64,000 nt of DNA from an uncultured delta proteobacterium. GTDB taxonomy: Bacteria > Desulfobacterota > Deferrimicrobia > Deferrimicrobiales > Deferrimicrobiaceae. How positions within the stretch are numbered: position 1 is the first letter of the stretch; each line of letters begins with the position of its first letter. The notes beneath the pieces were generated by a model, which was given only the letters and a program-made list of their open reading frames with translations, had not been told where the DNA came from and made no database searches. Below, in pieces: positions 1-64,000 of this stretch. The position numbers were made by a program, and so were the translations under genes. Location of the stretch: positions 136,883 through 200,882 of the forward strand of contig CAVXEY010000007.1 in the NCBI GenBank assembly GCA_963760885.1. The letters are read 5' to 3'.

Positions 1-6
1 CCATCC

Positions 7-1668
7 GTGCCTGACGAACTCTTCGGCAAGTTCCTCACGCTCGGCTACATTGCTCCCGATGACCTGAAGGAGATGATGGAGCGTTCCTCGGCCCTCGGGA
101 TTCCGCTGGCGGAGGCGTCCCTCCTCGCGGACCGTCTGCACCCGGACGCGCGCGCATGGATTCTCTCGGAGTCGCTCGGGATCCCGTTTCTCGAGGTCGA
201 GCCCGACTCCATTTCCCTCGATCTCGCCCCTCTGTTTCCCGAAGCGCTGGCCCGCGAGAACCGGATCGTCCCGATCGCCCGCGAAGGAAACCGGGTGACG
301 GTGGCGGTGACCGACCCGTTTCACCAGAGGACATTCGCGGTTCTCGAGGAGATGACCGGGCTTACCCTTCGAATGGTGGTGTGCCCCGGGCGGACGATCG
401 GCGGGATCCTTGCACGCTTTTACCCCGACCCGTCCGGCCTCGAGCCGCTCGACCTGGGCGAGGGCTCGATTTCCAGGGAGGAGGCCGAGGAGTGGCTCTC
501 GGAGGGAGGGAAGAAGCGGGTTTGCGGGCAGGTCCTGCTCCACGCGGCGTCCCGCCGGATGTCGGGCATCCGGATGTTCCCCGTCGGCCGGGACGTGGTG
601 ATCGAGGGACGCTCGGAGGAGAAAACCGTTCGCCTGCTCTCCTTCCCCCTCCGGTTCCGGAAACCTCTCTTCGACGCCTTCCTGGAACTTGCGGGCGTCC
701 CGAGCGGTTCGGACCTTCCCCCGGAGACGGTCTTCCACATCGAGTCCGGGACCGAGGTCGTCGCCCTCCAGGCGAGTTTCCTGAGAGGGCTCTCCGGGCC
801 CGAGGTGATCATAAAGATCCTCCCCGACCAGAAGGCGGGGATCTCGCTCGAGTCCGTCGGCTTCAACCCGAGCCAGCTTGATATCACCGAAAAGGTTCTG
901 CGCAAGGGAAACGGGCTCTTCCTCGTGTCGTCCCCCGGGCCCGAGGGGGTCCCCACCACCCTGTTCGCCATGCTCCGCGAGGTGTACCGGCCCGGACTTC
1001 GCGCCATCACCGTCGAAGAGCGCCACCGGTTCCGGAACGAGGGGTATATCCAGCTCGACCGGAGGCAGGCGGAGGACCGGTATTCCGGCGACTGGTCCCT
1101 CCTGGCGGAGTCGCTCGAACCCGACATCCTGATGATCGAGCACCTTCCCGATCCGGCGGCCCTCGCCGAGCTGCTTCACCTCGCGCAAGGCGGTCCCATC
1201 GTGCTGTGCGGCATCCGCAGGCCAAACTTCGACCGGGTGCTTCGCACGCTGCTGACCCTCGAGGTGGACCCGTTCATCCTGGCGCACGTCATGCGGCTCG
1301 TCATGCACCAGCGGCTGGTGAAGATGCTCTGCATGGAATGCCGCCGGCCGGTCCCTGCGAGGCCCTCCTTGCGGATGGTGGGGGAGCGGTACCGCGGCGA
1401 GCTGGAGCGGATCGTGGCGGATGCCTCGTTCTACCTTCCTTCCGGGTGCCCGAAGTGCGGCGGGACGGGCTATTCGGGCCGAATGGCGCTCATCGAGCTG
1501 ATCCCCTTCACGCCGGGGGTGCAGAACATCGTTTCGTCGGAAGGTACGCTCGAAGAAAAGCTGTCGCGGCTGATGGAGGAGGATCTGTACTCCGCCGCGC
1601 AATCGGTGCAGGAGATGCTCAAGAGCGGGTTGGTTACCTACGAGGACGTCGCTCCGTTCTTCCGTTGA
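7..1668 (+). CDS. GspE/PilB-family protein with degenerate ATPase motifs (T2SSE_N/MshEN-like N-domain; C-terminal CxxC...CxxC zinc motif). The 5' end may be cut by the window edge.
   Basis: N-terminal GSPII_E_N-like region. Walker A position reads SSPGPEGVPTTL instead of GPTGSGKTTTL. The Asp/His-box equivalents read TVEERH, ILMIEHLPD and CGIRRPN. The C-terminus has CMEC...CPKCGG as in GspE/PilB. Confidence 0.7.
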   Translation: MPDELFGKFLTLGYIAPDDLKEMMERSSALGIPLAEASLLADRLHPDARAWILSESLGIPFLEVEPDSISLDLAPLFPEALARENRIVPIAREGNRVTVAVTDPFHQRTFAVLEEMTGLTLRMVVCPGRTIGGILARFYPDPSGLEPLDLGEGSISREEAEEWLSEGGKKRVCGQVLLHAASRRMSGIRMFPVGRDVVIEGRSEEKTVRLLSFPLRFRKPLFDAFLELAGVPSGSDLPPETVFHIESGTEVVALQASFLRGLSGPEVIIKILPDQKAGISLESVGFNPSQLDITEKVLRKGNGLFLVSSPGPEGVPTTLFAMLREVYRPGLRAITVEERHRFRNEGYIQLDRRQAEDRYSGDWSLLAESLEPDILMIEHLPDPAALAELLHLAQGGPIVLCGIRRPNFDRVLRTLLTLEVDPFILAHVMRLVMHQRLVKMLCMECRRPVPARPSLRMVGERYRGELERIVADASFYLPSGCPKCGGTGYSGRMALIELIPFTPGVQNIVSSEGTLEEKLSRLMEEDLYSAAQSVQEMLKSGLVTYEDVAPFFR

Positions 1669-1730
1669 AATGCGGTCGGAACGGAGTACGGTGGAGCTCG
1701 GGCATACAAACGGATCGCCGAGGGGGTGCC

Positions 1731-3521
1731 ATGAAGGAGACGACGCTTCACCGGATGTTCCTGAACCGGATCGCCGAGGGGGGAGACTCGGTCCGGTACA
1801 TGGTCCCGGGCGATCAAGGCTACACGCCGGTGACGTACCGGCAGGTCGGTGAAGCGTCGCGGGAGATCGGTCTCGGGCTGATGGCGCTCGGCCTTTCGCG
1901 GGGGGACCGCGTGGCGATCCTGTCGACGACGCGCCTGGAGTGGTGCCTTGCGGACATCGGGTCGATCCTCGGGGGATTCGTCACGGTGCCGATCTACCCC
2001 TCGAACCTCCCCGACCAGGTGGAATATATCCTGGCCCACTCGCGCGCGCGGGTCGTATTCGTCGAGGACGAGCAGCAGTACAACAAGGTCGCAGGGGTCC
2101 GCTCCCGACTGCCTCATCTCTCGAGCGTCGTGATGATGACCGGCGGCGGGGGGAAGGAGGGCGATTCGACCCTGCCCGCTCTGCGCGAGCGCGGGCAGGC
2201 GCACGGTTCCGGGAACCCCGGGGCCCTCGAGGCGCGCGCGGAGGAGATCCTCCCCACGGATGACCTCACGATCATCTACACCTCCGGCACCACCGGCCCT
2301 CCGAAAGGGGTCGTGACGCGCCACAGCAACTACGCCTTCAACGTGACCTCGGCGCTGGAGGCGGTCAACGTTCCCCGGGGATCGATGTTCCTCCAGTTTC
2401 TCCCCCTGGCGCACTCCCTCGGGCGTCTGGAGCACTTCCTCGCCTTCGACGCGATGGCCGTCTCCTCCTTCGCCCGTTCCCTCCAGACGGTCGCGGAGGA
2501 CCTCGCGGCGGTCCGTCCGGAGATCATGGTGAGCGTGCCCCGGCTCTACGAGAAGTTCTACGCCCGCGTGCTGGCGAAGGTCGAGGAGGACGGGGGGCTG
2601 AAGAAGGCGATCTTCGAGTGGGCCCTCGGCGTCGGCCGCGAGGCGTCGCGGTGCCGCCAGCAGGGCGGAGAGCCGCAAGGGTTCCTCGCCGTGAAAAACG
2701 GGATCGCGGACCGACTGGTCTTCCGGAAGATCCGGGCGCGGATGGGCGGAAGGCTGCGCTTCTTCATCTCGGGGGGGGCGCCCCTGTCCCGGGAGATCGC
2801 CGAGTTCCTGCACGCCATCGGCGTTCTCATCCTCGAGGGATACGGGCTCACGGAGACCTCCACGGTCACGACGGTCAACCGCCTTGAGCGGTACAAGTTC
2901 GGCACCGTGGGGAAGGCGCTCCCGGGCACCGAGATCCGGATCGCCGTGGACGGCGAGATCCTCGTGCGGGGTCCGCACCTGTTCCGCGAGTATTTCAACG
3001 ACCCCGCCGCCACACGGGAGGCGATCGAACCGGACGGCTGGTTCCACACGGGGGACATCGGTGCCCTCGACGAGGAGGGGTTTCTTCGCATCACCGACCG
3101 GAAGAAGGACATCATCGTTACCTCGGGGGGGAAGAACATCGCCCCCCAGAACCTGGAGAATCTCCTCAAGAACGACCGGTACATCAGCCAGGCGTTCGTG
3201 TACGGCGACCGGAAGAAGTACCTGACCGCCCTCATCACGCTCGTTCCCGAGGAGATCGTCGCCTGGGCGGCCAAACAGGGGATCCCGGATCAAAGCATCA
3301 AGGCGTTGTCGAAGAACCCCGAGGTGCTGCAGTTGATTCGCGAGCGGGTCGACGAGGTCAACCGGGGTCTGGCCTCCTTCGAGCAGGTGAAGAAAATCGC
3401 GGTGCTGGAATCGGACTTCTCCCAGGAAACCGGAGAACTGACGCCCACGCTGAAGGTGCGCCGCAAGGTGGTGGTCGAGATGTACGGACGGATTCTCGAC
3501 GATCTCTACGGGAAGGATTGA
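1731..3521 (+). CDS. fadD: long-chain-fatty-acid--CoA ligase (AMP-dependent synthetase)
   Basis: AMP-binding motif IIYTSGTTGPPKGVV. Typical FadD-like length (596 aa). Start MKETTLHRM preceded by a GGAGG-like RBS. Confidence 0.85.
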   Translation: MKETTLHRMFLNRIAEGGDSVRYMVPGDQGYTPVTYRQVGEASREIGLGLMALGLSRGDRVAILSTTRLEWCLADIGSILGGFVTVPIYPSNLPDQVEYILAHSRARVVFVEDEQQYNKVAGVRSRLPHLSSVVMMTGGGGKEGDSTLPALRERGQAHGSGNPGALEARAEEILPTDDLTIIYTSGTTGPPKGVVTRHSNYAFNVTSALEAVNVPRGSMFLQFLPLAHSLGRLEHFLAFDAMAVSSFARSLQTVAEDLAAVRPEIMVSVPRLYEKFYARVLAKVEEDGGLKKAIFEWALGVGREASRCRQQGGEPQGFLAVKNGIADRLVFRKIRARMGGRLRFFISGGAPLSREIAEFLHAIGVLILEGYGLTETSTVTTVNRLERYKFGTVGKALPGTEIRIAVDGEILVRGPHLFREYFNDPAATREAIEPDGWFHTGDIGALDEEGFLRITDRKKDIIVTSGGKNIAPQNLENLLKNDRYISQAFVYGDRKKYLTALITLVPEEIVAWAAKQGIPDQSIKALSKNPEVLQLIRERVDEVNRGLASFEQVKKIAVLESDFSQETGELTPTLKVRRKVVVEMYGRILDDLYGKD

Positions 3522-3530
3522 CCGGGAACG

Positions 3531-4316
3531 TTGCCCACCACGATCTACGAGCTCAACCGGATGCCGGAGGTGGAGCGTTCCGCGCTATTGTCGCTCCTCG
3601 TCCCGAGGCGCCTCTTTTCAATGTTTTCGATCGACCCCCGGGACTTCCGGAATTCCTCCGGATTCGAGTGCGTGAAGTTCACCTGCCCGGATGAGATGCC
3701 GTTTTTCCAGATCGACGTACGGAGGGATCCCGCGGACAAGGACGCTGCGTACTTTCTCGACGTGTCGACCTCGGCGTTCGGGCAGATGGAGATCTCCTTC
3801 ATCATCGTCAATGATCCCGAGGGGGAGCGGTTCGGGATCGACCGGGACGAAAACGGTCACGAGACGTACTTCGGGACCGCGCGGCGAAACGTGCCGGAGG
3901 AACTCCGGGCGATGGAGGCCGGCCTGGCGCCGGGGCAGGTGCGCAGGGGCTTGCGAATGATGTCGGAGATGGTGGAGTGCTGGGACGCTTTCTTCGACCG
4001 GATGGGGTACAAGTTCTACTTTCTCGAGCCGCTGGGGTACAACAGCGCGATCCTCTATGAGCACGCGGGGTTCCAGTACTTGAAAGGAAAGGAAAATATG
4101 CTTTGGATCGACAGGGAGTTCCGCCCCGGGGGGCTGTTGCGCGAGCGGCTCGACGGGAGCACGCCGTTCCGGCGACCTTCTCTCGCCCTGACCGTTCGGG
4201 GGCGGGCGTGGGCGATTCACGACGGGATCCTCGACGAGCCGTGGGAAAGCCCAAAGATGTACAAAACCGTCGGCGTGCAGTCGGGCGTCCACACATTCAC
4301 AGGGGAGAAATATTGA
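3531..4316 (+). CDS. hypothetical protein
   Basis: 261-aa ORF in the sense frame, tightly spaced after fadD. No motif recognised. Confidence 0.45.
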   Translation: MPTTIYELNRMPEVERSALLSLLVPRRLFSMFSIDPRDFRNSSGFECVKFTCPDEMPFFQIDVRRDPADKDAAYFLDVSTSAFGQMEISFIIVNDPEGERFGIDRDENGHETYFGTARRNVPEELRAMEAGLAPGQVRRGLRMMSEMVECWDAFFDRMGYKFYFLEPLGYNSAILYEHAGFQYLKGKENMLWIDREFRPGGLLRERLDGSTPFRRPSLALTVRGRAWAIHDGILDEPWESPKMYKTVGVQSGVHTFTGEKY

Positions 4317-6304
4317 TCCCGTCGCGTCTTCTTCCCGTCGCGATTCTTCTGGCCGCGTTGCTGCCCGGGGCGGCGGCCCAGGATCGGGAGGATCCCCCCC
4401 GGATCTTCTTCGAGAAGAAGGTCTATTCCGATACGGCGGGCGGGAGACAGAGTTTCTTCGAGACGTACATCGTGGAGAAGGGGGACACGCTCTGGAAGAT
4501 CCTCCAGCGGAACGAGCCCCTCACACCGGACCGGTACTCGGAGCGCCTCAAGGAATTCCGGCGCGCCAATCCGAAGGTCGCCGACCCATCGCGGATCGCG
4601 CCGGGCCAGAAACTTCTCGTTCCCTCCGGCGCAAAACCGAAGACGATCGCCAACGGCAAGACGATCGATTACACGGTGGAGCGGGGGGACACCCTTTTGA
4701 AGATCCTGTCCGCCCGGGGCGTTCCGGCCCCACAGCGGAAGAAGTTCCTCGACGCGATTCAGGAGATCAATACATCGGTCACGGATGTGGACCGGATCCT
4801 CGCGGGGAATACCCTCCTTCTTCCGACGGAAAAGTACTTCACGCGAGAGGTTCCGCCTGCGGAAACGGAAAAGACGATGGCCGCCGCGGAACCGGCGAAG
4901 GCGGCGATCGTCCCGGAACCGTCGGAGCCCGCCGCTCCGGTGAAACGGGCCGCGTCGCCGATAGCCCCGGAGCCGGAGAAGGTCGCACCCCCGGAGGTCG
5001 CGCCGTCGGTCCTCCCGCGCCCGGCGGAGGGCATGCCATCCCCGGAGGTTCCCCCTGCGCAGGCGTTGACCCGCGACATCGCCGCCGGCCCGGGCACGGA
5101 CGCCCTGGCCGCCGGAAAGCCGGAGGCGGAGCTGCTGGTTCCCAAGCCGGTTCCCCCGGACGCTTCGGTCGTGGAGACGGGGAAGGCGAAGCCCGCGCGG
5201 GAGGTCGTCACCCCACCGGTGCGGTCTCCATACCGGGGGCTCCTGTCGGACCTCTTCCTGGCGATCGGAGAGAGATGGGTCGATCACGGAACGATGTATC
5301 TTCCTCTCCCTTCCGGGGGGGACGTGTTGCTGCAGTTGTCCGATTTCCCCGTCGTGCGATTCTCCGGGGGAGCGGAGGCGCTCATCGATTTCCGCGGAGG
5401 CATCCCACCCCGCATTGCGGATGCGATCTCCTCCCAATGGAAATCGCTCCGGGTGGTCTCTCTCGCCGACGCGGGCGGGGCGGGGGATCGGATCGACCGG
5501 ATTCTGCGCGTGTCGGGATACTATTCCGTGAAAGAGGGGATCTCCAACCCCGTGGTCGTGGGCGAGACCGTTTCGGTCACGCTCCCGGCGCGATGGGTCA
5601 TCCAGCGGACCGAGGACAGCCTCCTTTTGGGAGACCTCATCCTGCTGAAAGAGGTCCCGGAAAGGCCCGATCCCGAACTTCTCGCCGTCCTTCGGTACGC
5701 CCGTCGCGTCGGGCTCCGCGTTCTTCCCTACGCCGACGATCCGAACGCGATGGAAGGGTTCCTCGTGGGCATCCCGGAGGATGCGTCGGAGGAAGGGATC
5801 CCGGTGGCCCTCGCGGTGCCGAAAACGGGCGGGCTCCCGGCGGTCGACTTCGGTCTCTCCCTCCTCGGGATCCCCGCCAGGACCGGGGAGCGTCTGCGCG
5901 TGGGTGGGGCGGAAGACGCCTTCCGGCTCGTGGTATCGCCCGAGCGGTTCTTCGAGGCAGGCGGGAAGAAGTACGTCGTCGATACCGGGAAGATGTCCAC
6001 AGCGATCCGCTCGATCCTCCGGGAATCGGGGTACGCCGTCTTCATGGCGGGGAAGGACGTTTCCGGCAGGGAGATTTTCCTGCGGCTGATGAAGGCGGCG
6101 GGGATCGTGCCGGAAGAGCGAAAGGAGTATCTGCTGACGGGGGGCGCGAAGGCGGGATATGAGATTCGGGTCACGGGCACGTTCCTTTCCGTGCCAGGTC
6201 CCTCGGGCGGGGCGGGACGAAGGATCGTGCTGATTCGCAGGAAGATTCACTCGGCCACTCGGGCGTTGCTCGGAGACATGGGTGTGGAAATCGTCGAGTG
6301 GTAG
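4313..6304 (+). CDS. secreted LysM-domain protein (two LysM repeats, Pro-rich linker, C-terminal domain of unknown function)
   Basis: TTG start overlapping the upstream stop, with RBS AGGGGAGA. Signal peptide MIPSRLLPVAILLAALLPGAAAQ. LysM signatures YIVEKGDTLWKIL and YTVERGDTLLKIL. A PEPxxP-rich spacer follows. Confidence 0.7.
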   Translation: MIPSRLLPVAILLAALLPGAAAQDREDPPRIFFEKKVYSDTAGGRQSFFETYIVEKGDTLWKILQRNEPLTPDRYSERLKEFRRANPKVADPSRIAPGQKLLVPSGAKPKTIANGKTIDYTVERGDTLLKILSARGVPAPQRKKFLDAIQEINTSVTDVDRILAGNTLLLPTEKYFTREVPPAETEKTMAAAEPAKAAIVPEPSEPAAPVKRAASPIAPEPEKVAPPEVAPSVLPRPAEGMPSPEVPPAQALTRDIAAGPGTDALAAGKPEAELLVPKPVPPDASVVETGKAKPAREVVTPPVRSPYRGLLSDLFLAIGERWVDHGTMYLPLPSGGDVLLQLSDFPVVRFSGGAEALIDFRGGIPPRIADAISSQWKSLRVVSLADAGGAGDRIDRILRVSGYYSVKEGISNPVVVGETVSVTLPARWVIQRTEDSLLLGDLILLKEVPERPDPELLAVLRYARRVGLRVLPYADDPNAMEGFLVGIPEDASEEGIPVALAVPKTGGLPAVDFGLSLLGIPARTGERLRVGGAEDAFRLVVSPERFFEAGGKKYVVDTGKMSTAIRSILRESGYAVFMAGKDVSGREIFLRLMKAAGIVPEERKEYLLTGGAKAGYEIRVTGTFLSVPGPSGGAGRRIVLIRRKIHSATRALLGDMGVEIVEW

Positions 6305-6355
6305 TCGTACAATTGTTATTGATGGTGGCGGACGGGTGTCGGAGGGCACCGATCG

Positions 6356-6949
6356 ATGAGGAGTGCGACGAACCGAAACTCGGCGCGCCGATTGGATGAC
6401 GCGTCGACTCTGACCGGGCTTCTGGAGTTTCGCCCCAGGACGGCGGTCGTGCTCGTTTTTCTTACCCTCATGGTCGCCGTCGTCGGCTGGCGGATCGCCC
6501 GGGACACGGGAGTCCGCCGGGTCAACGACTTTGCGCGCGAAGCGATCACGCTGTTCGATGCCGCTCCGTCGACGGGTACCGCAACCGCCCCGCCGGATGC
6601 CGACGAGGTGGAAAAGAGGTTCCGGTCCTTCGCGGGTGATTCCATCGGGATCCCGCGGGACGACCCCGACTTCGTTCCCGTCGAGGTCCGCAAGGTGGTG
6701 TTTGCGAACCATCCGGCCGTCTCGCTGCGGTTCCGCTACGCGGGGGAGGGGTATCTGCTCGTGGTGTCCGCCCGGGACCGGCTCCTCGGGACTCCAACCG
6801 TCGCGGCGTTCCCCGAGAGGTCGTTCGTCTCCGGGGAGCGGGACGGCAGGTCGTTCGTCCTGTGGGAGCGGGAGGAGGCGACGTGCATCGTTGTTTCGGA
6901 GGGCGATGTGACCCAGGCGTTCGAACTGGTTCGCCGCCTGTTCACCTGA
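6356..6949 (+). CDS. hypothetical membrane-anchored protein
   Basis: 197-aa ORF with a single N-terminal TM helix (VVLVFLTLMVAVVGW). No family recognised. Confidence 0.45.
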   Translation: MRSATNRNSARRLDDASTLTGLLEFRPRTAVVLVFLTLMVAVVGWRIARDTGVRRVNDFAREAITLFDAAPSTGTATAPPDADEVEKRFRSFAGDSIGIPRDDPDFVPVEVRKVVFANHPAVSLRFRYAGEGYLLVVSARDRLLGTPTVAAFPERSFVSGERDGRSFVLWEREEATCIVVSEGDVTQAFELVRRLFT

Positions 6950-6986
6950 TGCGGAGCGGAACCGAATTCGTCAAAGAGGAGCTTCG

Positions 6987-7625
6987 ATGAACGTCGCCAA
7001 GAGGATGAAGCGGAACCCCGTGTTCGTCGACGAGGGGGACTCGATGAAGAAGGCGATGGATCTGCTGAAGGAACACGAGATCCGTCACCTCCCCGTCCTG
7101 AAGGACGGGGAGCGGCTCGTCGGCATCCTCTCGGAGCGGGATATCAAACAGGCGTCCCCTTCCCCCGCGACCGCCCTCGAGATCCGGGAGATCTACTACC
7201 TCCTCGACAAGGTCAAGGTGAAGCAGATCATGACGCGGCGGCCGTACACCGTCTCCTCCACGGCCCCGATCGAGGAGGCGGCCCTGATCATCCGGGAGAA
7301 GAAGATCGGCTGCCTGCCCGTGGTGGACGACGGGAAACTCGTCGGGATCCTCACGGAGACCGACATCATCGATGCGTTCATCGAGGGGATGGGCGTGGAC
7401 GGACCGGGGTACCGGATCGAGCTGGTGCTTCAGAACCGGCCCGGGAAGCTTCTCGAACTCCTCAAGCTGCTCAAGGATTTCGAAGCGAACGTCGTCTCGG
7501 TCGCGACGGCGGCCCACGAGGATCCGGCAAAGATCATCAACATCCTTCGAATCGAGACCAGGAACTACAAGGTGTTGAAGGCGGCGATCCGGAAGTCCGG
7601 GTTCGATCTTCTTTCCGCCGATTGA
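6987..7625 (+). CDS. CBS-pair plus ACT domain protein (AcuB-like)
   Basis: Two CBS motifs (HLPVLKDGERLVGILSERDI; GCLPVVDDGKLVGILTETDI) followed by an ACT-like tail. RBS AGGAG. Confidence 0.8.
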   Translation: MNVAKRMKRNPVFVDEGDSMKKAMDLLKEHEIRHLPVLKDGERLVGILSERDIKQASPSPATALEIREIYYLLDKVKVKQIMTRRPYTVSSTAPIEEAALIIREKKIGCLPVVDDGKLVGILTETDIIDAFIEGMGVDGPGYRIELVLQNRPGKLLELLKLLKDFEANVVSVATAAHEDPAKIINILRIETRNYKVLKAAIRKSGFDLLSAD

Positions 7626-7723
7626 ATTGACCCGCGTCAAGGAACGGCGGATCCTGCCCCTGCATCCTATATTCATGATGGTGGGGTTTTGACAACTCTG
7701 CGGGAAATCGAGGAGGTATACCG

Positions 7724-7942
7724 GTGAGACCAGAAGTCGAGAAAGTGCTGGAAAGCATTCGCCCCGCCCTCCAGGCCGATGGGGGAGACGTGGAACTCGT
7801 CGACATCGACGGTGGCGTGGTGAAGGTGCGCCTCATGGGCGCATGCGGCGGCTGCCCCATGGCCACCATGACGTTGAAGGGCGGCATCGAGGCGGCCCTC
7901 AAGGAGCGGATTCCGGCCGTCGAACGGGTGGAGTCCGTATAA
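7724..7942 (+). CDS. NifU-like (Nfu C-terminal domain) Fe-S assembly protein
   Basis: The 72-aa ORF has the [16 protein letters not shown] signature of Nfu/NifU C-terminal domains. GTG start. Confidence 0.8.
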
Positions 7943-7970
7943 CCCACTAACTTATTCAAAGGGAGGTGTC

Positions 7971-8141
7971 ATGGCGTACAAAATCACGGAGGAGTGCATC
8001 GCCTGCGGCGCATGCGCGCCGGAGTGCCCCGTCCAGTGCATCGCGGAGGGGGACCCGATCTACACGATCGACGCAAGCATATGCACGGATTGCGCGGCGT
8101 GCGCGGGGGTGTGCCCTACCGCGGCGTGCGTCCCGGCGTAA
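7971..8141 (+). CDS. 2x[4Fe-4S] ferredoxin (56 aa)
   Basis: MAYKITEECIACGACAPECPVQCI...CTDCAACAGVCPTAAC. Two CxxCxxCxxxCP motifs. RBS GGGAGG 6 nt upstream. Confidence 0.8.
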   Translation: MAYKITEECIACGACAPECPVQCIAEGDPIYTIDASICTDCAACAGVCPTAACVPA

Positions 8142-8186
8142 CGCGATCTTCACCGGGGCGAAACCTGGCCGGCGGACGCCGGCCCG

Positions 8187-8226
8187 AAGGGGGGCGAAAG
8201 GACACCTTTTCGCCCCCCTCTTTTTC
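8187..8226 (+). terminator. rho-independent terminator
   Basis: GGGGGGCGAAAG...CTTTTCGCCCCCC hairpin followed by TCTTTTT. Confidence 0.6.
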
Positions 8227-8351
8227 ATCCGGGAGACGATACCCGTGGATCCGTTCAACGAAGATAGCGTGCCTGTAAGGTGCAGACGCCTCCAGGGGAC
8301 ATACTTGGCGTAAACCCGGGATGCGGGAAATGCGTGTCCCCCGCCCAGACG

Positions 8352-8921
8352 CTACAACAGCTTCCTCACTTCCTTGTCGAACGCTTCCTTGTCCATGTAC
8401 CCGACGTGGACGTTCTTGATCTCCCCGTCCTTTCCAACGAAGAAGGTGGTCGGGAGGGCGGAGACCCCGCCGTACGCGCGGGCGGTGGCCAGGTCCCCGA
8501 AAAGAATCTTGTACCCGATCCGGTTGCTCATCAGGAACCCCGGCATGTTCTCCCGCGTGTCGGTGTCGAGCGAGATGCCGATCAACTCGAAACCGTTCTC
8601 CTTGTGCCGGTTGTACACCTCGACGAATCCGGGGATCTCCTCCCGGCAGGGGGGGCACCAGGTCGCGAAGAAGTTGATGGCTGCCGGCTTCCCCGCCAGT
8701 TGGGCGGAGGAGTAGATGTTTCCGTTCGTGTCCTTGAGGGAGAACGGGGGAGCGGTCCTCGACCCGGAGAACCCCGCCGTCGTTCCCGTCCCGTCCTTCG
8801 TGACCTCCCGCTCCTGTTGCCAATTCCGGTATAGCAGGAGGACTCCCGCCAGTACCACGACCAGCGCCAGGATCAGCGGAACCGCGCCGATTCCATTTCG
8901 CGACAACGTACCCCTCTTCAT
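8352..8921 (-). CDS. TlpA/ResA-like thiol-disulfide oxidoreductase (thioredoxin fold, membrane anchored)
   Basis: N-terminal TM helix. WCPPC active site (FFATWCPPCREEIP). Confidence 0.8.
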   Translation of the reverse strand: MKRGTLSRNGIGAVPLILALVVVLAGVLLLYRNWQQEREVTKDGTGTTAGFSGSRTAPPFSLKDTNGNIYSSAQLAGKPAAINFFATWCPPCREEIPGFVEVYNRHKENGFELIGISLDTDTRENMPGFLMSNRIGYKILFGDLATARAYGGVSALPTTFFVGKDGEIKNVHVGYMDKEAFDKEVRKLL

Positions 8922-9120
8922 TCCGTGTCCCCCGTGTTGCGCCTCATCGACCTTGTAGGAACATGATACCAAATCCGGTGTCCGCCTGCCTCGATGCGAC
9001 CCTTCGCCGGGCGTCCACGGTTGTCCCCATGGTATTATGGCGTTTTGGGTGGATTCCGTTTGAAACGGAATCCCTTCCCGGGAACTCCTATTAGAATGTA
9101 CGTCGGCAAAGGAGAGCGCG

Positions 9121-9318
9121 ATGGCGAACTGGTCCATGGAAGAGGCGTTGCGGATGGCGTTGCGCCTGGAGGCGGAGAACTTCACGGAGTACGAAAAGAG
9201 CGCCGCCGAGGCGACCAACCCCGGCGTGAAGTCGATGTTCCTCTTTCTCGCGGAGGAGGAGCGCAACCACCTGAAACTGATAAAGGAAAAGATGGCGCAG
9301 TTCAACGTCACACCGTGA
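9121..9318 (+). CDS. small ferritin-like (rubrerythrin-type E...EXXH half-site) protein, copy 1
   Basis: 65 aa: LEAENFTEY...FLAEEERNHLKLIKE. Paralogous to the ORF at 11011..11208. Confidence 0.6.
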   Translation: MANWSMEEALRMALRLEAENFTEYEKSAAEATNPGVKSMFLFLAEEERNHLKLIKEKMAQFNVTP

Positions 9319-9340
9319 ACGGGGGAGCGCGGACGAACCG

Positions 9341-10549
9341 ATGACGAAGGCTTTTTTCGACCATATATCGACCACCCCGCTCGATCCCCGCGTCTTCGAG
9401 GCGATGCGTCCGTACTTTCTCGAATCGTACGGCAACCCGTCCTCCCACATCCACGACCAGGGGCAGGCGGCGCTTCGGGCGGTCGATCAGGCCAGGGGCG
9501 AGGTCGCGTCGCTGATCGGGGCGAAGGCGGGAGAGATCGTCTTCACCTCGGGGGCCACCGAGTCGAACAACCTCGCTGTCCTCGGCGCGGCGGAGGGCGC
9601 CGGCGCCGGGAAGCGGCACGTCGTCGTGTCGGATGTCGAGCACTTCTCCGTGATGAACGCATTGATCCCGCTGCGCAACGCGGGGTACGAGGTGACCATC
9701 CTCCCCGTGGACCGGAACGGGGTGGTCGACCCCGACGCCGTCCGGAAGGCGCTTCGGGCCGACACGGCGGTCCTCTCGGTGATGCACGCCAACTCCGAGA
9801 TCGGCACGATCGAGCCGGTCGGGCCGATCGGCCGGATCGCCAGGGAGGCGGGAGTCACGTTCCACGTCGATGCGACCGCGTCGGCGGGGCACATCCCCCT
9901 GGACGTCCGGGAGATCCCCGCGGATCTCGTCACCCTCTCGGCGCACAATTTCTACGGGCCGAAAGGGGCCGGCGCGTTGTACCTCCGCGAGGGGACGAAG
10001 GTGGCGCCGCGGACGTTCGGCGGGTTCCAGGAGATGGGCTACCGGGCCGGGACCGAAAATGTCCCCGCCGTGGTGGGGATGGGCTCGGCGGCGATCCTCG
10101 CGGGCAGGGAGATGGGGGCGTGGGCCGGGCATCTCTCCCGCCTGGGGAAGACCCTGTGGGACGGCCTGGCCGCGATCCCGATGCTCCACTACACCGGGCA
10201 CCCTTCCGAGCGTCTTCCCGGGCACGTCTCGTTCTGGGTGGAGCATGTCGAGGGGGAATCGCTCCTCCTGTTCCTCAACATGAAGGGGGTCATGGCCGCG
10301 TCCGGATCCGCATGCAGTTCCAACCTGCGGGGGCACGACGAGGAGGATCTCGTGGCCTCCCCCGTCCTCCGGGCGATCGGAGTGCCGAGCGACATCTGCA
10401 CCGGATCGATCACCTTCAGTCTCGGGAAGGGGAACACCGCGGACGAGGTCCGTTCGGCCCTCGACGCGATGCCCGGCATCGTGGAACGGCTCAGGGAGAT
10501 GTCCCCGACGTATCTCGACTACCAGAAGCAGCAAATCAAGGGAGGATGA
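9341..10549 (+). CDS. nifS: cysteine desulfurase (NifS/IscS family)
   Basis: 402 aa. Class-V aminotransferase pattern: TSGATESNN, the PLP Lys region SAHNFYGPKGAGAL, and the active-site Cys in SGSACSS. Confidence 0.9.
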   Translation: MTKAFFDHISTTPLDPRVFEAMRPYFLESYGNPSSHIHDQGQAALRAVDQARGEVASLIGAKAGEIVFTSGATESNNLAVLGAAEGAGAGKRHVVVSDVEHFSVMNALIPLRNAGYEVTILPVDRNGVVDPDAVRKALRADTAVLSVMHANSEIGTIEPVGPIGRIAREAGVTFHVDATASAGHIPLDVREIPADLVTLSAHNFYGPKGAGALYLREGTKVAPRTFGGFQEMGYRAGTENVPAVVGMGSAAILAGREMGAWAGHLSRLGKTLWDGLAAIPMLHYTGHPSERLPGHVSFWVEHVEGESLLLFLNMKGVMAASGSACSSNLRGHDEEDLVASPVLRAIGVPSDICTGSITFSLGKGNTADEVRSALDAMPGIVERLREMSPTYLDYQKQQIKGG

Positions 10550-10556
10550 CCGGATC

Positions 10557-10940
10557 ATGGCGGCGGGACCCTATAGCGAAAAGGTGATGGACCACTTCAT
10601 GAACCCCCGGAACGTGGGGGAGATCGAGAGTGCCGACGGCGTCGGCGAGGTCGGCAACCCCGCCTGCGGCGACATGATGCGCCTCTACCTCAAGATCGAC
10701 GGGGGGAGGGTCGTGGACGCGAAGTTCCGGACGTTCGGGTGCGGTGCGGCGATCGCCTCCAGCTCGATGCTGACGGAGATGATCAAGGGGAAGACCGTGG
10801 ATGAGGCCCGCGCGATCACGAACGAGCACGTCGCGGACGCGCTCGACGGGCTGCCGGCCGTCAAGATCCACTGCTCCGTGATGGCGGAACAGGCGGTGAA
10901 ATCCGCCCTCGACGACTACGCCAAAAAGCACGCCGGCTGA
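10557..10940 (+). CDS. iscU: Fe-S cluster scaffold IscU/NifU N-terminal domain
   Basis: GNPACGDMMRLYL, FRTFGCGAAIASS and HCSVMAEQA are the three conserved IscU Cys motifs. Confidence 0.9.
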   Translation: MAAGPYSEKVMDHFMNPRNVGEIESADGVGEVGNPACGDMMRLYLKIDGGRVVDAKFRTFGCGAAIASSSMLTEMIKGKTVDEARAITNEHVADALDGLPAVKIHCSVMAEQAVKSALDDYAKKHAG

Positions 10941-11010
10941 AAAGATTCCCCGGTTTCCCGGCACGCCCGAGGCGCTCCGAACCTTACACATCCCGCTGGA
11001 GGGTATCGAG

Positions 11011-11208
11011 ATGCCCGTAAACCCGATGGACGTGATCCTGATGGCCCTGGAACGCGAGAAGAACGCGTACCGGAACTACACGGAGTATGCGCGGATCGCC
11101 ACGCAGCCGGAGATCCGGGAGCTGTTCCGGTATCTCGCCGAAGAGGAGAAGAAGCACGTGAAACTCCTCTCCGACGAGATCGAGAAGGAAACGCACCAGG
11201 AGATGTAG
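11011..11208 (+). CDS. small ferritin-like (E...EXXH) protein, copy 2
   Basis: 65 aa: LEREKNAYRNYTEY...YLAEEEKKHVKLL. Paralogous to the ORF at 9121..9318. Confidence 0.6.
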   Translation: MPVNPMDVILMALEREKNAYRNYTEYARIATQPEIRELFRYLAEEEKKHVKLLSDEIEKETHQEM

Positions 11209-11212
11209 CCCG

Positions 11213-12676
11213 GTGCACCCGCGCGACGGGATGCGCCTCATCCTTTACGACAGCGCATCCAGGGGGAACGTACCCTTCGCGCCCGCGGACCCGGAGCGGG
11301 TCCGCATCTATACCTGCGGTCCCACCGTCTACCGGTACGCCCACATCGGGAACCTCCGAACCTACCTCCTCACCGACCTCCTCGTTCGTACCTTGCGCTT
11401 CCTCGGGTACGGAACGTTCGCCGTCCAGAACATCACCGACATGGGGCACATGCACCAGGAGCGATTGGAGGCGGGCGAAGACAAGGTGATCGCCGCCGCC
11501 CGCGCGGCCGGGAAGTCGGGTCGGGAGATCGCGCGATTCTTCACGGAGGCGTTCTTCCGAGACTGCGGCCGCATGGCGTTCCTGCCGGCGGACGCTTACC
11601 CGAGGGCCTCGGAGCACGTTCCGGAGATGATCGCGCTCGTGCGCGCCCTCGAGGAGCGTGGGGCCGTCTACGGGGGGGGCGGGTACCTCTACTTCGATGT
11701 GATGAATGCGCCCGGATACGGGATCTTCTCCGGTGCACGCCTCGGGGAGGGGGAGGCCGCGGTGCGCACGGACGAGACGATCCATCGGCACAAGAAGCGC
11801 CCGGAAGATTTCACGCTCTGGATGCCGGCCGAGCCCGACAGGGAGTTCCAGTGGGAGAGCCGCTGGGGCGCGGGTTGGCCGGGATGGCACATCGAGTGCG
11901 CGGCGATGGCGATCCGGCATCTCGGGCCGGAATTCGATGTCCACGTCGGAGGCGTCGACCTCCGTTTCCCGCATCACGAGAACTCCCGGGCGGTGGCGAT
12001 GACAGCGACCGGGAAAAAGTTCGCGGCTCTCTGGCTGCACGCCGCGCACCTGCTGGTCGACGGGAAGAAGATGTCCAAGTCCACCGGAAACGAGCACACG
12101 CTGGATGATCTCGCCGCTCGTCCCCGGGCCCTCGGAGATGGGTACTCCCCGGCCGACTTCCGGTACTATTGCCTCACACTTCACTACTCCTCGCCGATGA
12201 ACTTCACCTGGGAGGGGCAGGAGGCGGCCGCCCGGGCGCGCTCCCGCCTGCGGGCCGCTTTCCGACGGGCGGCTCTGCACGCGACGTCGGGAGAAGACGC
12301 CGCGGCGGCGTTGCGAGCGGAGTTTCGCGGCGCGATCTCGGACGACCTGAACATGCCGCGCGCTCTCGCCGTGGTCCACAAGGCGGTCCGGTCGGGGATC
12401 GGAGGGGACGCGGCCCGGGGGCTCGCCACGGAGTGGGACGCGGTCCTCGGCGTGGGCCTGCTCTCCGAAGCGGACGGCAGCGAGGGGAACGGCGTCCGCG
12501 AAGGGGAGGCGGAAACGATCCCGGTCGAGGTCGCGTCGATGGCCCGGGAACGGGAGACCCGGCGTCGGACGCGCGATTACGCGGCGGCGGACGCGCTTCG
12601 GGAAAAGATCCGGTCCGCGGGGTACGAAGTGGTGGACGCGGCGGAGGGAACCGTGGTTCTTCGGAATATCCAGTAG
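11213..12676 (+). CDS. cysS: cysteinyl-tRNA synthetase
   Basis: HIGN (HIGH) motif, KMSKS motif, CysRS-type zinc Cys (YTCGPTVY). The start may be GTG at 11213 or ATG at 11231. Confidence 0.9.
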   Translation: MHPRDGMRLILYDSASRGNVPFAPADPERVRIYTCGPTVYRYAHIGNLRTYLLTDLLVRTLRFLGYGTFAVQNITDMGHMHQERLEAGEDKVIAAARAAGKSGREIARFFTEAFFRDCGRMAFLPADAYPRASEHVPEMIALVRALEERGAVYGGGGYLYFDVMNAPGYGIFSGARLGEGEAAVRTDETIHRHKKRPEDFTLWMPAEPDREFQWESRWGAGWPGWHIECAAMAIRHLGPEFDVHVGGVDLRFPHHENSRAVAMTATGKKFAALWLHAAHLLVDGKKMSKSTGNEHTLDDLAARPRALGDGYSPADFRYYCLTLHYSSPMNFTWEGQEAAARARSRLRAAFRRAALHATSGEDAAAALRAEFRGAISDDLNMPRALAVVHKAVRSGIGGDAARGLATEWDAVLGVGLLSEADGSEGNGVREGEAETIPVEVASMARERETRRRTRDYAAADALREKIRSAGYEVVDAAEGTVVLRNIQ

Positions 12677-12696
12677 ACCCGCAGGAGGTGGCACGG

Positions 12697-13674
12697 ATGG
12701 GACCGGTTCGGAACGTGGATGACCTGATGGCGCTCGGGCACGGCTACCAGCGAGCGATGATCCTGTTCGCCGCGCTGAAGCTCGGGGTGTTCCGGGGGCT
12801 TGCGGGCGGGGGATGCGACGCACCCGCGCTGGCGCGCCGGGTCGGCGCCGACCCGGGGAAGCTCTCCATCCTCCTCGACGCGCTCGCGACCCAGGGGCTG
12901 GTCGGGAAAAAGGGGAACAAATACCGGAACGCGCCGGCCGCGCGGGACCTCCTGCTCCCGGGGCCCCGTTCGATGGAGTCCATCCTCCTGCACCTCCTCG
13001 ACGGGTGGGGGGAATGGGGCCGCCTTCCCGCCACGGTACGGGCGGGGCGGACGCCTCGCGGAGGTGTGGAGGGGAACCTGCAGGAGAACTTCATTCGCGG
13101 GATGGAGGAAAACGCCCGCGAGCGGGCGGCGGCCGTGGCCCGGCAGATTCCTCTCCGCGGCGGGGACCGTCTCCTCGACCTCGGGGGCGGCCCGGGGTCG
13201 TATGCCCTCGCGTGGGCCGACGCCTGCCCGGGCGCGGAGATCACCGTCTTCGATACGCCGGCGACGCTGCGGGTCACGCGGAAGATCCTTCGGGAGAAGG
13301 GCGCGTACGGGCGGGTGCGCCTGGCGGAGGGGGATTTCCTCAAGGACCCTCTCGGCGGACCGTACGATTTCGTGTGGATCTCCCAGATCCTGCACGCCTA
13401 CTCCGAATCGGACTGCGTGAAACTGCTCCGCCGGGCGCGCTCCGCCCTGGTCCCGGGCGGGCGGGTGGCGGTCCAGGAGTTCCTGCTGGCGGAGGGGAAG
13501 ACCTCCCCGCCGGGACCGGTCTTCTTTTCCGTCCACATGGTGGCGGTGACCGAGGGCGGAAGGGCGTACACGGCCCGGGAGATCACGGCGATGATGAGGA
13601 CGGCGGGATTCCGGAAGCTCTCCGCCGATCCGCCGGACCCGCGGGGCGTCGGCATCGTGCGGGGGGGCGCGTGA
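12697..13674 (+). CDS. class I SAM-dependent O-methyltransferase (N-terminal dimerisation domain plus MTase)
   Basis: LDLGGGPGSYA SAM-binding motif. O-MTase-like layout. RBS GCAGGAGGTG. Confidence 0.75.
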   Translation: MGPVRNVDDLMALGHGYQRAMILFAALKLGVFRGLAGGGCDAPALARRVGADPGKLSILLDALATQGLVGKKGNKYRNAPAARDLLLPGPRSMESILLHLLDGWGEWGRLPATVRAGRTPRGGVEGNLQENFIRGMEENARERAAAVARQIPLRGGDRLLDLGGGPGSYALAWADACPGAEITVFDTPATLRVTRKILREKGAYGRVRLAEGDFLKDPLGGPYDFVWISQILHAYSESDCVKLLRRARSALVPGGRVAVQEFLLAEGKTSPPGPVFFSVHMVAVTEGGRAYTAREITAMMRTAGFRKLSADPPDPRGVGIVRGGA

Positions 13675-14560
13675 ACCGCCGCACGCCGCTCGGCAAAGGG
13701 GCGCTGAATCGTATCAGGGGCGCACAACAAGAATGGAACAGGAAGACTCGTCCCGATCGATTGCCGCAATGGCGATCCGCATCTTGTTTTATTTTGGCAT
13801 TTCCTCCATGGAGGGAAGGTGTGATGACAAGCGAATTGCGGATCCGGATCCCGGTTGCCGGATGCGAAAACGATGGCGGTTCGCCCCTCACCCTGCATAT
13901 CTGCGCAGGGCAGCACCCTCGGGGGAGGTTCCAGAAATAACGTATATATTTCGAATAATTTCATTAATATAGCGACTCAACCGCGTGCTCTCGACATTTT
14001 CGGATTCTCTTTGACCCTCGGAACGGGGGCGGGGAAAAACGGGTGATGAGATATTCGATGGCCTGTTGAGTTTTACAACACAAATTTTCGTTACGAATGC
14101 AATACGCATTTCCGCTGATTTCGGGGTGCAAAAATATTCCGCATCCAAAGATTTCCCGCCATCGAATCATTCGTGTGGCAATCCACCAGATAATTCATTA
14201 AATATCCGCATGTTGAACGGTGTCATGGATCCGGAATCCACCTCTGTGGCAATGAATGCGGTCGCCATGCGGCTGGAAGGGGGAATGTAGAAAAATTATA
14301 GTACTGTAGAATATTTCTATTATAGTATTCTTAAAAATATCGGTAGTAGCGGCATCATCTTCCACTTCATCCCATAAAATGATATTATTTCAAAAATAAA
14401 ATAATGTATCGGTGAAAATTATTTCGTAGTAAGCAGAATCGTCATAATTCCTTAATTTTGTCAATATCATTCAAGTCTTATATTGTAACAATAAAACATT
14501 ATTTTAATGTATTCGTATAATGGAAATAAATTATTTGTATGTCGTTTTGCTGAATTTGTA

Positions 14561-14589
14561 TTGACAGATACTGGAATTGTGCGTAGTTT
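14561..14589 (+). promoter_or_regulatory. sigma70-like promoter candidate inside the AT-rich island (TTGACA-17 nt-TAGTTT)
   Basis: Perfect -35 hexamer TTGACA, 17-nt spacer and TAGTTT -10, about 160 nt upstream of the hdrA-like gene. Confidence 0.4.
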
Positions 14590-14601
14590 GAAAATTATGA
14601 T

Positions 14602-14640
14602 GGTCAGGCCAATTCATGATGAAGGTCAGTCCAATTCATG
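14602..14640 (+). repeat. 17-nt direct repeat (GGTCAGGCCAATTCATG / GGTCAGTCCAATTCATG) with 22-nt periodicity
   Basis: Two copies with one mismatch, lying directly downstream of the candidate -10. Candidate operator or activator site. Confidence 0.5.
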
Positions 14641-14747
14641 CGGGAAAATCCCGGGAACTTCCTTCCATTACTTCGGAGCGTGACCGCGGACCACGGTATA
14701 GCGACTGTCAACCCCGATCAGAGCGGTACCGAACGAGGTAAAGCGCG

Positions 14748-16568
14748 ATGGTCAACGAATTGAGAACGGGCGTCTACATCTGCCAGGCAGGGATCGGCGG
14801 CGCCAACGACGTCGACCTGAAAAAAGTCGTCCGATACGCAGAAAGTCTCCCCAATGTCATAAAGGTTGGAATTCTGGGCGAGAATCCGAGACTCGATCCC
14901 GTTGTCCTCGCCCAGGAGATCCGGAACGACGAAATCGAGCGGATCGTCGTTGCGGGAGACTCTTCGGGGTACTTCAAGCCGGCCTTCACGTGCGCGATGG
15001 TTCAGGCGGGAGGCGATCCGGGCAACGTACTGGTTGCATCGTTCCTCGGAAACGGCGCCTCCGGACTGAACTCGACCGAACGTGCCAAGGGCGTAGTGGC
15101 CTGCTCCGTCTACGGCGTTCCCTTCGGACTGGCGGCGGTTCCGCAGTACGCGGCGGTTCACCCCGATACGCTCGTGATCGGCGGGGGCGTTGGCGGCATT
15201 CAGGCCGCCCTGGAAATCGCCGATGCCGGGAAGAAGGTCTTCCTCGTCGAGAAAAGCGGCACCATCGGCGGCCACATGGCGATGTTCGACAAGACCTTCC
15301 CGACCCTCGACTGCGCCGCCTGCATCCTGACCCCCAAGATGGTCGCTGTCGGTCAGCACAAGATGATCGACCTGATGACGTACTCCGAGGTCCAGGAGGT
15401 GACCGGATCGCCGGGGGCCTACAAGGTCAAGGTCCGAAGGTTCGCACGCCGCGTCGACGAAATCGCCTGCGTGGCCTGCAACGCCTGCTCCGAGGTCTGC
15501 CCGACCAGCGTTCCGAGCGAATTCGACGCCGGGATCAGCATGAGAAAGGCGATCTACGTTCCCTTCCCCCAGGCGGTGCCCAACTCTTTCCTGGTCGACG
15601 GCGATTCATGCCTCTACGTGCAGAGCGGCGGAAAGAAGTGCGGGGCGTGCGTCAAGAAGTGCGCGAAGGAAGCCATCCACCTCGACGACGAGGACCAGAT
15701 CGTCGAACTGACGGTCGGCAACATCGTCGTCGCTACCGGCTACGCCCCCTTCGACGCCAGGAGGATCGAGCGATACGGGTACGGCGTTTATCCCAACGTC
15801 CTCACGTCCCTCGAATTCGAGCGCCTGACGAACGCATCGGGCCCGACCGGCGGGAACATCGTGATGAAGGCCCTGCGGCACAACAAGCGCAAGAAGGTCG
15901 ACGAGTGGGTTTTCTCTACCGAGAATCCCAAACCGAAAAGCGTGGCGATCATCCACTGCATCGGCTCGCGCGACGAGAATTACAACTCGTACTGCTCGCG
16001 GGTCTGCTGCATGTACTCGCTGAAGTTCGCCCATCTGGTCCGGGAAAAGCTGCCCGACGCCGCCTGCTACGAGTTCTACATCGACATGCGCGCGTACGGG
16101 AAGAACTACGAGGAGTTCTTCCAGCGGATCGGGGAGGAAGGAGTCTTCCTTGTACGCGGCCGCACGGGCAAGGTCGTCGAGCAGAGCGGAAAGATGAGTA
16201 TCAAGGGCGAGGACATCGTTGGAGACAAGGTGCTCGAGTTCCAGGTCGACATGGTGATCCTCTCCGTAGGTTTGGAGGCGTCGGCCGATGCGGAGCGCCT
16301 CTCGGGACTTCTCGGAATCGCGCGCGACAAGGACGGCTGGTTCGCGGAACGGGACTACAACGCCGATCCGACCGGCACGGAACGCGGGGGAATCTTCGTC
16401 GCCGGCGTTTGTCAGGGGCCGAAGGACATCCCCGACACCGTATCACAGGCCTCGGCGGCGGCGGCCCGGGTCCTCAAGAGCATCCTCAGCGGGCGAATTC
16501 AGGAGAGTCGGTCCGGGTTGACGCTTGCCGATATCGAATCGCGCATCCGTCGTCAGGCGCACGCATAA
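14748..16568 (+). CDS. hdrA: HdrA-like FAD/FeS flavoprotein (heterodisulfide reductase subunit A family) with a cysteine-poor N-terminal domain
   Basis: FAD fold LVIGGGVGGIQAALEIADAGKKVFLVEKSG. HdrA signature CSRVCC. Inserted ferredoxin CVACNACSEVCP. The N-domain reads YICQAGIGG where canonical HdrA has CxCG. Confidence 0.85.
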   Translation: MVNELRTGVYICQAGIGGANDVDLKKVVRYAESLPNVIKVGILGENPRLDPVVLAQEIRNDEIERIVVAGDSSGYFKPAFTCAMVQAGGDPGNVLVASFLGNGASGLNSTERAKGVVACSVYGVPFGLAAVPQYAAVHPDTLVIGGGVGGIQAALEIADAGKKVFLVEKSGTIGGHMAMFDKTFPTLDCAACILTPKMVAVGQHKMIDLMTYSEVQEVTGSPGAYKVKVRRFARRVDEIACVACNACSEVCPTSVPSEFDAGISMRKAIYVPFPQAVPNSFLVDGDSCLYVQSGGKKCGACVKKCAKEAIHLDDEDQIVELTVGNIVVATGYAPFDARRIERYGYGVYPNVLTSLEFERLTNASGPTGGNIVMKALRHNKRKKVDEWVFSTENPKPKSVAIIHCIGSRDENYNSYCSRVCCMYSLKFAHLVREKLPDAACYEFYIDMRAYGKNYEEFFQRIGEEGVFLVRGRTGKVVEQSGKMSIKGEDIVGDKVLEFQVDMVILSVGLEASADAERLSGLLGIARDKDGWFAERDYNADPTGTERGGIFVAGVCQGPKDIPDTVSQASAAAARVLKSILSGRIQESRSGLTLADIESRIRRQAHA

Positions 16569-16584
16569 CACGGAGGACATGGAC

Positions 16585-17760
16585 ATGACCGTCCGTTCGA
16601 ACCCCAAGCTGGTCGAGGAAGTGAGGCGCTACGGCGCAGAGGACGTGCTCAAGTGCTACCACTGCGGCAACTGCAGCGCGGTCTGTCCGTTCTCGAAAGA
16701 GCCCTTCATCTTTCCACGGAAGTCCATGCGGTATCTCCAGATGGGACTTACGGAGAAGCTCAAGGGCAACCTTGAGCCGTGGCTGTGCTACTACTGCGGC
16801 GAGTGCTCGGAGCAGTGCCCGCGCGAGGCGGAGCCGGGCGAGACGATGATGAGCATGCGCCGCTGGCTCACCTCGCGGTACGACTTCACGGGGATCTCCC
16901 GGCTGTTCTACCAGTCCTGGAAGGCCGAACTGGCGGCGATCCTCCTCATGGCGGCGCTGACGGGGTTGGGATTCACCCTGTTCGGGTTGAAATACGGGGG
17001 AGGGGATATCCGGGTCTACGCGGGTCCCAACGCCTTCCTGCCCAGCGAAAGCGTGCACATCTTTGACTGGATCATGGGCGGGGTCCTCGGGGGACTGCTC
17101 ATGATCAATTGCGCCCGGATGTGGTGGTTCACGACGGGGAAGAGCGATACGCTGGAAATCTCCCTCTTCTCCTACATAAAGCACGCGCTTCTGCTGCCAT
17201 GGCATTTCATGACCCAGAAGCGATACAGCGAATGCGGCAAGAAAGGGCCGTGGCTGGTCCACTTCATCCTGGTGTGGAGTTATCTCACGCTTCTGATCCT
17301 GATCATGTTCTTCCTGAACCGGATGCATCACGGGCCGGAGACGCTCTGGGACGTCCACGCCTTCGGATACCTGGCGACTGCCGGGCTTCTCGGAACGACC
17401 TTCTACGCGTTGCGAGGCCGCTGGAAAAAAACCGAAACCCATTACAAGCACTCCCATGAAACCGACATGATCTTCCTGTACCTGCTGCTGTACGTCGGCG
17501 GGACAGGGATCCTGCAGAACATCCTTTACCGGGCCTTCGGCCTCGAAACCGCGGCCAACATCGTCTACATCGTGCACATGATGGGCGTCGTGCCGATGCT
17601 GACCCTCGAGGTTCCCTTCAGCAAGTGGGGCCACCTTGCCTACCGGCCCCTCGCGATGTACCTCTCCCGTCTTCATGTCGATGCGATAACGGCGAGGGAG
17701 GGCGCTTTAGAGCGGGCAAAGATCCCCGCGATGATGGCGCAGAAGCAGATGACCGCGTAG
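16585..17760 (+). CDS. QmoC-like protein: HdrC-type di-[4Fe-4S] domain fused to a multi-TM cytochrome-b-like (HdrE/NarI-like) membrane domain
   Basis: CYHCGNCSAVCP and CYYCGECSEQCP motifs, then about 6 TM helices with conserved His pairs. RBS GGAGGA 7 nt upstream of the ATG at 16585. Alternative ATG at 16579. Confidence 0.8.
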   Translation: MTVRSNPKLVEEVRRYGAEDVLKCYHCGNCSAVCPFSKEPFIFPRKSMRYLQMGLTEKLKGNLEPWLCYYCGECSEQCPREAEPGETMMSMRRWLTSRYDFTGISRLFYQSWKAELAAILLMAALTGLGFTLFGLKYGGGDIRVYAGPNAFLPSESVHIFDWIMGGVLGGLLMINCARMWWFTTGKSDTLEISLFSYIKHALLLPWHFMTQKRYSECGKKGPWLVHFILVWSYLTLLILIMFFLNRMHHGPETLWDVHAFGYLATAGLLGTTFYALRGRWKKTETHYKHSHETDMIFLYLLLYVGGTGILQNILYRAFGLETAANIVYIVHMMGVVPMLTLEVPFSKWGHLAYRPLAMYLSRLHVDAITAREGALERAKIPAMMAQKQMTA

Positions 17761-17772
17761 CCGGAGGAACGC

Positions 17773-19503
17773 ATGAAAAAAGAAGCGAGGATCGGCGTAT
17801 ACGTCTGCAATTGCGGAACCAACATCGCCAAGATGGTCGACTGCGAGGCGGTGTCCGGATTCGCATCCACGCAGCCCGGCGTGATCGCCTGCAAGTCGTA
17901 CAAGTACATGTGTTCCAACCCGGGCCAGGAAATGATCGTCAACGACATCCAGAACCTGAAACTCAACCGTGTCGTCGTCGCGGCGTGCAGTCCCCGCATG
18001 CACGAGCCGACCTTCCGCACCACTCTCGACAAGGCGGGGATCAACCCGTTCTTCCTCGAGATGGCCAACATCCGAGAGCAGTGCAGCTGGGTTCATGAAA
18101 ACCGCGAAACGGCCACGGACAAGGCGAAGGCATTGACCTGCGCGGCGATCCGCCGCGTGAAGCATCACGAACCGTTCAACAGGCAGTCCGTCCCGATGCA
18201 TCCCGCCACGCTGGTGATCGGCGGGGGCATCGCCGGCCTGACGGCCGCCCTCGAGCTCGCGGACGCCGATCAACCGGTGTACCTGGTCGAACGGGAGGAT
18301 CACCTCGGCGGCAACGTGGCCCGGATCGACCTGACGGCGCCTTATCTTTATTCCGCGCGCGACATGCTCAACGAGCGGATGACGCGCGTCCTCCGCCATC
18401 CCCGGATCACCGTCCTCCTCAACTCGGAGGTCGGGTCGATCTCGGGGTACGTGGGGAACTTCAAGGCCGTTATGAAGGGCGCGATTCCGGGCCAGGAGAT
18501 CGACGTGGGAAGCATCGTCGTCTGCACCGGCTTCCAGGAATTCGATGCGTCACGGGTTGCGCGCTTCGGGTACGGCCGGTTGCCCGACGTCATCACCTCG
18601 TTCGAGCTGGAACGGATGCTGCGCGAGGGGCGTGTCCTGACCCGGGGCGGCCACGAACCGAAGTACGTCACGCTGATCAACTGCGTCGGCAGCCGCAACG
18701 AGGAATACAACCATTACTGTTCGCGGGTCTGCTGCATGACCGCTCTGAAGTACGGGCACGAGATCCGGTCCGCGGTGCCGAATGTCTACATCCACAACCT
18801 CTACACCGACATGAACGCGTTCGGGAAGGGGTGCGAGGATTTCTACCTCCACAGCGCCGAGAGAAAAGCGATTTTCATGATGTACGGCCAGAACAACCCC
18901 CCTACGGTCGTTAATGCGAGGCCCGGGGACGGTTGCGGGTTGCTGGTTCGCGTGCATGAAATGCTCTCCGGGGAACACGTGGAGATCCCCGCCGACCTGG
19001 TCGTCCTGATGGTCGGCATGGAGGCCCGTTCCGACTCCGCACAGGTCGCGCGCCTGGTCAACATCAGCCGCGACAAGGACGGGTGGTTCATCGAAAGCCA
19101 TCCCAAGCTCGATCCGGTAGCCACCACGACCGACGGCATCTTCATCGCCGGGGTGTGCCAGGCACCGAAGGATATCCCCGAAACGGTCGCCCAGGCGCGG
19201 GCTGCCGTAGCCCGGATCCTGGGCAAAATAAGCAACGGAGAGATCGAAGTGGCGCCGGTGTTCGCCGAGATCGACGAGAACTTCTGTTCCGGCTGTCGCA
19301 TGTGCAACGAGCTGTGCCCCTACGCGGCGATCGAGTACAGCGTGGAAAAGAAGCGCAGTCACGTCATCAGTGTAATGTGCAAGGCGTGCGGAACCTGCGT
19401 CGCGGCCTGCCCGTCGGGCGCAATCAAGGGTCGACACTTCACGGATCGGGAAATCTGCGAAGAGATCGAGGGGGTGCTGGAATGGGATTCGAGCCGCGCA
19501 TAG
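17773..19503 (+). CDS. hdrA: HdrA (heterodisulfide reductase subunit A-like flavoprotein), canonical
   Basis: N-domain VYVCNCGTNI...C. FAD fold LVIGGGIAGLTAALELA. CSRVCCM. C-terminal ferredoxin CSGCRMCNELCP / CKACGTCVAACP. Confidence 0.85.
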   Translation: MKKEARIGVYVCNCGTNIAKMVDCEAVSGFASTQPGVIACKSYKYMCSNPGQEMIVNDIQNLKLNRVVVAACSPRMHEPTFRTTLDKAGINPFFLEMANIREQCSWVHENRETATDKAKALTCAAIRRVKHHEPFNRQSVPMHPATLVIGGGIAGLTAALELADADQPVYLVEREDHLGGNVARIDLTAPYLYSARDMLNERMTRVLRHPRITVLLNSEVGSISGYVGNFKAVMKGAIPGQEIDVGSIVVCTGFQEFDASRVARFGYGRLPDVITSFELERMLREGRVLTRGGHEPKYVTLINCVGSRNEEYNHYCSRVCCMTALKYGHEIRSAVPNVYIHNLYTDMNAFGKGCEDFYLHSAERKAIFMMYGQNNPPTVVNARPGDGCGLLVRVHEMLSGEHVEIPADLVVLMVGMEARSDSAQVARLVNISRDKDGWFIESHPKLDPVATTTDGIFIAGVCQAPKDIPETVAQARAAVARILGKISNGEIEVAPVFAEIDENFCSGCRMCNELCPYAAIEYSVEKKRSHVISVMCKACGTCVAACPSGAIKGRHFTDREICEEIEGVLEWDSSRA

Positions 19504-19916
19504 TAGGCTTCCTCTGCAACTGGTGCTCCTACACCGGGGCCGACCTCGCGGGGACCAGCAGGATCAAGTACCAGCCCAACGTGACTGTGATCCGGGTCAT
19601 GTGCTCCGCCAGGATCGATCCCACCTTCGTGATCAAGGCGCTGACCGCGGGCGCGGATGGCGTGCTCATCTGCGGCTGCCATCCAGGCGACTGCCACTAT
19701 GTCGAAGGAAACTACAAAACCATGCGCCGCTACCCGCTGTTGAAGCGGATGCTTCGGGACTTCGGAATCGAGGAGGAAAGGGTTCGCCTGGAATGGGTCA
19801 GCGCCAGCGAGGGGCAGCGTTTCGCCGACGTCATCAACGACATGACCGAGAAGGTCCGTGCGCTTGGCCCGAGCCGGATCCGGGTCTCGCTGGAAGCCGA
19901 CAAGGTCGCGAGGTGA
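19482..19916 (+). CDS. mvhD: MvhD (methyl-viologen-reducing hydrogenase delta subunit-like [2Fe-2S] protein)
   Basis: FLCNWCSY...ICGCHPGDCHY motif set. Overlaps the hdrA end by 22 nt. Confidence 0.85.
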   Translation: MGFEPRIVGFLCNWCSYTGADLAGTSRIKYQPNVTVIRVMCSARIDPTFVIKALTAGADGVLICGCHPGDCHYVEGNYKTMRRYPLLKRMLRDFGIEEERVRLEWVSASEGQRFADVINDMTEKVRALGPSRIRVSLEADKVAR

Positions 19917-19919
19917 GTC

Positions 19920-20883
19920 GTGGATAAGAAGAAACTACAGGTTGCACTTTACTGGGGTGCGGGATGCGGGGGCTGTGACGTGGCGGTCCTCGATACCGAC
20001 GAATTCATTCTCGAGCTTGCCGAAGTGGCCGACATCCGGTTGTGGCCCATCGCGGTGGACGCCAAGTATAAGGACGTCGAGGCGATGGCTCGACGGCGAG
20101 CTCGATCTGACGATTTTCAACGGGGCCGTCCGGAACAGCGAAAACGAGCACATCGCGAAGCTGTTGCGACGCAAGAGCAAGCTGGTGGTCGCTTTCGGTT
20201 CCTGCGCCCACCTGGGCGGGATCCCGGCGTTGGCGAACCAGACAACGAAAGAGGAGATCTTCGAGCGGGCGTACGGGAAGAATCCGTCGATCGAAGAGGG
20301 GAACACCACCGTCCCCCAGGCACATACCCGGGTGAACGGTGGCGAGCTCACGATCCCCATGTTCTACAGGCGGGTCTACAAGTTGGACGACGTGGTGGAC
20401 GTGGACCTGTATGTCCCCGGCTGCCCACCGGCCCCCGAACAGGTCAAGGCGGTGCTCAAGGCGGTGGCGAGCAACCTGCTTCCGCCGAAGGGCAGCGTGG
20501 TGGGCGCTTCGGAACGCGCGGTCTGCGACGATTGCCTGAGGAAGAAGGAAGAAAAGAAGGTCAAACGATTCTACCGGCCGTGGCAGATCATCCAGGATCC
20601 CGAACGGTGCCTGATGGAACAGGGCATCCTTTGCGCCGGATCGGCGACCCGCTCCGGGTGCGGTGTGCGCTGCCCGAACAGCAACATGCCGTGCCGCGGC
20701 TGTTACGGCCCGCTGCCCAATGTCATGGACCAGGGAGCGAAGCTTCTGAGCGCGGTGGCTTCGATCATCGACAGCAAGGATCCCGAGGAGATCGACCGGA
20801 TCCTTGACGGGATTCAGGATTTCACCGGATACGCCTACCGTTTCGGGATGGCGGGATCCCTATTGCAGAGGAGAACCGGCTGA
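19920..20883 (+). CDS. mvhG: [NiFe]-hydrogenase small subunit (MvhG-like), apparently frameshifted near 20085-20095
   Basis: N-terminus MDKKKLQVALYWGAGCGGCDVAV...KDVEAM is in frame 0. The rest (DGELDLTIFNGAVRNSENE...GSCAHLGGIP...CPPAPEQ...CRGCYGP) is in frame +1. One extra nt at ~20089. Confidence 0.7.
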
Positions 20884-22349
20884 TGGCCAGAACGATCAGC
20901 ATTGATCCCATTACGCGTCTGGAAGGGCACGGGAAGATAGAGATCTTCCTCAACGACGACGGGAGCGTGAAGGATTGCCACTTCCAGATCCCCGAACTGC
21001 GCGGTTTCGAGCGTTTCGTGGTCGGCAGGCCGGTCGAAGAACTGCCGCGCATCGTCACCCGGATCTGCGGCGTTTGCCCCGCCAGCCACCATCTGGCCGG
21101 TGCGAAAGCCGTCGACGGATGCTTCGGCGGAGAATTGCCTCCGCTGGCATTCAAACTTCGTGACATGTACTACCAGGCGCATTTCATCCACAGCCACATC
21201 GCCCACTTCTTCGCGCTGGCGGCGCCGGATTTCGTCTGCGGGCCGCAATCCGACCCGGCCCTGCGCAATATCCTCGGCGTCGTCGCCAAGGTCGGCCCGG
21301 AAATCGGCGGCAAGGTAATCAAGTCGCGGTCACAGGCCCAGAGGATCCAGCAGATCATCGGCGGCAGGAGCACGCACGTGGTGTGGGCCATTCCCGGCGG
21401 TGTGTCCAAGGGTCTCAAGGCTGAAGAGCTCGCGGAAATCAAACCGATGGTCGACGAGCTCTACGATTTCACCCTCTTCTCGATAAAGCTGTTCAAGGAC
21501 GTCGTGCTGGGCAACCCGGAATACCTGGACCTGATCCTCAACGGGCCGTACAACCTCGATATACAGAACATGGGGCTGGTGGACCGGAACAATGCGCCCA
21601 ACTTCTACGACGGCAAGGTCAGGGTGGTCGATTTCAAGGGCGAGGAAATCTGCAAATATTCGTCCAAGGAATATGCCGACAACGTGGCCGAGCACGTGGA
21701 ACCGTGGTCCTATCTGAAGTTCCCTTACCTGAAGCAGCGGGGGTGGAACGGGTTCGCCGAGGGGATCGATTCCAGCATCTACATGGCGACGCCGCTTTCG
21801 CGGCTCAACGTGGCCGACAGGATGGCGACGCCGAAGGCCCAGGAGGCGTTCGAGGAGATGTTCCAGACCTTGAAACAGAAGCCGTGCCGCGCGTTGATGG
21901 CGGCCCACTGGGCCAGGTTGGTGGAAATGGTGCAGAACGCCGAGACGCTGAAGATGTACTGCGCCGACCCGGAGATCACCGGCGACCGGTACCGGGTCGT
22001 CCCGCAAGGGATCACGGGGGAAGGCGTAGGGATCGTGGAGGCGATGCGGGGCACCCTGACGCATCACTACACTTGCGACAAGAACGGGATCTGTACCAGC
22101 GCGAACCTGATCGTCGGCACCACGAACAACAATGCGGCGATCCACATGGTTACCCGGAAGGCGGCCTCCGGACTCATCAAGCCGGGAGTCGAGCCGACCG
22201 AGGGGGTCCTGAATATGGTCGAAATGGCGTTCCGGACGTTCGATCCGTGCTTCAGCTGCGCGACGCACAGCCTTCCCGGGCAGATGCCGCTCCAGGTTAA
22301 GATCTTCAAGGGAGGCGGGCTTTATCGCGAATTCCAGCGCTGCTGTTAG
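20883..22349 (+). CDS. mvhA: [NiFe]-hydrogenase large subunit (MvhA-like, group 3)
   Basis: N-terminal RICGVCPASH (L1) and C-terminal DPCFSCATH (L2) Ni-Fe ligand motifs. The C-terminal extension is consistent with protease maturation. Confidence 0.85.
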   Translation: MARTISIDPITRLEGHGKIEIFLNDDGSVKDCHFQIPELRGFERFVVGRPVEELPRIVTRICGVCPASHHLAGAKAVDGCFGGELPPLAFKLRDMYYQAHFIHSHIAHFFALAAPDFVCGPQSDPALRNILGVVAKVGPEIGGKVIKSRSQAQRIQQIIGGRSTHVVWAIPGGVSKGLKAEELAEIKPMVDELYDFTLFSIKLFKDVVLGNPEYLDLILNGPYNLDIQNMGLVDRNNAPNFYDGKVRVVDFKGEEICKYSSKEYADNVAEHVEPWSYLKFPYLKQRGWNGFAEGIDSSIYMATPLSRLNVADRMATPKAQEAFEEMFQTLKQKPCRALMAAHWARLVEMVQNAETLKMYCADPEITGDRYRVVPQGITGEGVGIVEAMRGTLTHHYTCDKNGICTSANLIVGTTNNNAAIHMVTRKAASGLIKPGVEPTEGVLNMVEMAFRTFDPCFSCATHSLPGQMPLQVKIFKGGGLYREFQRCC

Positions 22350-22373
22350 GCGGGTGAAGGGAAGGGGCGTCGG

Positions 22374-22895
22374 GTGAAGACGTTGTTGCTCGGGATGGGG
22401 AACCCCATCCTTTCCGACGATGCGGTCGGCGTGCGGCTCGCGCGCGACATCGGGAAGCGGCTGGCAGGTACCACGGGACTCAGCACCGTGGAAGAGTGCT
22501 CGGTCGGCGGCCTCAATATCCTTGATATTGTCTCGGGTTTCGACCGCCTGATCGTGCTGGATTCGATCCGTACCGTCCGGGGAATTCCCGGGGAATGGCA
22601 TCGGTTCACGTCGGATGCGCTGCGTGGTACGATGCACTTGAACAATATACATGACGTCAACTTCGCAACGGCCCTCGAATTGGGGCGGAGGATGGGGGTG
22701 CCGCTGCCGTCCGGGGAGGATATCCACATCTTCACGGTGGAGGTGCAGGATACCGAGACGTTCAGCGAGGTGATGACCGGACTGCTCGAGCGATCGTACC
22801 CGGTGTATTTCGGGGGAATCTTGATGGAAATCGAAGAGATCCTCGCGGGAAACGATGCGGATACCGCTTATCAGGAATATGGAGGTCGAACATGA
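22374..22895 (+). CDS. hydrogenase maturation endopeptidase (HyaD/HybD/FrhD family)
   Basis: MKTLLLGMGNPILSDDAVGVR...LIVLD pattern typical of this protease family. Confidence 0.8.
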   Translation: MKTLLLGMGNPILSDDAVGVRLARDIGKRLAGTTGLSTVEECSVGGLNILDIVSGFDRLIVLDSIRTVRGIPGEWHRFTSDALRGTMHLNNIHDVNFATALELGRRMGVPLPSGEDIHIFTVEVQDTETFSEVMTGLLERSYPVYFGGILMEIEEILAGNDADTAYQEYGGRT

Positions 22896-23299
22896 CGAAT
22901 CTCCTGAATGACCAGGCCAGGGTCGAGCTTTCGGTGCTGAAAAAGTACGGCCTGCGGTACGCCATTCTGGCGGCCTGGGCCCACGAACTGCGGGATCGAG
23001 GCATTACGGATCCACCAAGTCTCTCCAAATCGTTCGAGAAGGTTCGCGTGAAGATCTCTTCCGGTTGTTTCTCGGTCTGCGATGTGGGATGCGACCTGGG
23101 ACGTATCGAGGCGATCCTCTTCTCGGCCGCTACAACCACGGGGCAGGAAACAGCAGACTCCTGGGTGGATATGCTGGGCGAATGCATGTCGGAGTATGCG
23201 AACATCGACGAGATCGAAAAGAGGATCGACGTTCAGGCGGTGAAGTTGCATTACAACCGGTTCGACTTCACCGGCGCCTGCGGCGAATGCGAAGGCTGA
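22892..23299 (+). CDS. hypothetical Cys-rich small protein co-transcribed with the hydrogenase genes
   Basis: 135-aa ORF whose start overlaps the protease stop (ATGA). Motifs CFSVCDVGCD and a C-terminal CGEC. Confidence 0.5.
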   Translation: MTNLLNDQARVELSVLKKYGLRYAILAAWAHELRDRGITDPPSLSKSFEKVRVKISSGCFSVCDVGCDLGRIEAILFSAATTTGQETADSWVDMLGECMSEYANIDEIEKRIDVQAVKLHYNRFDFTGACGECEG

Positions 23300-23324
23300 A
23301 ATCCGTCCTTGCCGCAAACAGGAA

Positions 23325-23358
23325 CCGGGGGTTCCCTCGATGGGTCCCCCCGGTTCGA
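23325..23358 (+). terminator. putative hairpin terminator after the hdr-mvh operon
   Basis: ACCGGGGG...CCCCCGGT stem followed by a weak T-tract (GATTTTG). Confidence 0.35.
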
Positions 23359-23369
23359 CGATTTTGCGG

Positions 23370-23444
23370 TGGTGGGCGCTACAGGATTTGAACCTGTGAC
23401 TTCCACCGTGTGAAGGTGGCACTCTACCGCTGAGTTAAGCGCCC
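23370..23444 (-). tRNA. tRNA-Val (anticodon CAC)
   Basis: Reverse complement GGGCGCTTAACTCAGCGGTAGAGTGCCACCTTCACACGGTGG...GGTTCAAATCCTGTAGCGCCCACCA. Cloverleaf with CAC anticodon and 3' CCA. Confidence 0.85.
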
Positions 23445-23531
23445 GAGAGACTCCTATTGTACCTTCCCGTTTCGCCGGTTCAACCGTTATTTCTCACCGT
23501 TGTTTTTTCTCGCGAACTCCGCGGGAGCGGT

Positions 23532-24294
23532 TCAGAACGAAAGCTGCGCCCCGAGGTACGGGCCGCTCAGTTTGAAGGAGACCAGCGTGTCGTCCCGGTC
23601 GATCTTCAGGTCGACGTACCGGTATCCCCCCTGGATCCGGACGAACGGCAGGGGAGCGAACGAGGCGTACGCGTCCGCGTCGTACAGGTGGTTCCCCGAG
23701 TAGGCGATCCCGGCCGCGCGGGCGTCGACACGCACCATGTCCTTCAGGAATCCTACCCCCGCCGCCGCGCCGATCATCGGGATCGGCGCCTTGAAATCCT
23801 TCGTCTCCGTCTGCAGGGTGTCCCGCAATTCCACTTTCCCGTCAACGTACTTCACCTTCAGGATCAGGCCGATGTTGAAGCCGGCGATGCCGAAGTCGGG
23901 GCGGAGGAAGTCGTACTGCACTTCCCCGTCGAGCATCTTCATGTCGAGCATGGAGATCACGTCGTCCGATGCGGAATAGGTCGTCCCGTTGAATACGACG
24001 GCCTGGGTCAGTCGCTTGTCCCCGTCGTACTTGATACTGGGTGTACCCCACTCGAAGCGTCGTGTTTCCAAACCGCAGGTACGCCTCCCCGAACGGGATA
24101 TTCTCGTCCTTCACACCCAGGGTGTCCTTGAAATCGAACCGGGTGTCACCGGTCATGTTCGTCTGCGCGCTCCCGGTCAGTTTGGGGAACCAGTACGCCC
24201 CGCGGGCTCCCACCTCGAATCCCGAAGCCGCAAACGCGCTCCCCGCCATGAGAAAGACACCCGCCACCGTCGCAACCTTGAGAATCCGTCGCAT
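23532..24294 (-). CDS. outer-membrane beta-barrel protein (OmpW/OmpA-like), apparently frameshifted near 24040-24071
   Basis: Signal peptide MRRILKVATVAGVFLMAGSAFA, alternating beta-strand pattern and a C-terminal ...AQLSF. The N- and C-terminal parts lie in different frames. RBS AAGGAG. Confidence 0.6.
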
Positions 24295-24377
24295 AATGAA
24301 CTCCTTTCCCCATTCGTGCGAATCCCCAATTGGTGTATTATCGGCAGGAAAGGCAGGAAACCTTACGATCAAAGGAC

Positions 24378-24473
24378 GGAAGCGGATGGGGCGCTGGTGG
24401 CCCCCCCGGACTTCAAATCCGGTCGGGAGGCGGAAACGTCTCCGGTGGGTTCGATTCCCTCACGCTTCCGCCA
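24378..24473 (+). tRNA. selC: tRNA-Sec-like (anticodon UCA, long variable arm, ~96 nt)
   Basis: GGAAGCGG...CCGGACTTCAAATCCGG...(long extra arm)...GGGTTCGATTCCC...CGCTTCCGCCA. The anticodon loop CTTCAAA gives a TCA anticodon. The acceptor stem is 7 bp plus a G.A pair, which is not ideal for a bacterial Sec tRNA. Confidence 0.7.
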
Positions 24474-25030
24474 TTCTTTTGCGAGTACCTGCACCCGCAA
24501 TACCGCTGGCGGTAGAGCCCCATCTCCCTGCTGGCGCGGACGCTTTTCAGGTACCCGTCCCCCTTTTTCAGGTCCGCCGCGACGAATCGGACCCCGGCAT
24601 GCTCCTCCTCCTCGCGTCCCACGCGGTTCACCATCGCGGCGTCTTTCTTCGGGCTGACGGTCAGCACCGTGCCGAAGGCGGGCATCCCGAGTTCCGCCGC
24701 TTTTTTCGCGGTCTCCCGAAGGCGGAGCCGGACGCACGCCTCGCACCGGCGTCCACGCTCGGGTTCGCCTTCCATCCCCCGGGCGGCGGCTTCCCACGCC
24801 TCCTCGCCGCCGGCGCCGACCACCAGGGGGAAGGGGTCTTTTTCCCGCAGGTCGAGGGTCGCATGGAGCCGTTTCCGGAATTCTTCCCGGGAATCGATGT
24901 TTGGGTTATAAAAGAAGCCGGTGACGTCGAACCGGTCCCGCAGCGCGCGAACGCCGTACGAGGCGTCGGGGGCGCAGCAGATGTGGACCAGCACTTCCGT
25001 GCCCGACGGGATGTCGCAAAGGAGATGCAC
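24413..25030 (-). CDS. queH: epoxyqueuosine reductase QueH (DUF208 family)
   Basis: HICCAPDASY, FFYNPNI and YCGCRYS motifs characteristic of QueH. The 3' 60 nt overlap the tRNA-Sec-like gene. Confidence 0.65.
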   Translation of the reverse strand: MHLLCDIPSGTEVLVHICCAPDASYGVRALRDRFDVTGFFYNPNIDSREEFRKRLHATLDLREKDPFPLVVGAGGEEAWEAAARGMEGEPERGRRCEACVRLRLRETAKKAAELGMPAFGTVLTVSPKKDAAMVNRVGREEEEHAGVRFVAADLKKGDGYLKSVRASREMGLYRQRYCGCRYSQKNGGSVRESNPPETFPPPDRI

Positions 25031-25222
25031 GACGGAACCCGCCCCCCCTGTCGGTGATCTTACAGGGGATAGTTAACCGAATTTTTTCCCGGAGGGGAAG
25101 GAGAGATTCCAACGGTACCGATCCTGCTGTTTCTGGCCACCTTCGTCACGACGCTGTTCGCCGGGTCGTTCCTTGCCGGGGGGAACCCGCTGGTACGCCC
25201 CGCGGACCTTCTCCTCGGCCTC

Positions 25223-25942
25223 ATGTTCAACGTCCCGTTGCTGTCGATCCTCGGGGTGCACGAGATGGGGCACTACACGGCGGCCCGGCATCACCGGGTC
25301 GACGTGACCCCGCCGTACTTCCTTCCGTTCGTGCCGTTCCCTCCCCCGGCTCCCGGCACGATGGGGGCCATCATCAAGCTGAAATCCCCCTTCCCGGACC
25401 GCAACGCCCTGATGGACCTCGGCGCCGCGGGCCCCCTGGCCGGAGCCCTGGTCGCCATCCCGGTGCTGGTCGCGGGTCTTGCCCTTTCGGAGGTCCGGCG
25501 CTCGACGGGCGGTGTCGGGTTGGAGCTCGGAGAGCCGCTTCTGTTCAAGCTCCTCTCGAAGGCCGTTCTCGGCGACGTCCCTGTGGGGTACGACGTGGCC
25601 CTCCATCCGGTCGCGTATGCGGGTTGGCTCGGGCTCTTCATCACGATGCTGAACCTGATCCCCGCCGGTCAGCTCGACGGCGGGCACATCGCCTACGCTC
25701 TCTTCGGAGATCGGTTCTCCGAAATCGCGCGGCTGGTCCCGTATGCGCTTCTGCTGATGGGCCTGGCGTGGACCGGTTGGTATATCTGGGCCGCTTTTCT
25801 CTTTTTCCTCGGTACGCGGCATCCGAAACCGATGTTTGACAACGTGCCTCTGACACGGGCACGCGTCTTCCTCGGCATCTGCTCCGCCCTGCTGTACATC
25901 CTTTGCTTCACCTTGAACCCGTTTCGCATGCTTGGGGGCTAA
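25223..25942 (+). CDS. site-2 protease family (peptidase M50) membrane metalloprotease. The true start is probably upstream, since the frame is open from 25073.
   Basis: HEMGHY zinc motif and multiple TM helices. An upstream in-frame TM segment (TVPILLFLATFVTTLFAG) and RBS GGAGGGGAAGGAGA at 25091-25104 have no canonical start codon after them. Confidence 0.7.
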   Translation: MFNVPLLSILGVHEMGHYTAARHHRVDVTPPYFLPFVPFPPPAPGTMGAIIKLKSPFPDRNALMDLGAAGPLAGALVAIPVLVAGLALSEVRRSTGGVGLELGEPLLFKLLSKAVLGDVPVGYDVALHPVAYAGWLGLFITMLNLIPAGQLDGGHIAYALFGDRFSEIARLVPYALLLMGLAWTGWYIWAAFLFFLGTRHPKPMFDNVPLTRARVFLGICSALLYILCFTLNPFRMLGG

Positions 25943-27749
25943 CGCCATTCGCGAGTTACTGACCCTTCGCCCGTACCTCGCCATGCACCGGCGGGTGTAC
26001 GCCCTGTGCGTCCTCGGACTCGTCGTCGCCAGCGTCTTCGGCCTCCTCGTCCCCTGGATGACCCGGGCGGCGGTGAACGCCGTATCCGCCGCGCGTGGGG
26101 GCGGACCTCCCGGCGCGGGCGCTCTTCTTCGCGCCGTCGGGCTCATGATCCTCTTCTCGATCCTGTACGCCGTCTTCCGGTTCCTTTCGCGCCGCTTCCT
26201 GTTCGTGGCCGCGCGGGACGTGGAGCGGGAGGTGCGGAGGCGCCTATTCTCCCATGTGGTCCGCCTGCCGATCGGCTTCTTCCACGCGACCCCGACGGGG
26301 GACGTGATGTCGCGCATGACGAACGACCTGACCGCCGTGTGGCTCTTCCTCGGGCCCGGCCTGCTCATGCTCGTCGGGACCGTCATCTCGTGGCTGCTCG
26401 CCATCGCCTTCATGCTCCGGATCAGTCCCGTCCTCACAGGCGTTTCGCTGCTGATCGCCCCCGCGGTCGTGTTCCTCTCCCGGGAGTACGGGCGCGCCTT
26501 CCACCGGCGGCACCGCCTGGTCCAGGAGGCGCTCGCCTCGATGAACGGGACGCTGCAGGAGAACGTCTCCGGGATCCGCCTGGTGAAGGCGTTCACGCTC
26601 GAGGCGAGGGAGGAGGAGCGGTTCTCCGGGGAGTGCGAGCGGTATTACCGTCACAACCTGGCCGTCGCGCGGACTTCCGCTGCGTTCCACGGGGCGATCG
26701 GCCTGCTCGCCGGCGCGGGCGTCGCCGTCGTCCTGTACCTCGGGGGGCGGGCGGTCGCCCGGGGGGATCTCACCCTCGGGGGGTTCGTCGCCTTCAACGC
26801 GTACCTCGCGATGCTTGCCTTCCCGACGATGGCGATGGGGTGGGTGATCAACCTTCTCCAGCGGGGGAGCTCCGCCATGGGGCGGATCAACGAGTTCCTT
26901 CGGCTTCCCGTGGAGGTTCCCGCGGAAGGAGAGGAGCCCGCCCCGGAGGGGATGCCGCCGGTCGAGGATGCGCGGGAATCCGGGACCGGGGAGCCGCCGC
27001 TTCTCGAGGTCCGCGGTCTCGTTTTCTCCCATGGAGGCGAGGGAAGGGGGGAGGCGCTCCGGGGCGTCTCCTTCGCCGCGCGGAAGGGGGAGGTGCTCGG
27101 GCTGGTGGGGCCCACGGGCGGCGGGAAGAGCACGCTCCTCTCCCTGCTCTCCGGACTCTACCCCCCGCCGTCCGGATCGGTCTTCCTGGAAGGGATCGAC
27201 GCGTCGACGATCCCGCTTCCCGATCTGCGCCGAAGGTTCGCCGTGGTTTCCCAGGACCCGTTCCTCTTCTCCGATACGGTTCTGGAGAACGTCTGCTTCG
27301 GCCTCGAACGGACCGATCCGGAGGCCGCAGGGAAGGCGACCGGGCTCGCCCGCTTCCTCGCCGAGGTCGAGGAGATGCCGGACGGGTTCGGCACCGTCGT
27401 GGGGGAGCGTGGGATCTCCCTCTCGGGGGGGCAGAAGCAGCGGGTCACCATCGCGCGGGCCCTGTGCGCCGAAGCGAAGTTCCTCCTGCTGGACGATGCC
27501 CTCTCCGCAGTGGACGCCGTGACGGAGCGGGAGATCTTCGAGGGGATCCTCTCGGAAAAGGGGGAGAGGACGGTCCTTTTCAGCACGCACCGGATGGCTT
27601 CCCTCTCCCGGTGCGACCGGATCCTCGTGCTGGCGGCCGGCCGGATCGTCGAGGAGGGGACGCACGACGATCTTCTCTCCCTGCGCGGCGTCTACTTCGA
27701 CCTGTACTCCCGCCAGATGATCGCCCGCGAGCTGGAGGAGTCGTCGTGA
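25932..27749 (+). CDS. ABC exporter, fused permease/ATPase (MsbA-like), subunit 1
   Basis: Six-TM domain. Walker A GPTGGGKST. ABC signature LSGGQKQRVTIARAL. Walker B LLLDDALSAVD. Confidence 0.85.
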   Translation: MGANAIRELLTLRPYLAMHRRVYALCVLGLVVASVFGLLVPWMTRAAVNAVSAARGGGPPGAGALLRAVGLMILFSILYAVFRFLSRRFLFVAARDVEREVRRRLFSHVVRLPIGFFHATPTGDVMSRMTNDLTAVWLFLGPGLLMLVGTVISWLLAIAFMLRISPVLTGVSLLIAPAVVFLSREYGRAFHRRHRLVQEALASMNGTLQENVSGIRLVKAFTLEAREEERFSGECERYYRHNLAVARTSAAFHGAIGLLAGAGVAVVLYLGGRAVARGDLTLGGFVAFNAYLAMLAFPTMAMGWVINLLQRGSSAMGRINEFLRLPVEVPAEGEEPAPEGMPPVEDARESGTGEPPLLEVRGLVFSHGGEGRGEALRGVSFAARKGEVLGLVGPTGGGKSTLLSLLSGLYPPPSGSVFLEGIDASTIPLPDLRRRFAVVSQDPFLFSDTVLENVCFGLERTDPEAAGKATGLARFLAEVEEMPDGFGTVVGERGISLSGGQKQRVTIARALCAEAKFLLLDDALSAVDAVTEREIFEGILSEKGERTVLFSTHRMASLSRCDRILVLAAGRIVEEGTHDDLLSLRGVYFDLYSRQMIARELEESS

Positions 27750-29613
27750 AGCACGGGCCGGACGACTTCTTCACGGACGATCGCGTGGGAACCCGGGGGA
27801 TCGACCGGCGGCTCCTGGCGCGCCTTCTGCGGTACGTCCTTCCCCACCGGGGCATCCTCGCGGCGGCGCTGGCGGCGCTTCTCTGCGGGACCGCCTGCCA
27901 GCTCGCGGGACCGTACCTCATCAAGATCTTCATCGACCGGTACGTGATGTCCGGGCGCCTTTCCGGGATGGGAGGTTGGATCCTCCTGTATTTCGGGGCC
28001 CTCGTCGGCGCGATGGGGTTCCTCTATGTGCAGATGTACGCCGTGTCGGTCCTCGGCCAGCGGGTGATCCTCGCGCTGCGCCGGGAGATGTTCGCGCGGA
28101 TGCAGCGGCTCCCCGTCGTCTTCTTCGATCGCACGCCGACCGGGCGCCTCATGACGCGCCTGACCTCCGACGTCGAGGCGCTCCAGGAGCTCCTCTCCTC
28201 CGGCCTCGTCTCCACGATCGGCGACGTCGCGGTGCTGGCGGGCACGGCCGCGATTCTGCTCTGGATGGACCCGCGCCTCGCGCTCGTCACCTTCTCCGTC
28301 CTCCCCGTCCTCGTGCTGTTCGTCGAGCTGCTGAAAAAAAGGATCCGCGAGGCGAACCGGGAGATGCGGCGGAAGCTCGCGCGGATGAACGCCTTCCTCC
28401 AGGAGCACGTGACGGGGGTGGCGGTGGTCAAGGCGTTCGGGATGGAGGGGAAGTCGCAGCGGAGGTTCGACGCGCTGAACGGGGAGTACGCCGCGGAGAG
28501 CGTGCGTCTCACCAACCTCTACTCCGTGTATTTCCCGGGCGTCGAAATGCTCGCCTCGATCGCGCTGGCGCTGCTGCTGTGGCAAGGCGGCGTCGGCCAT
28601 CTCGCGGGCGCGGTCACCTTCGGCACGCTCGTGGCGTTCCTCGAATACGCCCGAAGGTTCTACGACCCGATCCGGGACATGAGCGACAAGTACAACATCC
28701 TGCAGACCGCGCTGGCCTCCTCGGAGCGGATCTTCCGGCTCCTCGACGAGGAGATCTCCCCCGAATACGTTGAATCCCCTCCCGTACCCGCCCTCGATGC
28801 CCGGCCGTCATCGCCACCGCCACCTCCCGCTCCGGTTTCCCCCGCCGTGCCCGCGATCGAATTCCGGGACGTCTGGTTCTCCTACCCGAGGTCTGCGGGA
28901 GGGGAGGGTGCGGGGGGGAGGAAGGACCACTGGTCCTGCGCGGGGTCTCCTTCGTCCTCGAGGAAGGGCAGACCGGGGCGATCGTCGGTGCGACGGGGGC
29001 GGGGAAGACGACGGTCCTTTCCCTGCTGTGCCGCTTCTACGAGATCCGCCGCGGGAAGATCCTTCTCTTCGGTCGGGACATCCGGGAGATTCCCCGGGAG
29101 GAGCTGCGCCGGTCGCTCGCCCTCGTACTCCAGGACCCGTTCCTCTTCTCCGGGACGGTGCGGGAGAACGTCGCCGCGGGCGGCGAGGCGATCGGGGCCG
29201 CGCTGTCGGCGATCGGCGTGGAACGGTTCACCCGGGAATGGTCCGAGGGGCTGGCGACGGACGTGGGGGAGCGGGGAGTGCGGCTGTCGACGGGGCAGCG
29301 CCAGATGGTGTCGTTCGCCCGCGCGCTGGCGCGGGAGCCGCGCGTCCTCCTTCTGGACGAGGCGACGTCGAGCGTCGATCCCGTGACGGAGGGCCGGATC
29401 CAGGAGGCGCTGGCGGGGATCCTCCCCGGCCGGACCGCCCTCGTCGTCGCCCACCGCCTGTCGACGGTCCTGTCCGCCGACCGGATCCTCGTGATGCACA
29501 AGGGGAAGGTGCGGGAGACGGGGACCCACCGCGAGCTTCTGGAGGCGGGGGGGATCTACCAACGGCTCTACGCGCTCCAGTTCGAGGAGGGGGACGCCTC
29601 CCGGACGGGGTAG
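27746..29613 (+). CDS. ABC exporter, fused permease/ATPase, subunit 2, apparently frameshifted in a G7 run at ~28909-28919
   Basis: The TM domain and IEFRDVWFSYP lie in one frame. GAIVGATGAGKTT, LSTGQRQMVSFARAL and LLLDEATSSVD lie in the next frame. The switch point is inside GCGGGGGGGAGG. Confidence 0.75.
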
Positions 29614-29848
29614 GGACCCAACCCGCCCCCACGTCGTCCGGGATCCCGCGGACTTTCTCCCTCAGCGCTTTCGGCGAAACGGCTCCTGGGGGAGCGGTTC
29701 CCGGGCCGGGAGGACGCCGTCGGATGCGATCTCCTTTTCCGAAAGAACGGAACGGCACGGATCCACAGGGATACTATCGTTGTTTCACGGGGATTCATCA
29801 CTGCTCCCGGGCGCCGATGCCGGGGGCCGTCCCCGTGAATTCGGTGGT

Positions 29849-29858
29849 GTGGTATAGT
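29849..29858 (+). promoter_or_regulatory. extended -10 promoter candidate (TGgTATAGT) upstream of purC
   Basis: TGGTATAGT lies 25-40 nt upstream of the purC start. No convincing -35. Confidence 0.3.
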
Positions 29859-29895
29859 AAAAAATTCAAACCACGCCTTCATGGAGGTCCGCAAC

Positions 29896-30792
29896 GTGAG
29901 CCAGGCCACGGTGGTCGAGACGTCTCTTCGCGGGTTGAAACTGCTGGGCCGCGGCAAGGTCCGCGACATATACGACGTGGACGGGAAGCTGCTGCTGGTG
30001 GCCTCCGACCGGCTCTCCGCGTTCGACGTGGTGATGCCGGACGGGATCCCGGGGAAGGGGAAAGTGCTGACCCAGATCTCCGCGTTCTGGTTCGGCATGC
30101 TGGAAGATATCGTCCCCAACCACATGATCTCCATCGACGTCGACGCGTTCCCGCCGGAGGCCCGCGTGCACGCGGAAACGTTGCGCGGCCGGGCGATGCT
30201 GTGCCGGAAGGCGAAGCCGTTCCCCGTGGAGTGCGTCGTCCGCGGGTACCTGTCCGGTTCCGGGTGGGCGGAATACAGGGAGAAAGGCGAGGTGTGCGGC
30301 ATCCGGCTGCCGAAAGGATTGCGCGAATCGGACCGGCTTCCGGAACCCGTTTTCACTCCGGCCACGAAGGAGGAGAAGGGGAAACACGACGAGAACATCT
30401 CCTTCGAGCGGATGGTGCAGACCGTGGGAAAGGAGACGGCCGGGGAGGTGCGTTCCATCGCCGTCGGGTTGTACGAAAAAGCCGCCGGCTACGCCCTTTC
30501 GAAGGGGATCATCATCGCCGACACGAAGTTCGAGCTGGGGACCGTGGACGGGGAGCTGATCCTGATCGACGAGGCGCTCACCCCCGATTCCTCCCGGTTC
30601 TGGCCCGTAGCCGGCTACCAGCCCGGGGGCCCGCAAAAAAGCTTCGACAAGCAGTTCGTCCGCGACTACCTGCTGACCCTGCCGTGGAACAAGACGGCCC
30701 CGGGCCCGCGCCTGCCGGCGGACGTGGTGGAAAAGACCGCCCTGAAGTACCGCGAGGCGCTTACGATCCTCACCGGCAAGGACATCGGGTAG
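29896..30792 (+). CDS. purC: phosphoribosylaminoimidazole-succinocarboxamide synthase (long form)
   Basis: SAICAR synthetase motifs ([30 protein letters not shown]). GTG start with GGAGG 8 nt upstream. Alternative ATG at 29881. Confidence 0.85.
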
Positions 30793-30802
30793 TTCCGGGA
30801 CC

Positions 30803-32242
30803 ATGGGCGTCTTCCGCAAGATCTTCGTCGCGAACCGGGGGGAGATCGCCTGCCGGGCCATTCGGCCCGCGCGGGAGCTGGGGATCCCCGTGGTGGTGGG
30901 GTACTCCGACTGCGACGCCCTGTCGCTGCACGTGAAACTCGCCGACGAGGCGGTGCGCCTGGGGCCGTCCCCCGCCTCGATGAGCTACCTCGACATCGAC
31001 GCGGTCCTGCGCGCCGCGAAGGACTCCGGCTGCGACGCGATCTTCCCGGGGTACGGGTTCCTCGCGGAGAACCCCGACTTCGCGGAGGCGGTGGAGCGGG
31101 AGGGGCTGGTCTTCATCGGGCCGTCCGCCCGCGTCATGCGGATCCTGGGCGACAAGATCGCGGCCCGCAAGGCGCTCTCGGCCTCCGGCGTGCCGGTGAC
31201 TCCCGCCCTCGAGGACGTGGACGATCCCCGGAAGGTGGTCGCGTTCGGCGACCGGGTGGGGTGGCCGATCCTCATCAAGGCGTCCGCCGGCGGGGGCGGG
31301 AAGGGGATGCAGAAGGTCTTTTCCGCCGACGAGGTCGAGGAAGGTCTCGCCTCGGCGCGCTCCGTCGCGGAGAAGGCGTTCGGAAAGGGGACGGTCTTCG
31401 TCGAGAAGTTCATCGAGAGCGGCCGCCACATCGAGTTCCAGTTCCTCGCGGACCGGTTCGGGAACGTCATCCATCTCGGCGAGCGCGAATGCTCCATCCA
31501 GCGGCGGCACCAGAAGCTGGTGGAGGAGGCGCCGAGCTCCCTGCTGACCCCCGAGGTCCGGGCGAAGATGGGGGCGGTGGTCGTCAAGGCGATGAAGGAC
31601 ATCGGTTACGAGACGGCGGGGACGCTGGAATTCCTCGTGGACCGGGGAGGGAAGTTCTACGCCCTCGAGGTGAACACCCGGATCCAGGTGGAACACACGG
31701 TCACCGAGATGATCAGCGGCTTCGACATCATCCGGAAGATGTACAAGATCTCGGCCGGGGAACGGCTGTCCCTGCGGCAGGAGGACGTGCTGCTGCGCGG
31801 CCACGCGATCCAGTGCCGGATCAACGCGGAAGACCCGAAGAACAATTTCGCCCCCGCATTCGGCAGGGTCTCCTTCCTGCGCCAGATCAGCGGCCCCTTC
31901 GTCCGCACCGAGTCGGGGATCTACCAGGGGTGGGAAATCCCTCCGTTCTACGACTCCCTGCTGTCGAAGATCTGCTCGGTGGGGAAGGACCGGGAGACGG
32001 CGATCCAGCGGATGCGGCGCGCCCTGCGGGAATTCGATATCTGGGGCGTCCGCACTACGATCCCGCTTCTGCGGCGGATCATGGACAACCTGGATTTCGT
32101 GGCAGGCAGGATCGACACCGGGTTCATCGAGGAGAACATCGCCGAACTGACCGAGTACGCGGATTCCGAGGAGGAGATCTTCAAGGTGGCTGGGTTCGTC
32201 GCCGAGGTCTCCGGCCTTGGCCGCAACGTCCACAGCGGCTGA
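30803..32242 (+). CDS. pycA: biotin carboxylase subunit (AccC-like; subunit A of a two-subunit pyruvate carboxylase)
   Basis: ATP-grasp biotin carboxylase: KIFVANRGEIA, GYGFLAEN, EMNTR-like VNTRIQVEH. Confidence 0.85.
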   Translation: MGVFRKIFVANRGEIACRAIRPARELGIPVVVGYSDCDALSLHVKLADEAVRLGPSPASMSYLDIDAVLRAAKDSGCDAIFPGYGFLAENPDFAEAVEREGLVFIGPSARVMRILGDKIAARKALSASGVPVTPALEDVDDPRKVVAFGDRVGWPILIKASAGGGGKGMQKVFSADEVEEGLASARSVAEKAFGKGTVFVEKFIESGRHIEFQFLADRFGNVIHLGERECSIQRRHQKLVEEAPSSLLTPEVRAKMGAVVVKAMKDIGYETAGTLEFLVDRGGKFYALEVNTRIQVEHTVTEMISGFDIIRKMYKISAGERLSLRQEDVLLRGHAIQCRINAEDPKNNFAPAFGRVSFLRQISGPFVRTESGIYQGWEIPPFYDSLLSKICSVGKDRETAIQRMRRALREFDIWGVRTTIPLLRRIMDNLDFVAGRIDTGFIEENIAELTEYADSEEEIFKVAGFVAEVSGLGRNVHSG

Positions 32243-32261
32243 GAGGGAGGATTCGCGGGGG

Positions 32262-34289
32262 ATGCCGGGCAGCCTGAAGAAGAAGGGGTACCGCAAGGTT
32301 CTCAAGACCATCCGGGACGGCAAGGCCATCTGGTTCGTCGGGACCGGCCCGCGCGATACCGGCCAGAGCGACTTCAAGAACCGGTTCACCCTCCACGACA
32401 TGGCGCGCCTGCTCCCGATCTACGACGCCTCGGGATACTTCGCCATCGATACGCACGGCGGCGCCCGCCTGCACCAGAACATGATGAACAACATGATCCA
32501 CCCCTTCGAGGAGGCGCGCTTCTTCGCTTCGCTCATGCCGAACGTCCTCACCCAGACGCTCATCCGCGCCACGAACGTCTGGGGGTACCGGATGTATTCC
32601 AGGAACACGGTGCGACTTGCGGTCGAGTCGTTCCTCCCGATGATCGACGTGTGGCGGTGCTTCGACTTCCTGAACTACATCCCGAACATGGCGCCGGTGG
32701 CCGAGGAGGTCCTGCGGGGGGGGAAGATCTTCTCGCCGGCCATCTCCTTCACCGAGTCCCCCGAAACGACGGACGCCTACTACCTCCGGGTGCTCAAGGA
32801 GATCGTATCCCTGTGCGGCGGCACGAAGGACATCATCCTCGTGATCAAGGACATGGCCGGGGTGGGCAGCCCGGCCCGGATCCGGCGTCTCGTGGACGCG
32901 TTTCTCCAGAAGTACCCGGGGCTGATCGTCCTGTACCACCGCCATTCCACGGACGGCCTGGTGATGCCGGCCATGGCCGCGGCGGCCGCGGCGGGGGCGA
33001 AGCTCTTCGACGTGACCGACGACGCCTTTTCCCGGTTCTACGGGCACCCGCCGGTGCGCCCGCTGGTGCGGTACCTGCGGGAACTGGGGCACGAGGTCCG
33101 GTTCGACATGGAGCGGGCCGACGAGGCGTCCGACGCGGTCCGCGGCTTCATCCGGAACTACGACCGGTTCGAATCGCAGTTCAAGGGGTTCTCCAACGAC
33201 GTCACCGCCCACCGGATGCCGGGCGGCGCCTTCCCCTCCTCCTTCGAGCAGGCGGAGAAGGGTGGGTTCCTCGATCTCATGCCCCACATCCTGAAGGGGA
33301 TGTCGTACGGGAACCGGATCATCAAGTATTTCGACGTGACCCCGGGATCGCAGATCACGTGGACGACGTGGGCGGCGATCCTGCAGCGGTACCACAAGGA
33401 GGGCGGGGAACACAACGTCAAGCGGCTGTTCAGCGTCCTCGACCGGTTCTTCGAGTCGGGGGAACGACTCGAAGCGCTTGCCCACGCCGACCAGAGCGTT
33501 CTGCTGCGGCTCTACACGGGGGCCACCGACGACCTGAAGAACCTTCTGCTCGGGAAGTACGGGCCCCTTCCGTTCGGGTGGCCGAAAGACTGGGTTTACC
33601 GGAGCGCCTTCGGGGAAGGGTGGGCCGAGAAGGTCGAGGCGGAACGGATACCCGCCTCCCCGCTGTCGAAGCTGCCGGACGAGGATCTGGACAGGGCGCG
33701 GGCGGCGATGGAGGCGGAGATGGGCCGGTCCGTCACGCAGGAGGAATTCGTCCTGTACCTGATGCACCCGAAGGCGGCGACCGATTTCCTCAAGTTCCGC
33801 GCCTGGTACGGCGACACCACGGTGCTACCGACCGACGTCTGGTTCCACGGCCTGCGCAGGCCCGGGGACGAGGTGATGATCACGATCGGCAACAAGCCGC
33901 ATGCCATCCGGCTGGTCTCCATCGGCGAGGGAGTGGGGGGAGTGAAACACGTGGTGCTTTCCGTGGACAACATCATGCACGTCTTCCCCGTGGAGCTTCC
34001 CGAGGCCGCCGCGACCCGCAAGACGGTCCGGAAGGCCTCCCCGGGGGAGAAGGGGCAGATCGGCGCCACCGTCACCGGGACGGTGTGGCGGATCGGGACG
34101 AAGGACCGCCTGCTGAAGGAAGGGGACCGCCTCCGCAAGGGGGAGGAGATCATGAACATCGAAGTGATGAAGACCGAGAACGCGGTGAAGTCCCCGGTGG
34201 CGGGCGTCATCCGCGAGCTGTGCGTGAGGGTGAACGACCGGGTCGAAGAGGGGCAGCTCCTCGCCGTGATCGATCCCGGGGGCGAATGA
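32262..34289 (+). CDS. pycB: pyruvate carboxylase subunit B (carboxyltransferase plus C-terminal biotinyl domain)
   Basis: TIM-barrel carboxyltransferase region, then biotinyl-lysine motif EVMKTE in the last 70 aa. Immediately downstream of the biotin carboxylase gene. Confidence 0.8.
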   Translation: MPGSLKKKGYRKVLKTIRDGKAIWFVGTGPRDTGQSDFKNRFTLHDMARLLPIYDASGYFAIDTHGGARLHQNMMNNMIHPFEEARFFASLMPNVLTQTLIRATNVWGYRMYSRNTVRLAVESFLPMIDVWRCFDFLNYIPNMAPVAEEVLRGGKIFSPAISFTESPETTDAYYLRVLKEIVSLCGGTKDIILVIKDMAGVGSPARIRRLVDAFLQKYPGLIVLYHRHSTDGLVMPAMAAAAAAGAKLFDVTDDAFSRFYGHPPVRPLVRYLRELGHEVRFDMERADEASDAVRGFIRNYDRFESQFKGFSNDVTAHRMPGGAFPSSFEQAEKGGFLDLMPHILKGMSYGNRIIKYFDVTPGSQITWTTWAAILQRYHKEGGEHNVKRLFSVLDRFFESGERLEALAHADQSVLLRLYTGATDDLKNLLLGKYGPLPFGWPKDWVYRSAFGEGWAEKVEAERIPASPLSKLPDEDLDRARAAMEAEMGRSVTQEEFVLYLMHPKAATDFLKFRAWYGDTTVLPTDVWFHGLRRPGDEVMITIGNKPHAIRLVSIGEGVGGVKHVVLSVDNIMHVFPVELPEAAATRKTVRKASPGEKGQIGATVTGTVWRIGTKDRLLKEGDRLRKGEEIMNIEVMKTENAVKSPVAGVIRELCVRVNDRVEEGQLLAVIDPGGE

Positions 34290-34879
34290 ACCGAGGGACC
34301 CTCGATACGGACCGGTTCTTCGGGGCGCTCCGGGGGGCGCTTTCCCCGGTCGCGACCTCCGAGCCGCCGCCGCCGGGATTGCGCCCCGCGGGGGTCCTCG
34401 TCCCGTTGCGGGATGCCGGCGGGGAGATCACCGTGACGCTCGCCCGCCGGACCGAGCGCGTTCCCCACCACAAGGGGCAGATCTGCTTCCCCGGCGGAAG
34501 CCGCGACCCGGGCGACCGGGATCTGCTGGGGACCGCGCTGCGCGAGGCGGAGGAGGAGCTGGGGATCCGGGGGGGCGACGTGGAGTTGCTGGGGGCGATG
34601 GAGCGGGTCCACACGGTCACCGGGTTCTGCATCCAGCCGTTCGTCGCCCGGATCCCGCGGGACGCGCGGTTCCACCTGGACGGGTTCGAGGTGGCGGAGA
34701 CGTTCGACGCCCCGCTGTCGGTGTTCACCGACTTCTCCCGGTACCGCACCGCCGGCACGACCTTCCTCGGGAAACCGTACAAGGTGTACTTCCTCGACTA
34801 CGACCGATTCACGATCTGGGGGGCGACGGCGCGCATCCTCCACAGCCTCGCGGAACTCGCCCGCGGAACAGGAGCGTAA
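34286..34879 (+). CDS. NUDIX hydrolase (CoA pyrophosphatase NudL-like)
   Basis: Nudix box GGSRDPGDRDLLGTALREAEEELG. ATGA overlap with the pycB stop. Confidence 0.75.
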   Translation: MNRGTLDTDRFFGALRGALSPVATSEPPPPGLRPAGVLVPLRDAGGEITVTLARRTERVPHHKGQICFPGGSRDPGDRDLLGTALREAEEELGIRGGDVELLGAMERVHTVTGFCIQPFVARIPRDARFHLDGFEVAETFDAPLSVFTDFSRYRTAGTTFLGKPYKVYFLDYDRFTIWGATARILHSLAELARGTGA

Positions 34880-34884
34880 TCCCG

Positions 34885-35493
34885 ATGGGGCCCCCAGGGA
34901 CAAGGATCGACCACGACATCATCCTCGACATCGTCCCCCGCGGCGCGAAGGTGCTCGACCTCGGGTGCGGCGACGGATCGCTCCTCGAGAAACTGGTGCG
35001 CACGAAGGATGTCCGCGGCAGCGGCATCGAGATCTCGGACGAGGGGATCCGGGAGTGCATCGCCAGGGGGCTCGCCGTCCTGCAGGAGGACATCGACCAC
35101 GGGTTGAAGGATTACCCCGACCGGTCGTTCGACTACATCATCCTCAACCAGACGCTGCAGGCGGTGAAGAAGCCCCACGTCGTCCTGTCCGAGATGCTTC
35201 GGGTGGGCGAGAAGGCGGTGGTCGGTTTCCCCAACTTCGCCCACTGGAAGATGCGGTCGTACCTGCTGCTGCGCGGCCGTATGCCGAAGACGGAGTATCT
35301 CCCGTACGAGTGGTACGATACGCCGAACATCCACTTCTGCACCGTGACGGATTTCGAGGAGTATTGCCGGAAGTACTCCCTGCGGGTGGAACAACGGGTT
35401 TACCTCTCCAACGATTATGGGGGAAGGGTGCTGCGCGGGTTCGGCACCAACCTGTTCGCCGAGTCCGCGGTGTACCTCCTGTCGAAAAGGTGA
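34885..35493 (+). CDS. metW: methionine biosynthesis protein MetW (class I methyltransferase fold)
   Basis: VLDLGCGDGSLL...FDYIILNQTLQ...FPNFAHWKMR...GRMPKTEYLPYEWYDTPNIHFCTVTDFE is a near-consensus MetW sequence. Confidence 0.8.
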   Translation: MGPPGTRIDHDIILDIVPRGAKVLDLGCGDGSLLEKLVRTKDVRGSGIEISDEGIRECIARGLAVLQEDIDHGLKDYPDRSFDYIILNQTLQAVKKPHVVLSEMLRVGEKAVVGFPNFAHWKMRSYLLLRGRMPKTEYLPYEWYDTPNIHFCTVTDFEEYCRKYSLRVEQRVYLSNDYGGRVLRGFGTNLFAESAVYLLSKR

Positions 35494-35563
35494 GGCGTGT
35501 CCTGTTGCCGCTTCACCGTTGCAATTCGAGCCGCGATGGGGTAACCTTCGACGTTACATAACG

Positions 35564-35639
35564 TGGGGCTGTAGCTCAGCTGGGAGAGCGCCTGAATGGC
35601 ATTCAGGAGGCCGACGGTTCGATCCCGTTCAGCTCCACC
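35564..35639 (+). tRNA. tRNA-Ala (anticodon GGC)
   Basis: GGGGCTGTAGCTCAGCTGGGAGAGCGCCTGAATGGCATTCAGGAGGCCGACGGTTCGATCCCGTTCAGCTCCACCA. G3:U70 pair. Confidence 0.9.
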
Positions 35640-35650
35640 AGGCAATTCAA

Positions 35651-35689
35651 AGGTTTCGGACGAAAGTCCGGAACCTTTTTCTTTTTTTC
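35651..35689 (+). terminator. rho-independent terminator
   Basis: GGTTTCGGACGAAAGTCCGGAACC hairpin followed by TTTTTCTTTTTTT. Confidence 0.65.
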
Positions 35690-35873
35690 GACAGGTTGTT
35701 TAACGGTATCGAAAGTTCCCGGATGTCCTCCCGCCCACCCATCGAATTCCCCCCTTCCGACCGTTCCCGGCCGGAGAAGGTTCCCTCCATCGGGAAGAAT
35801 CTCATCTTCCAAGGAATCCCCGCGAGGGCGAGATGTTTCCAAGGGATATGGATGAAGGATCGGCAGGTGGTTC

Positions 35874-36710
35874 ATGAATTCCATGGAATTCTCCCTCCTG
35901 GTTTGTCTGGGAGGCGTGGCGGCGGGATTCCTCGGGTCCCTGACGGGGTTGGGGGGCGGTATCGTCATCGTGCCGCTCCTGGTCCTGTGGTTCGGGGTCG
36001 ACCTCCGGTATGCCATCGGCGCGTCCCTCATCTCGATCATCGCCACCTCCTCCGGGGCCGCGGCGGTCTACGTAAAGGAAGGATACACGAACTTCCGGAT
36101 CGGGATGTTTCTGGAGATCGCGACGACCGTGGGAGCAGTGGTCGGGGCGTTCCTGGCGGCCAGGGTCTCGCCTTCCTCGATCGCGGTCGTCTTCGGGGTC
36201 GTTCTCCTTTACTCGGCGTACCAGTCGAACCGCCCGCCACCGGAACGGCCGGAAGCCGCCGCGCCCGATCCGGTGGCAACCTTCCTGAAAATGGATTCGA
36301 ATTATCCGACGGTCAACGGTCCGCGATCCTACCGTGTGTCCAATGTCCCGGGTGGTTTCAGCCTGATGTTCGTCGCCGGAACGCTCTCCGGTCTGCTCGG
36401 AATCGGGTCGGGGGCCGTCAAGGTGCTCGCGATGGACCAGGTCATGCGTATCCCGTTCAAGGTTTCGACGACCACAAGCACCTTCATGATCGGCGTGACG
36501 GCGGCCGCCAGTGCCGGAGTCTACTTGAGCCGCGGATACATCGATCCGGTCCTTGCCATGCCGGTCCTGCTGGGGGTCCTCGCCGGGTCCATGGTCGGCG
36601 CCGGGATATTGGCCCGCACGGAGACCCGGATCCTGCGCATCGTATTCAGCCTGGTCATCCTGGCGCTCGGCGCGGAACTCATCTACAACGGGCTGACGGG
36701 AAGGATTTAG
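35874..36710 (+). CDS. sulfite/anion exporter TauE/SafE family (DUF81) membrane protein
   Basis: Internally duplicated 4+4 TM pattern with LGGGIVIVPLL and GIGSGAVKVLAM motifs. Confidence 0.8.
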   Translation: MNSMEFSLLVCLGGVAAGFLGSLTGLGGGIVIVPLLVLWFGVDLRYAIGASLISIIATSSGAAAVYVKEGYTNFRIGMFLEIATTVGAVVGAFLAARVSPSSIAVVFGVVLLYSAYQSNRPPPERPEAAAPDPVATFLKMDSNYPTVNGPRSYRVSNVPGGFSLMFVAGTLSGLLGIGSGAVKVLAMDQVMRIPFKVSTTTSTFMIGVTAAASAGVYLSRGYIDPVLAMPVLLGVLAGSMVGAGILARTETRILRIVFSLVILALGAELIYNGLTGRI

Positions 36711-36723
36711 GGAGGAATCGCGG

Positions 36724-37176
36724 ATGCGCGCATGGAGCGATGATCGGGTCCAGCGGGTGATCGGGACGATCCTGCGGTGGGGAGTCGTATTGGCCGCGGC
36801 GATGGTCCTGGCGGGAGGGGCCATGTACTTCGGCAGCTGCGGGTCAACGATCCCCGATTACAAGGTGTTCCGCGGCGAACCGCCGGAGATGCGGGTGGTG
36901 ACCGGGATCGTGAGGGAAGCGGTTTCTCTGAACCCCCTGGGGTTGATCCAGTTCGGGCTCCTGTTGCTGATCGCAACCCCGTTGGCGAGGGTGGCCTTCT
37001 CCGTGGCCGCATTCGCCCTGCAAAGGGACCGCACCTATGTCGTGGTGACCCTGTGCGTCCTCGCGGTGGTTCTGCTTGGCCTGACGCGGGAGGGTTCGAA
37101 CACCGTCGTGCCGCCGGAAAGGTTTCGACCGATGTGCATCACTTCCGATGCGTCGTCGCGATCGTTCCATCCGTGA
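36724..37176 (+). CDS. DUF1634-like small membrane protein (usual partner of TauE/DUF81)
   Basis: Three TM helices and RWGVVLAAAMVLAGG. Adjacent to DUF81 as commonly observed. Confidence 0.65.
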   Translation: MRAWSDDRVQRVIGTILRWGVVLAAAMVLAGGAMYFGSCGSTIPDYKVFRGEPPEMRVVTGIVREAVSLNPLGLIQFGLLLLIATPLARVAFSVAAFALQRDRTYVVVTLCVLAVVLLGLTREGSNTVVPPERFRPMCITSDASSRSFHP

Positions 37177-37268
37177 AAAACGGGTCCCCGAAAGAATTCC
37201 GTCCTCCCATCGGGGGCGAGAGCGGACGCCTGTCTTCCAGGCCGGGTCCGGTTGCGACGGCAGGTCGT

Positions 37269-38033
37269 CTACACCCCGGGAATCTTCTCCGGGGAGCGGC
37301 CGAGGAAGCCGAGGATGCCGTACAGGAGCGTCAGCGGGTGGGGAGGGCACCCGGGGATGAACAGATCGACCGGCAAGACGGCACCGACGCCGTTTTCGAC
37401 CGCATAGGAGTCCCGGAAGATCCCGCCGCTTGCGGCGCATGCGCCGATCGCGATGACGATCCGGGGCTCCGCGATCGCCTCGTACGTCTTGACAAGGGCC
37501 ACCCGCATGTTCTTCGACACGGGGCCGGTTACCAGCAGCCCGTCCGCGTGCCGGGGGGATGCGACGAAGTCGATCCCGAACCGCTGCAGATCGAATACAG
37601 GGTTTCCGAGCGCCTGCGCTTCGAGGTCGCAGCCGTTGCAGCCGCCGGCGGACACTTCCCGCAGGTGAAGCGACCGGCCGAGGAGGGACCGGATGTCCTG
37701 GGAGGCCGTCAGGGGGGGAAATTCCTGCCCTCCAAGCACAAGGTGTTCCCGCTTGCCGCACGGGAGACGGGGATCCTGCGAGAACCGGATTCCCTCGCCG
37801 CCGCATGCTTCCTCGCACAGGCCGCAGAAGACGCACCGCCCGAGGTCGATCGTCCTCTTCTCCGGGTCGATCGCGTCCGTGGCGCACGCCTTCGCACACG
37901 TCGCGGCGACACCGAGGATCCGGAACGCCTCCCCGATCTCCGGCATTCCGCGGAACGGAGACGGGAGATCACCCGCCGGCAGGGCTACGGTTACGTTTCC
38001 CGCGCTCGTTCGCTTCATTATCGATTCCAGCAT
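37269..38033 (-). CDS. group-4-hydrogenase-type small subunit (NuoB/HycG-like) with an N-terminal ferredoxin-like (HycF/NuoI-like) extension
   Basis: CVFCGLCEEAC cluster motif, then GGCNGCDLE...IAIGACAASGG...PGCPPHP (proximal [4Fe-4S] ligands). GAGG RBS before the ATG at 38033. Confidence 0.75.
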   Translation of the reverse strand: MLESIMKRTSAGNVTVALPAGDLPSPFRGMPEIGEAFRILGVAATCAKACATDAIDPEKRTIDLGRCVFCGLCEEACGGEGIRFSQDPRLPCGKREHLVLGGQEFPPLTASQDIRSLLGRSLHLREVSAGGCNGCDLEAQALGNPVFDLQRFGIDFVASPRHADGLLVTGPVSKNMRVALVKTYEAIAEPRIVIAIGACAASGGIFRDSYAVENGVGAVLPVDLFIPGCPPHPLTLLYGILGFLGRSPEKIPGV

Positions 38034-38044
38034 GGAATACCTCG

Positions 38045-39580
38045 TTAAAGGTCCGTGCCCGCGTACGACAGGTTGAAGCTCTTGTTGCACACGGGGAAGT
38101 CGGAGATGACGTTTTTCTGGACGGCGAACGACAGGGCCGGCCAGTTACGGAACGACGGGTCGACGACCTTGTAGCGCGTGATCCGCCTCTCGCCGTCGAA
38201 GACGGCCGCATGGACGATCTCACCGCGCCACCCCTCTTCGATGGACACGGCCAGACAGCGGCCGGCGGCGGGGGCGACCCCTTCCGCCGCGATCGAGCCC
38301 GGGGGCATCTCCCCGGCGAGGATGCCGGAAAGCCACTCGAACGAGGCCCGCATCTCCATGACCCGGACTCTTGCGCGGGCCATCACGTCCCCGGCGTCGA
38401 GCAGTACCTTCGCCGGGGGCGAGTCCACATAGGCCGGGGAAGGGAAGTCCCGCCGCGCGTCGACGTCCCGGCCGGAGGCGCGGGCCGCCATGCCCACGAA
38501 TTGGAGCGTCTTCGCCGTGTGCGGGAAAAGACGCCCCGTTCCTTCCATCCGGGCTCCGACCGACGGGGCATCCAGCAGCATCGTCCCGACCCCTTCCACT
38601 TCGGATCGCAGGCGCCCCAGCTCCGCCATCAGGTCTTCCGGAGCGATCCCCGGGACGCGGGGGCCGATCCCTCCGATCCGGTTCAGCCCGCGCCCGTAAC
38701 GGTTTCCGGTGATCTTCAGAAGCAGGTTCAGCGCCGCGCCGCGGAGGCGCCCGAAGTGGGCCGCCCCGAACAGGTATCCGATGTCGGTCGAGAGCCCCCC
38801 GAGGTCCCCGCAATGGTTCGAGATCCGCTCGATCTCGAGCGAGACGGCGCGCCATCGTTCCGCGGAGCGGTTCGCGGGGTTCCCCGTGATCGCTTCGAGG
38901 AGGCGGGCGCACGCGGTCGCGTGCCCCACTGCGGTGTCCCCCGAGATCGATTCGGAAAGGAGGATCTTCCCCATCCCCGGATCGCCGGGCAGGAGGGTTT
39001 CGATCCCCTTGTGCTGGTATCCCAGACGGATCTCGAGGTTCTGGATCGTCTCTCCGGCGCAGGAAAAACGGAAGTGCCCCGGTTCGATGATCCCGGCGTG
39101 GACGGGCCCCACCGCCACCTCGTGGATTCCCTCGCCCCGCACAAGAAGGAACCGGTAGGCACGGCGCGGATCGGGCGCGGGCGCATCCGCGGAACGCAAT
39201 GGGAAGAACTTCTCCGGCCACGCTTCATGGAAGCGCAGGGGGTTGAGCTCGGGATGGCCTTCCGGAACCAGGCCGAAGAGGTCGTAGACTTCCCGCTCGA
39301 ACCAATGGGTTCCGGGGCAGACGTCGGTGAACGTCCGGAAGGAGCGCGGGGAGGTCTCCACGCAGGCGTGGACGAACCGGCCCGGTGCGGCCCCCCCGGC
39401 GACCGCGTGAAGAAGAAATCGTCCGGAAGATGGCTCCTCCGCGAACAACGCGAGGAGGCGGTCGCCGCCGGTGGATGTTTCACGGAGGAACGCGCGGAAC
39501 GCTTCCTCCTTCAGCGGGGAGGTGTTGCCGAGGTCGAACGTGCGGACACAGCGCATCGACTTGTCCCTTTCGCCGTTCAT
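38045..39580 (-). CDS. group-4-hydrogenase-like large subunit (NuoC+NuoD / HycE-like) lacking the NiFe cysteine ligands (Ehr-like)
   Basis: NuoC-like N-domain (EVYDLFGL...). NuoD-like GPVHAGIIEPGHFRF. The L1 position reads SISGDTAVGH instead of RxCGxCxxxH. The C-terminus reads DFPVCNKSF instead of DPCxxCxxR. Confidence 0.8.
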   Translation of the reverse strand: MNGERDKSMRCVRTFDLGNTSPLKEEAFRAFLRETSTGGDRLLALFAEEPSSGRFLLHAVAGGAAPGRFVHACVETSPRSFRTFTDVCPGTHWFEREVYDLFGLVPEGHPELNPLRFHEAWPEKFFPLRSADAPAPDPRRAYRFLLVRGEGIHEVAVGPVHAGIIEPGHFRFSCAGETIQNLEIRLGYQHKGIETLLPGDPGMGKILLSESISGDTAVGHATACARLLEAITGNPANRSAERWRAVSLEIERISNHCGDLGGLSTDIGYLFGAAHFGRLRGAALNLLLKITGNRYGRGLNRIGGIGPRVPGIAPEDLMAELGRLRSEVEGVGTMLLDAPSVGARMEGTGRLFPHTAKTLQFVGMAARASGRDVDARRDFPSPAYVDSPPAKVLLDAGDVMARARVRVMEMRASFEWLSGILAGEMPPGSIAAEGVAPAAGRCLAVSIEEGWRGEIVHAAVFDGERRITRYKVVDPSFRNWPALSFAVQKNVISDFPVCNKSFNLSYAGTDL

Positions 39581-40992
39581 GAGAACGCGACCACGGTGGA
39601 GAGCCGCTCCAGGGTCTTGTACAAGCCCGCGGGGACGTGGAGCCCCAGCCACAGGGAGGCAAGAAGCAGGACGCACGCCGGGAGGAGGCACCAAAGTTCC
39701 GGGCCGGCAAGTTTTCGCGGCACGCCTTCCCCGAAGACCATGCCGCTGCCGTACATGAGGAAGGATCCGAAAAGAATCGCGAGCAGGACGAGGTATGCGA
39801 GGGAAACGGCCAGGTGCCCGCCCGCGATCCCCCCGACGAGGATGCCGAACTCGCTCCAGAAGGCGCCGAACGGCGGGGATCCCGTGATCGCGAGGACCCC
39901 GCCGAACAGCAGGACGCCGCGCAGCGGAGACTCCCTCAGGATCCCGTGGATATGCCGGATCTTCTGCGTGCCGAACCGCAGGATGAGGTCTCCGGCGACG
40001 AGGAAGAGCAGGACCTTGGCCACGGAGTGGTTCAGCACGTGCAGCAGTGCTGCCGGTCGGGCGGCCCCGCCGAACCCGAGCCCGAGGACGACGATCCCCA
40101 TGTTCTCGATCGAGGAAAAGGCGAGCAACCGCTTGATGTCCCGCTGGACCGCCACGAGGAGCGCGGGAACCGCGATCGATAGAATCCCGAAGAGGATCAG
40201 CAGGGGCGAAGCGTACGCACCGGGGACCGCCGGGGCGACCCGCAGGATCGAGAGCAGGGCGCAGTTCAGCAAGACCCCCGACAGCATCGCGGAAGACGGC
40301 GCGGGAGCCTGGCTGTGCGCGTCCGGAAGCCACGTGTGCATCGGCGCGAGCCCCATCTTGGTACCGTACCCTACGAGAAAGAAGAGGAACGCCAGCCGCA
40401 GGAAGCGTGGGTCGAGCCGCTTCGCGGCAAGGGGAAGCGCCGTGTACGTCAGCGGGATGTCCCCGGCCGCCCGCGAGAGGAAGATGATCCCGAGGAAGGC
40501 CAGGGCGATCCCGACCGAGCAGATGAGCAGGTACTTCCAGGCGGCCTCCATTCCTCGGCGGTCCCCGTGCAGGTAGATGAGCGGGGCCGAGAAGAGCGTC
40601 GTGGCCTCTACGGCGACCCATTGCAGGGCGAGGTGGTGGGAGCAGACGACCACGACCATCGAGAGGACGAACAGGTTGGTCCACACGTGATACATCTGCA
40701 CCTTGGCCGGGCCGATGTGCCCTCCCTCGAGCTCCCGCCGGAAATACCCGTACGCGTACACGGAGCACAGGAAGTGAATGCCGGCGACGATCAGGAGGAA
40801 GTAGGATCCGAGCTCGTCGAGCCGCAGAAGTTCGCCCCACGCGGCGATGCGGGGGGACAGCCCCTGGATCACCGCGCCGGAAAGGAGCGCGGTCGCGCCG
40901 ACGACGGTTCCGAGGGCGGCCTGCCAAGGGGCGCGCGACAGAAGTGCCAGGATCACCCCGGTCAACGGGGCGAGGAGCAGCAGCGGGATCAT
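39577..40992 (-). CDS. antiporter-like membrane subunit (NuoN/NuoM/HyfF-like)
   Basis: 472 aa, about 14 TM helices. Conserved TKMGLAPMHTWLPDAH motif of the Mrp/NuoLMN family. Confidence 0.8.
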   Translation of the reverse strand: MIPLLLLAPLTGVILALLSRAPWQAALGTVVGATALLSGAVIQGLSPRIAAWGELLRLDELGSYFLLIVAGIHFLCSVYAYGYFRRELEGGHIGPAKVQMYHVWTNLFVLSMVVVVCSHHLALQWVAVEATTLFSAPLIYLHGDRRGMEAAWKYLLICSVGIALAFLGIIFLSRAAGDIPLTYTALPLAAKRLDPRFLRLAFLFFLVGYGTKMGLAPMHTWLPDAHSQAPAPSSAMLSGVLLNCALLSILRVAPAVPGAYASPLLILFGILSIAVPALLVAVQRDIKRLLAFSSIENMGIVVLGLGFGGAARPAALLHVLNHSVAKVLLFLVAGDLILRFGTQKIRHIHGILRESPLRGVLLFGGVLAITGSPPFGAFWSEFGILVGGIAGGHLAVSLAYLVLLAILFGSFLMYGSGMVFGEGVPRKLAGPELWCLLPACVLLLASLWLGLHVPAGLYKTLERLSTVVAFS

Positions 40993-40994
40993 CC

Positions 40995-41621
40995 CTAATC
41001 CTTCAACGTGTGGATTTTCCGGACGTCCATGTGCGTGAACGTCCGCTGGATCTTGAGCATCAGGATCCCCATCAGGAAGACTGCGACGAACAGGTCGAGG
41101 AAGATCCCCAGCTCGATCGGCAGCGTGAACTCGCTGCCCGACGCCGCGCCGAACAGGAAAATCCCGTTTTCGAGGACGACGAACCCGATCACCTGGGTGA
41201 CGGCCTTGACGCGCGTGGTCATCATGAGGAGGCCGGAAAAAAGGAGCGTGAGTCCCGCGGCGGCGCCGAGCTGGTCCTGGCCGGAAAGCCCGAACCGGTC
41301 GCAGGCGACGAAGGCGGAAAGGGCGAGCACCCCCGTAAGAAGGACGGAGGTCTTCGTCGATACGAGCGATTCCGTCTCCCGCTTGATCTCCAGGCGGGAA
41401 ACGGCGTGGGTGAGGATCGCCGGAATCGCCACACTCTTCACGGCGACGGTGGCGAGGCCCAGCGCCACGGCGCGCCACAAGGGCCGGGGCGACGCGAGGA
41501 AGGGGAGGAGGGCGAGCAGAACTCCTTGCGCGGCCAGTGACCGGATTGCGGTGGGGATGCGCTCCGTCATGGCCATGTGGAGGCCGAGGAGGAGAAGGAG
41601 AACGGTGACGGTGCCCATCAT
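40995..41621 (-). CDS. HyfE-like small membrane subunit of hydrogenase-4-type complexes
   Basis: 208 aa with 6 TM helices. Position and size match HyfE/NuoK-like subunits. Confidence 0.7.
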   Translation of the reverse strand: MMGTVTVLLLLLGLHMAMTERIPTAIRSLAAQGVLLALLPFLASPRPLWRAVALGLATVAVKSVAIPAILTHAVSRLEIKRETESLVSTKTSVLLTGVLALSAFVACDRFGLSGQDQLGAAAGLTLLFSGLLMMTTRVKAVTQVIGFVVLENGIFLFGAASGSEFTLPIELGIFLDLFVAVFLMGILMLKIQRTFTHMDVRKIHTLKD

Positions 41622-41631
41622 CTTTCCCCCC

Positions 41632-42534
41632 TCACCCCGCGAACCGGATGGCGAGCGCGATGGATGCCAGCACGGTGGCGACCAGCAGGTACGAGGCGGT
41701 CCGCGACAGCCGCATCCGCGCCAACCCCGCCTCCGTCGCGCCGATCAGCACCCCCGAAAGGACGACCTTCACGACGGCACCCGGGATCGCGAGAAACGTC
41801 GGCAGGGAGAACATCTCGGGGAAGAGGGTCCCGGAAACAAGGGCGGAAAAGAGGACCAGGCGAACGCCGGACGCCAGCTGGATCATCGCGAGATCGACCC
41901 CCGCGTGGTCCAGCACCATCGCTTCGTGGATCATCGTCAGTTCGAGGTGCGTGGCCGGGTCGTCCACCGGGATCCGCGCGTTTTCCGCCAGGAGCAGCAG
42001 GAACATCGTCCCGGCAAGAAGGATCACCTCCGGCCGCCAGAGCACCCTTCCCGGGGGAACGCCCGCGATCATCCCGCTCACCGTGTCCGCGCCCCCGAGG
42101 TACGCCAGGCCGCAGAACGAAAGGATCAGCGCCGGCTCCGCCATCGCCGAGATGGCCACTTCCCGGCTGGACCCCAGCCCTCCGAACGCGCTTCCCGTGT
42201 CCATCCCGGCAAGGGTCTGGAAGAACCGGGGCAGCGCCATCAGGTAGAGAAAGAGGACGAAGTGCATCGGGAGCGGAACGTCGCGGGACCATAAGGGGGT
42301 CGCCGCCGCGAGGACCAGCGAAGCGCCGAGGACGACCGGGGCGGACAGGTCGAACACCCACGATGCCGTCGTGCTGCGGACGATCCCCCTGCGGAACAGT
42401 TTCCAAAGGTCCAGGTATGGCTGGAACACCGGCGCTCCTTGCCGGCAGGAGAGGAACGCTTTGGTCTTCCGGACGACTCCGGCAAGGAGGGGTCCGAGAA
42501 GGACGAAGAGCCCGATGTGCGCGGCGAAGTACAT
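41632..42534 (-). CDS. NuoH/HycD/HyfC-like membrane subunit
   Basis: 300 aa with 8 TM helices. NuoH-family loop motifs (LVSGTLFPE...). Confidence 0.8.
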   Translation of the reverse strand: MYFAAHIGLFVLLGPLLAGVVRKTKAFLSCRQGAPVFQPYLDLWKLFRRGIVRSTTASWVFDLSAPVVLGASLVLAAATPLWSRDVPLPMHFVLFLYLMALPRFFQTLAGMDTGSAFGGLGSSREVAISAMAEPALILSFCGLAYLGGADTVSGMIAGVPPGRVLWRPEVILLAGTMFLLLLAENARIPVDDPATHLELTMIHEAMVLDHAGVDLAMIQLASGVRLVLFSALVSGTLFPEMFSLPTFLAIPGAVVKVVLSGVLIGATEAGLARMRLSRTASYLLVATVLASIALAIRFAG

Positions 42535-42549
42535 GAATGCGTCTCTCCC

Positions 42550-44541
42550 TTAATGGAAAAAAACCAGCAGAAGCACGATGGTACCCAGGATGTAGCCGAG
42601 ATACAGGTGGATGTACCCCGGGTGCAGGCGGCGCGCCTGGAACGCGGCCTGCACGAACAGGCGGTATACAGGGAGGTACAGGCCGTTTTCGAGGAGATCG
42701 TGGAAATGCGTCTCGTGCTCCACCTCGAGCAGGAACCTTCCGGAAAGCCGTTCCGTGCGGATGGTGTGCGGACGGAGGATCCCCTGAAAGACGTGCAGGA
42801 TCGGGTCGGCGAACGACGACGCGGTGTACTGCATCCGTGGGGTGGCGTTCGGGAAGCCACACCCCCACGTTTCCCCCGCGCGTTGGCCGTTCCGTCGAAG
42901 CAGAAACGTCCGGAGGAGCCACAGCACCCCGATCGCGGCCGCCAGCGCGATCGCCACGGTGAACGGTTTCCCGCCTGCCGCCGGGATCGCGACGCCCGCC
43001 GGCGCACCCGCCGACGAGAGGAAGGAGGTGATCTCCATGAGACGGTCCAGGACGAGGGAGGGGAAGACCCCGAGCCCGAGGCAGAAAAGGGCCAGCGTCC
43101 CCATCGGGAATTCCATCGCGACGGACGGGTCGCGGGCCGCGGACGCCTGGGGGCTGCGCGCGTTTCCGAGGAAGACCGTCCCCACGACCTTGACGAAGCA
43201 GACGACCGCCAACCCCCCGATCAGTGCGAGCCCCGCCATCGCGGCGAGGTAGACTCCTCCGATCCCCGCGCCCCGGGCGGCGGCCCACAGCCCCCGGTAG
43301 ATGGCGAACTCGCTCGCGAACCCGTTGAACGGGGGTACGGCCGAGATGGCGAGGGATCCCGCGAGGAACGCGATCCCTGTGACCGGCATCCCTCGCATCA
43401 ACCCGCCGAGTTTCTCGATGTTGCGGGTGTGCGCGCCCTGGAGGACCGCGCCGGCTCCCAGGAAAAGGAGCGCCTTGAACGTGGCGTGGTTCAGAACATG
43501 GAACAACCCCCCGACGAGGAGAAGTCGCGCGGCGTCGGGCCGGCCCGTGGCCTGGCACAGGGAGGCCGCCCCGACCCCGATCAGGATGATTCCGATGTTC
43601 TCGACGCTGTGGAAGGCGAGCAGCCGCTTCAGGTCGTGCTGGACGATCGCGTAGAGGACGCCGAAGACGCCGGAGAGCAGGCCCAGGGCGAGCAAGGTCG
43701 CCCCGAAGGAGGCGGGAGGAGCGGGGAGCAGGTAGAAGAGGAAGCGGACGATCCCGTAGATCCCCATCTTGATCATGACGCCGGACATGACGGCCGAAAC
43801 CGGCGATGGCGCCTCCGGATGGGCGTACGGCAACCAGATGTGGAACGGGAAGATCCCCGCCTTCGTGCCGAACCCCAGCAGGGCGAACCCGAACGTGGCG
43901 GCGAGGATCGCCGGGTCGGAGATGGGGACCGGTGCGAACCCGTTGAAGGAGAACGAGCCCGTCGTCTGCTCGAGGAAGAGGAACGCCAGGAGGATCCCGC
44001 CCGTCCCGATGTGCGTCGCGATCAGGTAGATAAGCCCCGCCTGCCGCGCCTCCCGCTTCTCGTGGTTGAGGACGACGAGGAAGTAGGAAGCGAGGCTCAT
44101 TCCCTCCCAGCCGAGGAGGAACGACAGCATGTCTCCGGCGGATACGACGAAGGCCATGGAGAGAAGGAGCAGATTCAGGAGCAGCGGCGCGGCCTGCCCC
44201 CTCCGGCGCGCGTCGAACTCCTTCATGTACCCGGCGGCGTACACGGAGACGAGGAACCCGATGAAGAAGATCAGCGCGAGGAAGAACGCGGAGAGCCCGT
44301 CGAGGAACAGCTCGGAGGCCACCCACGGCACGGGGGCCGGAAGCGGGATGCGCATCGGGGCTTCCCTCATCGAGGCGGCCAGCGTGACGGCCAGGCCGAG
44401 GAAGGAGGCGACGGCGCCCCCCCCGAATCCAACGACGCGCGAGCGTCGAGGGTCCCGGATCAGGAGCGCAAGGACGCCGGGGACGAGGAAGGCGGATGCG
44501 ACAACAAACGACAACGCCGAAGGCATCGTGGACGGCTCCAT
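42550..44541 (-). CDS. antiporter-like membrane subunit (NuoL/HyfB/HycC-like)
   Basis: 663 aa. TKAGIFPFHIWLPYAHPEAPSPVSAVMSG motif and long multi-TM layout of NuoL/HyfB. Confidence 0.8.
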   Translation of the reverse strand: MEPSTMPSALSFVVASAFLVPGVLALLIRDPRRSRVVGFGGGAVASFLGLAVTLAASMREAPMRIPLPAPVPWVASELFLDGLSAFFLALIFFIGFLVSVYAAGYMKEFDARRRGQAAPLLLNLLLLSMAFVVSAGDMLSFLLGWEGMSLASYFLVVLNHEKREARQAGLIYLIATHIGTGGILLAFLFLEQTTGSFSFNGFAPVPISDPAILAATFGFALLGFGTKAGIFPFHIWLPYAHPEAPSPVSAVMSGVMIKMGIYGIVRFLFYLLPAPPASFGATLLALGLLSGVFGVLYAIVQHDLKRLLAFHSVENIGIILIGVGAASLCQATGRPDAARLLLVGGLFHVLNHATFKALLFLGAGAVLQGAHTRNIEKLGGLMRGMPVTGIAFLAGSLAISAVPPFNGFASEFAIYRGLWAAARGAGIGGVYLAAMAGLALIGGLAVVCFVKVVGTVFLGNARSPQASAARDPSVAMEFPMGTLALFCLGLGVFPSLVLDRLMEITSFLSSAGAPAGVAIPAAGGKPFTVAIALAAAIGVLWLLRTFLLRRNGQRAGETWGCGFPNATPRMQYTASSFADPILHVFQGILRPHTIRTERLSGRFLLEVEHETHFHDLLENGLYLPVYRLFVQAAFQARRLHPGYIHLYLGYILGTIVLLLVFFH

Positions 44542-44613
44542 TTCATCGGATCGTTGGAGGTCGACGGGCCGGGCGCGTTGGAACGGAGGTCACGGTCCTA
44601 TCAGTGGGAGGAT

Positions 44614-44640
44614 GCTATAGGAAATCCAGGGGCAGGTCAA
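44614..44640 (-). promoter_or_regulatory. sigma70-like promoter candidate for the Ehr-like operon (TTGACC-15 nt-TATAGC)
   Basis: On the minus strand, -35 TTGACC overlaps the histidine-kinase stop codon. TATAGC lies 15 nt downstream. The spacer is short, so confidence is low. Confidence 0.3.
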
Positions 44641-46253
44641 CCGCTGTCCAGGACCTCGCGTACCTTCCGGGCGAAACTTTCCGCGGTGAACGGCTTCTGC
44701 AGAAAAGGGATCCCGTCCTCCAGGACACCATGACGGAGGATGGCGTCGTCGGTGTATCCCGACATGTACAGGGTCCGCAGGTCCGGGCGGTGGAGCCGGA
44801 TCCGCTCGCCGAGCTCCCTCCCGCTCATCTTCGGCATCTCGACGTCGGTCAGCAGCAGATGGATCTCCCCGCGATGGGCTTCGGAGAGCAGCAACGCCTC
44901 GCGGCCGCTCCCCGCCTCGAGCACCTTGTAGCCGTTCCCCGACAGGATCTCCCTCGCGAGCCGGCGTACCACCTCCTCGTCTTCCGCCAGAAGGACCGTC
45001 TCGGTCCCCGGGGAAGGGCGGGGAAGGTGCGGGCGATCCGCCCCCGGGGCGTCGTCTTCGGGGGCCTCTACCCGCGGCAGGTAGATGAGGAACGTCGACC
45101 CGTGTTCGGCGGCGCTGTTCACCCGGATGTGCCCGCCACTCTGCTGCACGATGCCGTAGACCGTGGCCAGGCCTAGGCCGGTCCCTTTTCCCCTCTCCTT
45201 CGTTGTGAAAAACGGCTCGAACAGGTGGGCCTGGGTCTCGTCGCTCATCCCCTGACCCGTGTCCAGCACGGAGAGGAGGACGTGCGGTCCCGGAACCACA
45301 TCGAGGTGGGCGGCCGCGTAGGAGGGGGAAAGATCCGCGTCGGCGGTCGCGATGGTGATGCGGCCCCCGTCGGGCATCGCGTCCCGGGCGTTGACCACCA
45401 GGTTCACGATCACGTGCTCGATCTGCCCCGGGTCGGCCTTCACCCGCGAGAGGGAAGGGGAGAGGTCGACCGACAGCTCGATGTCCTCGCCGATCAGGCG
45501 GCGCAGCATCGGTCCCATCTTCGTCACCACGGTGTTCAGGTCCAGAACCTCCGGCTGCAGGATCTGGCGGCGGCTGAAGGCGAGCAGCTGGCGCGTGAGC
45601 GCCGCGGCGCGGTCTCCCGCCTTCCGTATCTCCTCCACGTCCCGGCGAAGCGTCGAATAGTCGGGGAGTCGGTGGAGCAGAAGGTCGGAGTAGCCAGAGA
45701 TGGCGGTCAGCAGGTTGTTGAAGTCGTGGGCGACGCCCCCTGCAAGCCTGCCCACGGCCTCCATCTTCTGCGACTGGCGGAGCTGTTCCTCCACGATCGT
45801 CAGCCGTTCCCGTGTTTCTTCGGCCGCCTTCCGCTCGGTGACGTCCATCAGGATCGACATGATCCCGTAGATGGTCCCGTCCGGGCGTCGAAGAGGGGCG
45901 GTGGATACGCTGACGACGATCGGGGACCCGTCGGCCCGCCTCCGGTGCAGTTCGGGCTCGGTGAACACCTCCCCGAGGAGGGCGCGTCGGCGAAGCTCGA
46001 GGAACTCGGCCTGCTTCTCGGCCGGGACGAAGGGGAGGCGCATCCCGAGGGCCTCGTTCTCGGGCCACCCGAAGATCCGCTCGGCCGCCGGGTTCCACAT
46101 CGTGACGACGCCTTCGGGGTCGAACGTGACGATCGCGAGAGGGGACGCCTCGATGAGGGTGGCGAGGATCCGGGACGCCGCCGGGCGGTCGATCTCCTCC
46201 GCGTCGGGTAACGATATGGGTTGCTCCACGCTCATTGGGAATCGTTTCGGCAA
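44637..46253 (-). CDS. hybrid sensor histidine kinase (PAS - HisKA - HATPase - receiver)
   Basis: PAS ([13 protein letters not shown]). H-box [10 protein letters not shown]. HATPase N/G boxes ([16 protein letters not shown]). C-terminal REC with [12 protein letters not shown]. Confidence 0.8.
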
Positions 46254-46495
46254 AACCTCCGGGAATCTTTAGCACCTCGAGAAGCGGACCGTTGGCAACG
46301 GTCGGGGGAACACTTCTGGCAGCGGGGGACACTCCTTGTCGTTTCGACGGGAAATCCAGGAGTGTCTCCCCTCATGGAGGAGCGTCCTCCGCCAGCCACG
46401 CAGATGGGAAGGAGCGTCCCATGACCACCGTTTGACTTGATTGTCCACCTGATGTCTCATGGGAGAAACGACTTCCCTCCACCGACGAGGTACCG

Positions 46496-49061
46496 ATGCG
46501 AATCCGTCATTTCCACGTCCGACCGAACATCCCGAAGGAACTCGCTCCGCTCGAGGAGATCGCCCGGAACCTCTGGTTCTCGTGGAGCTGGGAGGCGGTA
46601 CAGCTCTTCATCCGGCTGAATCCCGTTCTCTGGGAGCAGGCGTACCAGAACCCGGTGCATATGCTCGGGTCGTTGCCGCAGGCGGACCTCGAAGCCGCCG
46701 CGAAGGACGAGAGCTTCGTCGCGAACCTCGAGCGGGTGTACCGGTCGTTCCAGGAGTACCGGAAGAGGACGTCGTGGTTCCAGGAGGTCCACCTCGCCGA
46801 GGCCGGCGCCCGGGTGGCCTATTTCTCCTGCGAGTACGGGATCGACGAGGGGCTCCCGATCTACTCCGGGGGGCTCGGAGTCCTCTCGGGCGACCACCTG
46901 AAGTCGGCATCCGACCTCGGGATCCCGCTTGTCGGCGTCGGGCTCCTGTACCAGAAGGGATATTTCCGCCAGGTGCTGTCGCTGGACGGGTGGCAGAAGG
47001 AGCTGTACCCGGACAACGACTGGTACAACATGCCGGTGGCGATGGAGAGGACGGCGGAGGACCGCCACCTGGAGATCTCGGTGGACATCGGCGACGAGGA
47101 GGTGAAGGCGCGCGTCTGGCGGGTCGACGTCGGCCGCACCCCCCTGTACCTGCTCGACAGCAACTTCAAGGCGAACTCCGTGCGCTCCCGGGAGATCACC
47201 TCGACCCTCTACGGAGGGGACCGGGACATGCGCATCCGGCAGGAGATCCTGCTCGGCGTCGGCGGAGTACGGGCGCTGAAGGCCCTCGGAATCGAGGCGA
47301 CCGTGTACCACATGAACGAGGGCCACTCCGCGTTCCTCATCGTGGAACGAATCCGCGACCTGATGGCGTCGCACGGCCTCACCTACGCGCAGGCGCGGGA
47401 GGTAGTGCTCGCGACCGGCGTCTTCACCACCCACACCCCCGTCCCCGCGGGGAACGAACGGTTCGATCCGGACCTGCTGCGAAAATACCTCGATTCGAAG
47501 ATCCGGTCGCTCGGGATTCCGTGGGAGGAGTTCCTCGCGCTCGGCCAGTTCGGCAATCCGCAATCGAAGGAGTTCGGGATGACGGTGTTCGCCCTTCGGT
47601 CGTCGGCGTTCGCGAACGGCGTGGCGAAGCTCCACGCCGAGACCTCCCGGGCGATGTGGAAGGATCTGTGGCCGGCGCTCCCCGAGGGGGAGGTGCCGAT
47701 CCGCGCCATCACCAACGGGATCCACACCCGCTCCTGGCTCAGCCACGAGATGGTAGAGCTGTACACGCGCTACTTCGGGCCGCGGTTCCTGGAGAAGCCC
47801 GCGGACCACGCGGTATGGGAGCGGGTGGAGGCGATCCCCCCCGTGGAGCTCTGGCGGACCCACCAGTCCCGCAGGGAGCGGCTCGTCTTCTTCGCCCGCA
47901 AACGGCTGAAAAACCAGCTCCGCCGCCAGGGCGCCGGGATTGGCGCTCCAGCGGGCGGCGGAGGAGGCGCTGAACCCCGAGGCGCTGACGATCGGCTTCT
48001 CCCGGCGGTTCGCCACCTACAAGCGGGCCAACCTGCTCTTCCGGCAGCCCGATCGGCTGATCCGGCTCCTGACGAACCCGGCCCGGCCGGTGCAGATCCT
48101 CTTCGCCGGAAAGGCGCACCCGCAGGATCTCCCGGCGAAGGAGATCATCCGGTCGGTCATCCATTTCGCGTCGGACCCGAGGATTCGCGACCGGCTGGTC
48201 TTCCTCGAGGATTACGACATCAACATGGCGAGGTACATGGTGCAGGGGGTCGACGTGTGGCTGAACAACCCGCGGCGTCCCCTGGAGGCGTCGGGGACGA
48301 GCGGGATGAAGGCGGCGGCGAACGGCGCGCTGAACGTGTCGATCCTCGACGGGTGGTGGGACGAGGGGTACTCCCCCGACCTCGGATGGGCGATCGGGAG
48401 CGGGGAGATGTACGGCGATCCGGAGGAGCAGGACCGGGTGGAGTGCGAGGCCCTCTACAGCCTCCTCGAGAACGAGATCGTCCCCCTGTTCCACGATCGG
48501 GACCGCGGGGGGCTGCCGCGCGCCTGGATCGCGATGATGAAGGCGTCGATCCGGAAGCTGGGCGCGTACTTCAACACCCACAGGATGATCCAGGAGTACA
48601 CGGAGACGTCGTACCTTCCCGCCCATCGCGCGGGTTCGCGGCTCTCCGGGAACGATTTCTCCGCCGCCCGGGAGTTGACCGAGTGGCGGGAGCGCGCAGC
48701 GTCGGCCTGGCCGGGGGTCACGATCCGGGTGGAGGAGACGCGGAAGCACAAGGATATGCGCGTGGGGGACACGGTGGGAGTCGCCATCCGCGTCCGCCTG
48801 GGGGGCCTCGCTCCCGCCGATGTCGCCGTCGAGATCCGGTACGGCTTCTACGACGCCGCCGGACAGGTGGGCATGGGGACCATCCTGTCGGCGCGGCACG
48901 ACGGGCGCGACGGCGACGAGGAGATCTACCGGGTGGAGATTCCGTGTGCGGGGAGCGGCCGGTACGGGTTCGCCGCGCGGGTTCTTCCGCGGCACCCGGA
49001 TCTCGCGAACATCCTCACCCCCCTGCGGATGACGTGGGAGGAGGCGGTTCCCGGCGTGTGA
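46496..49061 (+). CDS. glgP: alpha-glucan (glycogen/maltodextrin) phosphorylase, GT35 family (short-N-terminus type), apparently frameshifted near 47925-47945
   Basis: The N part contains CEYGIDEGLPIYSGGLGVLSGDHLKSASDLGIPLVGVGLLY. The C part, in another frame, contains GTSGMKAAANGALNVSILDGWWDE. Confidence 0.75.
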
Positions 49062-49770
49062 GCGCAGGTCCGCGGCGGTACGCTTCGGCGCATCGCGACG
49101 GCGTCCACCCGAGGAGGTAGCCGACCCGGAGGCGCCACATGAAAAGGATGGTCCGGAGGGGGCCCCACCCCTCCCAGCGCCGTCCCGACGTCTCCACGCG
49201 CAGCGGCAGCAGTACCGTCATTCCCGCCCGCCGCATGCGCCGCGACAGTTCGACGTCCTCCATGAGCGGGACCTCCGGGTAGCCGCCGAGGGAGCGGAAC
49301 GCCTCCGCCCGCACGAAGATCGCCTGATCGCCGGTGAACGCCCGCGTGACTCCCGCCCGCACCCCGATCATCCGCCCCGCGATCCCGAGCGTGGCACGGA
49401 CGTACCGGCCCGCGCCGGAGGACGGGGCCAGCCGGACACGGAAGGCGCCGCCGATCACCGCCGGGTCTCGCAGGGCGTCGAGCACGGAGGTCATGGATCC
49501 CGCGGGCAGGAGGGTGTCCGCGTGCAGGAAGAGGAGGACCTCCCCGCGGGCGACGGCCGCGCCCTGGTTCATCTGTACCGACCTCGCCCGCGACGCGGAG
49601 ATCACGGTATCCGCCGCGCCCCGCGCGATCTCCACCGTGCGGTCCCGGCTTCCCCCGTCGACGACTACCACCTCGCACGGCCCCGCCTCCCGGCACGACC
49701 GGATCGCCCGGGGGATCGACGCCTCCTCGTCCAGCGTGGGGATGACCACCGAAATCCCGGCGGGCATCAT
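49015..49770 (-). CDS. family-2 glycosyltransferase
   Basis: VVIPTLDEE...VVVDGGSRD...HADTLLP GT-A fold DxD pattern. The 3' end overlaps the glgP 3' end. Confidence 0.7.
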   Translation of the reverse strand: MMPAGISVVIPTLDEEASIPRAIRSCREAGPCEVVVVDGGSRDRTVEIARGAADTVISASRARSVQMNQGAAVARGEVLLFLHADTLLPAGSMTSVLDALRDPAVIGGAFRVRLAPSSGAGRYVRATLGIAGRMIGVRAGVTRAFTGDQAIFVRAEAFRSLGGYPEVPLMEDVELSRRMRRAGMTVLLPLRVETSGRRWEGWGPLRTILFMWRLRVGYLLGWTPSRCAEAYRRGPALTRREPPPPTSSAGG

Positions 49771-49818
49771 TTATTGCCCGCACGGGGAAGCGTGCGACGT
49801 GGAATCGAAAACGTTCAT

Positions 49819-50553
49819 CTATGCCGGGTCGTTTCCGCCCGGCGGAAGGAGCTCGCGGCCCTTGCGGATCCGCTTCAGGAGGGTCGGTAGGAAGAAGGAG
49901 AATGCGAGGAGGAGGACGGGGACGAGCAGGTCGAACGTCAAGAGGTCCGTCGGCCGCTGGTACGTGGCGAGGACATCCCTCATCGCCCCCACGAAGTAGG
50001 TGAAGATGAAGACGGGCGGAAGCAGGCCCAGCGCCGTTCCGAGGAGGTAGTCGCGGAACCGGATCCGCGTCGCACCGGCGGCGTAGTTGAGGACGATGAA
50101 GGGGAACCAGAAGATCCGCAGGTAGAAGATCACCGAAAACCCGTCCTCGGCCGCCTTCCGGTCGAGCCACGGCATCCTGGTCTCGAGGAACCCGCGGGCG
50201 ACCCCGTGAAGGAAGTACCTCCCGAGGTAGAAGGAGATCGACGCCCCGAGCGTGTCGGCCGCGAGGTTGTACAGCATCCCGTGGAACTTGCCGAAGATCA
50301 TCGCCCCCGCGATGGTGAACGGAGTGGCGGGGAGGAAGAGCGCCGCGGTGCTGTAGAGGAGGATGAAGAGCGCGGGACCGAGCGGTCCCGCCGCCTGGAC
50401 GAGGAAGTCCAGTTTTCCGACCAGCGCCTTCCTTCCCTCGTGCGTCCGGAACATGGCGCCCGTCGGGGTGAAGAACAGGAGGTACGCGACGCCCGCGGCG
50501 ATGAGGAGGAAAGCCGCGAACTTTAGGTAGTCCCTCCTCGTCCGTTCACGCAT
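49819..50553 (-). CDS. TVP38/TMEM64 (DedA-related) family membrane protein
   Basis: Characteristic PATPFTIAGAMIFG, LGRYFLHGV and YLRIFWFPFIVLNYAAG motifs. Confidence 0.75.
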   Translation of the reverse strand: MRERTRRDYLKFAAFLLIAAGVAYLLFFTPTGAMFRTHEGRKALVGKLDFLVQAAGPLGPALFILLYSTAALFLPATPFTIAGAMIFGKFHGMLYNLAADTLGASISFYLGRYFLHGVARGFLETRMPWLDRKAAEDGFSVIFYLRIFWFPFIVLNYAAGATRIRFRDYLLGTALGLLPPVFIFTYFVGAMRDVLATYQRPTDLLTFDLLVPVLLLAFSFFLPTLLKRIRKGRELLPPGGNDPA

Positions 50554-50695
50554 GCCGGTGCCCTCGGGTCATCCCGGAATATTACACCACCGCGTCGGCT
50601 TGTGTGTCGAGTGTGTGGCGGGCAAAGGGTGGCTGCACGGTTGTGGCGCTGCTACAATGGAGCATTCCGCAATTATCCGGGAAGGGGGGACGGCC

Positions 50696-51355
50696 ATGCG
50701 AGGGAGCTGGATCGGGAAGGGGATCGCGCTGGTGCTGGTGGCGGCGGTGGGGGCGCTCTCCGCGGGGTGCTTCGGCAAGTTCCAGTTGACGCGCAAGGTG
50801 TACGACGTGAACCGGTCGATCGACGACAAGTACGTCCGCAGCGCGGCGACATGGGTCTTCGTCATCGTGCCGGTGTACGGGATCGCGGCACTGCTCGACC
50901 TGATCGTGTTCAACGTGATCGAGTTCTGGACGGGCGATAACCCCGTCGTCTCCGCGCCGGTGACCAGGGTGTACGCGCAGGGCGCCGCGAGGACGGTCCT
51001 CACCCTCTCCCGCGACGGCTCCGCGACGGTGGCGGTGATCGAGCGGTACGAAGGAGAGAAACTCGTCTCCACTCTCCGGGTCCGCGACGATGGAACCGGG
51101 AAGGTCACGGCGGTCGAGACGGCGGCGGGGAAGAAAGTCCGCGAGGTCGTCGCGGTCGCGGCGGCCGACGGGTCGATGGATGTAACGGTCTCCACGGCGG
51201 CGGGAGCGGGCACGGAGAGGTACCCTGCGCCGTCCGTCCGTGCGCAGGAAACGCGCGTGGCCCGGATCGCGTCGGAAGTCGCGCGGGCGTCGCGGGGCGC
51301 GGCGGGGACGATCCCACTGGCCGCCACCGCCCGGGTCCCGGCATACGGGGGCTGA
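50696..51355 (+). CDS. DUF3332-like lipoprotein
   Basis: Lipobox LSAGC followed by FGKFQLTRKVYDVNRSIDDKYVRSAATWVFVIVPVYGIAALLDLIVFNVIEFWTG. RBS GAAGGGGGGA. Confidence 0.65.
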   Translation: MRGSWIGKGIALVLVAAVGALSAGCFGKFQLTRKVYDVNRSIDDKYVRSAATWVFVIVPVYGIAALLDLIVFNVIEFWTGDNPVVSAPVTRVYAQGAARTVLTLSRDGSATVAVIERYEGEKLVSTLRVRDDGTGKVTAVETAAGKKVREVVAVAAADGSMDVTVSTAAGAGTERYPAPSVRAQETRVARIASEVARASRGAAGTIPLAATARVPAYGG

Positions 51356-51379
51356 AGCACGCGCATTATTGGAGGCGTC

Positions 51380-52840
51380 ATGAAATTTCGGGGCATTCCC
51401 CTGCGTGATCGGGGGCTGCAGTTCAAGCTCACGCTGGTCATGCTGATCCTCTTCGCCTGCTCCCTCGGGTCGGTGTACATCCCGTACATGTTCGGGCGGA
51501 ACGCGCTGAAGAGGGACCTCGAGAACAGCTTCCTCGAACTTTCCAACGCGATCAGCGTCAGCGTCGACCAGTTGACGACGCCGGGGGTCTCCGAGGAGGA
51601 CCGCCTGTACCATTACGTGGAATCGCTGAAGAAAACGGGGATCCGCGAGGTGTCGATCGTCGGCGAGGACATGGGCGTGATCGACAGCACCAACCTCAAG
51701 GCGATCGGCCGGCCGGCGAAGATCAGGCTGCCGCCCAAGAAACTGGTGATCAACGCGACGTTCGGGGATGATGCGGGGGAGAAGCTCCAGCCCCGGGACC
51801 TCGTGGTGCCGGTCAAGGTGGTGGGGGACACCCTCGGTTACATCCACATGCGATTGAAGATCGACGACTTCACCGAGCCGATCCGTCGGAACCTCTACCT
51901 GCGCCTCTTCAGCACCCTCCTCATCTTCTCGGGCGGGCTCGTCCTCGCGGTCATCATCTCCGCCCACTACGTATCCCCCGTGGTTCGGCTGGCGCACGCC
52001 GCCGAGACCGTGGCCGCCGGGGATCTTTCTCAGGAGCTTCCCGTCGAGGGGAACGACGAGGTGGGACGGCTCACCCGTTCCTTCAACGAGATGATCGTCC
52101 GGCTCCGGCAGAACCGGTCGCTCGAGGAGGCGGTACGGGAGAACCAGTACCTGACGCATCTCGGGAAGCTCTCGTCGGGAATGGCCCACGAGATCCGCAA
52201 CCCGCTCAACTTCATCGGGCTCGCGGTGGACCACCTCGACGCGATGACGGAGGGGAAAGGGTTCGAGGGGGAAGCGGAGAAATGCCAGGTGATCGGCCGG
52301 ATCAAGGAGGAGATCGGGCGCCTGAACGAGCTGGTGACCAACTTCATCCTCTACGGGCGTCCGCCCGAGCTGCAGCGCGCGGCCGTCCGGGTCCCCGAGC
52401 TCGCGGTCGGAGTGCTCCAGATGGCGGAGGAGCGTCTTCGCGCGCAATCGATCTCCTGCCGCACGGAGCTCGGGGACACCCGTGAGATCAACGCCGATCC
52501 CGACATGCTGCGGAGGGCGCTGGTGAACCTGGTGGGGAACGCCATCGACGCGATGCCCAACGGCGGAACCCTGTCCGTTTCCGCGGGACCCCGGCCCGAC
52601 GGGAGATACTCCGTCGTCGTGGAGGATACGGGTGTCGGAATCCCGGCGAAAGAACGGGAAAGGATCTTCGAGCCGTACTTCACCACCAAGGTGTCCGGGC
52701 TGGGGCTCGGGTTGGTCCTCACGAAGAAGATCGTCGACGCCCACGGGGGGGAGATCTTCGTGGATTCCGCCCAGGGGAAGGGGACGCGGATCGAGATTGC
52801 GCTTCCGGCGGGGTCCCTCGCGGGGGGGGCGCCCGGATGA
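51380..52840 (+). CDS. sensor histidine kinase (2 TM - HAMP - HisKA - HATPase), NtrB/ZraS-like
   Basis: HAMP (AAGDLSQELPVEGNDEVGRLTRSFNEM). H-box LSSGMAHEIRNPLN. N/G boxes NLVGNAIDAM and GLGLGLV. Confidence 0.8.
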   Translation: MKFRGIPLRDRGLQFKLTLVMLILFACSLGSVYIPYMFGRNALKRDLENSFLELSNAISVSVDQLTTPGVSEEDRLYHYVESLKKTGIREVSIVGEDMGVIDSTNLKAIGRPAKIRLPPKKLVINATFGDDAGEKLQPRDLVVPVKVVGDTLGYIHMRLKIDDFTEPIRRNLYLRLFSTLLIFSGGLVLAVIISAHYVSPVVRLAHAAETVAAGDLSQELPVEGNDEVGRLTRSFNEMIVRLRQNRSLEEAVRENQYLTHLGKLSSGMAHEIRNPLNFIGLAVDHLDAMTEGKGFEGEAEKCQVIGRIKEEIGRLNELVTNFILYGRPPELQRAAVRVPELAVGVLQMAEERLRAQSISCRTELGDTREINADPDMLRRALVNLVGNAIDAMPNGGTLSVSAGPRPDGRYSVVVEDTGVGIPAKERERIFEPYFTTKVSGLGLGLVLTKKIVDAHGGEIFVDSAQGKGTRIEIALPAGSLAGGAPG

Positions 52841-54195
52841 AGGGGACCGTCCTCGTCGTAGACGACGAGCGGAACCAGCGGGAGATCCTCGGCGCGATTC
52901 TCAAAAGTGAAGGGTACTCCCCGGTGCTGGCCTCCGGGGGCGTGGAGGCGCTGCGGCTCCTCGAGCGGGAGGCTGTCGACCTCGTGATCACCGATCTCGT
53001 CATGCCGGGGATGACGGGGGAGGAGCTGATCGACGCGATCCTCGCCCGCAACCCGGGGATGCCCATCCTGCTCAGCAGCGCCTACGGCACGATCCAGACG
53101 GCGGTCGACGCGATCAAGAAGGGGGCGTACTACTTCTTCGAAAAGCCGGTCGACCGGGCCCGCCTGCTGATCATCATCGAACGGGCCATCGAGAACCTGC
53201 ACCTGCGCGAGTCCCATCGGGTGCTGTCGGAGAAGCTCTTCCCCGGCGCCGTTCCGATCCTCGGCGAGCACGCGGCGATCCGCGAGATCAAGCGGATCCT
53301 GCCGCGCGTCGCGAGGAGCGAGAGCACCATCCTCCTCACCGGCGAAAGCGGCACGGGGAAGGAGGTGATCGCCCGCAGCGTCCATTCCATGAGCGGCCGC
53401 AGCGCCGCCCCGTTCCTCGCGGTCAACTGCGCCTCTCTCCCGGACACCCTGTTCGAGAGCGAGCTGTTCGGCCACGAGCGCGGGGCGTTCACCGGCGCGG
53501 TGCGCCGGGAGATCGGTCTCTTCGAGGCCGCGGGAGGGGGTACGATCTTCCTCGACGAGATCGCGGAGATCAAGCTGGAGACCCAGGCAAAGCTGCTGCG
53601 CACCTTGCAGGAAAAGGAGATCCGCCGGATCGGCGGGAAGGAGAACATCCCCGTCGATGCCCGGATCGTCGCCGCGACGAACCGGGATCTCGACGACGCC
53701 GTGCGGGAAGGAAAGTTCCGGGCGGATCTCTTCTACCGGTTGAACATCGTGAAGCTCACCCTCCCGCCGCTGCGGGACCGGATCTCCGACATTCCCCTCC
53801 TCGCGGAGCACTTCCTGGAGAAGCACGGGGAGAAGGGCGTCCCCCCGGTGGACGAGATCACGAAGGAGGCGATGCGGCTCCTGATGCGATACCCGTGGCC
53901 CGGGAACATCCGCGAACTTTCCTCCGTCGTCGAGCGTGCGGTCGTCCTCGCGGAAGGGGGGAAGATCGGGCCCGGCGAACTGCCTCTGGAACTGCGGGAG
54001 GGGGCGGATGCCGTCCCCGCGAAGTCGTTCGACCTTCCTCCCCAGGGGGTGGAGTTCGAGAAGGTCGAGGAGCATCTGCTCCGGCAGGCGTTGGCGCGTT
54101 CCGGGGGCGTTCACACCCGGGGTGCCGAGCTGCTCCGGATGAGTTACAAGGCGTACATCTACCGCCTGAAGAAGTTCGGGATTCTTCCTCCCTGA
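52837..54195 (+). CDS. sigma54-dependent response regulator (NtrC family: REC - AAA+ - HTH)
   Basis: REC domain Asp-containing LVITDLVMPGM. AAA+ GESGTGKE. GAFTGA motif (ESELFGHERGAFTGA). C-terminal Fis-type HTH. Confidence 0.85.
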   Translation: MKGTVLVVDDERNQREILGAILKSEGYSPVLASGGVEALRLLEREAVDLVITDLVMPGMTGEELIDAILARNPGMPILLSSAYGTIQTAVDAIKKGAYYFFEKPVDRARLLIIIERAIENLHLRESHRVLSEKLFPGAVPILGEHAAIREIKRILPRVARSESTILLTGESGTGKEVIARSVHSMSGRSAAPFLAVNCASLPDTLFESELFGHERGAFTGAVRREIGLFEAAGGGTIFLDEIAEIKLETQAKLLRTLQEKEIRRIGGKENIPVDARIVAATNRDLDDAVREGKFRADLFYRLNIVKLTLPPLRDRISDIPLLAEHFLEKHGEKGVPPVDEITKEAMRLLMRYPWPGNIRELSSVVERAVVLAEGGKIGPGELPLELREGADAVPAKSFDLPPQGVEFEKVEEHLLRQALARSGGVHTRGAELLRMSYKAYIYRLKKFGILPP

Positions 54196-54309
54196 TCGAT
54201 TCCCCAAATGGGGAATGCGTGCCTCCATTGGGGAGACAGGAGAGATAATCCTCTCGGGTGTTAATTTGCAACTTCAATGATTCCGAAGGGTTGTATCTTT
54301 CGGAGCGGT

Positions 54310-54326
54310 TGGCACCGTCCTTGAAT
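54310..54326 (+). promoter_or_regulatory. sigma54 (-24/-12) promoter candidate TGGCACcgtccTTGAA
   Basis: TGGCAC at -24, then 5 nt, then TTGA at -12 (the GC of consensus TTGC is GA here). Located 47 nt upstream of the Ala/Lys-rich ORF and downstream of the NtrC-family regulator. Confidence 0.5.
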
Positions 54327-54372
54327 AACCTATTCCCAAACACCCAAATACTCCCTTTGAGAGGGGACAGAA

Positions 54373-54798
54373 ATGAAGAGAATTTTTGCGGTAGTGATGG
54401 CAGTTGCGTTTGTGTTCTCGGTCGCGGGCTTCGCGGTCGCGGCGGAGAAGGCGGCGCCTGCGGCGGAGAAGTCGGCCACGGCGGCGGAGAAGGCTCCCGC
54501 GGCGAAGAAGGCTCCCGTGGCGAAGAAGGCGAAGTCCCACCAGATCACCGGCACGGTCGAGGCGGTCGACGCGGCGGCCGGCACCTTTACGGTGAAGGGC
54601 AAGAAGGGGAACGTGGACCTGAAGGCGGGCGACAAGGTCAAGCTGGGCGACGTCAAGGTCGGCGACAAGGTCGTCGTCAAGTATGCCGAAGGCACCGCTT
54701 CGTCCCTGAAGGCCGTGAAGGCTCACAAGGCGGCCAAGGCTGCGAAGAAGTCGGCCGTGAAGGCGGAGAAAGCGGCGGATGCGGCGGAGAAGAAGTAA
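54373..54798 (+). CDS. secreted Ala/Lys-rich small protein (signal peptide, AAEK-type repeats, central beta-rich domain)
   Basis: Signal peptide MKRIFAVVMAVAFVFSVAGFAVA. Repeats AAEKAAPAAEKSATAAEKAPAAKKAPVAKKAK. Core TGTVEAVDAAAGTFTVKGKKGNVDLKAGDKVKLGDVKVGDKVVVKY. RBS GAGAGGGGA. Confidence 0.65.
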   Translation: MKRIFAVVMAVAFVFSVAGFAVAAEKAAPAAEKSATAAEKAPAAKKAPVAKKAKSHQITGTVEAVDAAAGTFTVKGKKGNVDLKAGDKVKLGDVKVGDKVVVKYAEGTASSLKAVKAHKAAKAAKKSAVKAEKAADAAEKK

Positions 54799-54850
54799 CC
54801 CGTTTCTACCGGGTGGCGGTCCGGCCCCACAAGGGCTTTCCAAGGACCCG

Positions 54851-54887
54851 CGGGCGGGGGGACACAATCCCCCCGCCTTTTTATTTC
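54851..54887. terminator. bidirectional rho-independent terminator between convergent genes
   Basis: GCGGGGGGACACAATCCCCCCGC hairpin followed by CTTTTTATTTC. Confidence 0.6.
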
Positions 54888-55443
54888 AGCGATATTTCGC
54901 CATGTGCCCGGCGACCTTCCGGAGCGCCTCTTCCATTTTCACGCGGCATGTGGCCTCGTCCTGAAGGCAGTGCCGTTCCGCGTCCATCATCGTGGCCAGC
55001 CACCGTTGGCGGTCCCGGCGGAGCGTGCCGATCCACTGGTTGAACGCCTGCGCGAGCGGTTGGATCTGGTCGCCGCTCCGGAAGGAAACCGTCCGCGTGG
55101 CGGCGCCCGACCGATACTGGTCCAGGACCATTTCCATCCGGTACAACGGACCCGCTACCTTGTGGAGGATGTAGACGCAAAGCGCCGACGTCGAGCCGCA
55201 GGCCAGCAGCGCGTAAAGCAGGACGGAGACCGCGAGGATCGGCCGGAGGAACGGGGAGAGCTCGCGCAGGGCGTGAAAGACCCCCGCGTAGTCCCCGGGG
55301 AGGGGACGGGAGAGCGCGAAGTAGAGGATTACGAACAGGAGGCCCACCCCTCCCGCGGTGTTGACGCAGAGGCGGAGCAGGAGGCCGACGACATACCGGC
55401 GCTGGACCAGGGGGCCGTTGCCCGCCGCTTCGGGGCCGCTCAT
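54886..55443 (-). CDS. hypothetical 4-TM membrane protein
   Basis: ATGA-type overlap with the upstream gene. Hydrophobic segments VVGLLLRLCV..LLFVILYFAL, ILAVSVLLYALLACG. Confidence 0.45.
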   Translation of the reverse strand: MSGPEAAGNGPLVQRRYVVGLLLRLCVNTAGGVGLLFVILYFALSRPLPGDYAGVFHALRELSPFLRPILAVSVLLYALLACGSTSALCVYILHKVAGPLYRMEMVLDQYRSGAATRTVSFRSGDQIQPLAQAFNQWIGTLRRDRQRWLATMMDAERHCLQDEATCRVKMEEALRKVAGHMAKYR

Positions 55444-56009
55444 GGGGCGATCGTCCTGATTCGCTGTTTCAGTTCGTCCCATCGGAGCCGGAATTCCTCC
55501 TGGGACATCCCGCCCGCTGCGAGCGCCGTCGCCTCGCTCCGGATCTTCTGGACGGATTTGAGGGTATCGGAGCGCGCGGCGTCGATATTATTCCCGAACC
55601 GGTCGAACTCGCCGATGGGACACCTGCCGGTGGGTGTGGACAGGTCCCCGTCCGCCGACGCCCGCAGGGAGTCGACGGACTTGCCGATGCCTTGCCGGGT
55701 GGCGGCGACAAGGAGCAGGGTCAGGATCGAACCGATAAGAAAGACGCCGAAGAAGAGACCCGCCAGGTGCCAGGAGAGAAGATTCCGGACGATGTCGTAC
55801 GCGGAACCGAACGTGTAGTGCCCCCGGATGGCGGCGTGCAGGAAGACCCGCTGGAACTCGCCGTCGACCAGTTTCCAGAAGATCGCGCCCCCGATCGCGA
55901 TGACGGCGGCGAACGCCAACACCGCCGGCCCCTGGAAGCGGGGGTTTACAAAGCGGATCCTTACGAAGCGGATCCTGGGCCGGCTGCGTTGCAGGGCGGG
56001 GTTCCTCAT
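55440..56009 (-). CDS. membrane protein with 2 TM helices and a HAMP-like domain but no output domain
   Basis: AVLAFAAVIAIGGAIFWKL / LAGLFFGVFLIGSILTLLLVAA, then a HAMP-like GDLSTPTGRCPIGEFDRFGNNIDA. Start overlaps the cytochrome stop (ATGA). Confidence 0.5.
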   Translation of the reverse strand: MRNPALQRSRPRIRFVRIRFVNPRFQGPAVLAFAAVIAIGGAIFWKLVDGEFQRVFLHAAIRGHYTFGSAYDIVRNLLSWHLAGLFFGVFLIGSILTLLLVAATRQGIGKSVDSLRASADGDLSTPTGRCPIGEFDRFGNNIDAARSDTLKSVQKIRSEATALAAGGMSQEEFRLRWDELKQRIRTIAP

Positions 56010-56452
56010 CGTTTTCCGTGGCACGCTTCGCAAAGAACATCGAAACCGTGGTCCGGGCCGGATCTGCGCAGGAAGTACGACACGTATTGGCCGTGCGCCG
56101 TGTGGCAGGTCAGGCACATGATCCGGCCGTCGTCATCCATCGGGAAGTCGGCGGGCACCTTCATCTTCCGGAACTTCTCTTCCGGACGCACGTTCACGGG
56201 GTGGGAGCGTCCCAGGCTTCTCTTCGCGTGGCATTCAAGGCATATCTTGTCCGTTTCGGTAGAGAAGCGGTCGAAAGCCGGCTGCGAACCCCGGTAGAGG
56301 TGGCATTTCGGGCACTGGTCCGGGTTCCGGAAATACGCGTGAGGGTTCCCGCGCCGGGGTTCGTCGGAGGCGAAGAGGGCCGGGGCGAAGCAGAGAAGGC
56401 CGGCCAAGACCGCCAGCAGCCCCGCCCGGATGCATGCTCCCCGGATCTTCAT
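56006..56452 (-). CDS. small periplasmic tetraheme c-type cytochrome
   Basis: Signal peptide MKIRGACIRAGLLAVLAGLLCFAPALFA. Four CxxCH motifs (CPKCH, CLECH, CLTCH, CEACH). Confidence 0.7.
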   Translation of the reverse strand: MKIRGACIRAGLLAVLAGLLCFAPALFASDEPRRGNPHAYFRNPDQCPKCHLYRGSQPAFDRFSTETDKICLECHAKRSLGRSHPVNVRPEEKFRKMKVPADFPMDDDGRIMCLTCHTAHGQYVSYFLRRSGPDHGFDVLCEACHGKR

Positions 56453-56467
56453 CGCCTCCGGCGCCCC

Positions 56468-57592
56468 TCACTTCGTCCGCGCGAACGCCTCCATGAAGGC
56501 GGCGAGCGTCTCCACCCATTCGTACGGAGCGGCGTTGTAGATCGACACCCGGATTCCCCCGACGGAGCGGTGCCCCTTGAGGCCGATCATCCCCTGTTTC
56601 TTCGCCTCGGAGATGAACCGCTCTTCGAGTTCGGGGGCCGGGAGCCGGAAGACGACGTTCATCACCGAGCGGCTCTCCCGTTCCACCGGCGAACGGAAAA
56701 ATTCCGGGTTTCCGTCGATGACGCCGTAGAGGCGCGCCGCCTTCTTCCGGTTGATCGCCTCCATCCCGGCGAGCCCTCCCTGTCCCTTGAGCCAGGAGAG
56801 GACGTTGCGGACCATGTAGACGCCGAAGGTGGGCGGCGTGTTGTAGAGCGACTTGTTCTCGGCGTGGGTCCGGAACTGGAAGATCTTCGGGATATCCTTC
56901 CGCCCCCGGTCGAGCAGTTCCTTCGACACCACCGCGACCACCACGCCCGACGGGCCGATGTTCTTCTGGGCGCCGGCGTAGACCATGCCGAACTTCGTCA
57001 CGTCGAACGGGCGCCAGAGGAAGTCGCTCGACATGTCCGCGATCAGCGGCACGTCTCCCGTGACCGGGAAGGCGCGGGACGGGTCGACGTTGTACTCGAC
57101 GCCGTGGATCGTCTCGTTCGAGGTGATGTGCAGGTAGGCGGATCCGGGTTCGACCTTCACCCCGGAGGGAGCGGGCACGCGGGTGTAGCTCTTACCCTTC
57201 CCCTCGCCGACGCCCAGGCTCTGCACCGAGACGGAGGCTCCGAACATCGCCGAGACGCTCTTCGCCTCGCCGAGCGCCTTTTCGCCCCAGGCGCCGGTGA
57301 CGAGGTACTGCGTGGTCGCACCCTTGTCCAGGAAATTCATCGGAATCTGGGCGAACAGGGCCGTGGCCCCGCCCTGAAGCAGGAGAACTTCGTGGCTCGC
57401 CGGGACCCCGAGCAACTCCCGCACGAGGGCGATCGCCTCGTCGTGTACGGCTTCGTACTCCTTCCCTCGGTGGCTGTGCTCCATGACCGACATGCCGCTT
57501 CCGGCGAAGTCGAGAAACTCGTCGCGGGCCCGCTCAAGCGCGGGAAGGGGAAGGGCGGCGGGTCCGGCGTTGAAATTGACCGTTCGTTTCAT
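56468..57592 (-). CDS. serC: phosphoserine aminotransferase
   Basis: [15 protein letters not shown] start. Class-V aminotransferase. PLP Lys region [13 protein letters not shown]. Confidence 0.9.
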
Positions 57593-57817
57593 GGGATGTC
57601 CTCACATGGGCGCGCGGGGGATTCCCGCGGGACGCGCCGCGTTGCCGGCCGCGGGCCGGATGAAGGGTCTGTCGATTCCCGCATTCTCGCAAGGTCCGCG
57701 CCCGCCTTCAAGGGTTTTCTGCGCATCCCGAGATTGACTTTTCCCGGGCCCTTTGATACGTAATGCAGTTGCATTTTCCCACGATCGCCAAGGAACCGGA
57801 AAACAGGAGAGAGACGC

Positions 57818-60707
<2,890 letters not shown>

Positions 60708-60747
60708 CACTTCCGGCCCTGGGAACTTAAAATATCCAATTCCGGGG

Positions 60748-60823
60748 GAGCCCATAGCTCAGTTGGCAGAGCATCTGACTTTTAATCAGAGGGTCGTTGG
60801 TTCGATCCCAACTGGGCTCACCA
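60748..60823 (+). tRNA. tRNA-Lys (anticodon UUU)
   Basis: GAGCCCATAGCTCAGTTGGCAGAGCATCTGACTTTTAATCAGAGGGTCGTTGGTTCGATCCCAACTGGGCTCACCA. Confidence 0.9.
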
Positions 60824-60831
60824 CCGTGCGC

Positions 60832-60909
60832 GTCCCCATCGTCTAGTTCGGCCAAGGACACCGCCCTTTCACGGCGGCGACGGGGGTTCAAATCCCCCTG
60901 GGGACGCCA
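60832..60909 (+). tRNA. tRNA-Glu (anticodon UUC)
   Basis: GTCCCCATCGTCTAGTTCGGCCAAGGACACCGCCCTTTCACGGCGGCGACGGGGGTTCAAATCCCCCTGGGGACGCCA. Close to the E. coli tRNA-Glu sequence. Confidence 0.9.
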
Positions 60910-60927
60910 TATTCCAATGATATTCCA

Positions 60928-62760
60928 ATGAGCAGCGCGCTGATAGATTCCCTTCGCCCGGAAAACCTTCTTCGAACCGGATACAAGGATTGCCTGCTCT
61001 GCGTGGTCCCGCGCCCGGGCGAGGAGGAGCGGTGCCGTGACTGCTCCGGCCGGCTGGACCAGCGTGACCGACTCCTGTGGGAGATCGGGCGGAAGCGGAT
61101 CCGCAAAACGGCGGGGGTCCTTTCGCTCGTCTACCCGGGACTCGGGCATTTCTACTCGGGCCGGATCGCCTACGGGGTCTTCTGGGCGGCACTCCTTCCC
61201 CTGACCCTGGTTCTCGTCTTCAACGTGGGGTCCGGGATCTCCATCGGACACGGCTTCCTCCTGGTCGAGGCGGTCGTGATCTGGTGGATGGCGTATGTCG
61301 ACGCGCGGCGCGGCCCTCGCGATACGGCCGCTCCGTGCGAGAGCGCCTGCCCTGCCCGCATCCGTGTTCCGGACTACATCGCCCTCGTGCGTGAAGGACG
61401 GCCTCTCGAGGCGCTGGCGCTGGTGCACGACAAACTCCCGTTCGCGGCGTTCTGCGGCCGCGCCTGTCCACATCCGTGCGAGCAGATGTGCGTGCGGAAC
61501 GAGTGCGGCGCGCCGATTTCCATCATGGCGATCAAGCGGTACGCGGCGGACCTTGGGTACGCGGCGGGGGTCCCCCCATCATCCGGGGAAAGCGGAGGGG
61601 CACGCGGGCCCGGGGTGGCGGTCGTCGGCGCCGGCGCGTCCGGATTGTCGGCCGCCGACACGCTCGCGCGGCTCGGCGCCCTCGTCACGGTGTTCGACCC
61701 GTACCTGGAACCCGGCGGGATGATGCGGTACGGCGCCGCGGAGTTCCGGTTCCCTGCGGACGCGCTCCTCGCGGACGTGGCGCGAATCCTTGCCCGGGGG
61801 GTGCGCTTCCGGGGCGGGGTGACCTTCGGCAAGGACGTTACATTCGCTTCCCTCGCGGCGGAGGGGTTCGACGCCGTCCTGATCGCCGTGGGATCCCGCG
61901 AAGCGCTGCGGTTGCCAGGAGCGGGAGGAGAAGATCAGGGCTTCCACGATGCGCTTTCGTTCCTCGTGCGCGTTCGGGAACACCGGTTTCCCCGCCTCCT
62001 CGGACGGGTGGTCGTGATCGGCGGCGGGAACGTCGCGGTCGACTCGGCGCGGTGCGCCCTCCGGATGGGGGCGAAGGAAGTGACGATCGCCTGTCTCGAG
62101 TCCAGGGAGGCGATGCCGGCGTTCGCGTGGGAGATCGAGGCGGCCGTTTCGGAGGGGGCGAAGTTCCTTCCGGGCACGTCGGTAAGCCGTTTCCATTTGA
62201 AGGATGGCAGGGTGGCCGCGTTCGAGGCGCTGAAGGTGGAGCGGGTCGACCTCGACACGGACGGGAGGGTCGTTCCGCGGACCGTTCCCGGCACCGAATT
62301 CGAGGTCCCGGCCGACACGATCGTGGTGGCGATCGGAACTCGGCCAGACCTCTCCTTCCTGCCGGACGGAGTCTCCCGGAAGCCCGCGGATCCGCAAGGG
62401 CATGTTTTCCGCTTGCAATTTCCCGGGGGGGAACCTAGAATCCCCGCCTATATGTGCGGTGATTGCGTTCAGGGCCCCGGCACCGTGGTGGAAGCGTCCA
62501 CCTCCGGGCGGGAAGCCGCGTTGAATATCTTCGGGGATCTCGCCGTCGAAGAGGCTAGAAGGGCGCGATACAAGGACAACTACCGCAGGCGCCCCGAACC
62601 CCAAGTGACCGACCGCCCCGAATGGCGGGTCCGGCGCGCGGCGGAGAGGATCTCTCCCGAGGTGGCGCGCGGGACGTTCGACGAGGTCGAAAAATGCTTT
62701 ACGGACCGGTGCGCGCGCGAGGAATCGGAACGATGCGCACGGTGCAATCTCTCGCTGTAG
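60928..62760 (+). CDS. membrane-anchored GltD-like (glutamate synthase small subunit / DPD family) NAD(P)H-dependent FAD/FeS oxidoreductase with an N-terminal zinc-ribbon
   Basis: N-terminal CLLCV...CRDCSG plus 2 TM helices. GltD-type Cys clusters CESACPA...CGRACPHPCEQMC. Dinucleotide folds VAVVGAGASGLSAA and VVVIGGGNVAVD. Confidence 0.7.
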   Translation: MSSALIDSLRPENLLRTGYKDCLLCVVPRPGEEERCRDCSGRLDQRDRLLWEIGRKRIRKTAGVLSLVYPGLGHFYSGRIAYGVFWAALLPLTLVLVFNVGSGISIGHGFLLVEAVVIWWMAYVDARRGPRDTAAPCESACPARIRVPDYIALVREGRPLEALALVHDKLPFAAFCGRACPHPCEQMCVRNECGAPISIMAIKRYAADLGYAAGVPPSSGESGGARGPGVAVVGAGASGLSAADTLARLGALVTVFDPYLEPGGMMRYGAAEFRFPADALLADVARILARGVRFRGGVTFGKDVTFASLAAEGFDAVLIAVGSREALRLPGAGGEDQGFHDALSFLVRVREHRFPRLLGRVVVIGGGNVAVDSARCALRMGAKEVTIACLESREAMPAFAWEIEAAVSEGAKFLPGTSVSRFHLKDGRVAAFEALKVERVDLDTDGRVVPRTVPGTEFEVPADTIVVAIGTRPDLSFLPDGVSRKPADPQGHVFRLQFPGGEPRIPAYMCGDCVQGPGTVVEASTSGREAALNIFGDLAVEEARRARYKDNYRRRPEPQVTDRPEWRVRRAAERISPEVARGTFDEVEKCFTDRCAREESERCARCNLSL

Positions 62761-62803
62761 GTCGCAAAGTCGTGGAACACAAACCAGAAGGGGGTGGGCA
62801 GGA

Positions 62804-63154
62804 ATGAAGAGATTCGCAATGTTGTTGGCAGTCGTCATGTTGGGGGTGTTCTCGGCCGGCACGATCGTCGCGGCGAACGTTCCCGTGAAAGTGACCATCA
62901 AGGATGTGCAGAAGTCGAGGCCGCCGGTTACCTTCGACCACAAGGCGCACGCGGAACGGATCAAGAATTGCGAGGAGTGCCACCACAAGGACAAGCCCGG
63001 CAAGGAGCAGTCGTGCTTTGTCTGCCACAAGGCCGAGAAGAAGGGCGACGTGATCTCTTTGAAGGACGCCATGCACACGAAGTGCAAGGGGTGCCATTCG
63101 AAGGACGCGACGAAGAAGGCTCCTACGAAGTGTGACGGCTGCCACAAGAAGTAG
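62804..63154 (+). CDS. tetraheme cytochrome c3 family protein
   Basis: Signal peptide. 116 aa with four CxxCH motifs (CEECHH, CFVCH, CKGCH, CDGCH). VTFDHKAHAE start typical of class III cytochromes. RBS GAAGGGGG. Confidence 0.8.
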   Translation: MKRFAMLLAVVMLGVFSAGTIVAANVPVKVTIKDVQKSRPPVTFDHKAHAERIKNCEECHHKDKPGKEQSCFVCHKAEKKGDVISLKDAMHTKCKGCHSKDATKKAPTKCDGCHKK

Positions 63155-63180
63155 GCGATCCGCGGTTTCGCGAACGTCGG

Positions 63181-63214
63181 GAGAGGGCGGGGAAGTTCCC
63201 CGCCCTCTTTTATT
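63181..63214 (+). terminator. rho-independent terminator
   Basis: GAGAGGGCGGGGAAGTTCCCCGCCCTCT hairpin followed by TTTATT. Confidence 0.6.
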
Positions 63215-63296
63215 CGGTGCGGATTTCGATTCCGTTTGACGGCGTGTAACATCTTTGGTATACAGTATTCATTCCGAATAACCGAGGGTGACCCGC

Positions 63297-64000
63297 ATGG
63301 CTGACGAGAAACGCACTCTATCCCCGATGGATCGGGTGTGGGACTTCTTCATCTCCGTCAAGCTGGCCATCGTCACCCTGATCGTGCTTGCCTCCACGTC
63401 GATCCTCGGCACGATCATCGAGCAGAACCAGCCCCTCGAGAAGTACCACCAGATCTACGAGGATTGGGCGTTCGCCCTCATGGAGCGCCTCAACCTGTTC
63501 GATATGTACCACTCCACGTGGTTCCTCCTGATCCTCGTCCTGTTCACCGTGAACCTGTCCTGCTGCACCATCGACCGCTTCCCGAAGATGCTGAAAGTGG
63601 TGCGGAACCCGAGGACGAAACTCGACAGAAGCCTCGAAAAATCACTGTCGCTCTCGGACCGGTGGAAGCGGAAAGGGACCCTTTCGGAGTGGGCGGGGAA
63701 ATACGCGGAGGCGCTCTCCGGTTCCTTCGCGAAGCCGAAGGTCACCGAGGATGGGGGCGAGGTGCACCTGTACGCCGAGACCGGCGTGGCCTCCCGGTTC
63801 GGCGTCTATGTGACCCACCTTTCCATCGTCATCATCTTCATCGGGGCGATCGTCGGCAACGTCGTCGGTTTCAAGGGATACGTGAACATCACCGAAGGGG
63901 AGGCGATCACGCAGGTCCCCATCCGGGGTGGGAGCCGGATTCAGGACCTGGGATTCACCGTCCGGTGCAACTCGTTCACCCTCGAGACGTACCCGAGCGG
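63297..64000 (+). CDS. resB: cytochrome c biogenesis protein ResB/Ccs1 (system II), 5' part (runs off window)
   Basis: MADEKRTLSPMDRVWDFFISVKLAIVTLIVLASTSILGTIIEQN... matches the ResB N-terminal TM/periplasmic architecture. No stop before the window end. Confidence 0.75.
   Translation, partial: MADEKRTLSPMDRVWDFFISVKLAIVTLIVLASTSILGTIIEQNQPLEKYHQIYEDWAFALMERLNLFDMYHSTWFLLILVLFTVNLSCCTIDRFPKMLKVVRNPRTKLDRSLEKSLSLSDRWKRKGTLSEWAGKYAEALSGSFAKPKVTEDGGEVHLYAETGVASRFGVYVTHLSIVIIFIGAIVGNVVGFKGYVNITEGEAITQVPIRGGSRIQDLGFTVRCNSFTLETYPS

Follow-up and report, generated by a model that had tools for sequence, protein, structure and literature searches.

Proteins of the PilB/GspE clade are treated, and automatically annotated, as motors, and public records name members of the family described here 'type IV pilus assembly protein PilB'. 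The gene at the left edge of the window, the whole 64 kb stretch of DNA that was analysed, raises the question of whether that name can be right and, if its product is not a motor, what the product does instead. Taken at face value, the PilB label would lead to an overcount of pilus or secretion genes in MBNT15/Deferrimicrobia, an uncultured but widespread group of predicted iron reducers.

Gene Structure and Fold

The gene and the two sub-domains that place it in the clade are as follows.

1–1668, + strand: PilB/GspE-family pseudo-ATPase gene, 556 amino acids in full; the GTG start and a promoter-like element fall just outside the window, on its left
7–432, + strand: N-terminal MshEN-type (N1) domain, both c-di-GMP motifs degenerate
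1330–1458, + strand: intact tetracysteine (zinc) sub-domain, CMEC...CPKC (C442, C445, C481, C484), the most conserved stretch of the family

The open reading frame at 7–1668 (+ strand, 553 amino acids) is intact and is a real PilB/GspE-family gene. The GTG at nucleotide 7 is codon 4; translation starts at another GTG, which lies 3 nt to the left of window position 1 and is preceded by the ribosome-binding sequence GGGAGGG. An earlier note on this DNA, made from the sequence, had allowed that a gene cut or altered by assembly error would undo its reading. Truncation and assembly error are ruled out by a full-length protein encoded on a 347 kb contig (P0001, 556 amino acids), which is collinear with the window protein and 99% identical to it.

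The window protein opens with an MshEN N-domain, continues with N2, and ends in a RecA-like C-domain that carries the Cys4 zinc motif. Pfam MshEN (PF05157) matches residues 57–142 (E = 3e-17; 62.8 bits against a cut-off of 23.1), and T2SSE (PF00437) matches residues 236–548 (E = 1.8e-26; 93.2 bits against a gathering score of 24.9). The first two cysteines are present in 125 of 125 aligned family members and the last two in 124, the remaining row being gapped. Pfam and the alignments thus confirm the MshEN-like T2SS-E N-terminal domain and the C-terminal tetracysteine that the earlier note had described. An AlphaFold2 monomer model (pLDDT 85.9) matches solved structures of the clade with Foldseek E values of 1e-31 to 1e-28; the top match is GspE in entry 4pht (E = 1.8e-31), and PilB and PilF follow at about 1e-30. 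By fold and homology, with T2SSE, MshEN and Cys4 all present, the window protein is a member of the PilB/GspE clade.

The resemblance to PilB (G. metallireducens 5TSG/5TSH; Myxococcus xanthus 3JC8) extends to the order of the N1, N2 and C-terminal domains, to length (556 versus approximately 566–568 residues), and to overall shape, with Foldseek TM(target) values of 0.65–0.72. GspE/EpsE (Vibrio EpsE 1P9R; GspE–GspL complex 4PHT) shares the same fold and the zinc-binding tetracysteine, which PMC5061722 describes as essential in EpsE. Unlike either motor, the window protein stays far below the NCBIfam thresholds: its best match, TIGR02538 (PilB), scores 143.0 bits against a cut-off of 675.65, and TIGR02533 (GspE) scores 120.2 against 630.25.

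Replacement of the Catalytic Residues

The positions opposite the catalytic motifs of active motors are occupied as follows.

769–816, + strand: arginine-finger positions (R271 and R286 of G. metallireducens PilB), here Gln255 (769–771) and Lys270 (814–816)
931–960, + strand: Walker A remnant SPGPEGVPTT (canonical GPTGSGKTT), with Val where the Lys should be and Pro at the position of the Mg-binding Thr/Ser (most family members have Ala there)
1012–1044, + strand: Asp-box equivalent VEERHRFRNEG, a conserved family-specific motif with Arg in place of the Mg-coordinating Glu (E357)
1117–1152, + strand: Walker B equivalent EPDILMIEHLPD, with the atypical Gly replaced by Glu and the catalytic Glu (E395) by His
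1189–1230, + strand: His-box equivalent GGPIVLCGIRRPNF, both histidines lost (H413 to Pro, H420 to Arg)

Roles of catalytic residues, in G. metallireducens PilB numbering, follow McCallum et al. 2017 (PMC5424180). The motifs were located in three independent alignments: a phmmer alignment to solved PilB, PilF and GspE chains and two MAFFT alignments, one with 32 sequences and one with 231, the larger of which supplied the residue counts for 125 family members and 106 canonical proteins. All three place the same residues of the window protein opposite the catalytic motifs.

The Walker A Lys is Val or Ile in 118 of the 125 family members, the Thr/Ser is Ala in 115, and an extra Pro takes the place of the fourth P-loop Gly in 114. 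The Asp box, EDPVE in the motors, has become EERHR (nucleotides 1012–1032), and the E357 position holds Arg in 122/125 family members versus Glu in 103/106 canonical proteins. At Walker B the Gly-Glu pair is replaced by Glu-His (1138–1143); the family has Glu (122/125) and His (117/125) where canonical proteins have Gly (101/106) and Glu (103/106). The His box TGH...LHT reads GGP...IRR (1189–1221): the residue opposite H413, Pro in the window protein, is Thr in 92 family members, and Arg stands opposite H420 in 123, the canonical counts for His being 98 and 100 of 106. The two arginine fingers, Arg in 102 and 103 of the canonical proteins, are Gln in 113 and Lys in 123 of the family. Across the catalytic sites, replacements are kept in 113–125 of 125 homologues and the catalytic residue in 98–106 of 106 canonical proteins.

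Some positions are nevertheless retained. R455, a basic inter-chain contact, is Lys in the window protein and Lys or Arg in 122/125 family members, and the family shows no variation in the Gly at P-loop position 6, in the Thr-Thr that follows the loop, or in the first Glu of the Asp box.

The protein therefore lacks the Walker A motif, the Asp-box Glu, the Walker B motif with its catalytic Glu, the His box, and the arginine fingers of an active PilB or GspE motor. The degeneracy that the earlier note had seen in Walker A, Asp box, Walker B and His box is borne out in each of the three alignments, and the scoring against active GspE and PilB that it proposed shows every catalytic residue replaced. 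These residues have not simply been misaligned, because no GxxxxGK[ST] P-loop occurs anywhere in any family member. The phmmer alignment, both MAFFT alignments and the fold match concur on this point. The remodelled pocket is itself conserved and basic, and could bind something.

The N-Terminal Domain

The tandem 24-residue c-di-GMP motif of MshEN domains has the strict form RLGxx(L/V/I)(L/V/I)xxG(L/V/I)(L/V/I)xxxxLxxxLxxQ and the relaxed form [RKPN]hGxxhhxx[GAS]hhxxxxhxxxhxx[QNKRYWST] (Wang et al. 2016, PMC5013675). [quoted passage not shown] Motif 1 keeps 9 of the 11 relaxed positions and its hydrophobic scaffold, but RLG has become ELF (Arg to Glu, Gly to Phe); motif 2 keeps 7 of 11. Neither form is matched by any of the 113 full-length family members, and the relaxed form is matched by 34 of the 106 canonical proteins. 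In one sub-lineage (loci L026, L047 and L070/71) the domain has been deleted in frame. These are the true deletions; short homologues of 438–473 residues were considered as further MshEN-less variants and proved to be contig-end fragments. The c-di-GMP-binding adaptor proposed in the earlier note, for which it had suggested a check of this motif, is thus not supported.

Distribution and Selection

The family is confined to Candidatus Deferrimicrobia (MBNT15), where it occurs in 22 species-level genomes, all of them Deferrimicrobia-type MAGs. More than 120 protein clusters are 66–99% identical to the window protein with the reading frame intact, and deep members retain 27–29% identity. The same residue losses, synteny and promoter element are common to the family, deep members included. 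The dN/dS ratio of the gene is 0.24–0.29, similar to that of neighbouring genes; therefore the gene encodes a selected pseudo-ATPase and is neither a pseudogene nor an assembly error. The earlier note's view of the protein as a hydrolysis-dead paralogue rather than a motor is upheld by the loss of the catalytic residues, the conservation of their replacements, purifying selection, and retention of the fold.

Over long distances the gene diverges faster than its neighbours (27–29% identity versus 54–64% for the FadD-like and 261-residue proteins described below). Of 34 metagenome loci that were informative, 33 have it directly upstream of FadD. At least two lineages (L090; L099/L100) have lost it and retained the rest of the block, so that it is not essential to the function of the neighbouring genes.

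Downstream Genes and Operon Structure

Four tightly spaced genes, each uncharacterised or unrelated to pili, follow the PilB-like gene.

1722–3521, + strand: FadD-like AMP-forming acyl-CoA ligase (Pfam AMP-binding and AMP-binding_C_3), 54 nt after the PilB-like gene
3531–4316, + strand: 261-residue orphan protein, 62–64% identical across the class; its end overlaps the start of the LysM gene by 4 nt (TTGA)
4313–6304, + strand: exported LysM protein with a signal-like N-terminus, one clear and one weak LysM, a Pro-rich linker, and a 334-residue orphan C-terminal domain
6356–6949, + strand: 197-residue single-pass membrane protein, hydrophobic segment at residues 30–48 and a conserved cytoplasmic N-terminal tail of 28 residues

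The FadD-like gene occupies the same position in all loci and is probably co-transcribed with the PilB-like gene. The 261-residue protein has no match in Pfam or NCBIfam, and sequence and profile searches of the PDB gave none or chance-level ones; a metagenome scan with it reached the same lineage only (at least 68% identity). The 197-residue protein, which closes the series, has invariant residues in its N-terminal tail. It has no NCBIfam match and no PDB match above chance level, and its sole Pfam match is at chance level (E = 0.26).

Contrary to the earlier note, the LysM gene does not adjoin the PilB-like gene; the FadD-like and 261-residue genes lie between. Of the plural LysM domains claimed there, one (PF01476, residues 52–104, 45.9 bits) stands above the Pfam threshold, and the other is weak and partial, at 18.2 bits against a cut-off of 20.9. 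The Pro-rich linker and large C-terminal domain are present as described. This C-terminal domain is a lineage-restricted orphan that has no Pfam or NCBIfam match and none, or only chance-level ones, in PDB searches. Foldseek comparison of its AlphaFold2 model (pLDDT 78) with the PDB gave no significant match, the best being periplasmic domains of PrgH (E = 0.01, probability 0.25).

FimV, a peptidoglycan-binding LysM protein associated with pili and secretins, crosses the membrane and carries its core and C-terminal motifs in a large cytoplasmic region beyond the transmembrane segment. The window LysM protein resembles it in having an exported N-terminal region and a LysM domain. In contrast to FimV, it has no internal transmembrane segment and no cytoplasmic half, its sole hydrophobic segment being the signal-like one at the N-terminus, and it ends in the orphan domain. 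NCBIfam, which presumably includes models for these FimV motifs, gave no FimV match at E values up to 0.01. The likeness to FimV that had been suggested for this protein is thus not sustained.

A promoter-like 21-mer, TTTAATAAAGTTGAAAATAAA, is found without a single change in 46 loci; each has one copy, and it invariably lies a short way upstream of the PilB-like gene. Where that gene has been deleted the element is retained and is so placed as to drive the next gene, in L090 before a cytochrome gene and in L099 directly 5' of a gene remnant and FadD. This persistence suggests that the PilB-like gene forms an operon with the FadD-like ligase, the 261-residue orphan, the LysM protein and the small membrane protein. 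Close spacing, the shared element and the lack of intergenic terminators also favour a putative operon, with the reservation that terminator counts equal chance expectation. An Rfam search of the upstream element found no match, and terminator and promoter scans of the window gave counts at chance level. Genes upstream of the block are also syntenic, and class-wide synteny could in part reflect general genome conservation. An anti-phage defence module was considered and rejected, the five genes having no PADLOC match.

Pilus and Secretion Genes

The earlier note had proposed inspection of the upstream contig for pil or gsp genes. Pfam scans of the 64 kb window, including 30 further open reading frames, revealed no pilT, pilC or pilMNOPQ and no gspC–M genes, and gene tables revealed none in the 10 kb upstream on a near-identical contig or in related loci; a link to such genes is not supported over either interval. 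The absence of pilT, pilC and pilMNOPQ sets the gene apart from pilB, and that of gsp genes sets it apart from gspE. In the gene list of SHF-111, the genome of a described Deferrimicrobium, are PilB, three PilT/PilU-family ATPases, PilM, PilN, PilP, PilQ and minor pilins; GspE and a type II secretion system are missing from the list. The described Deferrimicrobia genome is thereby shown to have a separate, complete type IVa pilus set with its own bona fide PilB.

Proposed Function

The reading that best accommodates these observations, to which we assign a probability of roughly 0.7, is that the protein is a motor-derived pseudo-ATPase, a non-catalytic binding protein encoded by the accessory first gene of an operon. 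It is a paralogue of the PilB/GspE motors that has retained the three-domain fold and zinc knuckle, with the residues for Mg-ATP binding, hydrolysis and inter-subunit signalling all exchanged for a different, fixed set. Such a protein would be unable to act as a motor and unlikely to bind either nucleotide in the canonical manner or c-di-GMP; we infer the loss of nucleotide binding from sequence. It may work instead by contacting other proteins with its N2/C-terminal core and zinc sub-domain; the MshEN domain appears dispensable in one sub-lineage. The gene would stand first in the predicted operon, as an accessory to the ligase, the orphan, the LysM protein and the small membrane protein.

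It might be argued that the gene is without function and decaying, and that it survives only through chance or through polar effects within the operon. Its loss from at least two lineages, the loss of a domain in another, and its faster divergence than FadD and the 261-residue protein could be read in this way. A frame left unbroken in over 120 clusters and in the genomes of 22 species, a dN/dS of 0.24–0.29, near-invariant replacement residues and cysteines, and a confidently predicted fold make decay highly improbable. A c-di-GMP receptor or adaptor is scarcely credible: the MshEN domain does exceed the Pfam threshold and motif 1 does keep its scaffold at 9 of 11 positions, but ELF stands for RLG, motif 2 falls to 7 of 11, not one of 113 members fits either form of the motif, and the domain has been deleted in frame in L026, L047 and L070/71. 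Residual NTPase activity, or a nucleotide-binding switch built from non-canonical residues, is very unlikely. The pocket is conserved and not random, it has gained basic side chains at E357 (Arg), E395 (His), H420 (Arg) and R286 (Lys), and the invariant P-loop Gly, Thr-Thr and Asp-box Glu noted above also speak for it. Against this, the loop has lost its Lys and the Thr/Ser that binds Mg, 114 of 125 members have an extra Pro where the fourth P-loop Gly would be, the Mg ligand is reversed in charge, no catalytic Glu remains, and the protein contains no alternative P-loop.

A possible, if doubtful, alternative is that the protein regulates the type IVa pilus machine, throttling extension or retraction either by entering mixed rings with active PilB or PilT or by competing with them for the PilM/PilC platform. 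PilB homology runs throughout the protein, including N1, with which GspE contacts its platform protein, GspL (in 4pht, the top Foldseek match); the R455 contact is kept as Lys/Arg in 122/125 members and the second arginine finger as Lys; a complete type IVa pilus gene set exists in the lineage; and other PilB-like proteins, apparently degenerate independently of this one, are encoded directly upstream of an active PilT, so that dead PilB copies can belong to pilus loci. However, this family differs from those dead lineages in having no pil gene within the 64 kb window or the 10 kb that precede it. Mixed rings are unlikely because identity to canonical PilB is only about 20–27%; moreover, the N1 domain is dispensable in one sub-lineage, and the promoter-like element over the gene is shared with non-pilus genes. 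If the protein is a pseudo-ATPase that acts by binding, we would tentatively look for its partner among the products of its own operon, although the disappearance of the gene from at least two lineages weakens that reading. As a partner the type IVa pilus machine is a doubtful choice, and the remaining likelihood falls to something other than these two.

There is also a further, rather unlikely reading. The PilB fold may have been repurposed as a sensor or scaffold unrelated to pili, in which the former ATP pocket, rebuilt from conserved basic residues and histidine, would bind a new anionic ligand; its Mg site now has Arg, its Walker B Glu-His, its His box Arg-Arg, and its second arginine finger is Lys. 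An acyl-adenylate or acyl-CoA from the FadD-like ligase, or another nucleotide-like signal, could serve. The protein, probably as a ring, would then couple this ligand to an envelope module composed of the LysM protein and the single-pass membrane protein with its conserved cytoplasmic tail.

Other Degenerate PilB-Like Proteins

No description of a catalytically dead PilB/GspE paralogue was found in the searchable literature. Identification of a partner for the pseudo-ATPase would show how a motor scaffold can be turned to regulation or assembly; with the lineage uncultured, the finding has a moderate impact for now.

Three other degenerate PilB-like proteins (P0210, P0214 and P0241) were encountered, and no literature description of proteins of this type was found. 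Like the window protein, they combine MshEN and T2SSE in approximately 550 residues, lack the Walker A Lys and most of the other motifs, and keep Cys4. Unlike it, they belong to separate lineages and have other replacement residues, and each of their genes stands directly upstream of an active PilT gene, whereas genes of the window family are followed by a cytochrome or FadD-like gene. Because the window family is fixed, selected and class-wide, and at least three other, apparently independent dead lineages lie beside live PilT genes, these findings suggest that pseudo-ATPases have arisen repeatedly in the PilB/GspE superfamily and have been overlooked there.

Gene Integrity, Domains and Fold

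The PilB-like gene at the left edge of the window is intact. An open reading frame of 553 codons occupies window 7..1668 (+), as the earlier note had it, but the GTG at nucleotide 7 is codon 4 and not the start. Comparison of the window with the 347 kb contig encoding the closest database protein, P0001 (556 aa, 99% identity), places the true GTG, preceded by GGGAGGG, just outside the window, 3 nt left of position 1; the start codon is thus the sole part of the gene missing from the window. Truncation or assembly artefact is excluded by the 99% identical P0001 and by collinearity with more than 120 homologous clusters.

Two Pfam domains score above their gathering thresholds: MshEN at aa 57-142 (E 3e-17) and the T2SSE ATPase domain at aa 236-548 (E 1.8e-26). 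Together with the zinc motif, whose four cysteines are all in place, they bear out the assignment to the GspE/PilB family with an MshEN-like N-terminal domain. The AlphaFold2 model (mean pLDDT 85.9, from a 67-sequence alignment) resembles GspE (4pht, E 1.8e-31) and also matches PilF/PilB structures 5oiu, 5tsh and 5zfr, with TM 0.65-0.72 on the target. The NCBIfam equivalog scores are 143 bits for PilB against a cut-off of 676, and 120 for GspE against 630.

Replacement of the Catalytic Residues

The protein was compared with solved PilF, PilB and GspE chains by phmmer, and in MAFFT alignments of 32 sequences and of 231 sequences, the last comprising 125 members of its homologous family and 106 canonical PilB-like proteins. 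Residue roles and numbering are those of Geobacter metallireducens PilB (McCallum et al. 2017, PMC5424180). The residues facing each motif are identical in all three alignments, which agree that the Walker A lysine is lost and that the Asp box, Walker B and His box are non-consensus, as had been read from the sequence.

Residues at catalytic positions (window protein; family; canonical proteins)
Walker A Lys: Val; Val/Ile 118/125; Lys 106/106
Walker A Thr/Ser, binds Mg: Pro; Ala 115/125; Thr/Ser 106/106
Fourth P-loop Gly: Pro; Pro 114/125; Gly 102/106
Asp-box Glu E357, Mg ligand: Arg; Arg 122/125; Glu 103/106
Atypical Walker B Gly: Glu; Glu 122/125; Gly 101/106
Catalytic Glu E395: His; His 117/125; Glu 103/106
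His box H413: Pro; Thr 92/125; His 98/106
His box H420: Arg; Arg 123/125; His 100/106
Arginine finger R271: Gln; Gln 113/125; Arg 102/106
Arginine finger R286: Lys; Lys 123/125; Arg 103/106

The catalytic residues are not merely misaligned: scanned over the whole protein, no family member contains GxxxxGK[ST]. Two zinc-motif cysteines are kept in all 125 aligned members and the other two in 124 (one row is gapped), and the inter-chain contact R455 remains basic (Lys or Arg) in 122 of 125. Because the replacement residues are themselves conserved across the family, they represent a fixed alternative state rather than random decay. Judged from its sequence, the window protein is unable to use the catalytic apparatus of the PilB/GspE family.

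By the Nei-Gojobori method, dN/dS of the PilB-like gene is 0.24-0.29 against five orthologues at 76-90% identity; the neighbouring FadD-like and LysM genes give 0.15-0.23 and 0.25-0.39. With catalytic residues replaced, replacements conserved, dN/dS in this range and the fold kept, the proposal of a hydrolysis-dead paralogue holds, and we conclude that the window protein is a PilB/GspE-clade pseudo-ATPase, folded and under selection. Fold, MshEN domain and Cys4 motif place it in that clade by homology, whereas every enzymatic feature of PilB and GspE is wanting; it should therefore be filed as neither. Since public records name family members PilB, this is a clear case of an annotation trap.

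Distribution of the Family

The named close homologues all come from Candidatus Deferrimicrobium, Deferrimicrobiaceae or 'Deltaproteobacteria' MAGs, and when one genome per species was scanned, 22 carried the family, all Deferrimicrobia-type. An exhaustive HMMER search across 1.84 billion representative proteins returned 17,919 relatives, a mere handful of them in the family. Deep members, at 56%, 43%, 29% and 27% identity, have all the losses in common.

In a nonexhaustive survey of searchable papers, among them a 2024 review of PilB cofactors, no PilB/GspE paralogue was described as catalytically dead. Among the best 150 representative matches, 11 further proteins outside the family lack a canonical Walker A, ranging from Lys-to-Arg or another single-residue change to loss of most motifs. 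In the three looked up (P0210, P0214 and P0241; loci L111 6001-8739, L113 576-3316 and L112 158-2279), an active PilT gene follows directly. Each looks like a pairing of a dead PilB with a live PilT, independent of the family and set apart from it by gene neighbourhood; dead PilB copies thus appear to be recurrent. At L111 a cNMP-binding protein comes after PilT. Four other proteins (P0129, P0132, P0135 and P0136; ~1000 aa) carry two complete tandem PilB-type ATPase modules, apparently active, each with Walker A, Asp box, Walker B and His box. In the PilB-like P0149, Walker A and the Asp box are intact, but the catalytic Glu is gone (GT for GE), as is the second His-box histidine; the protein may represent an intermediate state of degeneration.

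A Conserved Block behind a Promoter-Like Element

The four genes downstream of the PilB-like gene lie on the same strand and are closely spaced.

Genes of the block downstream of the PilB-like gene
1722..3521 (+): FadD-like AMP-forming ligase, after a 54-nt gap
3531..4316 (+): 261-aa orphan protein, after a 10-nt gap
4313..6304 (+): LysM protein, overlapping the 261-aa gene by 4 nt (TTGA)
6356..6949 (+): 197-aa single-pass membrane protein

This order is kept in every related locus, the deepest included, and of 34 metagenome loci with sufficient upstream sequence, 33 have the PilB-like gene immediately before FadD. In some lineages a gene for an exported four-haem cytochrome (~250 aa; four CXXCH motifs, beta-rich C-terminal half) stands between the two: L004 9936-10724, L006 3337-4104 (where it overlaps the PilB-like stop codon), L007 11708-12457, and L009, L018, L028, L029, L070, L075 and L083. 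L009, 90% identical to the query, has this insertion; the window lacks it here. The window does encode a 148-aa multihaem cytochrome (Paired_CXXCH_1) at 56006-56452 (-), which weakly resembles the haem half of the inserted one (34% over 119 aa).

The 261-aa protein has no Pfam, NCBIfam or PDB match, yet is 62-64% identical class-wide; ~95 of its residues are invariant among 12 sequences, and no gene of the block is better conserved. The 197-aa protein has a cytoplasmic N-terminal tail of 28 residues, eleven of them invariant (T5, N6, R7, R11, R12, L19, G21, E24, F25, P27 and R28), so the tail may be a docking peptide for some partner in the cytoplasm.

The LysM protein lies two genes away from the PilB-like gene, not next to it as had been stated. 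Of its described features, the Pro-rich linker, the large C-terminal domain and one clear LysM domain stand; a second LysM is a weak, partial match. The N-terminus is signal-like, with no further hydrophobic segment. The resemblance to FimV did not hold up, as the topology and motifs of FimV are absent. The 334-aa C-terminal domain (window 5300-6301 (+)), whose homologues are restricted to the same lineage, is unmatched in Pfam, NCBIfam and PDB sequence searches. Its AlphaFold2 model is alpha/beta (pLDDT 78), and Foldseek found nothing significant for it: the top match, PrgH of type III secretion in its periplasmic ring-building domains (E 0.01, probability 0.25), is not evidence.

The ~45 nt before the PilB-like start codon, just left of window position 1 (L001 9938-9991; also L002-L086), read ATTTTACTTTC-N8-TTTTAATAAAGTTGAAAATAAA and are AT-rich. 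The element is invariant in 12 loci despite proteins only 62-90% identical. Its exact 21-mer occurs once per locus, at constant position, in 46 loci, and nowhere within the window; the deepest loci have a related form. The layout, TTTAC(T/A), 17 nt, TAAAGT, then GGGAGGG and the GTG start, reads as a sigma-70-type promoter, matching 8/12 consensus positions and hence falling below the threshold of the promoter-scanning tool. Terminator-like matches are at chance level. The PilB-like gene and four uncharacterised or non-pilus genes stand behind one conserved promoter-like element, which probably drives a transcription unit starting at the PilB-like gene and running into the downstream genes.

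Two losses of the PilB-like gene are seen. In L090 (2530-3525) it is cleanly absent and the element now precedes the cytochrome gene; in L099/L100 (4940-5200), after an internal deletion, the element is followed by 53 C-terminal codons lacking a start, and these by FadD. The gene is dispensable in some lineages, and we infer that it is an accessory to the putative transcription unit.

Possible Modes of Action

The earlier note had suggested a c-di-GMP-binding adaptor. Binding of c-di-GMP by MshEN domains uses two tandem 24-residue motifs, for which a relaxed search form exists (Wang et al. 2016, PMC5013675). Neither strict nor relaxed motif occurs in any of 113 full-length family members, as against the relaxed form in 34 of 106 canonical proteins. 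Motif 1 of the window protein keeps its hydrophobic scaffold (9/11 positions), yet RLG has become ELF, which removes the stacking Arg as well as the Gly that touches guanine through its backbone; motif 2 matches at 7/11 positions. Moreover, the MshEN domain (~residues 13-138) is deleted in frame, the remaining protein intact, in L026 (~7940-8060), L047 (~3800-3920) and L070/L071. The junction, ..PDDLxxx(F/Y)FPExSG.., is the same in three or four assemblies, so the deletion is probably one event in a sub-lineage, and the N1 domain is dispensable in one lineage. These results speak against the adaptor, and we give c-di-GMP binding, like residual nucleotide binding or an absence of function, a small probability.

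The window protein would instead act through binding, by its N2/C-terminal core and highly conserved zinc sub-domain. Tentatively, with a probability of about 0.35, its partner is a product of its own putative operon, for which the 28-residue tail of the 197-aa protein is a natural docking candidate. A partner in the type IVa pilus machine is nearly as likely. Ca. Deferrimicrobium borealis SHF-111 (MBNT15) is described as having type IV pili and no flagella; its supplementary gene list has a PilB adjoining PilT, two more PilT/PilU-family ATPases, PilM, PilN, PilP, PilQ and minor pilins, and has no entry for GspE or type II secretion (PMC9386147). As SHF-111 has its own PilB, the window protein is an additional paralogue and not the pilus motor of the lineage. 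The PilB-like gene lies outside any pilus or secretion locus: a search for pil/gsp genes found none in the 64 kb window or in 10 kb upstream on the near-identical contig. The rebuilt pocket, conserved and basic, may bind a new ligand.

Other Features of the Window

The rest of the window holds housekeeping and energy-metabolism genes. G+C falls to 0.54 at 14001-16000, against ~0.65 elsewhere, around ~1 kb (13.7-14.7 kb) without a called ORF ahead of an Hdr-like cluster. About 2 kb separate a tRNA-Sec gene (24378-24473 (+), 74 bits, anticodon TCA) from that of a NiFeSe-type hydrogenase large subunit (20883-22349 (+)); HdrA-like and FlpD-type genes (14748-19503) are also near, and the arrangement points to selenoprotein use in the source organism.

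Follow-up and report, generated by a model that had tools for sequence, protein, structure and literature searches.

The source of iron for Fe–S cluster assembly is still unsettled, and the debated donor candidates are frataxin/CyaY, IscA, IscX, and RIC. The last of these adopts a hemerythrin-like fold in which one chain supplies the His-rich ligands, and it is not known to belong to isc or nif operons. RIC (YtfE), a di-iron protein built as a helical bundle, binds IscS as well as IscU and serves as an iron donor in cluster assembly (PMC8117158), and another paper reports an interaction of a RIC-type protein with SUF in S. aureus (PMC12720416). A 2026 review counts an iron donor among the things that cluster synthesis generally requires (PMC13066941).

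The closest solved relatives of the proteins discussed here are half-ferritins, an architecture so far characterized mainly as encapsulin cargo. In EncB from M. xanthus (7s5c/7s5k), a two-helix hairpin of ~60 residues presents Glu, Tyr, Glu-Glu, and His columns, and two antiparallel monomers form a di-iron ferroxidase center between them; a 68-aa construct assembles into a decamer (PMC11126975). The full protein counts 158 aa, carries a long disordered C-terminal region with the targeting peptide PLTVGSL, and works in the EncA shell. The EncFtn proteins (R. rubrum 5da5, H. ochraceum 5n5f, P. furiosus 5n5e) are likewise half-ferritins with ligands from two chains, and iron-dependent assembly has been reported for them (PMC5012862; PMC11202242). 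A version without a targeting peptide also exists, namely the s-FLP NE0167 (3k6c). The review covering the s-FLPs mentions no link to Fe–S genes (PMC11202242).

The nearest sequence family is that of the COG1633/Rubrerythrin proteins (TM1526 1vjx, PF1190 2fzf, 2oh3, and the erythrin domain of MbfA), which are full-length four-helix bundles of 140–180 aa, a single chain holding the complete di-iron site. Finally, the de novo designed “due ferri” protein DF1 (1mft and related entries) is a helix-loop-helix of ~50 residues that forms a homodimeric four-helix bundle around an E...ExxH di-metal site. The locus described here would bring the half-ferritin architecture into a shell-free, operon-embedded setting. 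Within the full-text collection searched, we found no paper that describes ferritin- or rubrerythrin-like genes as members of nifS-iscU, MIS, or isc operons and none on these small proteins in Deferrimicrobium/MBNT15.

A minimal desulfurase–scaffold pair and its neighbors

The window, meaning the whole analyzed stretch of 64,000 nucleotides from an uncultured delta proteobacterium, contains two 65-aa ORFs that a first-pass annotation had pointed out as ferritin-like genes bracketing nifS-iscU. Both are present on the + strand, and we refer to them as miniA (9121..9318) and miniB (11011..11208). Each starts with ATG, preceded 7–9 nt upstream by a Shine–Dalgarno-like GGAG. With a GC3 of 0.88–0.89 and a median dN/dS of 0.15 (miniA) and 0.21 (miniB), they are real genes, both under purifying selection. 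Their products are small (7.5–7.9 kDa) and acidic (pI ~5.1), and a count over the two sequences gives zero Cys residues in either. A combined tblastn and HMM search of the six-frame translation found no further copies in the window beyond these two.

Between them lie the two genes of a minimal assembly system, just as had been proposed. The first encodes a nifS/iscS-type class-V cysteine desulfurase (9341..10549, + strand; 402 aa) with an SGSACSS active-site loop and a PF00266 match at 3.4e-75; its best NCBIfam model, NifS TIGR03402, scores 417.8 bits, which is below the equivalog cut-off of 530.75. The second encodes an iscU/nifU scaffold (10557..10940, + strand; 127 aa; PF01592 at 4.2e-53) that scores above the cut-off for TIGR03419 NifU_clost (209.2 versus 187.9 bits) and whose translation contains Cys37, Asp39, Cys63, and His105-Cys106. 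They lie 7 nt apart and classify as a minimal NifS-NifU/IscU (MIS/NIF-like) pair (for a list of the Fe–S assembly systems, see PMC13066941). Neither hscBA nor iscA was found in the gene calls within ±10 kb of the locus.

Directly 3′ of miniB follows cysS, encoding cysteine–tRNA ligase (11213..12676, + strand; TIGR00435, 365.2 bits, cut-off 340). It starts 4 nt past the miniB stop codon, or 22 nt if an internal ATG is used. Along miniA-nifS-iscU-miniB-cysS the gaps thus amount to 22, 7, 70, and 4 nt, and the 7–70-nt spacing suggests co-transcription.

Upstream, Pfam matches identify a CBS-CBS-ACT protein (6987..7625), a Nfu-type protein with the NifU C-terminal domain (7724..7942), and a 2x[4Fe-4S] ferredoxin (7971..8141), all on the + strand; this trio (6987..8141) is syntenic in most Deferrimicrobia loci. 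A TlpA/Redoxin-family thiol-disulfide oxidoreductase of 189 aa (8352..8921, − strand; AhpC-TSA, Redoxin, and Thioredoxin_8 matches) completes the neighborhood, and its position is also kept in relatives. Its gene is divergently oriented, and the protein, with an N-terminal membrane anchor and a WCPPC motif, probably resides in the periplasm. While the domain matches agree with the earlier description of these four neighbors and of cysS, the cysteine- and sulfur-trafficking theme that had been read into the block is weaker than claimed: the TlpA-like protein is anchored and divergently encoded, and cysS is truly absent 3′ of miniB in three 12-kb loci of relatives (L012, L017, and L024).

Fold, putative ligands, and nearest relatives of the two proteins

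The proteins miniA and miniB belong to the ferritin-like/rubrerythrin superfamily, of which they represent free-standing forms with two helices. Both score above the gathering cut-off (22.8 bits) of Pfam Rubrerythrin PF02915, with 29.8 bits for miniA and 38.1 bits for miniB, and in both cases the match spans half of the model (profile positions 1–58 and 2–56 of 137, respectively). The AlphaFold (AF2) models, which are of single chains, consist of two helices each (miniA: residues 6–30 and 34–60, pLDDT 95.8; miniB: residues 5–29 and 33–64, pLDDT 91.9). As each protein combines one Glu helix with one ExxH helix, it provides half of a ferritin/rubrerythrin di-iron site, in line with the first-pass proposal; neither chain contains the two E...ExxH repeats that make up a complete four-helix bundle.

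That the two are paralogous is borne out by a gapless BLASTP alignment (35% identity over 51 aligned residues, E = 4e-11). The sequence pattern they had been said to share needs correction in its first half. The stretch [F/Y]LAEEExxHxKL is indeed in register, but “NxTEY” is not: TEY of miniA (22–24) pairs with RNY of miniB (21–23). The homologous pattern is instead E-x6-Y ... E-E-x2-H, made up of E17, Y24, E46-E47, and H50 in miniA and E16, Y23, E45-E46, and H49 in miniB. The putative ligands are therein E17, Y24, E47 (with E46), and H50 for miniA and E16, Y23, E46 (with E45), and H49 for miniB. Their spacing (E / Y+7 / E+30 / H+33) is the same as that of Glu32/Tyr39/Glu62/His65 in R. rubrum EncFtn (PMC11202242). 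In miniB numbering, E16, E45, E46, and H49 are invariant in the alignments of both paralogues and of relatives from other phyla (E17, E47, and H50 of miniA accordingly so), and Y23 is conserved in at least 90%.

Among solved structures, EncB ranks first in sequence as well as in fold comparisons. The PDB sequence match to 7s5k has E = 6e-5 for miniA and E = 1e-6 for miniB, the ligand columns of miniB aligning residue for residue. In Foldseek, EncB structures fill the top 11 matches of both proteins (TM 0.83–0.88 for miniA; TM 0.83 and rmsd 0.6 Å for miniB), with an rmsd of 0.5–0.9 Å and 29–35% identity overall. Together with PF02915, this supports the ferritin-like homology proposed by the first-pass annotation.

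Given this likeness, both proteins might be regarded as EncB-like encapsulin cargo for iron storage, with the shell gene located elsewhere in the genome. The remaining evidence makes this very improbable. Unlike EncB, miniA and miniB end right past helix 2 (5–15 residues beyond it), carry other conserved tails, and sit in a nifS-iscU operon. When compared with the published peptide table (PMC11202242), they contain neither a disordered linker nor a targeting peptide of the L/F-x-V/I-x-x-L/I (LxVGSL) type. They also stay below the NCBIfam cut-offs for EncB (27–32 bits, cut-off 210), EncB_fam (22–26, cut-off 90), and TIGR04535 (16–18, cut-off 125), and below that of Pfam EncFtn-like (14.6 bits, cut-off 27). 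Finally, no encapsulin domain was detected in ten window ORFs of 239–374 aa, nor was an encapsulin found in the gene calls within ±10 kb of the locus on three related contigs.

The other half-ferritins are more distant. EncFtn and NE0167 share with miniA and miniB the principle of a site assembled from two chains and, in the case of NE0167, the lack of a targeting peptide, but they are longer (~95–140 aa), have extra N- and C-terminal segments, and show only 14–27% identity. The COG1633 proteins, on the other hand, are close in sequence and differ in architecture. A profile search with the small proteins returned mostly proteins of 140–180 aa in which each half matches the profile, so that miniA and miniB correspond to single repeats of what is there a one-chain site. 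A split-gene origin, in which miniA would represent the N-terminal and miniB the C-terminal half of such a protein, was considered and rejected: on the two halves of 133 full-length relatives, the paralogue HMMs score about equally (26.2/24.8 bits for miniA; 29.2/29.9 bits for miniB). As neither resembles one half preferentially, there is no obvious split gene here.

True rubrerythrins are remote (NF045767 RuberyRbr, 17.7 bits versus a cut-off of 200), and a Cys4 rubredoxin domain is lacking in both proteins. Searches for a hemerythrin or ScdA-type match (Pfam E ≤ 1, NCBIfam E ≤ 0.1) and for an IscX/CyaY (frataxin) match (Pfam E ≤ 1) gave none, the likeness to the latter being limited to size and acidity. 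With DF1 there is resemblance only, since that protein was designed: the TM score is 0.72–0.73 when query-normalised and 0.92 when target-normalised, with a non-significant sequence match (E = 0.08–0.09). In public databases, the annotation of homologues of miniA and miniB is generic, reading “ferritin family protein” or “rubrerythrin.”

Conservation within and beyond Candidatus Deferrimicrobia

The first-pass annotation had named the absence of the gene pair next to nifS/iscU in relatives as a finding that would speak against it. Within Candidatus Deferrimicrobia (MBNT15), the pair is clearly conserved. Across ~44 GTDB species-level loci the genes run miniA-nifS-iscU-miniB(-cysS), and 29 of these loci show all five genes including cysS; the others mostly lose a gene at a contig end. 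The contigs with these loci come from peat and groundwater samples. Both small genes are found in every related locus not cut by a contig end. Throughout a whole bacterial class, the minimal desulfurase–scaffold pair always lies between two very small proteins that retain every ligand of a ferritin-type di-iron site. This conservation is more than chance. Gene order persists down to 63% NifS identity and synteny down to 48–63% protein identity, while cysS and a third ferritin-like gene come and go. The latter, present between iscU and miniB in ~15 relatives, encodes a full-length protein of 153–158 aa of the COG1633 type, which thereby shares the operon with its half-sized counterparts in many Deferrimicrobiaceae.

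Outside this class the picture becomes more diverse. In total, the miniA homologues form 120 clusters, and miniB belongs to a family that extends across several phyla and whose members end in ...EM; single-repeat proteins as a whole make up 449 clusters. A clade of 68-aa proteins (Calditrichota and unclassified bacteria) has its miniB-like gene 3′ of an IscU-like NifU_N gene, with a PrxQ/Bcp-type peroxiredoxin in between. In Zixibacteria the partners of the small gene encode NadA and a ferritin-like protein of full length, whereas in Anaerolineae it adjoins unrelated genes.

For the Calditrichota neighborhood, a SUF operon 5′ of the small gene was considered, as genes of 278, 362, and 466 aa are sized like sufC, sufD, and sufB. 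By Pfam, however, the three encode a TIM barrel resembling xylose isomerase, a histidine kinase with a PAS domain, and a response regulator of the sigma-54 type, and the candidate was dropped. Only the 156-aa gene was identified as NifU_N. Two side observations were made in the 68-aa clade: the locus lies under a sigma-54 two-component system, and the peroxiredoxin has an in-frame TGA at the position of the catalytic Cys.

The phyletic distribution bears on how much meaning can be given to gene position. If the two proteins served general iron homeostasis without any mechanistic link to Fe–S assembly, their place around nifS-iscU would simply be synteny inherited in a single lineage. The strict five-gene order is indeed documented only within Deferrimicrobia, the small gene is placed elsewhere in other phyla, and the generic public annotation would suit such a role. 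We nonetheless judge it quite unlikely, as it leaves aside the persistence of synteny at 48–63% protein identity despite the changes in cysS and the third ferritin-like gene, the independent clade that again pairs a small gene with an IscU-like gene, and the spacing that suggests co-transcription.

The C-termini of the two paralogues differ and are conserved separately. In miniA the kept tail is F-x-V-x-P/E (the sequence ends in ...KMAQFNVTP), and in miniB it is ...EIEKE-x-[YH]-Q-E-M (ending in ...EKETHQEM). Such paralogue-specific tails could be docking elements, which would agree with a role as metal-sensing adaptors. In the manner of IscX/CyaY, miniA and miniB would then bind NifS and/or IscU and tune the desulfurase according to iron, with the di-iron site as the sensor. 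Small size, acidity, and tight operon placement fit this proposal, as does the iron-dependent assembly of EncFtn mentioned above. It is, however, hardly a likely one: a sequence relation to IscX or frataxin is lacking at Pfam E ≤ 1, and the tail recurs in miniB-like proteins whose genes have no desulfurase or scaffold gene nearby.

Possible roles at the scaffold and the operon leader

EncB-like half sites that lack an encapsulin signal and are encoded beside nifS-iscU make miniA and miniB candidate iron handlers for cluster assembly. The first-pass annotation had suggested an iron-donor or oxygen-protection role, a proposal drawn from gene context. Our preferred reading, put forward tentatively and as plausible rather than probable, is that they are free-standing half-ferritins whose inter-subunit di-iron site buffers iron or hands it over at the scaffold. 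Judging from EncB and EncFtn, two subunits would associate in antiparallel orientation, and the resulting four-helix bundle would hold the di-iron center at their interface. Pairing could be A–A, B–B, or A–B, and the dimers could in turn build an EncB-like ring. A center at the subunit interface would couple iron binding to oligomerization and render the iron comparatively labile. With no shell for mineralization, the gene context suggests that the proteins may act as iron buffer or donor at the scaffold, capturing Fe2+ and passing it to IscU while NifS gives the sulfur. They may also keep Fenton-active iron from oxidants in a bacterium that would reduce iron and respire O2 as well; MBNT15 is predicted to perform iron reduction and to possess aa3, cbb3, and bd oxidases (PMC9386147). 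Functionally, such a role would be like that of the di-iron RIC/YtfE donors, built on a different fold; the analogy is a proposed functional one only, as there is no sequence relation.

A close rival to this iron buffer or donor is oxidant scavenging, which we hold to be unlikely but far from fanciful. Here, the inter-subunit site would be rubrerythrin-, sulerythrin-, or ferroxidase-like and consume H2O2 or O2 with electrons from ferredoxin or Fe2+, thus protecting the nascent clusters on IscU and the persulfide on NifS without supplying iron to the scaffold. In favor of this, the small proteins match Pfam Rubrerythrin, ferroxidases are their closest solved relatives, and the Tyr by the di-iron site is nearly invariant; a peroxiredoxin gene separates the IscU-like gene from the small gene in the 68-aa outgroup clade; and genes for an AhpC-TSA/Redoxin-family protein and a ferredoxin lie near miniA in the window. 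Exposure of the host to oxygen is also predicted (PMC9386147). The Tyr, the rubrerythrin/ferroxidase homology, and the outgroup peroxiredoxin fit redox catalysis equally well as iron transfer. On the other hand, having no rubredoxin domain and no Cys, the small proteins offer no built-in electron entry, and the TlpA-like neighbor is membrane-anchored and probably periplasmic. Scavenging also gives no reason for every genome to retain two paralogues, one on either side of nifS-iscU.

Critically speaking, the donor reading faces objections of its own. The adjacency of small protein and scaffold is not general in the family, as Zixibacteria and Anaerolineae illustrate. Furthermore, free EncB and EncFtn oxidize iron and cannot keep it soluble (PMC11126975), which is unlike the behavior expected of an Fe2+ donor and thus argues against this reading.

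In its boldest form, the proposal would make miniA and miniB a minimal natural “due ferri” protein, a homo- or hetero-oligomer of 65-residue hairpins, with the labile inter-subunit di-iron site as the dedicated iron donor of NifS-IscU; to us this is a rather doubtful claim. The ferritin-like superfamily has been proposed to descend from a two-helix ancestor, and if the “due ferri” donor were true, these proteins would be a living example of it. If they supply iron to the scaffold or protect it there, the system is small enough for rebuilding in vitro, and if they are donors, it would offer a compact four-protein set with which to reconstitute the long-disputed iron-delivery step. Should they turn out to be simple peroxide or oxygen scavengers, they would be a modest addition to the rubrerythrin family.

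The operon leader contains two elements of possible regulatory importance. A strict sigma-70 consensus scan of positions 8300–13000 returned no promoter, and the terminator-like matches fall within genes. We therefore infer a putative operon promoter from sequence and conservation, in the form of an extended -10-like element TGgTATTAT (9030..9038, + strand); TATTAT or TATTGT is kept at this position in the miniA upstream alignment of ~40 loci. An Rfam search at gathering thresholds gave no known RNA element for the leader or the intergenic gaps and returned only tRNAs elsewhere in the window.

Further downstream, ~50 nt 5′ of the miniA ATG, lies a perfect 11-1-11 palindrome, GGATTCCGTTT-G-AAACGGAATCC (9051..9073). 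The fold z-score of the leader hairpin as RNA is only -2.1, and the alignment of Deferrimicrobia loci displays no consistent compensatory changes in the left arm. The palindrome occurs as a single copy in the window, where 0.01 would be expected by chance, and its right arm and TGAAACG core are conserved across Deferrimicrobia loci, making it a candidate operator or 5′-UTR hairpin.

The locus in the window and across its class

Two short plus-strand genes, which we call miniA (9121-9318) and miniB (11011-11208) and which each have 65 codons, an ATG start and a GGAG-type ribosome-binding site, flank the genes of a class-V cysteine desulfurase (nifS, 9341-10549, +) and a U-type scaffold (iscU, 10557-10940, +). 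The gaps between miniA and nifS, nifS and iscU, and iscU and miniB measure 22, 7, and 70 nt, respectively, and the cysteine--tRNA ligase gene (cysS) starts 4 nt past the miniB stop codon. Gene positions and domain matches thus bear out the first-pass annotation, in which two 65-aa ORFs bracketed nifS-iscU with cysS downstream. Both minis are genuine protein-coding genes, with a third-position GC of 0.88-0.89 that matches the neighboring genes and a median dN/dS versus orthologues of 0.15 (miniA) and 0.21 (miniB). Their proposed paralogy also holds (35% identity, gapless; BLASTP 4e-11). The motif they were said to share needed correction, however: its ‘NxTEY’ part was out of register, and the homologous pattern is E-x6-Y ... 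E-E-x2-H. The upstream neighbors named earlier are all present, namely a CBS-CBS-ACT protein, an Nfu-type NifU C-terminal-domain protein, a two-cluster ferredoxin, and a TlpA/Redoxin protein (8352-8921), the last encoded on the opposite strand and carrying a membrane anchor. Elsewhere in the window, a second class-V aminotransferase-fold gene (56468-57592, -; PF00266, 2.2e-32) could encode another cysteine desulfurase or an unrelated aminotransferase.

Upstream of miniA lie an extended -10-like element, TGgTATTAT (TGnTATTAT; 9030-9038), and, about 50 nt from the gene, a perfect 11-1-11 palindrome, GGATTCCGTTT-G-AAACGGAATCC (9051-9073), together consistent with one regulated promoter. The palindrome occurs only once in the window. 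Across Candidatus Deferrimicrobia, the class of the window organism, the right arm (TGAAACGGAATC) is conserved and the left arm is without clear compensatory changes; the palindrome looks more like a candidate operator for a dimeric regulator than an RNA hairpin.

The gene pair is kept beside nifS/iscU throughout the class. Among one-genome-per-species contigs, 44 loci carry Deferrimicrobia-type NifS/IscU, and 29 of these show the complete order miniA-nifS-iscU-miniB-cysS; the remainder are mostly short of a gene only through a contig end. This order holds down to 63% NifS, 52% CysS, and 44-48% mini identity (L047, L048), and the upstream CBS-ACT, Nfu, ferredoxin, and TlpA-like genes are likewise syntenic. 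In three 12-kb loci (L012, L017, L024), no cysS was detected in the 6 kb that follow miniB (past 6195) while the miniA-nifS-iscU-miniB core is intact, so the CysRS linkage is common but dispensable. The iscU-miniB gap, only 70 nt in the window, holds in about 15 relatives within the Deferrimicrobiaceae an intact gene for a full-length ferritin-like protein of 153-158 aa with both E...ExxH repeats (~5470-5975 in locus coordinates; L007, L024-L026, L028-L031, L033-L036, L038, L039, L042). In L016, L018, L019, L022, and L040 the gap spans ~540 nt without an intact ORF and may contain a decaying copy. With two constant minis and an optional full-length gene, the class has two or three ferritin-like genes in its Fe-S locus.

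Family, predicted fold, and metal site

Both minis exceed the cut-off of Pfam Rubrerythrin (PF02915), with a match limited to positions 1-58 of 137, that is, to one of the two repeats of the model. A HMMER search with a profile of both paralogues against 1.84 billion representative proteins returned 5,428 relatives at E <= 1e-3. The best 150 are mostly proteins of 140-180 aa with two profile matches, i.e., one-chain four-helix-bundle ferritin-like proteins, and a handful are of 65-69 aa with one match each; the minis thus belong to this family as single-repeat proteins. An origin by gene splitting looks unlikely, as HMMs built from miniA and from miniB gave no preference for either half, N- or C-terminal, of 133 full-length relatives. 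Lacking both Cys and a rubredoxin domain, the minis are not true rubrerythrins either.

AlphaFold2 predicts a confident helical hairpin for miniA (pLDDT 95.8; helices 6-30 and 34-60) as well as for miniB (pLDDT 91.9; helices 5-29 and 33-64). The top PDB sequence match of both is EncB of M. xanthus, a two-helix ferritin-like encapsulin cargo (7s5k; E = 1e-6 for miniB and 6e-5 for miniA). EncB chains also occupy ranks 1-11 when either model is compared with the PDB by Foldseek (TM 0.83-0.88, rmsd 0.5-0.9 Å, 29-35% identity), followed by EncC, EncFtn of P. furiosus, H. ochraceum, and R. rubrum, NE0167, COG1633 halves, and the designed DF1 bundle. The Foldseek E-values are weak (~5e-3), as can be expected for a 60-residue hairpin, and the match list is homogeneous.

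Numbered as in miniB, the residues E16, E45, E46, and H49 do not vary, and Y23 is conserved to at least 90%, in alignments that comprise both paralogues, their orthologues to ~50% identity, and single-repeat proteins of other phyla. The ligand columns of EncB match residue for residue, and Glu32/Tyr39/Glu62/His65 of R. rubrum EncFtn share the minis’ spacing of Glu, Tyr+7, Glu+30, and His+33. Mutation of Glu32, Glu62, or His65 in EncFtn reduces or abolishes ferroxidase activity (PMC11202242). Judging by this homology, the minis would dimerize around two iron ions, with the hairpins pairing into a four-helix bundle and the di-iron site at the subunit interface. The EncB core, 68 residues long, crystallized with ten chains, and hence a mini-sized protein can build a whole ring.

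The same likeness could mean that the minis are encapsulin cargo whose shell gene lies at a distance, which we regard as most improbable. They stop 5-15 residues past helix 2, with neither a targeting peptide of the L-x-V-G-S-L type nor a disordered linker, and score far below the NCBIfam cut-offs of EncB (27-32 versus 210 bits), EncB_fam (22-26 versus 90 bits), and TIGR04535, and below that of Pfam EncFtn-like (14.6 versus 27 bits). Ten ORFs of encapsulin-like size in the window carry other domains, and gene calls ±10 kb around the locus on three near-identical contigs include no shell gene. A half-ferritin (one Glu-helix and one ExxH-helix) without targeting peptide has a structural precedent in NE0167 of the ‘s-FLP’ class, whose function is unknown (PMC11202242).

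Both fold and half-site principle are thus already known from EncFtn, EncB, and NE0167, and the mini genes are annotated, generically, in public records. The setting may be new: within the collection of papers that we searched in full text, we found no description of a 65-residue single-repeat ferritin-like pair inside a minimal NifS-IscU operon, here free-standing, conserved class-wide, and sometimes joined by a full-length third member.

Single-repeat relatives in other lineages

With an alignment of single-repeat proteins as query, 449 clusters were retrieved at E <= 1e-5, the best 120 of which are all 65-91 aa long and annotated as ‘ferritin family protein’, ‘rubrerythrin’, or hypothetical. 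The miniB group spans several phyla and has a conserved C-terminus, ...(D/E)EI(D/E)K-x-[FY]-x-x-E-M, whose [FY]-x-x-E-M tail (window 11179-11205) is kept from Deferrimicrobia to Calditrichota and Zixibacteria. The miniA type, recognizable by W4 and a tail F-x-V-x-P/E that AlphaFold places with high confidence, was seen in Deferrimicrobia only. Neither tail fits a known targeting peptide.

Genomic contexts differ by lineage. One clade, with minis of 68 aa, comprises Calditrichota and unclassified bacteria; here the mini is preceded by an IscU-like NifU_N gene, a PrxQ/Bcp-type peroxiredoxin gene, or both, downstream of a sigma-54 two-component pair. The peroxiredoxin, located between the IscU-like and miniB-like genes in L087 (4515-4976; also found in L088, L089, L049, and L056), has an in-frame TGA at the expected catalytic Cys (FYPGDNTSG*TKQ), because of which gene callers break it up; the product is probably a selenocysteine peroxiredoxin. 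The window itself contains a tRNA-Sec gene (24378-24469, +; Rfam RF01852, 74 bits), and its organism evidently decodes selenocysteine. The Zixibacteria have a miniB-like gene of 81 aa that always comes after a 166-aa full-length ferritin-like gene (L058-L060, L062, L064, L065, L069, L073), and in L064 at least (~5250-7283) it is directly followed by nadA, encoding quinolinate synthase, an oxygen-sensitive [4Fe-4S] enzyme. In Anaerolineae the mini sits beside amidohydrolase and YtxH genes, at most ~1.3 kb from a divergent hrcA-grpE-dnaK-dnaJ cluster. Linkage to a U-type scaffold is thus not universal but is found again in a second lineage, and an association with oxidant defense appears as well. 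That the neighborhood is inherited synteny with no functional link seems improbable to us.

Proposed role and neighboring features

The analysis shows the family, predicted fold, conserved ligands, operon-like packing, synteny, and selection of the minis; every functional claim on the minis rests on gene context and homology. On these grounds, the most economical role, which we put forward tentatively, is Fe2+ handling at the scaffold: the minis would buffer Fe2+ and deliver it to IscU, thereby limiting Fenton chemistry. In EncFtn the di-iron interface is the weaker one and is formed upon iron binding (PMC11202242), from which we infer that mini-bound iron would be comparatively exchangeable. 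YtfE/RIC, an unrelated di-iron protein that donates iron and interacts with both IscS and IscU (PMC8117158), offers a functional precedent. Source annotations assign the window to Candidatus Deferrimicrobium/Deferrimicrobiaceae, once the candidate phylum MBNT15, for which iron reduction is predicted, along with aa3, cbb3, and bd oxidases (PMC9386147). Iron storage is unlikely, since without a shell iron would have no place to be mineralized and free EncB, taken as comparison, oxidizes iron yet lets it precipitate.

In the main competing explanation, somewhat doubtful in our opinion, the minis scavenge H2O2 or O2 in the manner of a rubrerythrin or ferroxidase and shield the machinery, with no transfer of iron. 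In its favor are the peroxiredoxin neighbor in the outgroup and the conserved Tyr, but the minis have no built-in electron-transfer domain. A further alternative is an iron-sensing adaptor like IscX/CyaY, to which we assign a low probability. With iron delivery as the preferred reading, the minis are a compact, testable candidate for that step of Fe-S assembly.

Further along the window, an AT-rich stretch of ~1 kb (13850-14750; down to 26% GC versus ~70% around it) without a long ORF separates O-methyltransferase-like and HdrA-like genes. The spot is variable: in the related contigs L001 and L003, Usp, TerC, and cytidylate-kinase-like genes occupy the interval between the same neighbors. The plus-strand cluster at 14748-22349, comprising genes for HdrA-like FAD/Fe-S oxidoreductases, a multi-cluster ferredoxin-like protein, an MvhD/FlpD-like protein, and [NiFe]-hydrogenase small-subunit-like (Oxidored_q6) proteins, looks like an electron-bifurcating module of the Hdr/Mvh type.

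Follow-up and report, generated by a model that had tools for sequence, protein, structure and literature searches.

How does a long AT-rich stretch come to lie immediately upstream of an energy-metabolism operon in the GC-rich DNA of an uncultured member of the Deferrimicrobiaceae, and what might its role be? We examined this locus in a contig stretch of 64,000 nucleotides (hereafter, the window) and compared it with the corresponding loci of relatives, designated by L and a number. The island is neither a gene nor a mobile element. From sequence comparisons, it is probably the promoter and regulatory region of the operon, carried on a block that appears to have moved between lineages without the genes that it would control.

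An AT-rich non-coding region upstream of hdrA

The gap between the stop codon of an O-methyltransferase gene (13674) and the ATG of an hdrA-like gene (14748) measures 1073 nt, and both Pfam matches and ORF positions agreed with the original prediction in placing the island there. Its GC content is 59% at 13675–13930, 45% at 13930–14280, and 26% at 14280–14600. This last part, an AT-rich core of 320 nt, reaches the GC minimum of the 64 kb (25.7% in 300-nt windows; mean 65.0%, sd 5.0%), and the remaining uncalled segments of the window all have at least 48.6% GC. The AT-rich non-coding stretch with abrupt composition that had been predicted was borne out, including the two A/T runs cited as examples, both of which we found in the sequence, but the ~30% GC proposed for 13900–14700 was an underestimate (39.5%; the core alone has 26%) and the ~69% GC proposed for the surroundings an overestimate (65.0% for the whole window). 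A GC-typical intergenic region in relatives had been named as an observation that would speak against the island; relatives carry instead an equally AT-rich homologue at the same place, with a matching GC profile 5' of hdrA in L001, L004, L162, L168, L169, and L170, and a homologous AT-rich region also in L002.

Pfam matches and gene calls confirmed the predicted hdr-qmoC-mvh operon downstream. It begins with the hdrA-like gene (14748–16568, plus strand; 'heterodisulfide reductase subunit A' in the source names), followed by a qmoC-like gene, a second hdrA-like gene, mvhD (FlpD), mvhG, and mvhA, and the gene calls include FlpD, Oxidored_q6, and NiFeSe_Hases. The left neighbour is the O-methyltransferase gene (12697–13674, plus strand; Pfam Methyltransf_2 and Dimerisation), whose start we took from L001, a 98% identical locus in which a 325-aa gene is called. 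Comparison with this same strain revealed a deletion in the window: L001 has 724 additional bases (L001 4280–5003) harbouring a minus-strand gene for a 249-aa Usp, of which the window retains just the last ~12 codons as a 3'-end remnant (13714–13752, minus strand; deletion junction 13752/13753). The 724-bp usp deletion inflates the apparent gap, so that part of the 1073 nt is a deletion scar, and ~45 nt of the left end of the AT-rich block were lost together with it. The left neighbours vary between relatives, being methyltransferase/usp in the window and L001, TerC in L170 and L002, and a cytidylate-kinase-like gene in L162, L168, and L169; ~330 extra bases are found in L169 and ~370 in L170.

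A probable promoter and a conserved leader

A putative sigma-70-type promoter occupies 14561–14589 on the plus strand, with a -35 hexamer TTGACA (14561–14566), a 17-nt spacer, and a -10 hexamer TAGTTT (14584–14589). The original prediction had called this promoter textbook. Its presence was verified and its position proved to be conserved, but the qualifier is an overstatement, since the -10 matches TATAAT at only 3/6 positions (T1, A2, and T6 kept, the -35 being a perfect match) and since a consensus promoter scan did not include 14561–14589 among its listed matches. TTGACAG is invariant in every block-carrying relative and in L003 and L005, and the -10 of relatives reads TAATTT, TACTTT, or TATAAT at equal spacing (TATAAT in L002, L003, and L005). 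Among the alleles most similar to that of the window ('alpha', see below), 3 sites vary in the 50-nt bin that covers the promoter, as compared with 5–19 in the other 50-nt bins. The locus has both hexamers with a 16–18 nt spacer and conservation in orthologous regions, as is characteristic of sigma-70-type promoters.

Transcription is predicted to start near 14596–14597, at a 22-nt tandem duplication (14594–14637, plus strand) whose two copies agree at 19/22 positions. This duplication had been reported as a 17-nt direct repeat; the repeat exists, with a larger size. It contains two GGTCAGNCCAATT boxes (14602–14614 and 14624–14636) which, located just past the predicted start, are a candidate operator or RNA site. 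In relatives this box is either single (L004, L165, and L166) or double (with a 16-nt period in L170 and a 23-nt period in L083). The leader is ~150 nt long and ends in a conserved ribosome-binding region. This leader end (14693–14753, plus strand), comprising GTCAACCCCGATCAGAGCGG, the Shine-Dalgarno sequence GAGG (14735–14738), and the ATG (14748), is deeply conserved, its ~60 nt being kept in 15 relatives, among them the block-less L164, L082, L003, and L005. GATCA (14716–14720) may pair with UGGUC (14749–14753) in a possible 5+2 bp helix around the ribosome-binding site and start codon, for which support is weak because there is a single compensatory change.

Conserved blocks upstream of the promoter

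Several short blocks, which like the AT-rich core are given without strand, are conserved farther upstream. The most distal one is the palindrome TGTTGAGTTTTACAACA (14064–14080), a candidate site at which we infer binding of a dimeric regulator; GTTGA-N5-(T/A)CAAC is common to the alpha, gamma (L004), and delta (L002) alleles, where one outer position shows a compensatory change. The near-palindromic block GGATCCGGAATCC with its flanking bases (14227–14243) occurs in all full-length alleles (alignment A5). A third block, TGTAGAATATTTCTATTATAGTATTC (14305–14330), is kept across the alpha, beta, gamma, and L166 alleles, is found once within the window, and falls among the least variable 50-nt bins of the alpha alleles; a related TGTAGAA copy is located at 14286–14297. 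It is followed by an AAT(A/C)AAATAATGT block (14395–14407, alignment A5), which in most alleles presumably resembles an IHF site (WATCAANNNNTTR), one mismatch off the consensus. Finally, a ATAAAACATTATT box (14491–14503) begins ~70 nt 5' of the -35. Its ATAAAAC is invariant in 10/10 aligned sequences, and the box is unique in the window, with 0 occurrences expected by chance. All alleles have T-tracts around -50 and AATTT around -42. A regulon search with the conserved boxes gave no further occurrence in the 64 kb. Sigma-54 promoters and Rex, CRP, or FNR-type sites were considered for the conserved blocks and rejected, their spacings being unsuitable in a by-eye check.

A curved-DNA regulatory region was among the options originally put forward. 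The regulatory part of this option agrees with the conserved sigma-70-type promoter, upstream blocks, and leader; the curved-DNA part was not clearly supported. A-tract phasing at 10–11.5 bp exceeded that of shuffled sequences (p<0.05) in 1/9 alleles, the fraction of shuffles reaching the observed A-tract power being 0.016 for L168, 0.09 for the window, and 0.14–0.85 for the other seven alleles. Since phasing is not robust, a curvature or UP-like role of the AT-rich DNA is conjecture.

Discordant histories of the block and the operon genes

Identity comparisons and informative-site scans delimited a putatively exchangeable non-coding regulatory block, the 'alpha' allele, at 13753–14692 (no strand). 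The window block is 92–93% identical to those of L162, L168, and L169, where HdrA is merely 76–77% identical, and only 69% identical to that of L170 although HdrA is 99% identical. In 200-nt bins, window and L168 share 55–89% identity in coding versus 91–96% in upstream sequence; the opposite holds for window and L170 (93–100% coding, 61–79% upstream) and for L168 and L004 (93–100% coding, 56–67% upstream). Divergence at 4-fold sites of three genes gave the same picture, with 34% versus 6.7% in the block between window and L168, and 7.3% versus 31% between window and L170. Blocks that are 93% identical occur, then, in lineages whose operon genes are ~20% apart in DNA, and blocks about 30% divergent occupy one locus in closely related strains. 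The presence of near-identical blocks before clearly different versions of the operon suggests that the control region has apparently been exchanged independently of the genes.

Informative-site scans placed the right junction ~55 nt 5' of the hdrA ATG, inside the deeply conserved leader. In L162, L168, and L169, informative sites are window-like 5' of about -55 and L004-like 3' of it, with the window and L001 showing the reciprocal pattern when set against L168 and L170. The left end of the block is common to L001, L162, L168, L169, and L170. The left crossover could not be located in the compared loci; the left genes differ between lineages, and the window has lost this end.

In comparisons within lineages, the divergence of the block is ~2.5 times that of 4-fold sites (6.8% versus 2.5%), which argues against an unusually strong constraint on it; we attribute this faster divergence to relaxed constraint, although another cause is possible. 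DGR-like targeted mutagenesis was rejected as a source of block variability, as A, C, G, and T sites have changed to a similar extent (14.5–19.7% of them variable for each base). Nanopore-type errors were likewise rejected, given the low number of indels (8 of 1002 columns among alpha alleles) and a ts:tv similar to that of the flanking genes. Five contigs, obtained from different samples, carry the alpha block, and every copy has substitutions of its own (9–41 singletons). The long contigs seem all to come from one metagenome-assembly sequencing project, and the linkage across the junctions rests on assemblies. Several short contigs (L004, L163, L083, L165, L166, and L167) end in or beside the block, indicating that the region is hard to assemble.

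Alternative explanations

These assembly features bear on one objection, namely that no horizontal exchange occurred and that the 93% identity reflects either very strong purifying selection or assembly and consensus artefacts. The apparently common project of the long contigs and the short contigs ending at the block are what such an objection can draw on. We nonetheless consider it very unlikely, since blocks outpacing 4-fold sites within lineages speak against such selection, L170 and L004 carry ~30% divergent alleles next to nearly identical genes, and independent assembly of the alpha block in five samples gave copies that each have substitutions of their own and few indels. A chimera, the possibility raised in the original prediction as its potential undoing, would require two switch points at the same place in each of three contigs, and it is improbable also because the same layout was obtained in separate assemblies of different samples. 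An AT-rich insertion of foreign origin, a mobile-element or prophage remnant silenced by a nucleoid-associated xenogeneic silencer, would explain the extreme contrast in composition and agree with the movement of block alleles between lineages and the rearranged neighbourhood (usp deletion, extra bases in L169 and L170). Yet a homologous block lies directly 5' of hdrA in every block-carrying relative, so that it is not an insertion private to the source genome; it holds the conserved promoter of the operon, and the downstream genes are GC-typical. We detected neither terminal inverted repeats (only weak, scattered inverted repeats) nor a transposase, no further copy of the block in the window or 170 loci, and no match to it in plasmid and phage collections; two viral-contig pattern scans yielded a single chance match, inside a phage gene. 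This reading is consequently unlikely. Of the foreign-DNA remnant initially suspected, the idea of a private insertion or mobile DNA fails; horizontal movement between lineages survives for particular block alleles, making the horizontal component real.

The conservation of the block might alternatively reflect RNA structure, if it encoded an ncRNA, a long structured leader, or a riboswitch. Sequence blocks kept between alleles 30–40% different, the last ~60 nt of the leader conserved even in block-less relatives, and the possible helix over the ribosome-binding site and start codon, with its compensatory change, would fit this idea. Against it, an Rfam search of the whole window at gathering score returned no family relevant to the island (at E<=10, 13600–14800 gave just two chance snoRNA matches, E 2–6), no tRNA or tmRNA was found in the gap, and the leader folds with the same energy as shuffled sequences (z = -0.09). 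RNAalifold covariation terms for the leader and the distal 45% GC part (+0.8, -0.06, and +0.83) are about zero or unfavourable, predicted pairs are mostly broken in divergent alleles, and protein-binding sites would better account for the indels of one nucleotide and the altered spacing between blocks. We thus regard an RNA role as quite unlikely, and the originally listed option of an unannotated ncRNA found no support. That the region hides small protein-coding genes, or an upstream ORF with a regulatory role, is extremely unlikely. The region does contain several ORFs of 30–86 aa, one of which (41 aa) stops 7 nt 5' of the hdrA ATG, and a gene caller predicted a 59-aa gene inside the L168 block. 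However, nine ORFs had no Pfam match at E<=10, and six-frame blastp between divergent alleles produced only short matches in all frames, without protein-level conservation. Reading the sequences directly, we saw that a 38-aa ORF (13825–13940) has nonsynonymous changes and a stop loss in L001 despite the 98% identity of the two strains. Frames are not conserved: candidate uORFs sit in other frames in L004, and 1-nt indels occur inside conserved blocks. The initial impression of short ORFs devoid of coding signal was accurate. A replication origin (oriC) was also considered and discarded; the island has no TTATCCACA match (<=1 mismatch) and no GC-skew switch, the cumulative GC skew climbing on either side of it.

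A probable exchangeable control region

Among known systems, the block matches, as far as sequence comparison can tell, a switched intergenic region (horizontal regulatory switching), a known phenomenon. In Thorpe et al. 2018 (PMC5890482), which cites Oren et al. 2014 (PNAS), such regions are described and linked to expression differences, and the species studied are the cultured E. coli and S. aureus. As in those regions, highly divergent non-coding alleles (<90% identity for window versus L170 and for L168 versus L004) occupy one locus before an orthologous gene in closely related strains, the alleles follow a distribution at odds with the flanking genes (window versus L168, L162, and L169, with the breakpoint at about -55), and the switch is confined to non-coding DNA. 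In terms of Piggy, the locus falls only under the 'upstream' criterion and not under the more conservative 'gene-pair' criterion, which takes two conserved flanking genes. Unlike the switched regions described, the same allele is shared here by uncultured lineages with HdrA only ~77% identical, and the block stands apart by its length (~1 kb) and its extreme AT content in 65% GC surroundings.

Two other comparisons concern the AT-rich DNA itself. The perfect -35, the 16–17 nt spacer, the TAnnnT -10, and the adjoining A/T-rich DNA resemble a sigma-70 promoter with UP-element-like DNA, and the short conserved blocks farther upstream recall sigma-70 promoters with upstream regulator sites. Unlike a UP element (~20 nt), the AT-rich tract of the island extends over ~300 nt, its likeness to the UP consensus having been judged by eye. 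AT-rich islands are also the targets of xenogeneic silencers (H-NS, MvaT, Lsr2, and Rok). The island shares with silenced islands a very large local AT excess (26% versus 65% GC) and a history of horizontal exchange, but differs in being the promoter region of GC-typical housekeeping energy-metabolism genes and not an acquired gene cluster.

In the exchanged regulatory region that we favour, the sigma-70-type promoter would most likely start transcription near 14597. Within the ~300 nt of upstream DNA with 20–30% GC, the conserved short blocks may be sites for regulators or nucleoid proteins, with UP-like help to the polymerase; in the 45% GC part farther upstream, the palindromic blocks may likewise be regulator or nucleoid-protein sites, this DNA being taken as UP-like. 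Between about +5 and +40, the one or two GGTCAGNCCAATT boxes could act as an operator or RNA-level site in the ~150-nt leader, followed at its end by the conserved ribosome-binding region. The whole ~1 kb block would constitute an exchangeable allele swapped by homologous recombination, which we infer as the simplest mechanism, with one crossover in the conserved leader ~55 nt before the ATG and the other in the conserved left end of the block. A bolder version, which we consider doubtful, sees in the block a non-coding regulatory cassette, complete in itself, which would circulate among anaerobes that occur together, in the form of several families of alleles (alpha, beta, gamma, and others) with ~30% divergence. 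With its G-rich left end and the hdrA leader serving as conserved recombination arms, this cassette would be swapped repeatedly, allowing different lineages to re-tune expression of the hydrogen and heterodisulfide-reductase operon that they share, its extreme AT content and variable number of boxes being the functional payload.

The region breaks many short-read assemblies, and gene-centred MAG comparisons would overlook such variation. If exchange of the control region is correct, expression of an operon central to energy conservation (Hdr/Mvh-type electron bifurcation and hydrogen cycling) would be shaped partly by this exchange and not by the genes alone. The exchange would reach uncultured sulfate-reducer-like or syntrophic bacteria, between lineages more than 20% apart in protein sequence, and 'regulatory switching', known from a few cultured pathogens, would then include environmental anaerobes and span a greater phylogenetic distance.

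Composition and gene setting of the AT-rich region

The gap between the stop codon of an O-methyltransferase gene (13674) and the ATG of the hdrA-like gene (14748) had an abnormal and non-uniform base composition. GC content was 39.5% at 13900-14700 and 65.0% over the whole window, and the gap was divided into a left part with 59% GC (13675-13930), a middle part with 45% (13930-14280) and an AT-rich core of 320 nt with 26% (14280-14600). The core held the lowest 300-nt GC value in the 64 kb (25.7%; mean 65.0%, sd 5.0%) and, on a crude gene map, no other uncalled segment in the window fell below 48.6% GC. The AT-rich island of the original prediction does, in short, exist and is abnormal in composition, although it is less uniform than claimed, and the genes it had placed on both sides were borne out: cysS and a Methyltransf_2 protein on the left, and on the right the hdr-qmoC-mvh operon (hdrA-like, qmoC-like, second hdrA-like, mvhD (FlpD), mvhG and mvhA) with a maturation protease.

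In the second-lowest GC stretch of the window (54196-54372, 48.6%), TTGGCACCGTCCTTGAA is similar to a sigma-54 -24/-12 promoter; this stretch is flanked by an ORF guessed by eye to encode a response regulator (52837-54195) and by a small ORF rich in Ala/Lys whose N-terminus is signal-like (54373-54798). A selenocysteine tRNA gene (24378-24473; Rfam, 74 bits; ARAGORN anticodon tca) lies ~1.5 kb past the end of the hydrogenase operon.

A conserved probable promoter and leader upstream of hdrA

We collected loci of relatives via the HdrA protein, whose sequences fell into two groups. Clade A comprised the window, loci L001 and L170 (HdrA 99-100% identical) and the more distant L002 and L165 (89%); clade B contained L004, L162, L168 and L169 (97-99% mutually, 76-78% to the window) and, further, L166, L167, L164, L082 and L083 at about 87-94%. 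In most loci the long region upstream of hdrA could be aligned with that of the window and had a nearly equal GC profile (roughly 0.5, 0.6, 0.47, 0.4, 0.45, 0.37, 0.3, 0.2, 0.38 and 0.59 in 100-nt steps from -1000 to -1). The non-coding block (13753-14692 in the window) was absent from two clade-B members, L164 and L082, which had other upstream regions instead, that of L164 being similar to those of L003 and L005.

An alignment of 10 sequences revealed several nearly or fully invariant elements: the -35 TTGACAG, an ATAAAAC starting ~70 nt upstream of it, an AAT(A/C)AAATAATGT block, TGTAGAATATTT.TATT.TAGTATTC, the GGTCAGNCCAATT box directly after the -10 and, in the 45% GC part, a GTTGA-N5-(T/A)CAAC palindrome and a GGATCCGGAATCC block. 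The -10 position was kept as TAnnnT (TAGTTT, TACTTT, TAATTT or TATAAT). Among five close window-type copies, variable sites per 50 nt numbered 3 at the core promoter versus 5-19 elsewhere, where they were otherwise fairly even. In the window, the -35 TTGACA (14561-14566) and the -10 TAGTTT (14584-14589) are separated by a 17-nt spacer, as originally described; however, the -10 of this "textbook" promoter is weak, matching only 3/6 consensus positions and missing from the list of a consensus scan.

The direct repeat reported with this promoter is also present, but it is actually a 22-nt tandem duplication (14594-14637, 19/22 matching) and carries the two copies of the GGTCAGNCCAATT box (14602-14614 and 14624-14636), which occurs nowhere else in the window. 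The box is single in L004, L165 and L166 and double in the other alleles, where the copies repeat every 22 nt (window type), 16 nt (L170) or 23 nt (L083). These differences in copy number and period indicate that a conserved box was duplicated independently several times, one such duplication being the window repeat.

Transcription is predicted to start at ~14597. The ~60 nt directly ahead of the ATG (14693-14753) read GTCAACCC.GATCAGAGCG...ACGAGGTA.AGCGC.ATGG or, in another rendering, YAACC.C.GATCA.GAGC...ACGAGGTARAGCGC.ATGG, and were kept in relatives whose HdrA is as little as ~75% identical, even where the upstream region was unrelated (L164, L082, L003, L005). A candidate 5+2 bp helix around the ribosome-binding site and start codon showed one compensatory change only. 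From these sequence features, we conclude that the region most likely comprises the sigma-70 promoter of the operon, regulatory DNA of unusual length upstream of it and a leader of ~150 nt; the conserved blocks may be bound by proteins and carry any regulatory logic.

Other readings of such a region found little support. A known RNA was rejected because no Rfam family reached gathering score anywhere in the gap, where a search at E<=10 returned only two chance snoRNA matches; tRNA and tmRNA genes were absent from the gap as well. A structured RNA was rejected since the leader folded no better than shuffled sequences (z = -0.09) and the RNAalifold covariation terms were +0.8, -0.06 and +0.83 (8-15 sequences). 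Against a protein-coding gene, the nine short ORFs of the gap had no Pfam match, six-frame comparison of divergent block versions gave only short matches, in every frame, and 1-nt indels separate the conserved blocks. A mobile element was likewise rejected: the island had no convincing terminal repeats, no further copies in the window or the 170 fetched loci and no match in a plasmid and phage search, and the one match of a viral pattern scan fell by chance inside a phage gene. The island lacks DnaA boxes and a skew switch, which argues against a replication origin, and curved DNA was not demonstrable, A-tract phasing in the block not being robust.

The block and the flanking genes have different histories

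Sliding identity showed opposite patterns within and between clades. In the same clade, the window and L170 shared 93-100% identity per 200-nt bin in coding sequence versus only 61-79% over -1000 to -1, and L168 and L004 shared 93-100% versus 56-67% upstream. Between clades, the window and L168, L162 or L169 were 55-89% identical in coding sequence and 90-96% upstream. Calibration with the 4-fold degenerate sites of three operon genes gave the same picture: divergence at these sites and in the block was, respectively, 2.5% and 6.6-6.8% for window-L001, 7.3% and 31% for window-L170, and 34% and 6.5-6.7% for window-L168. Even against the 98%-identical L001, positions 14250-14549 of the window had up to 29 differences per 250 nt, and private changes in the block of this pair numbered 37 in L001 and 9 in the window.

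Informative-site scans located the right-hand switch at about -55 from the ATG (window ~14693), within the deeply conserved leader, at a position common to L162, L168 and L169 and with the reciprocal pattern in the window and L001. At its left end the block has a G-rich motif GGGGTGGGGCAAGGGGAAGGAG, then GTTCCGATCG...GGCGATCCGCATCTTGTTTTATTTTGG; this end is common to L001, L162, L168 and L169 and has a diverged form in L170. The five window-type copies, from different samples, had 9-41 singletons each and formed a star-like tree in which only 8 sites split the two host clades, some of these sites probably lying beyond the breakpoint. Sequencing noise and DGR-like mutagenesis are both disfavoured by the rarity of indels (8/1002 columns) and by a substitution spectrum that is unbiased across bases and similar to the one seen in the flanking genes.

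Every long contig is a metagenome assembly, and a single project appears to have produced them all; the linkage of block and genes rests on these assemblies. Several short contigs end in or beside the block (L004, which starts inside it, L163, which starts at the hdrA ATG, L083, L165, L166 and L167), suggesting that its AT-rich composition or strain-level polymorphism breaks assemblies; such breaks limit the sample of full-length alleles.

A deletion and a variable left junction

L001 (347 kb, 98% identical to the window) has 724 extra bases at window position 13752/13753, encoding a 249-aa universal stress protein (Usp) on the minus strand. Only the last ~12 codons of usp persist in the window (13714-13753; L001 counterpart 4241-5003), and the deletion also took the first (left) ~45 nt of its block. 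The 1 kb intergenic region of the window is thus in part a deletion scar; where usp is intact, the AT-rich block forms a ~1 kb intergenic region between divergent genes. The left neighbour varied by locus (usp, TerC, cytidylate-kinase-like or methyltransferase), and L169 (~1536-1950) and L170 (~1583-1950) have an extra ~330 and ~370 nt, respectively, of GC-typical non-coding DNA between this neighbour and the block. This variability makes the left junction look like a hotspot of rearrangement.

A probable switched intergenic region

PMC5890482, citing Oren et al. 2014, describes switched intergenic regions (horizontal regulatory switching) as divergent non-coding alleles at one locus whose distribution does not follow the flanking genes and which are associated with expression differences. 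The pattern of the block fits such a switched intergenic region, here across lineages. Homologous recombination would be the most economical mechanism, with one arm in the conserved leader, as the right-hand breakpoint supports, and the other, conjecturally, in the conserved left end of the block. The "foreign DNA" of the original prediction thus needs recasting: the island is not an insertion and belongs natively to this locus in relatives too, but the allele of the window appears to be common, through horizontal transfer, to a lineage whose adjacent genes differ by ~20%. Judging from sequence, the feature is real and unusual, with a probably ordinary function as a promoter and regulatory region; its interest lies in its population genetics, as a likely case, across lineages, of the known phenomenon of intergenic region switching.
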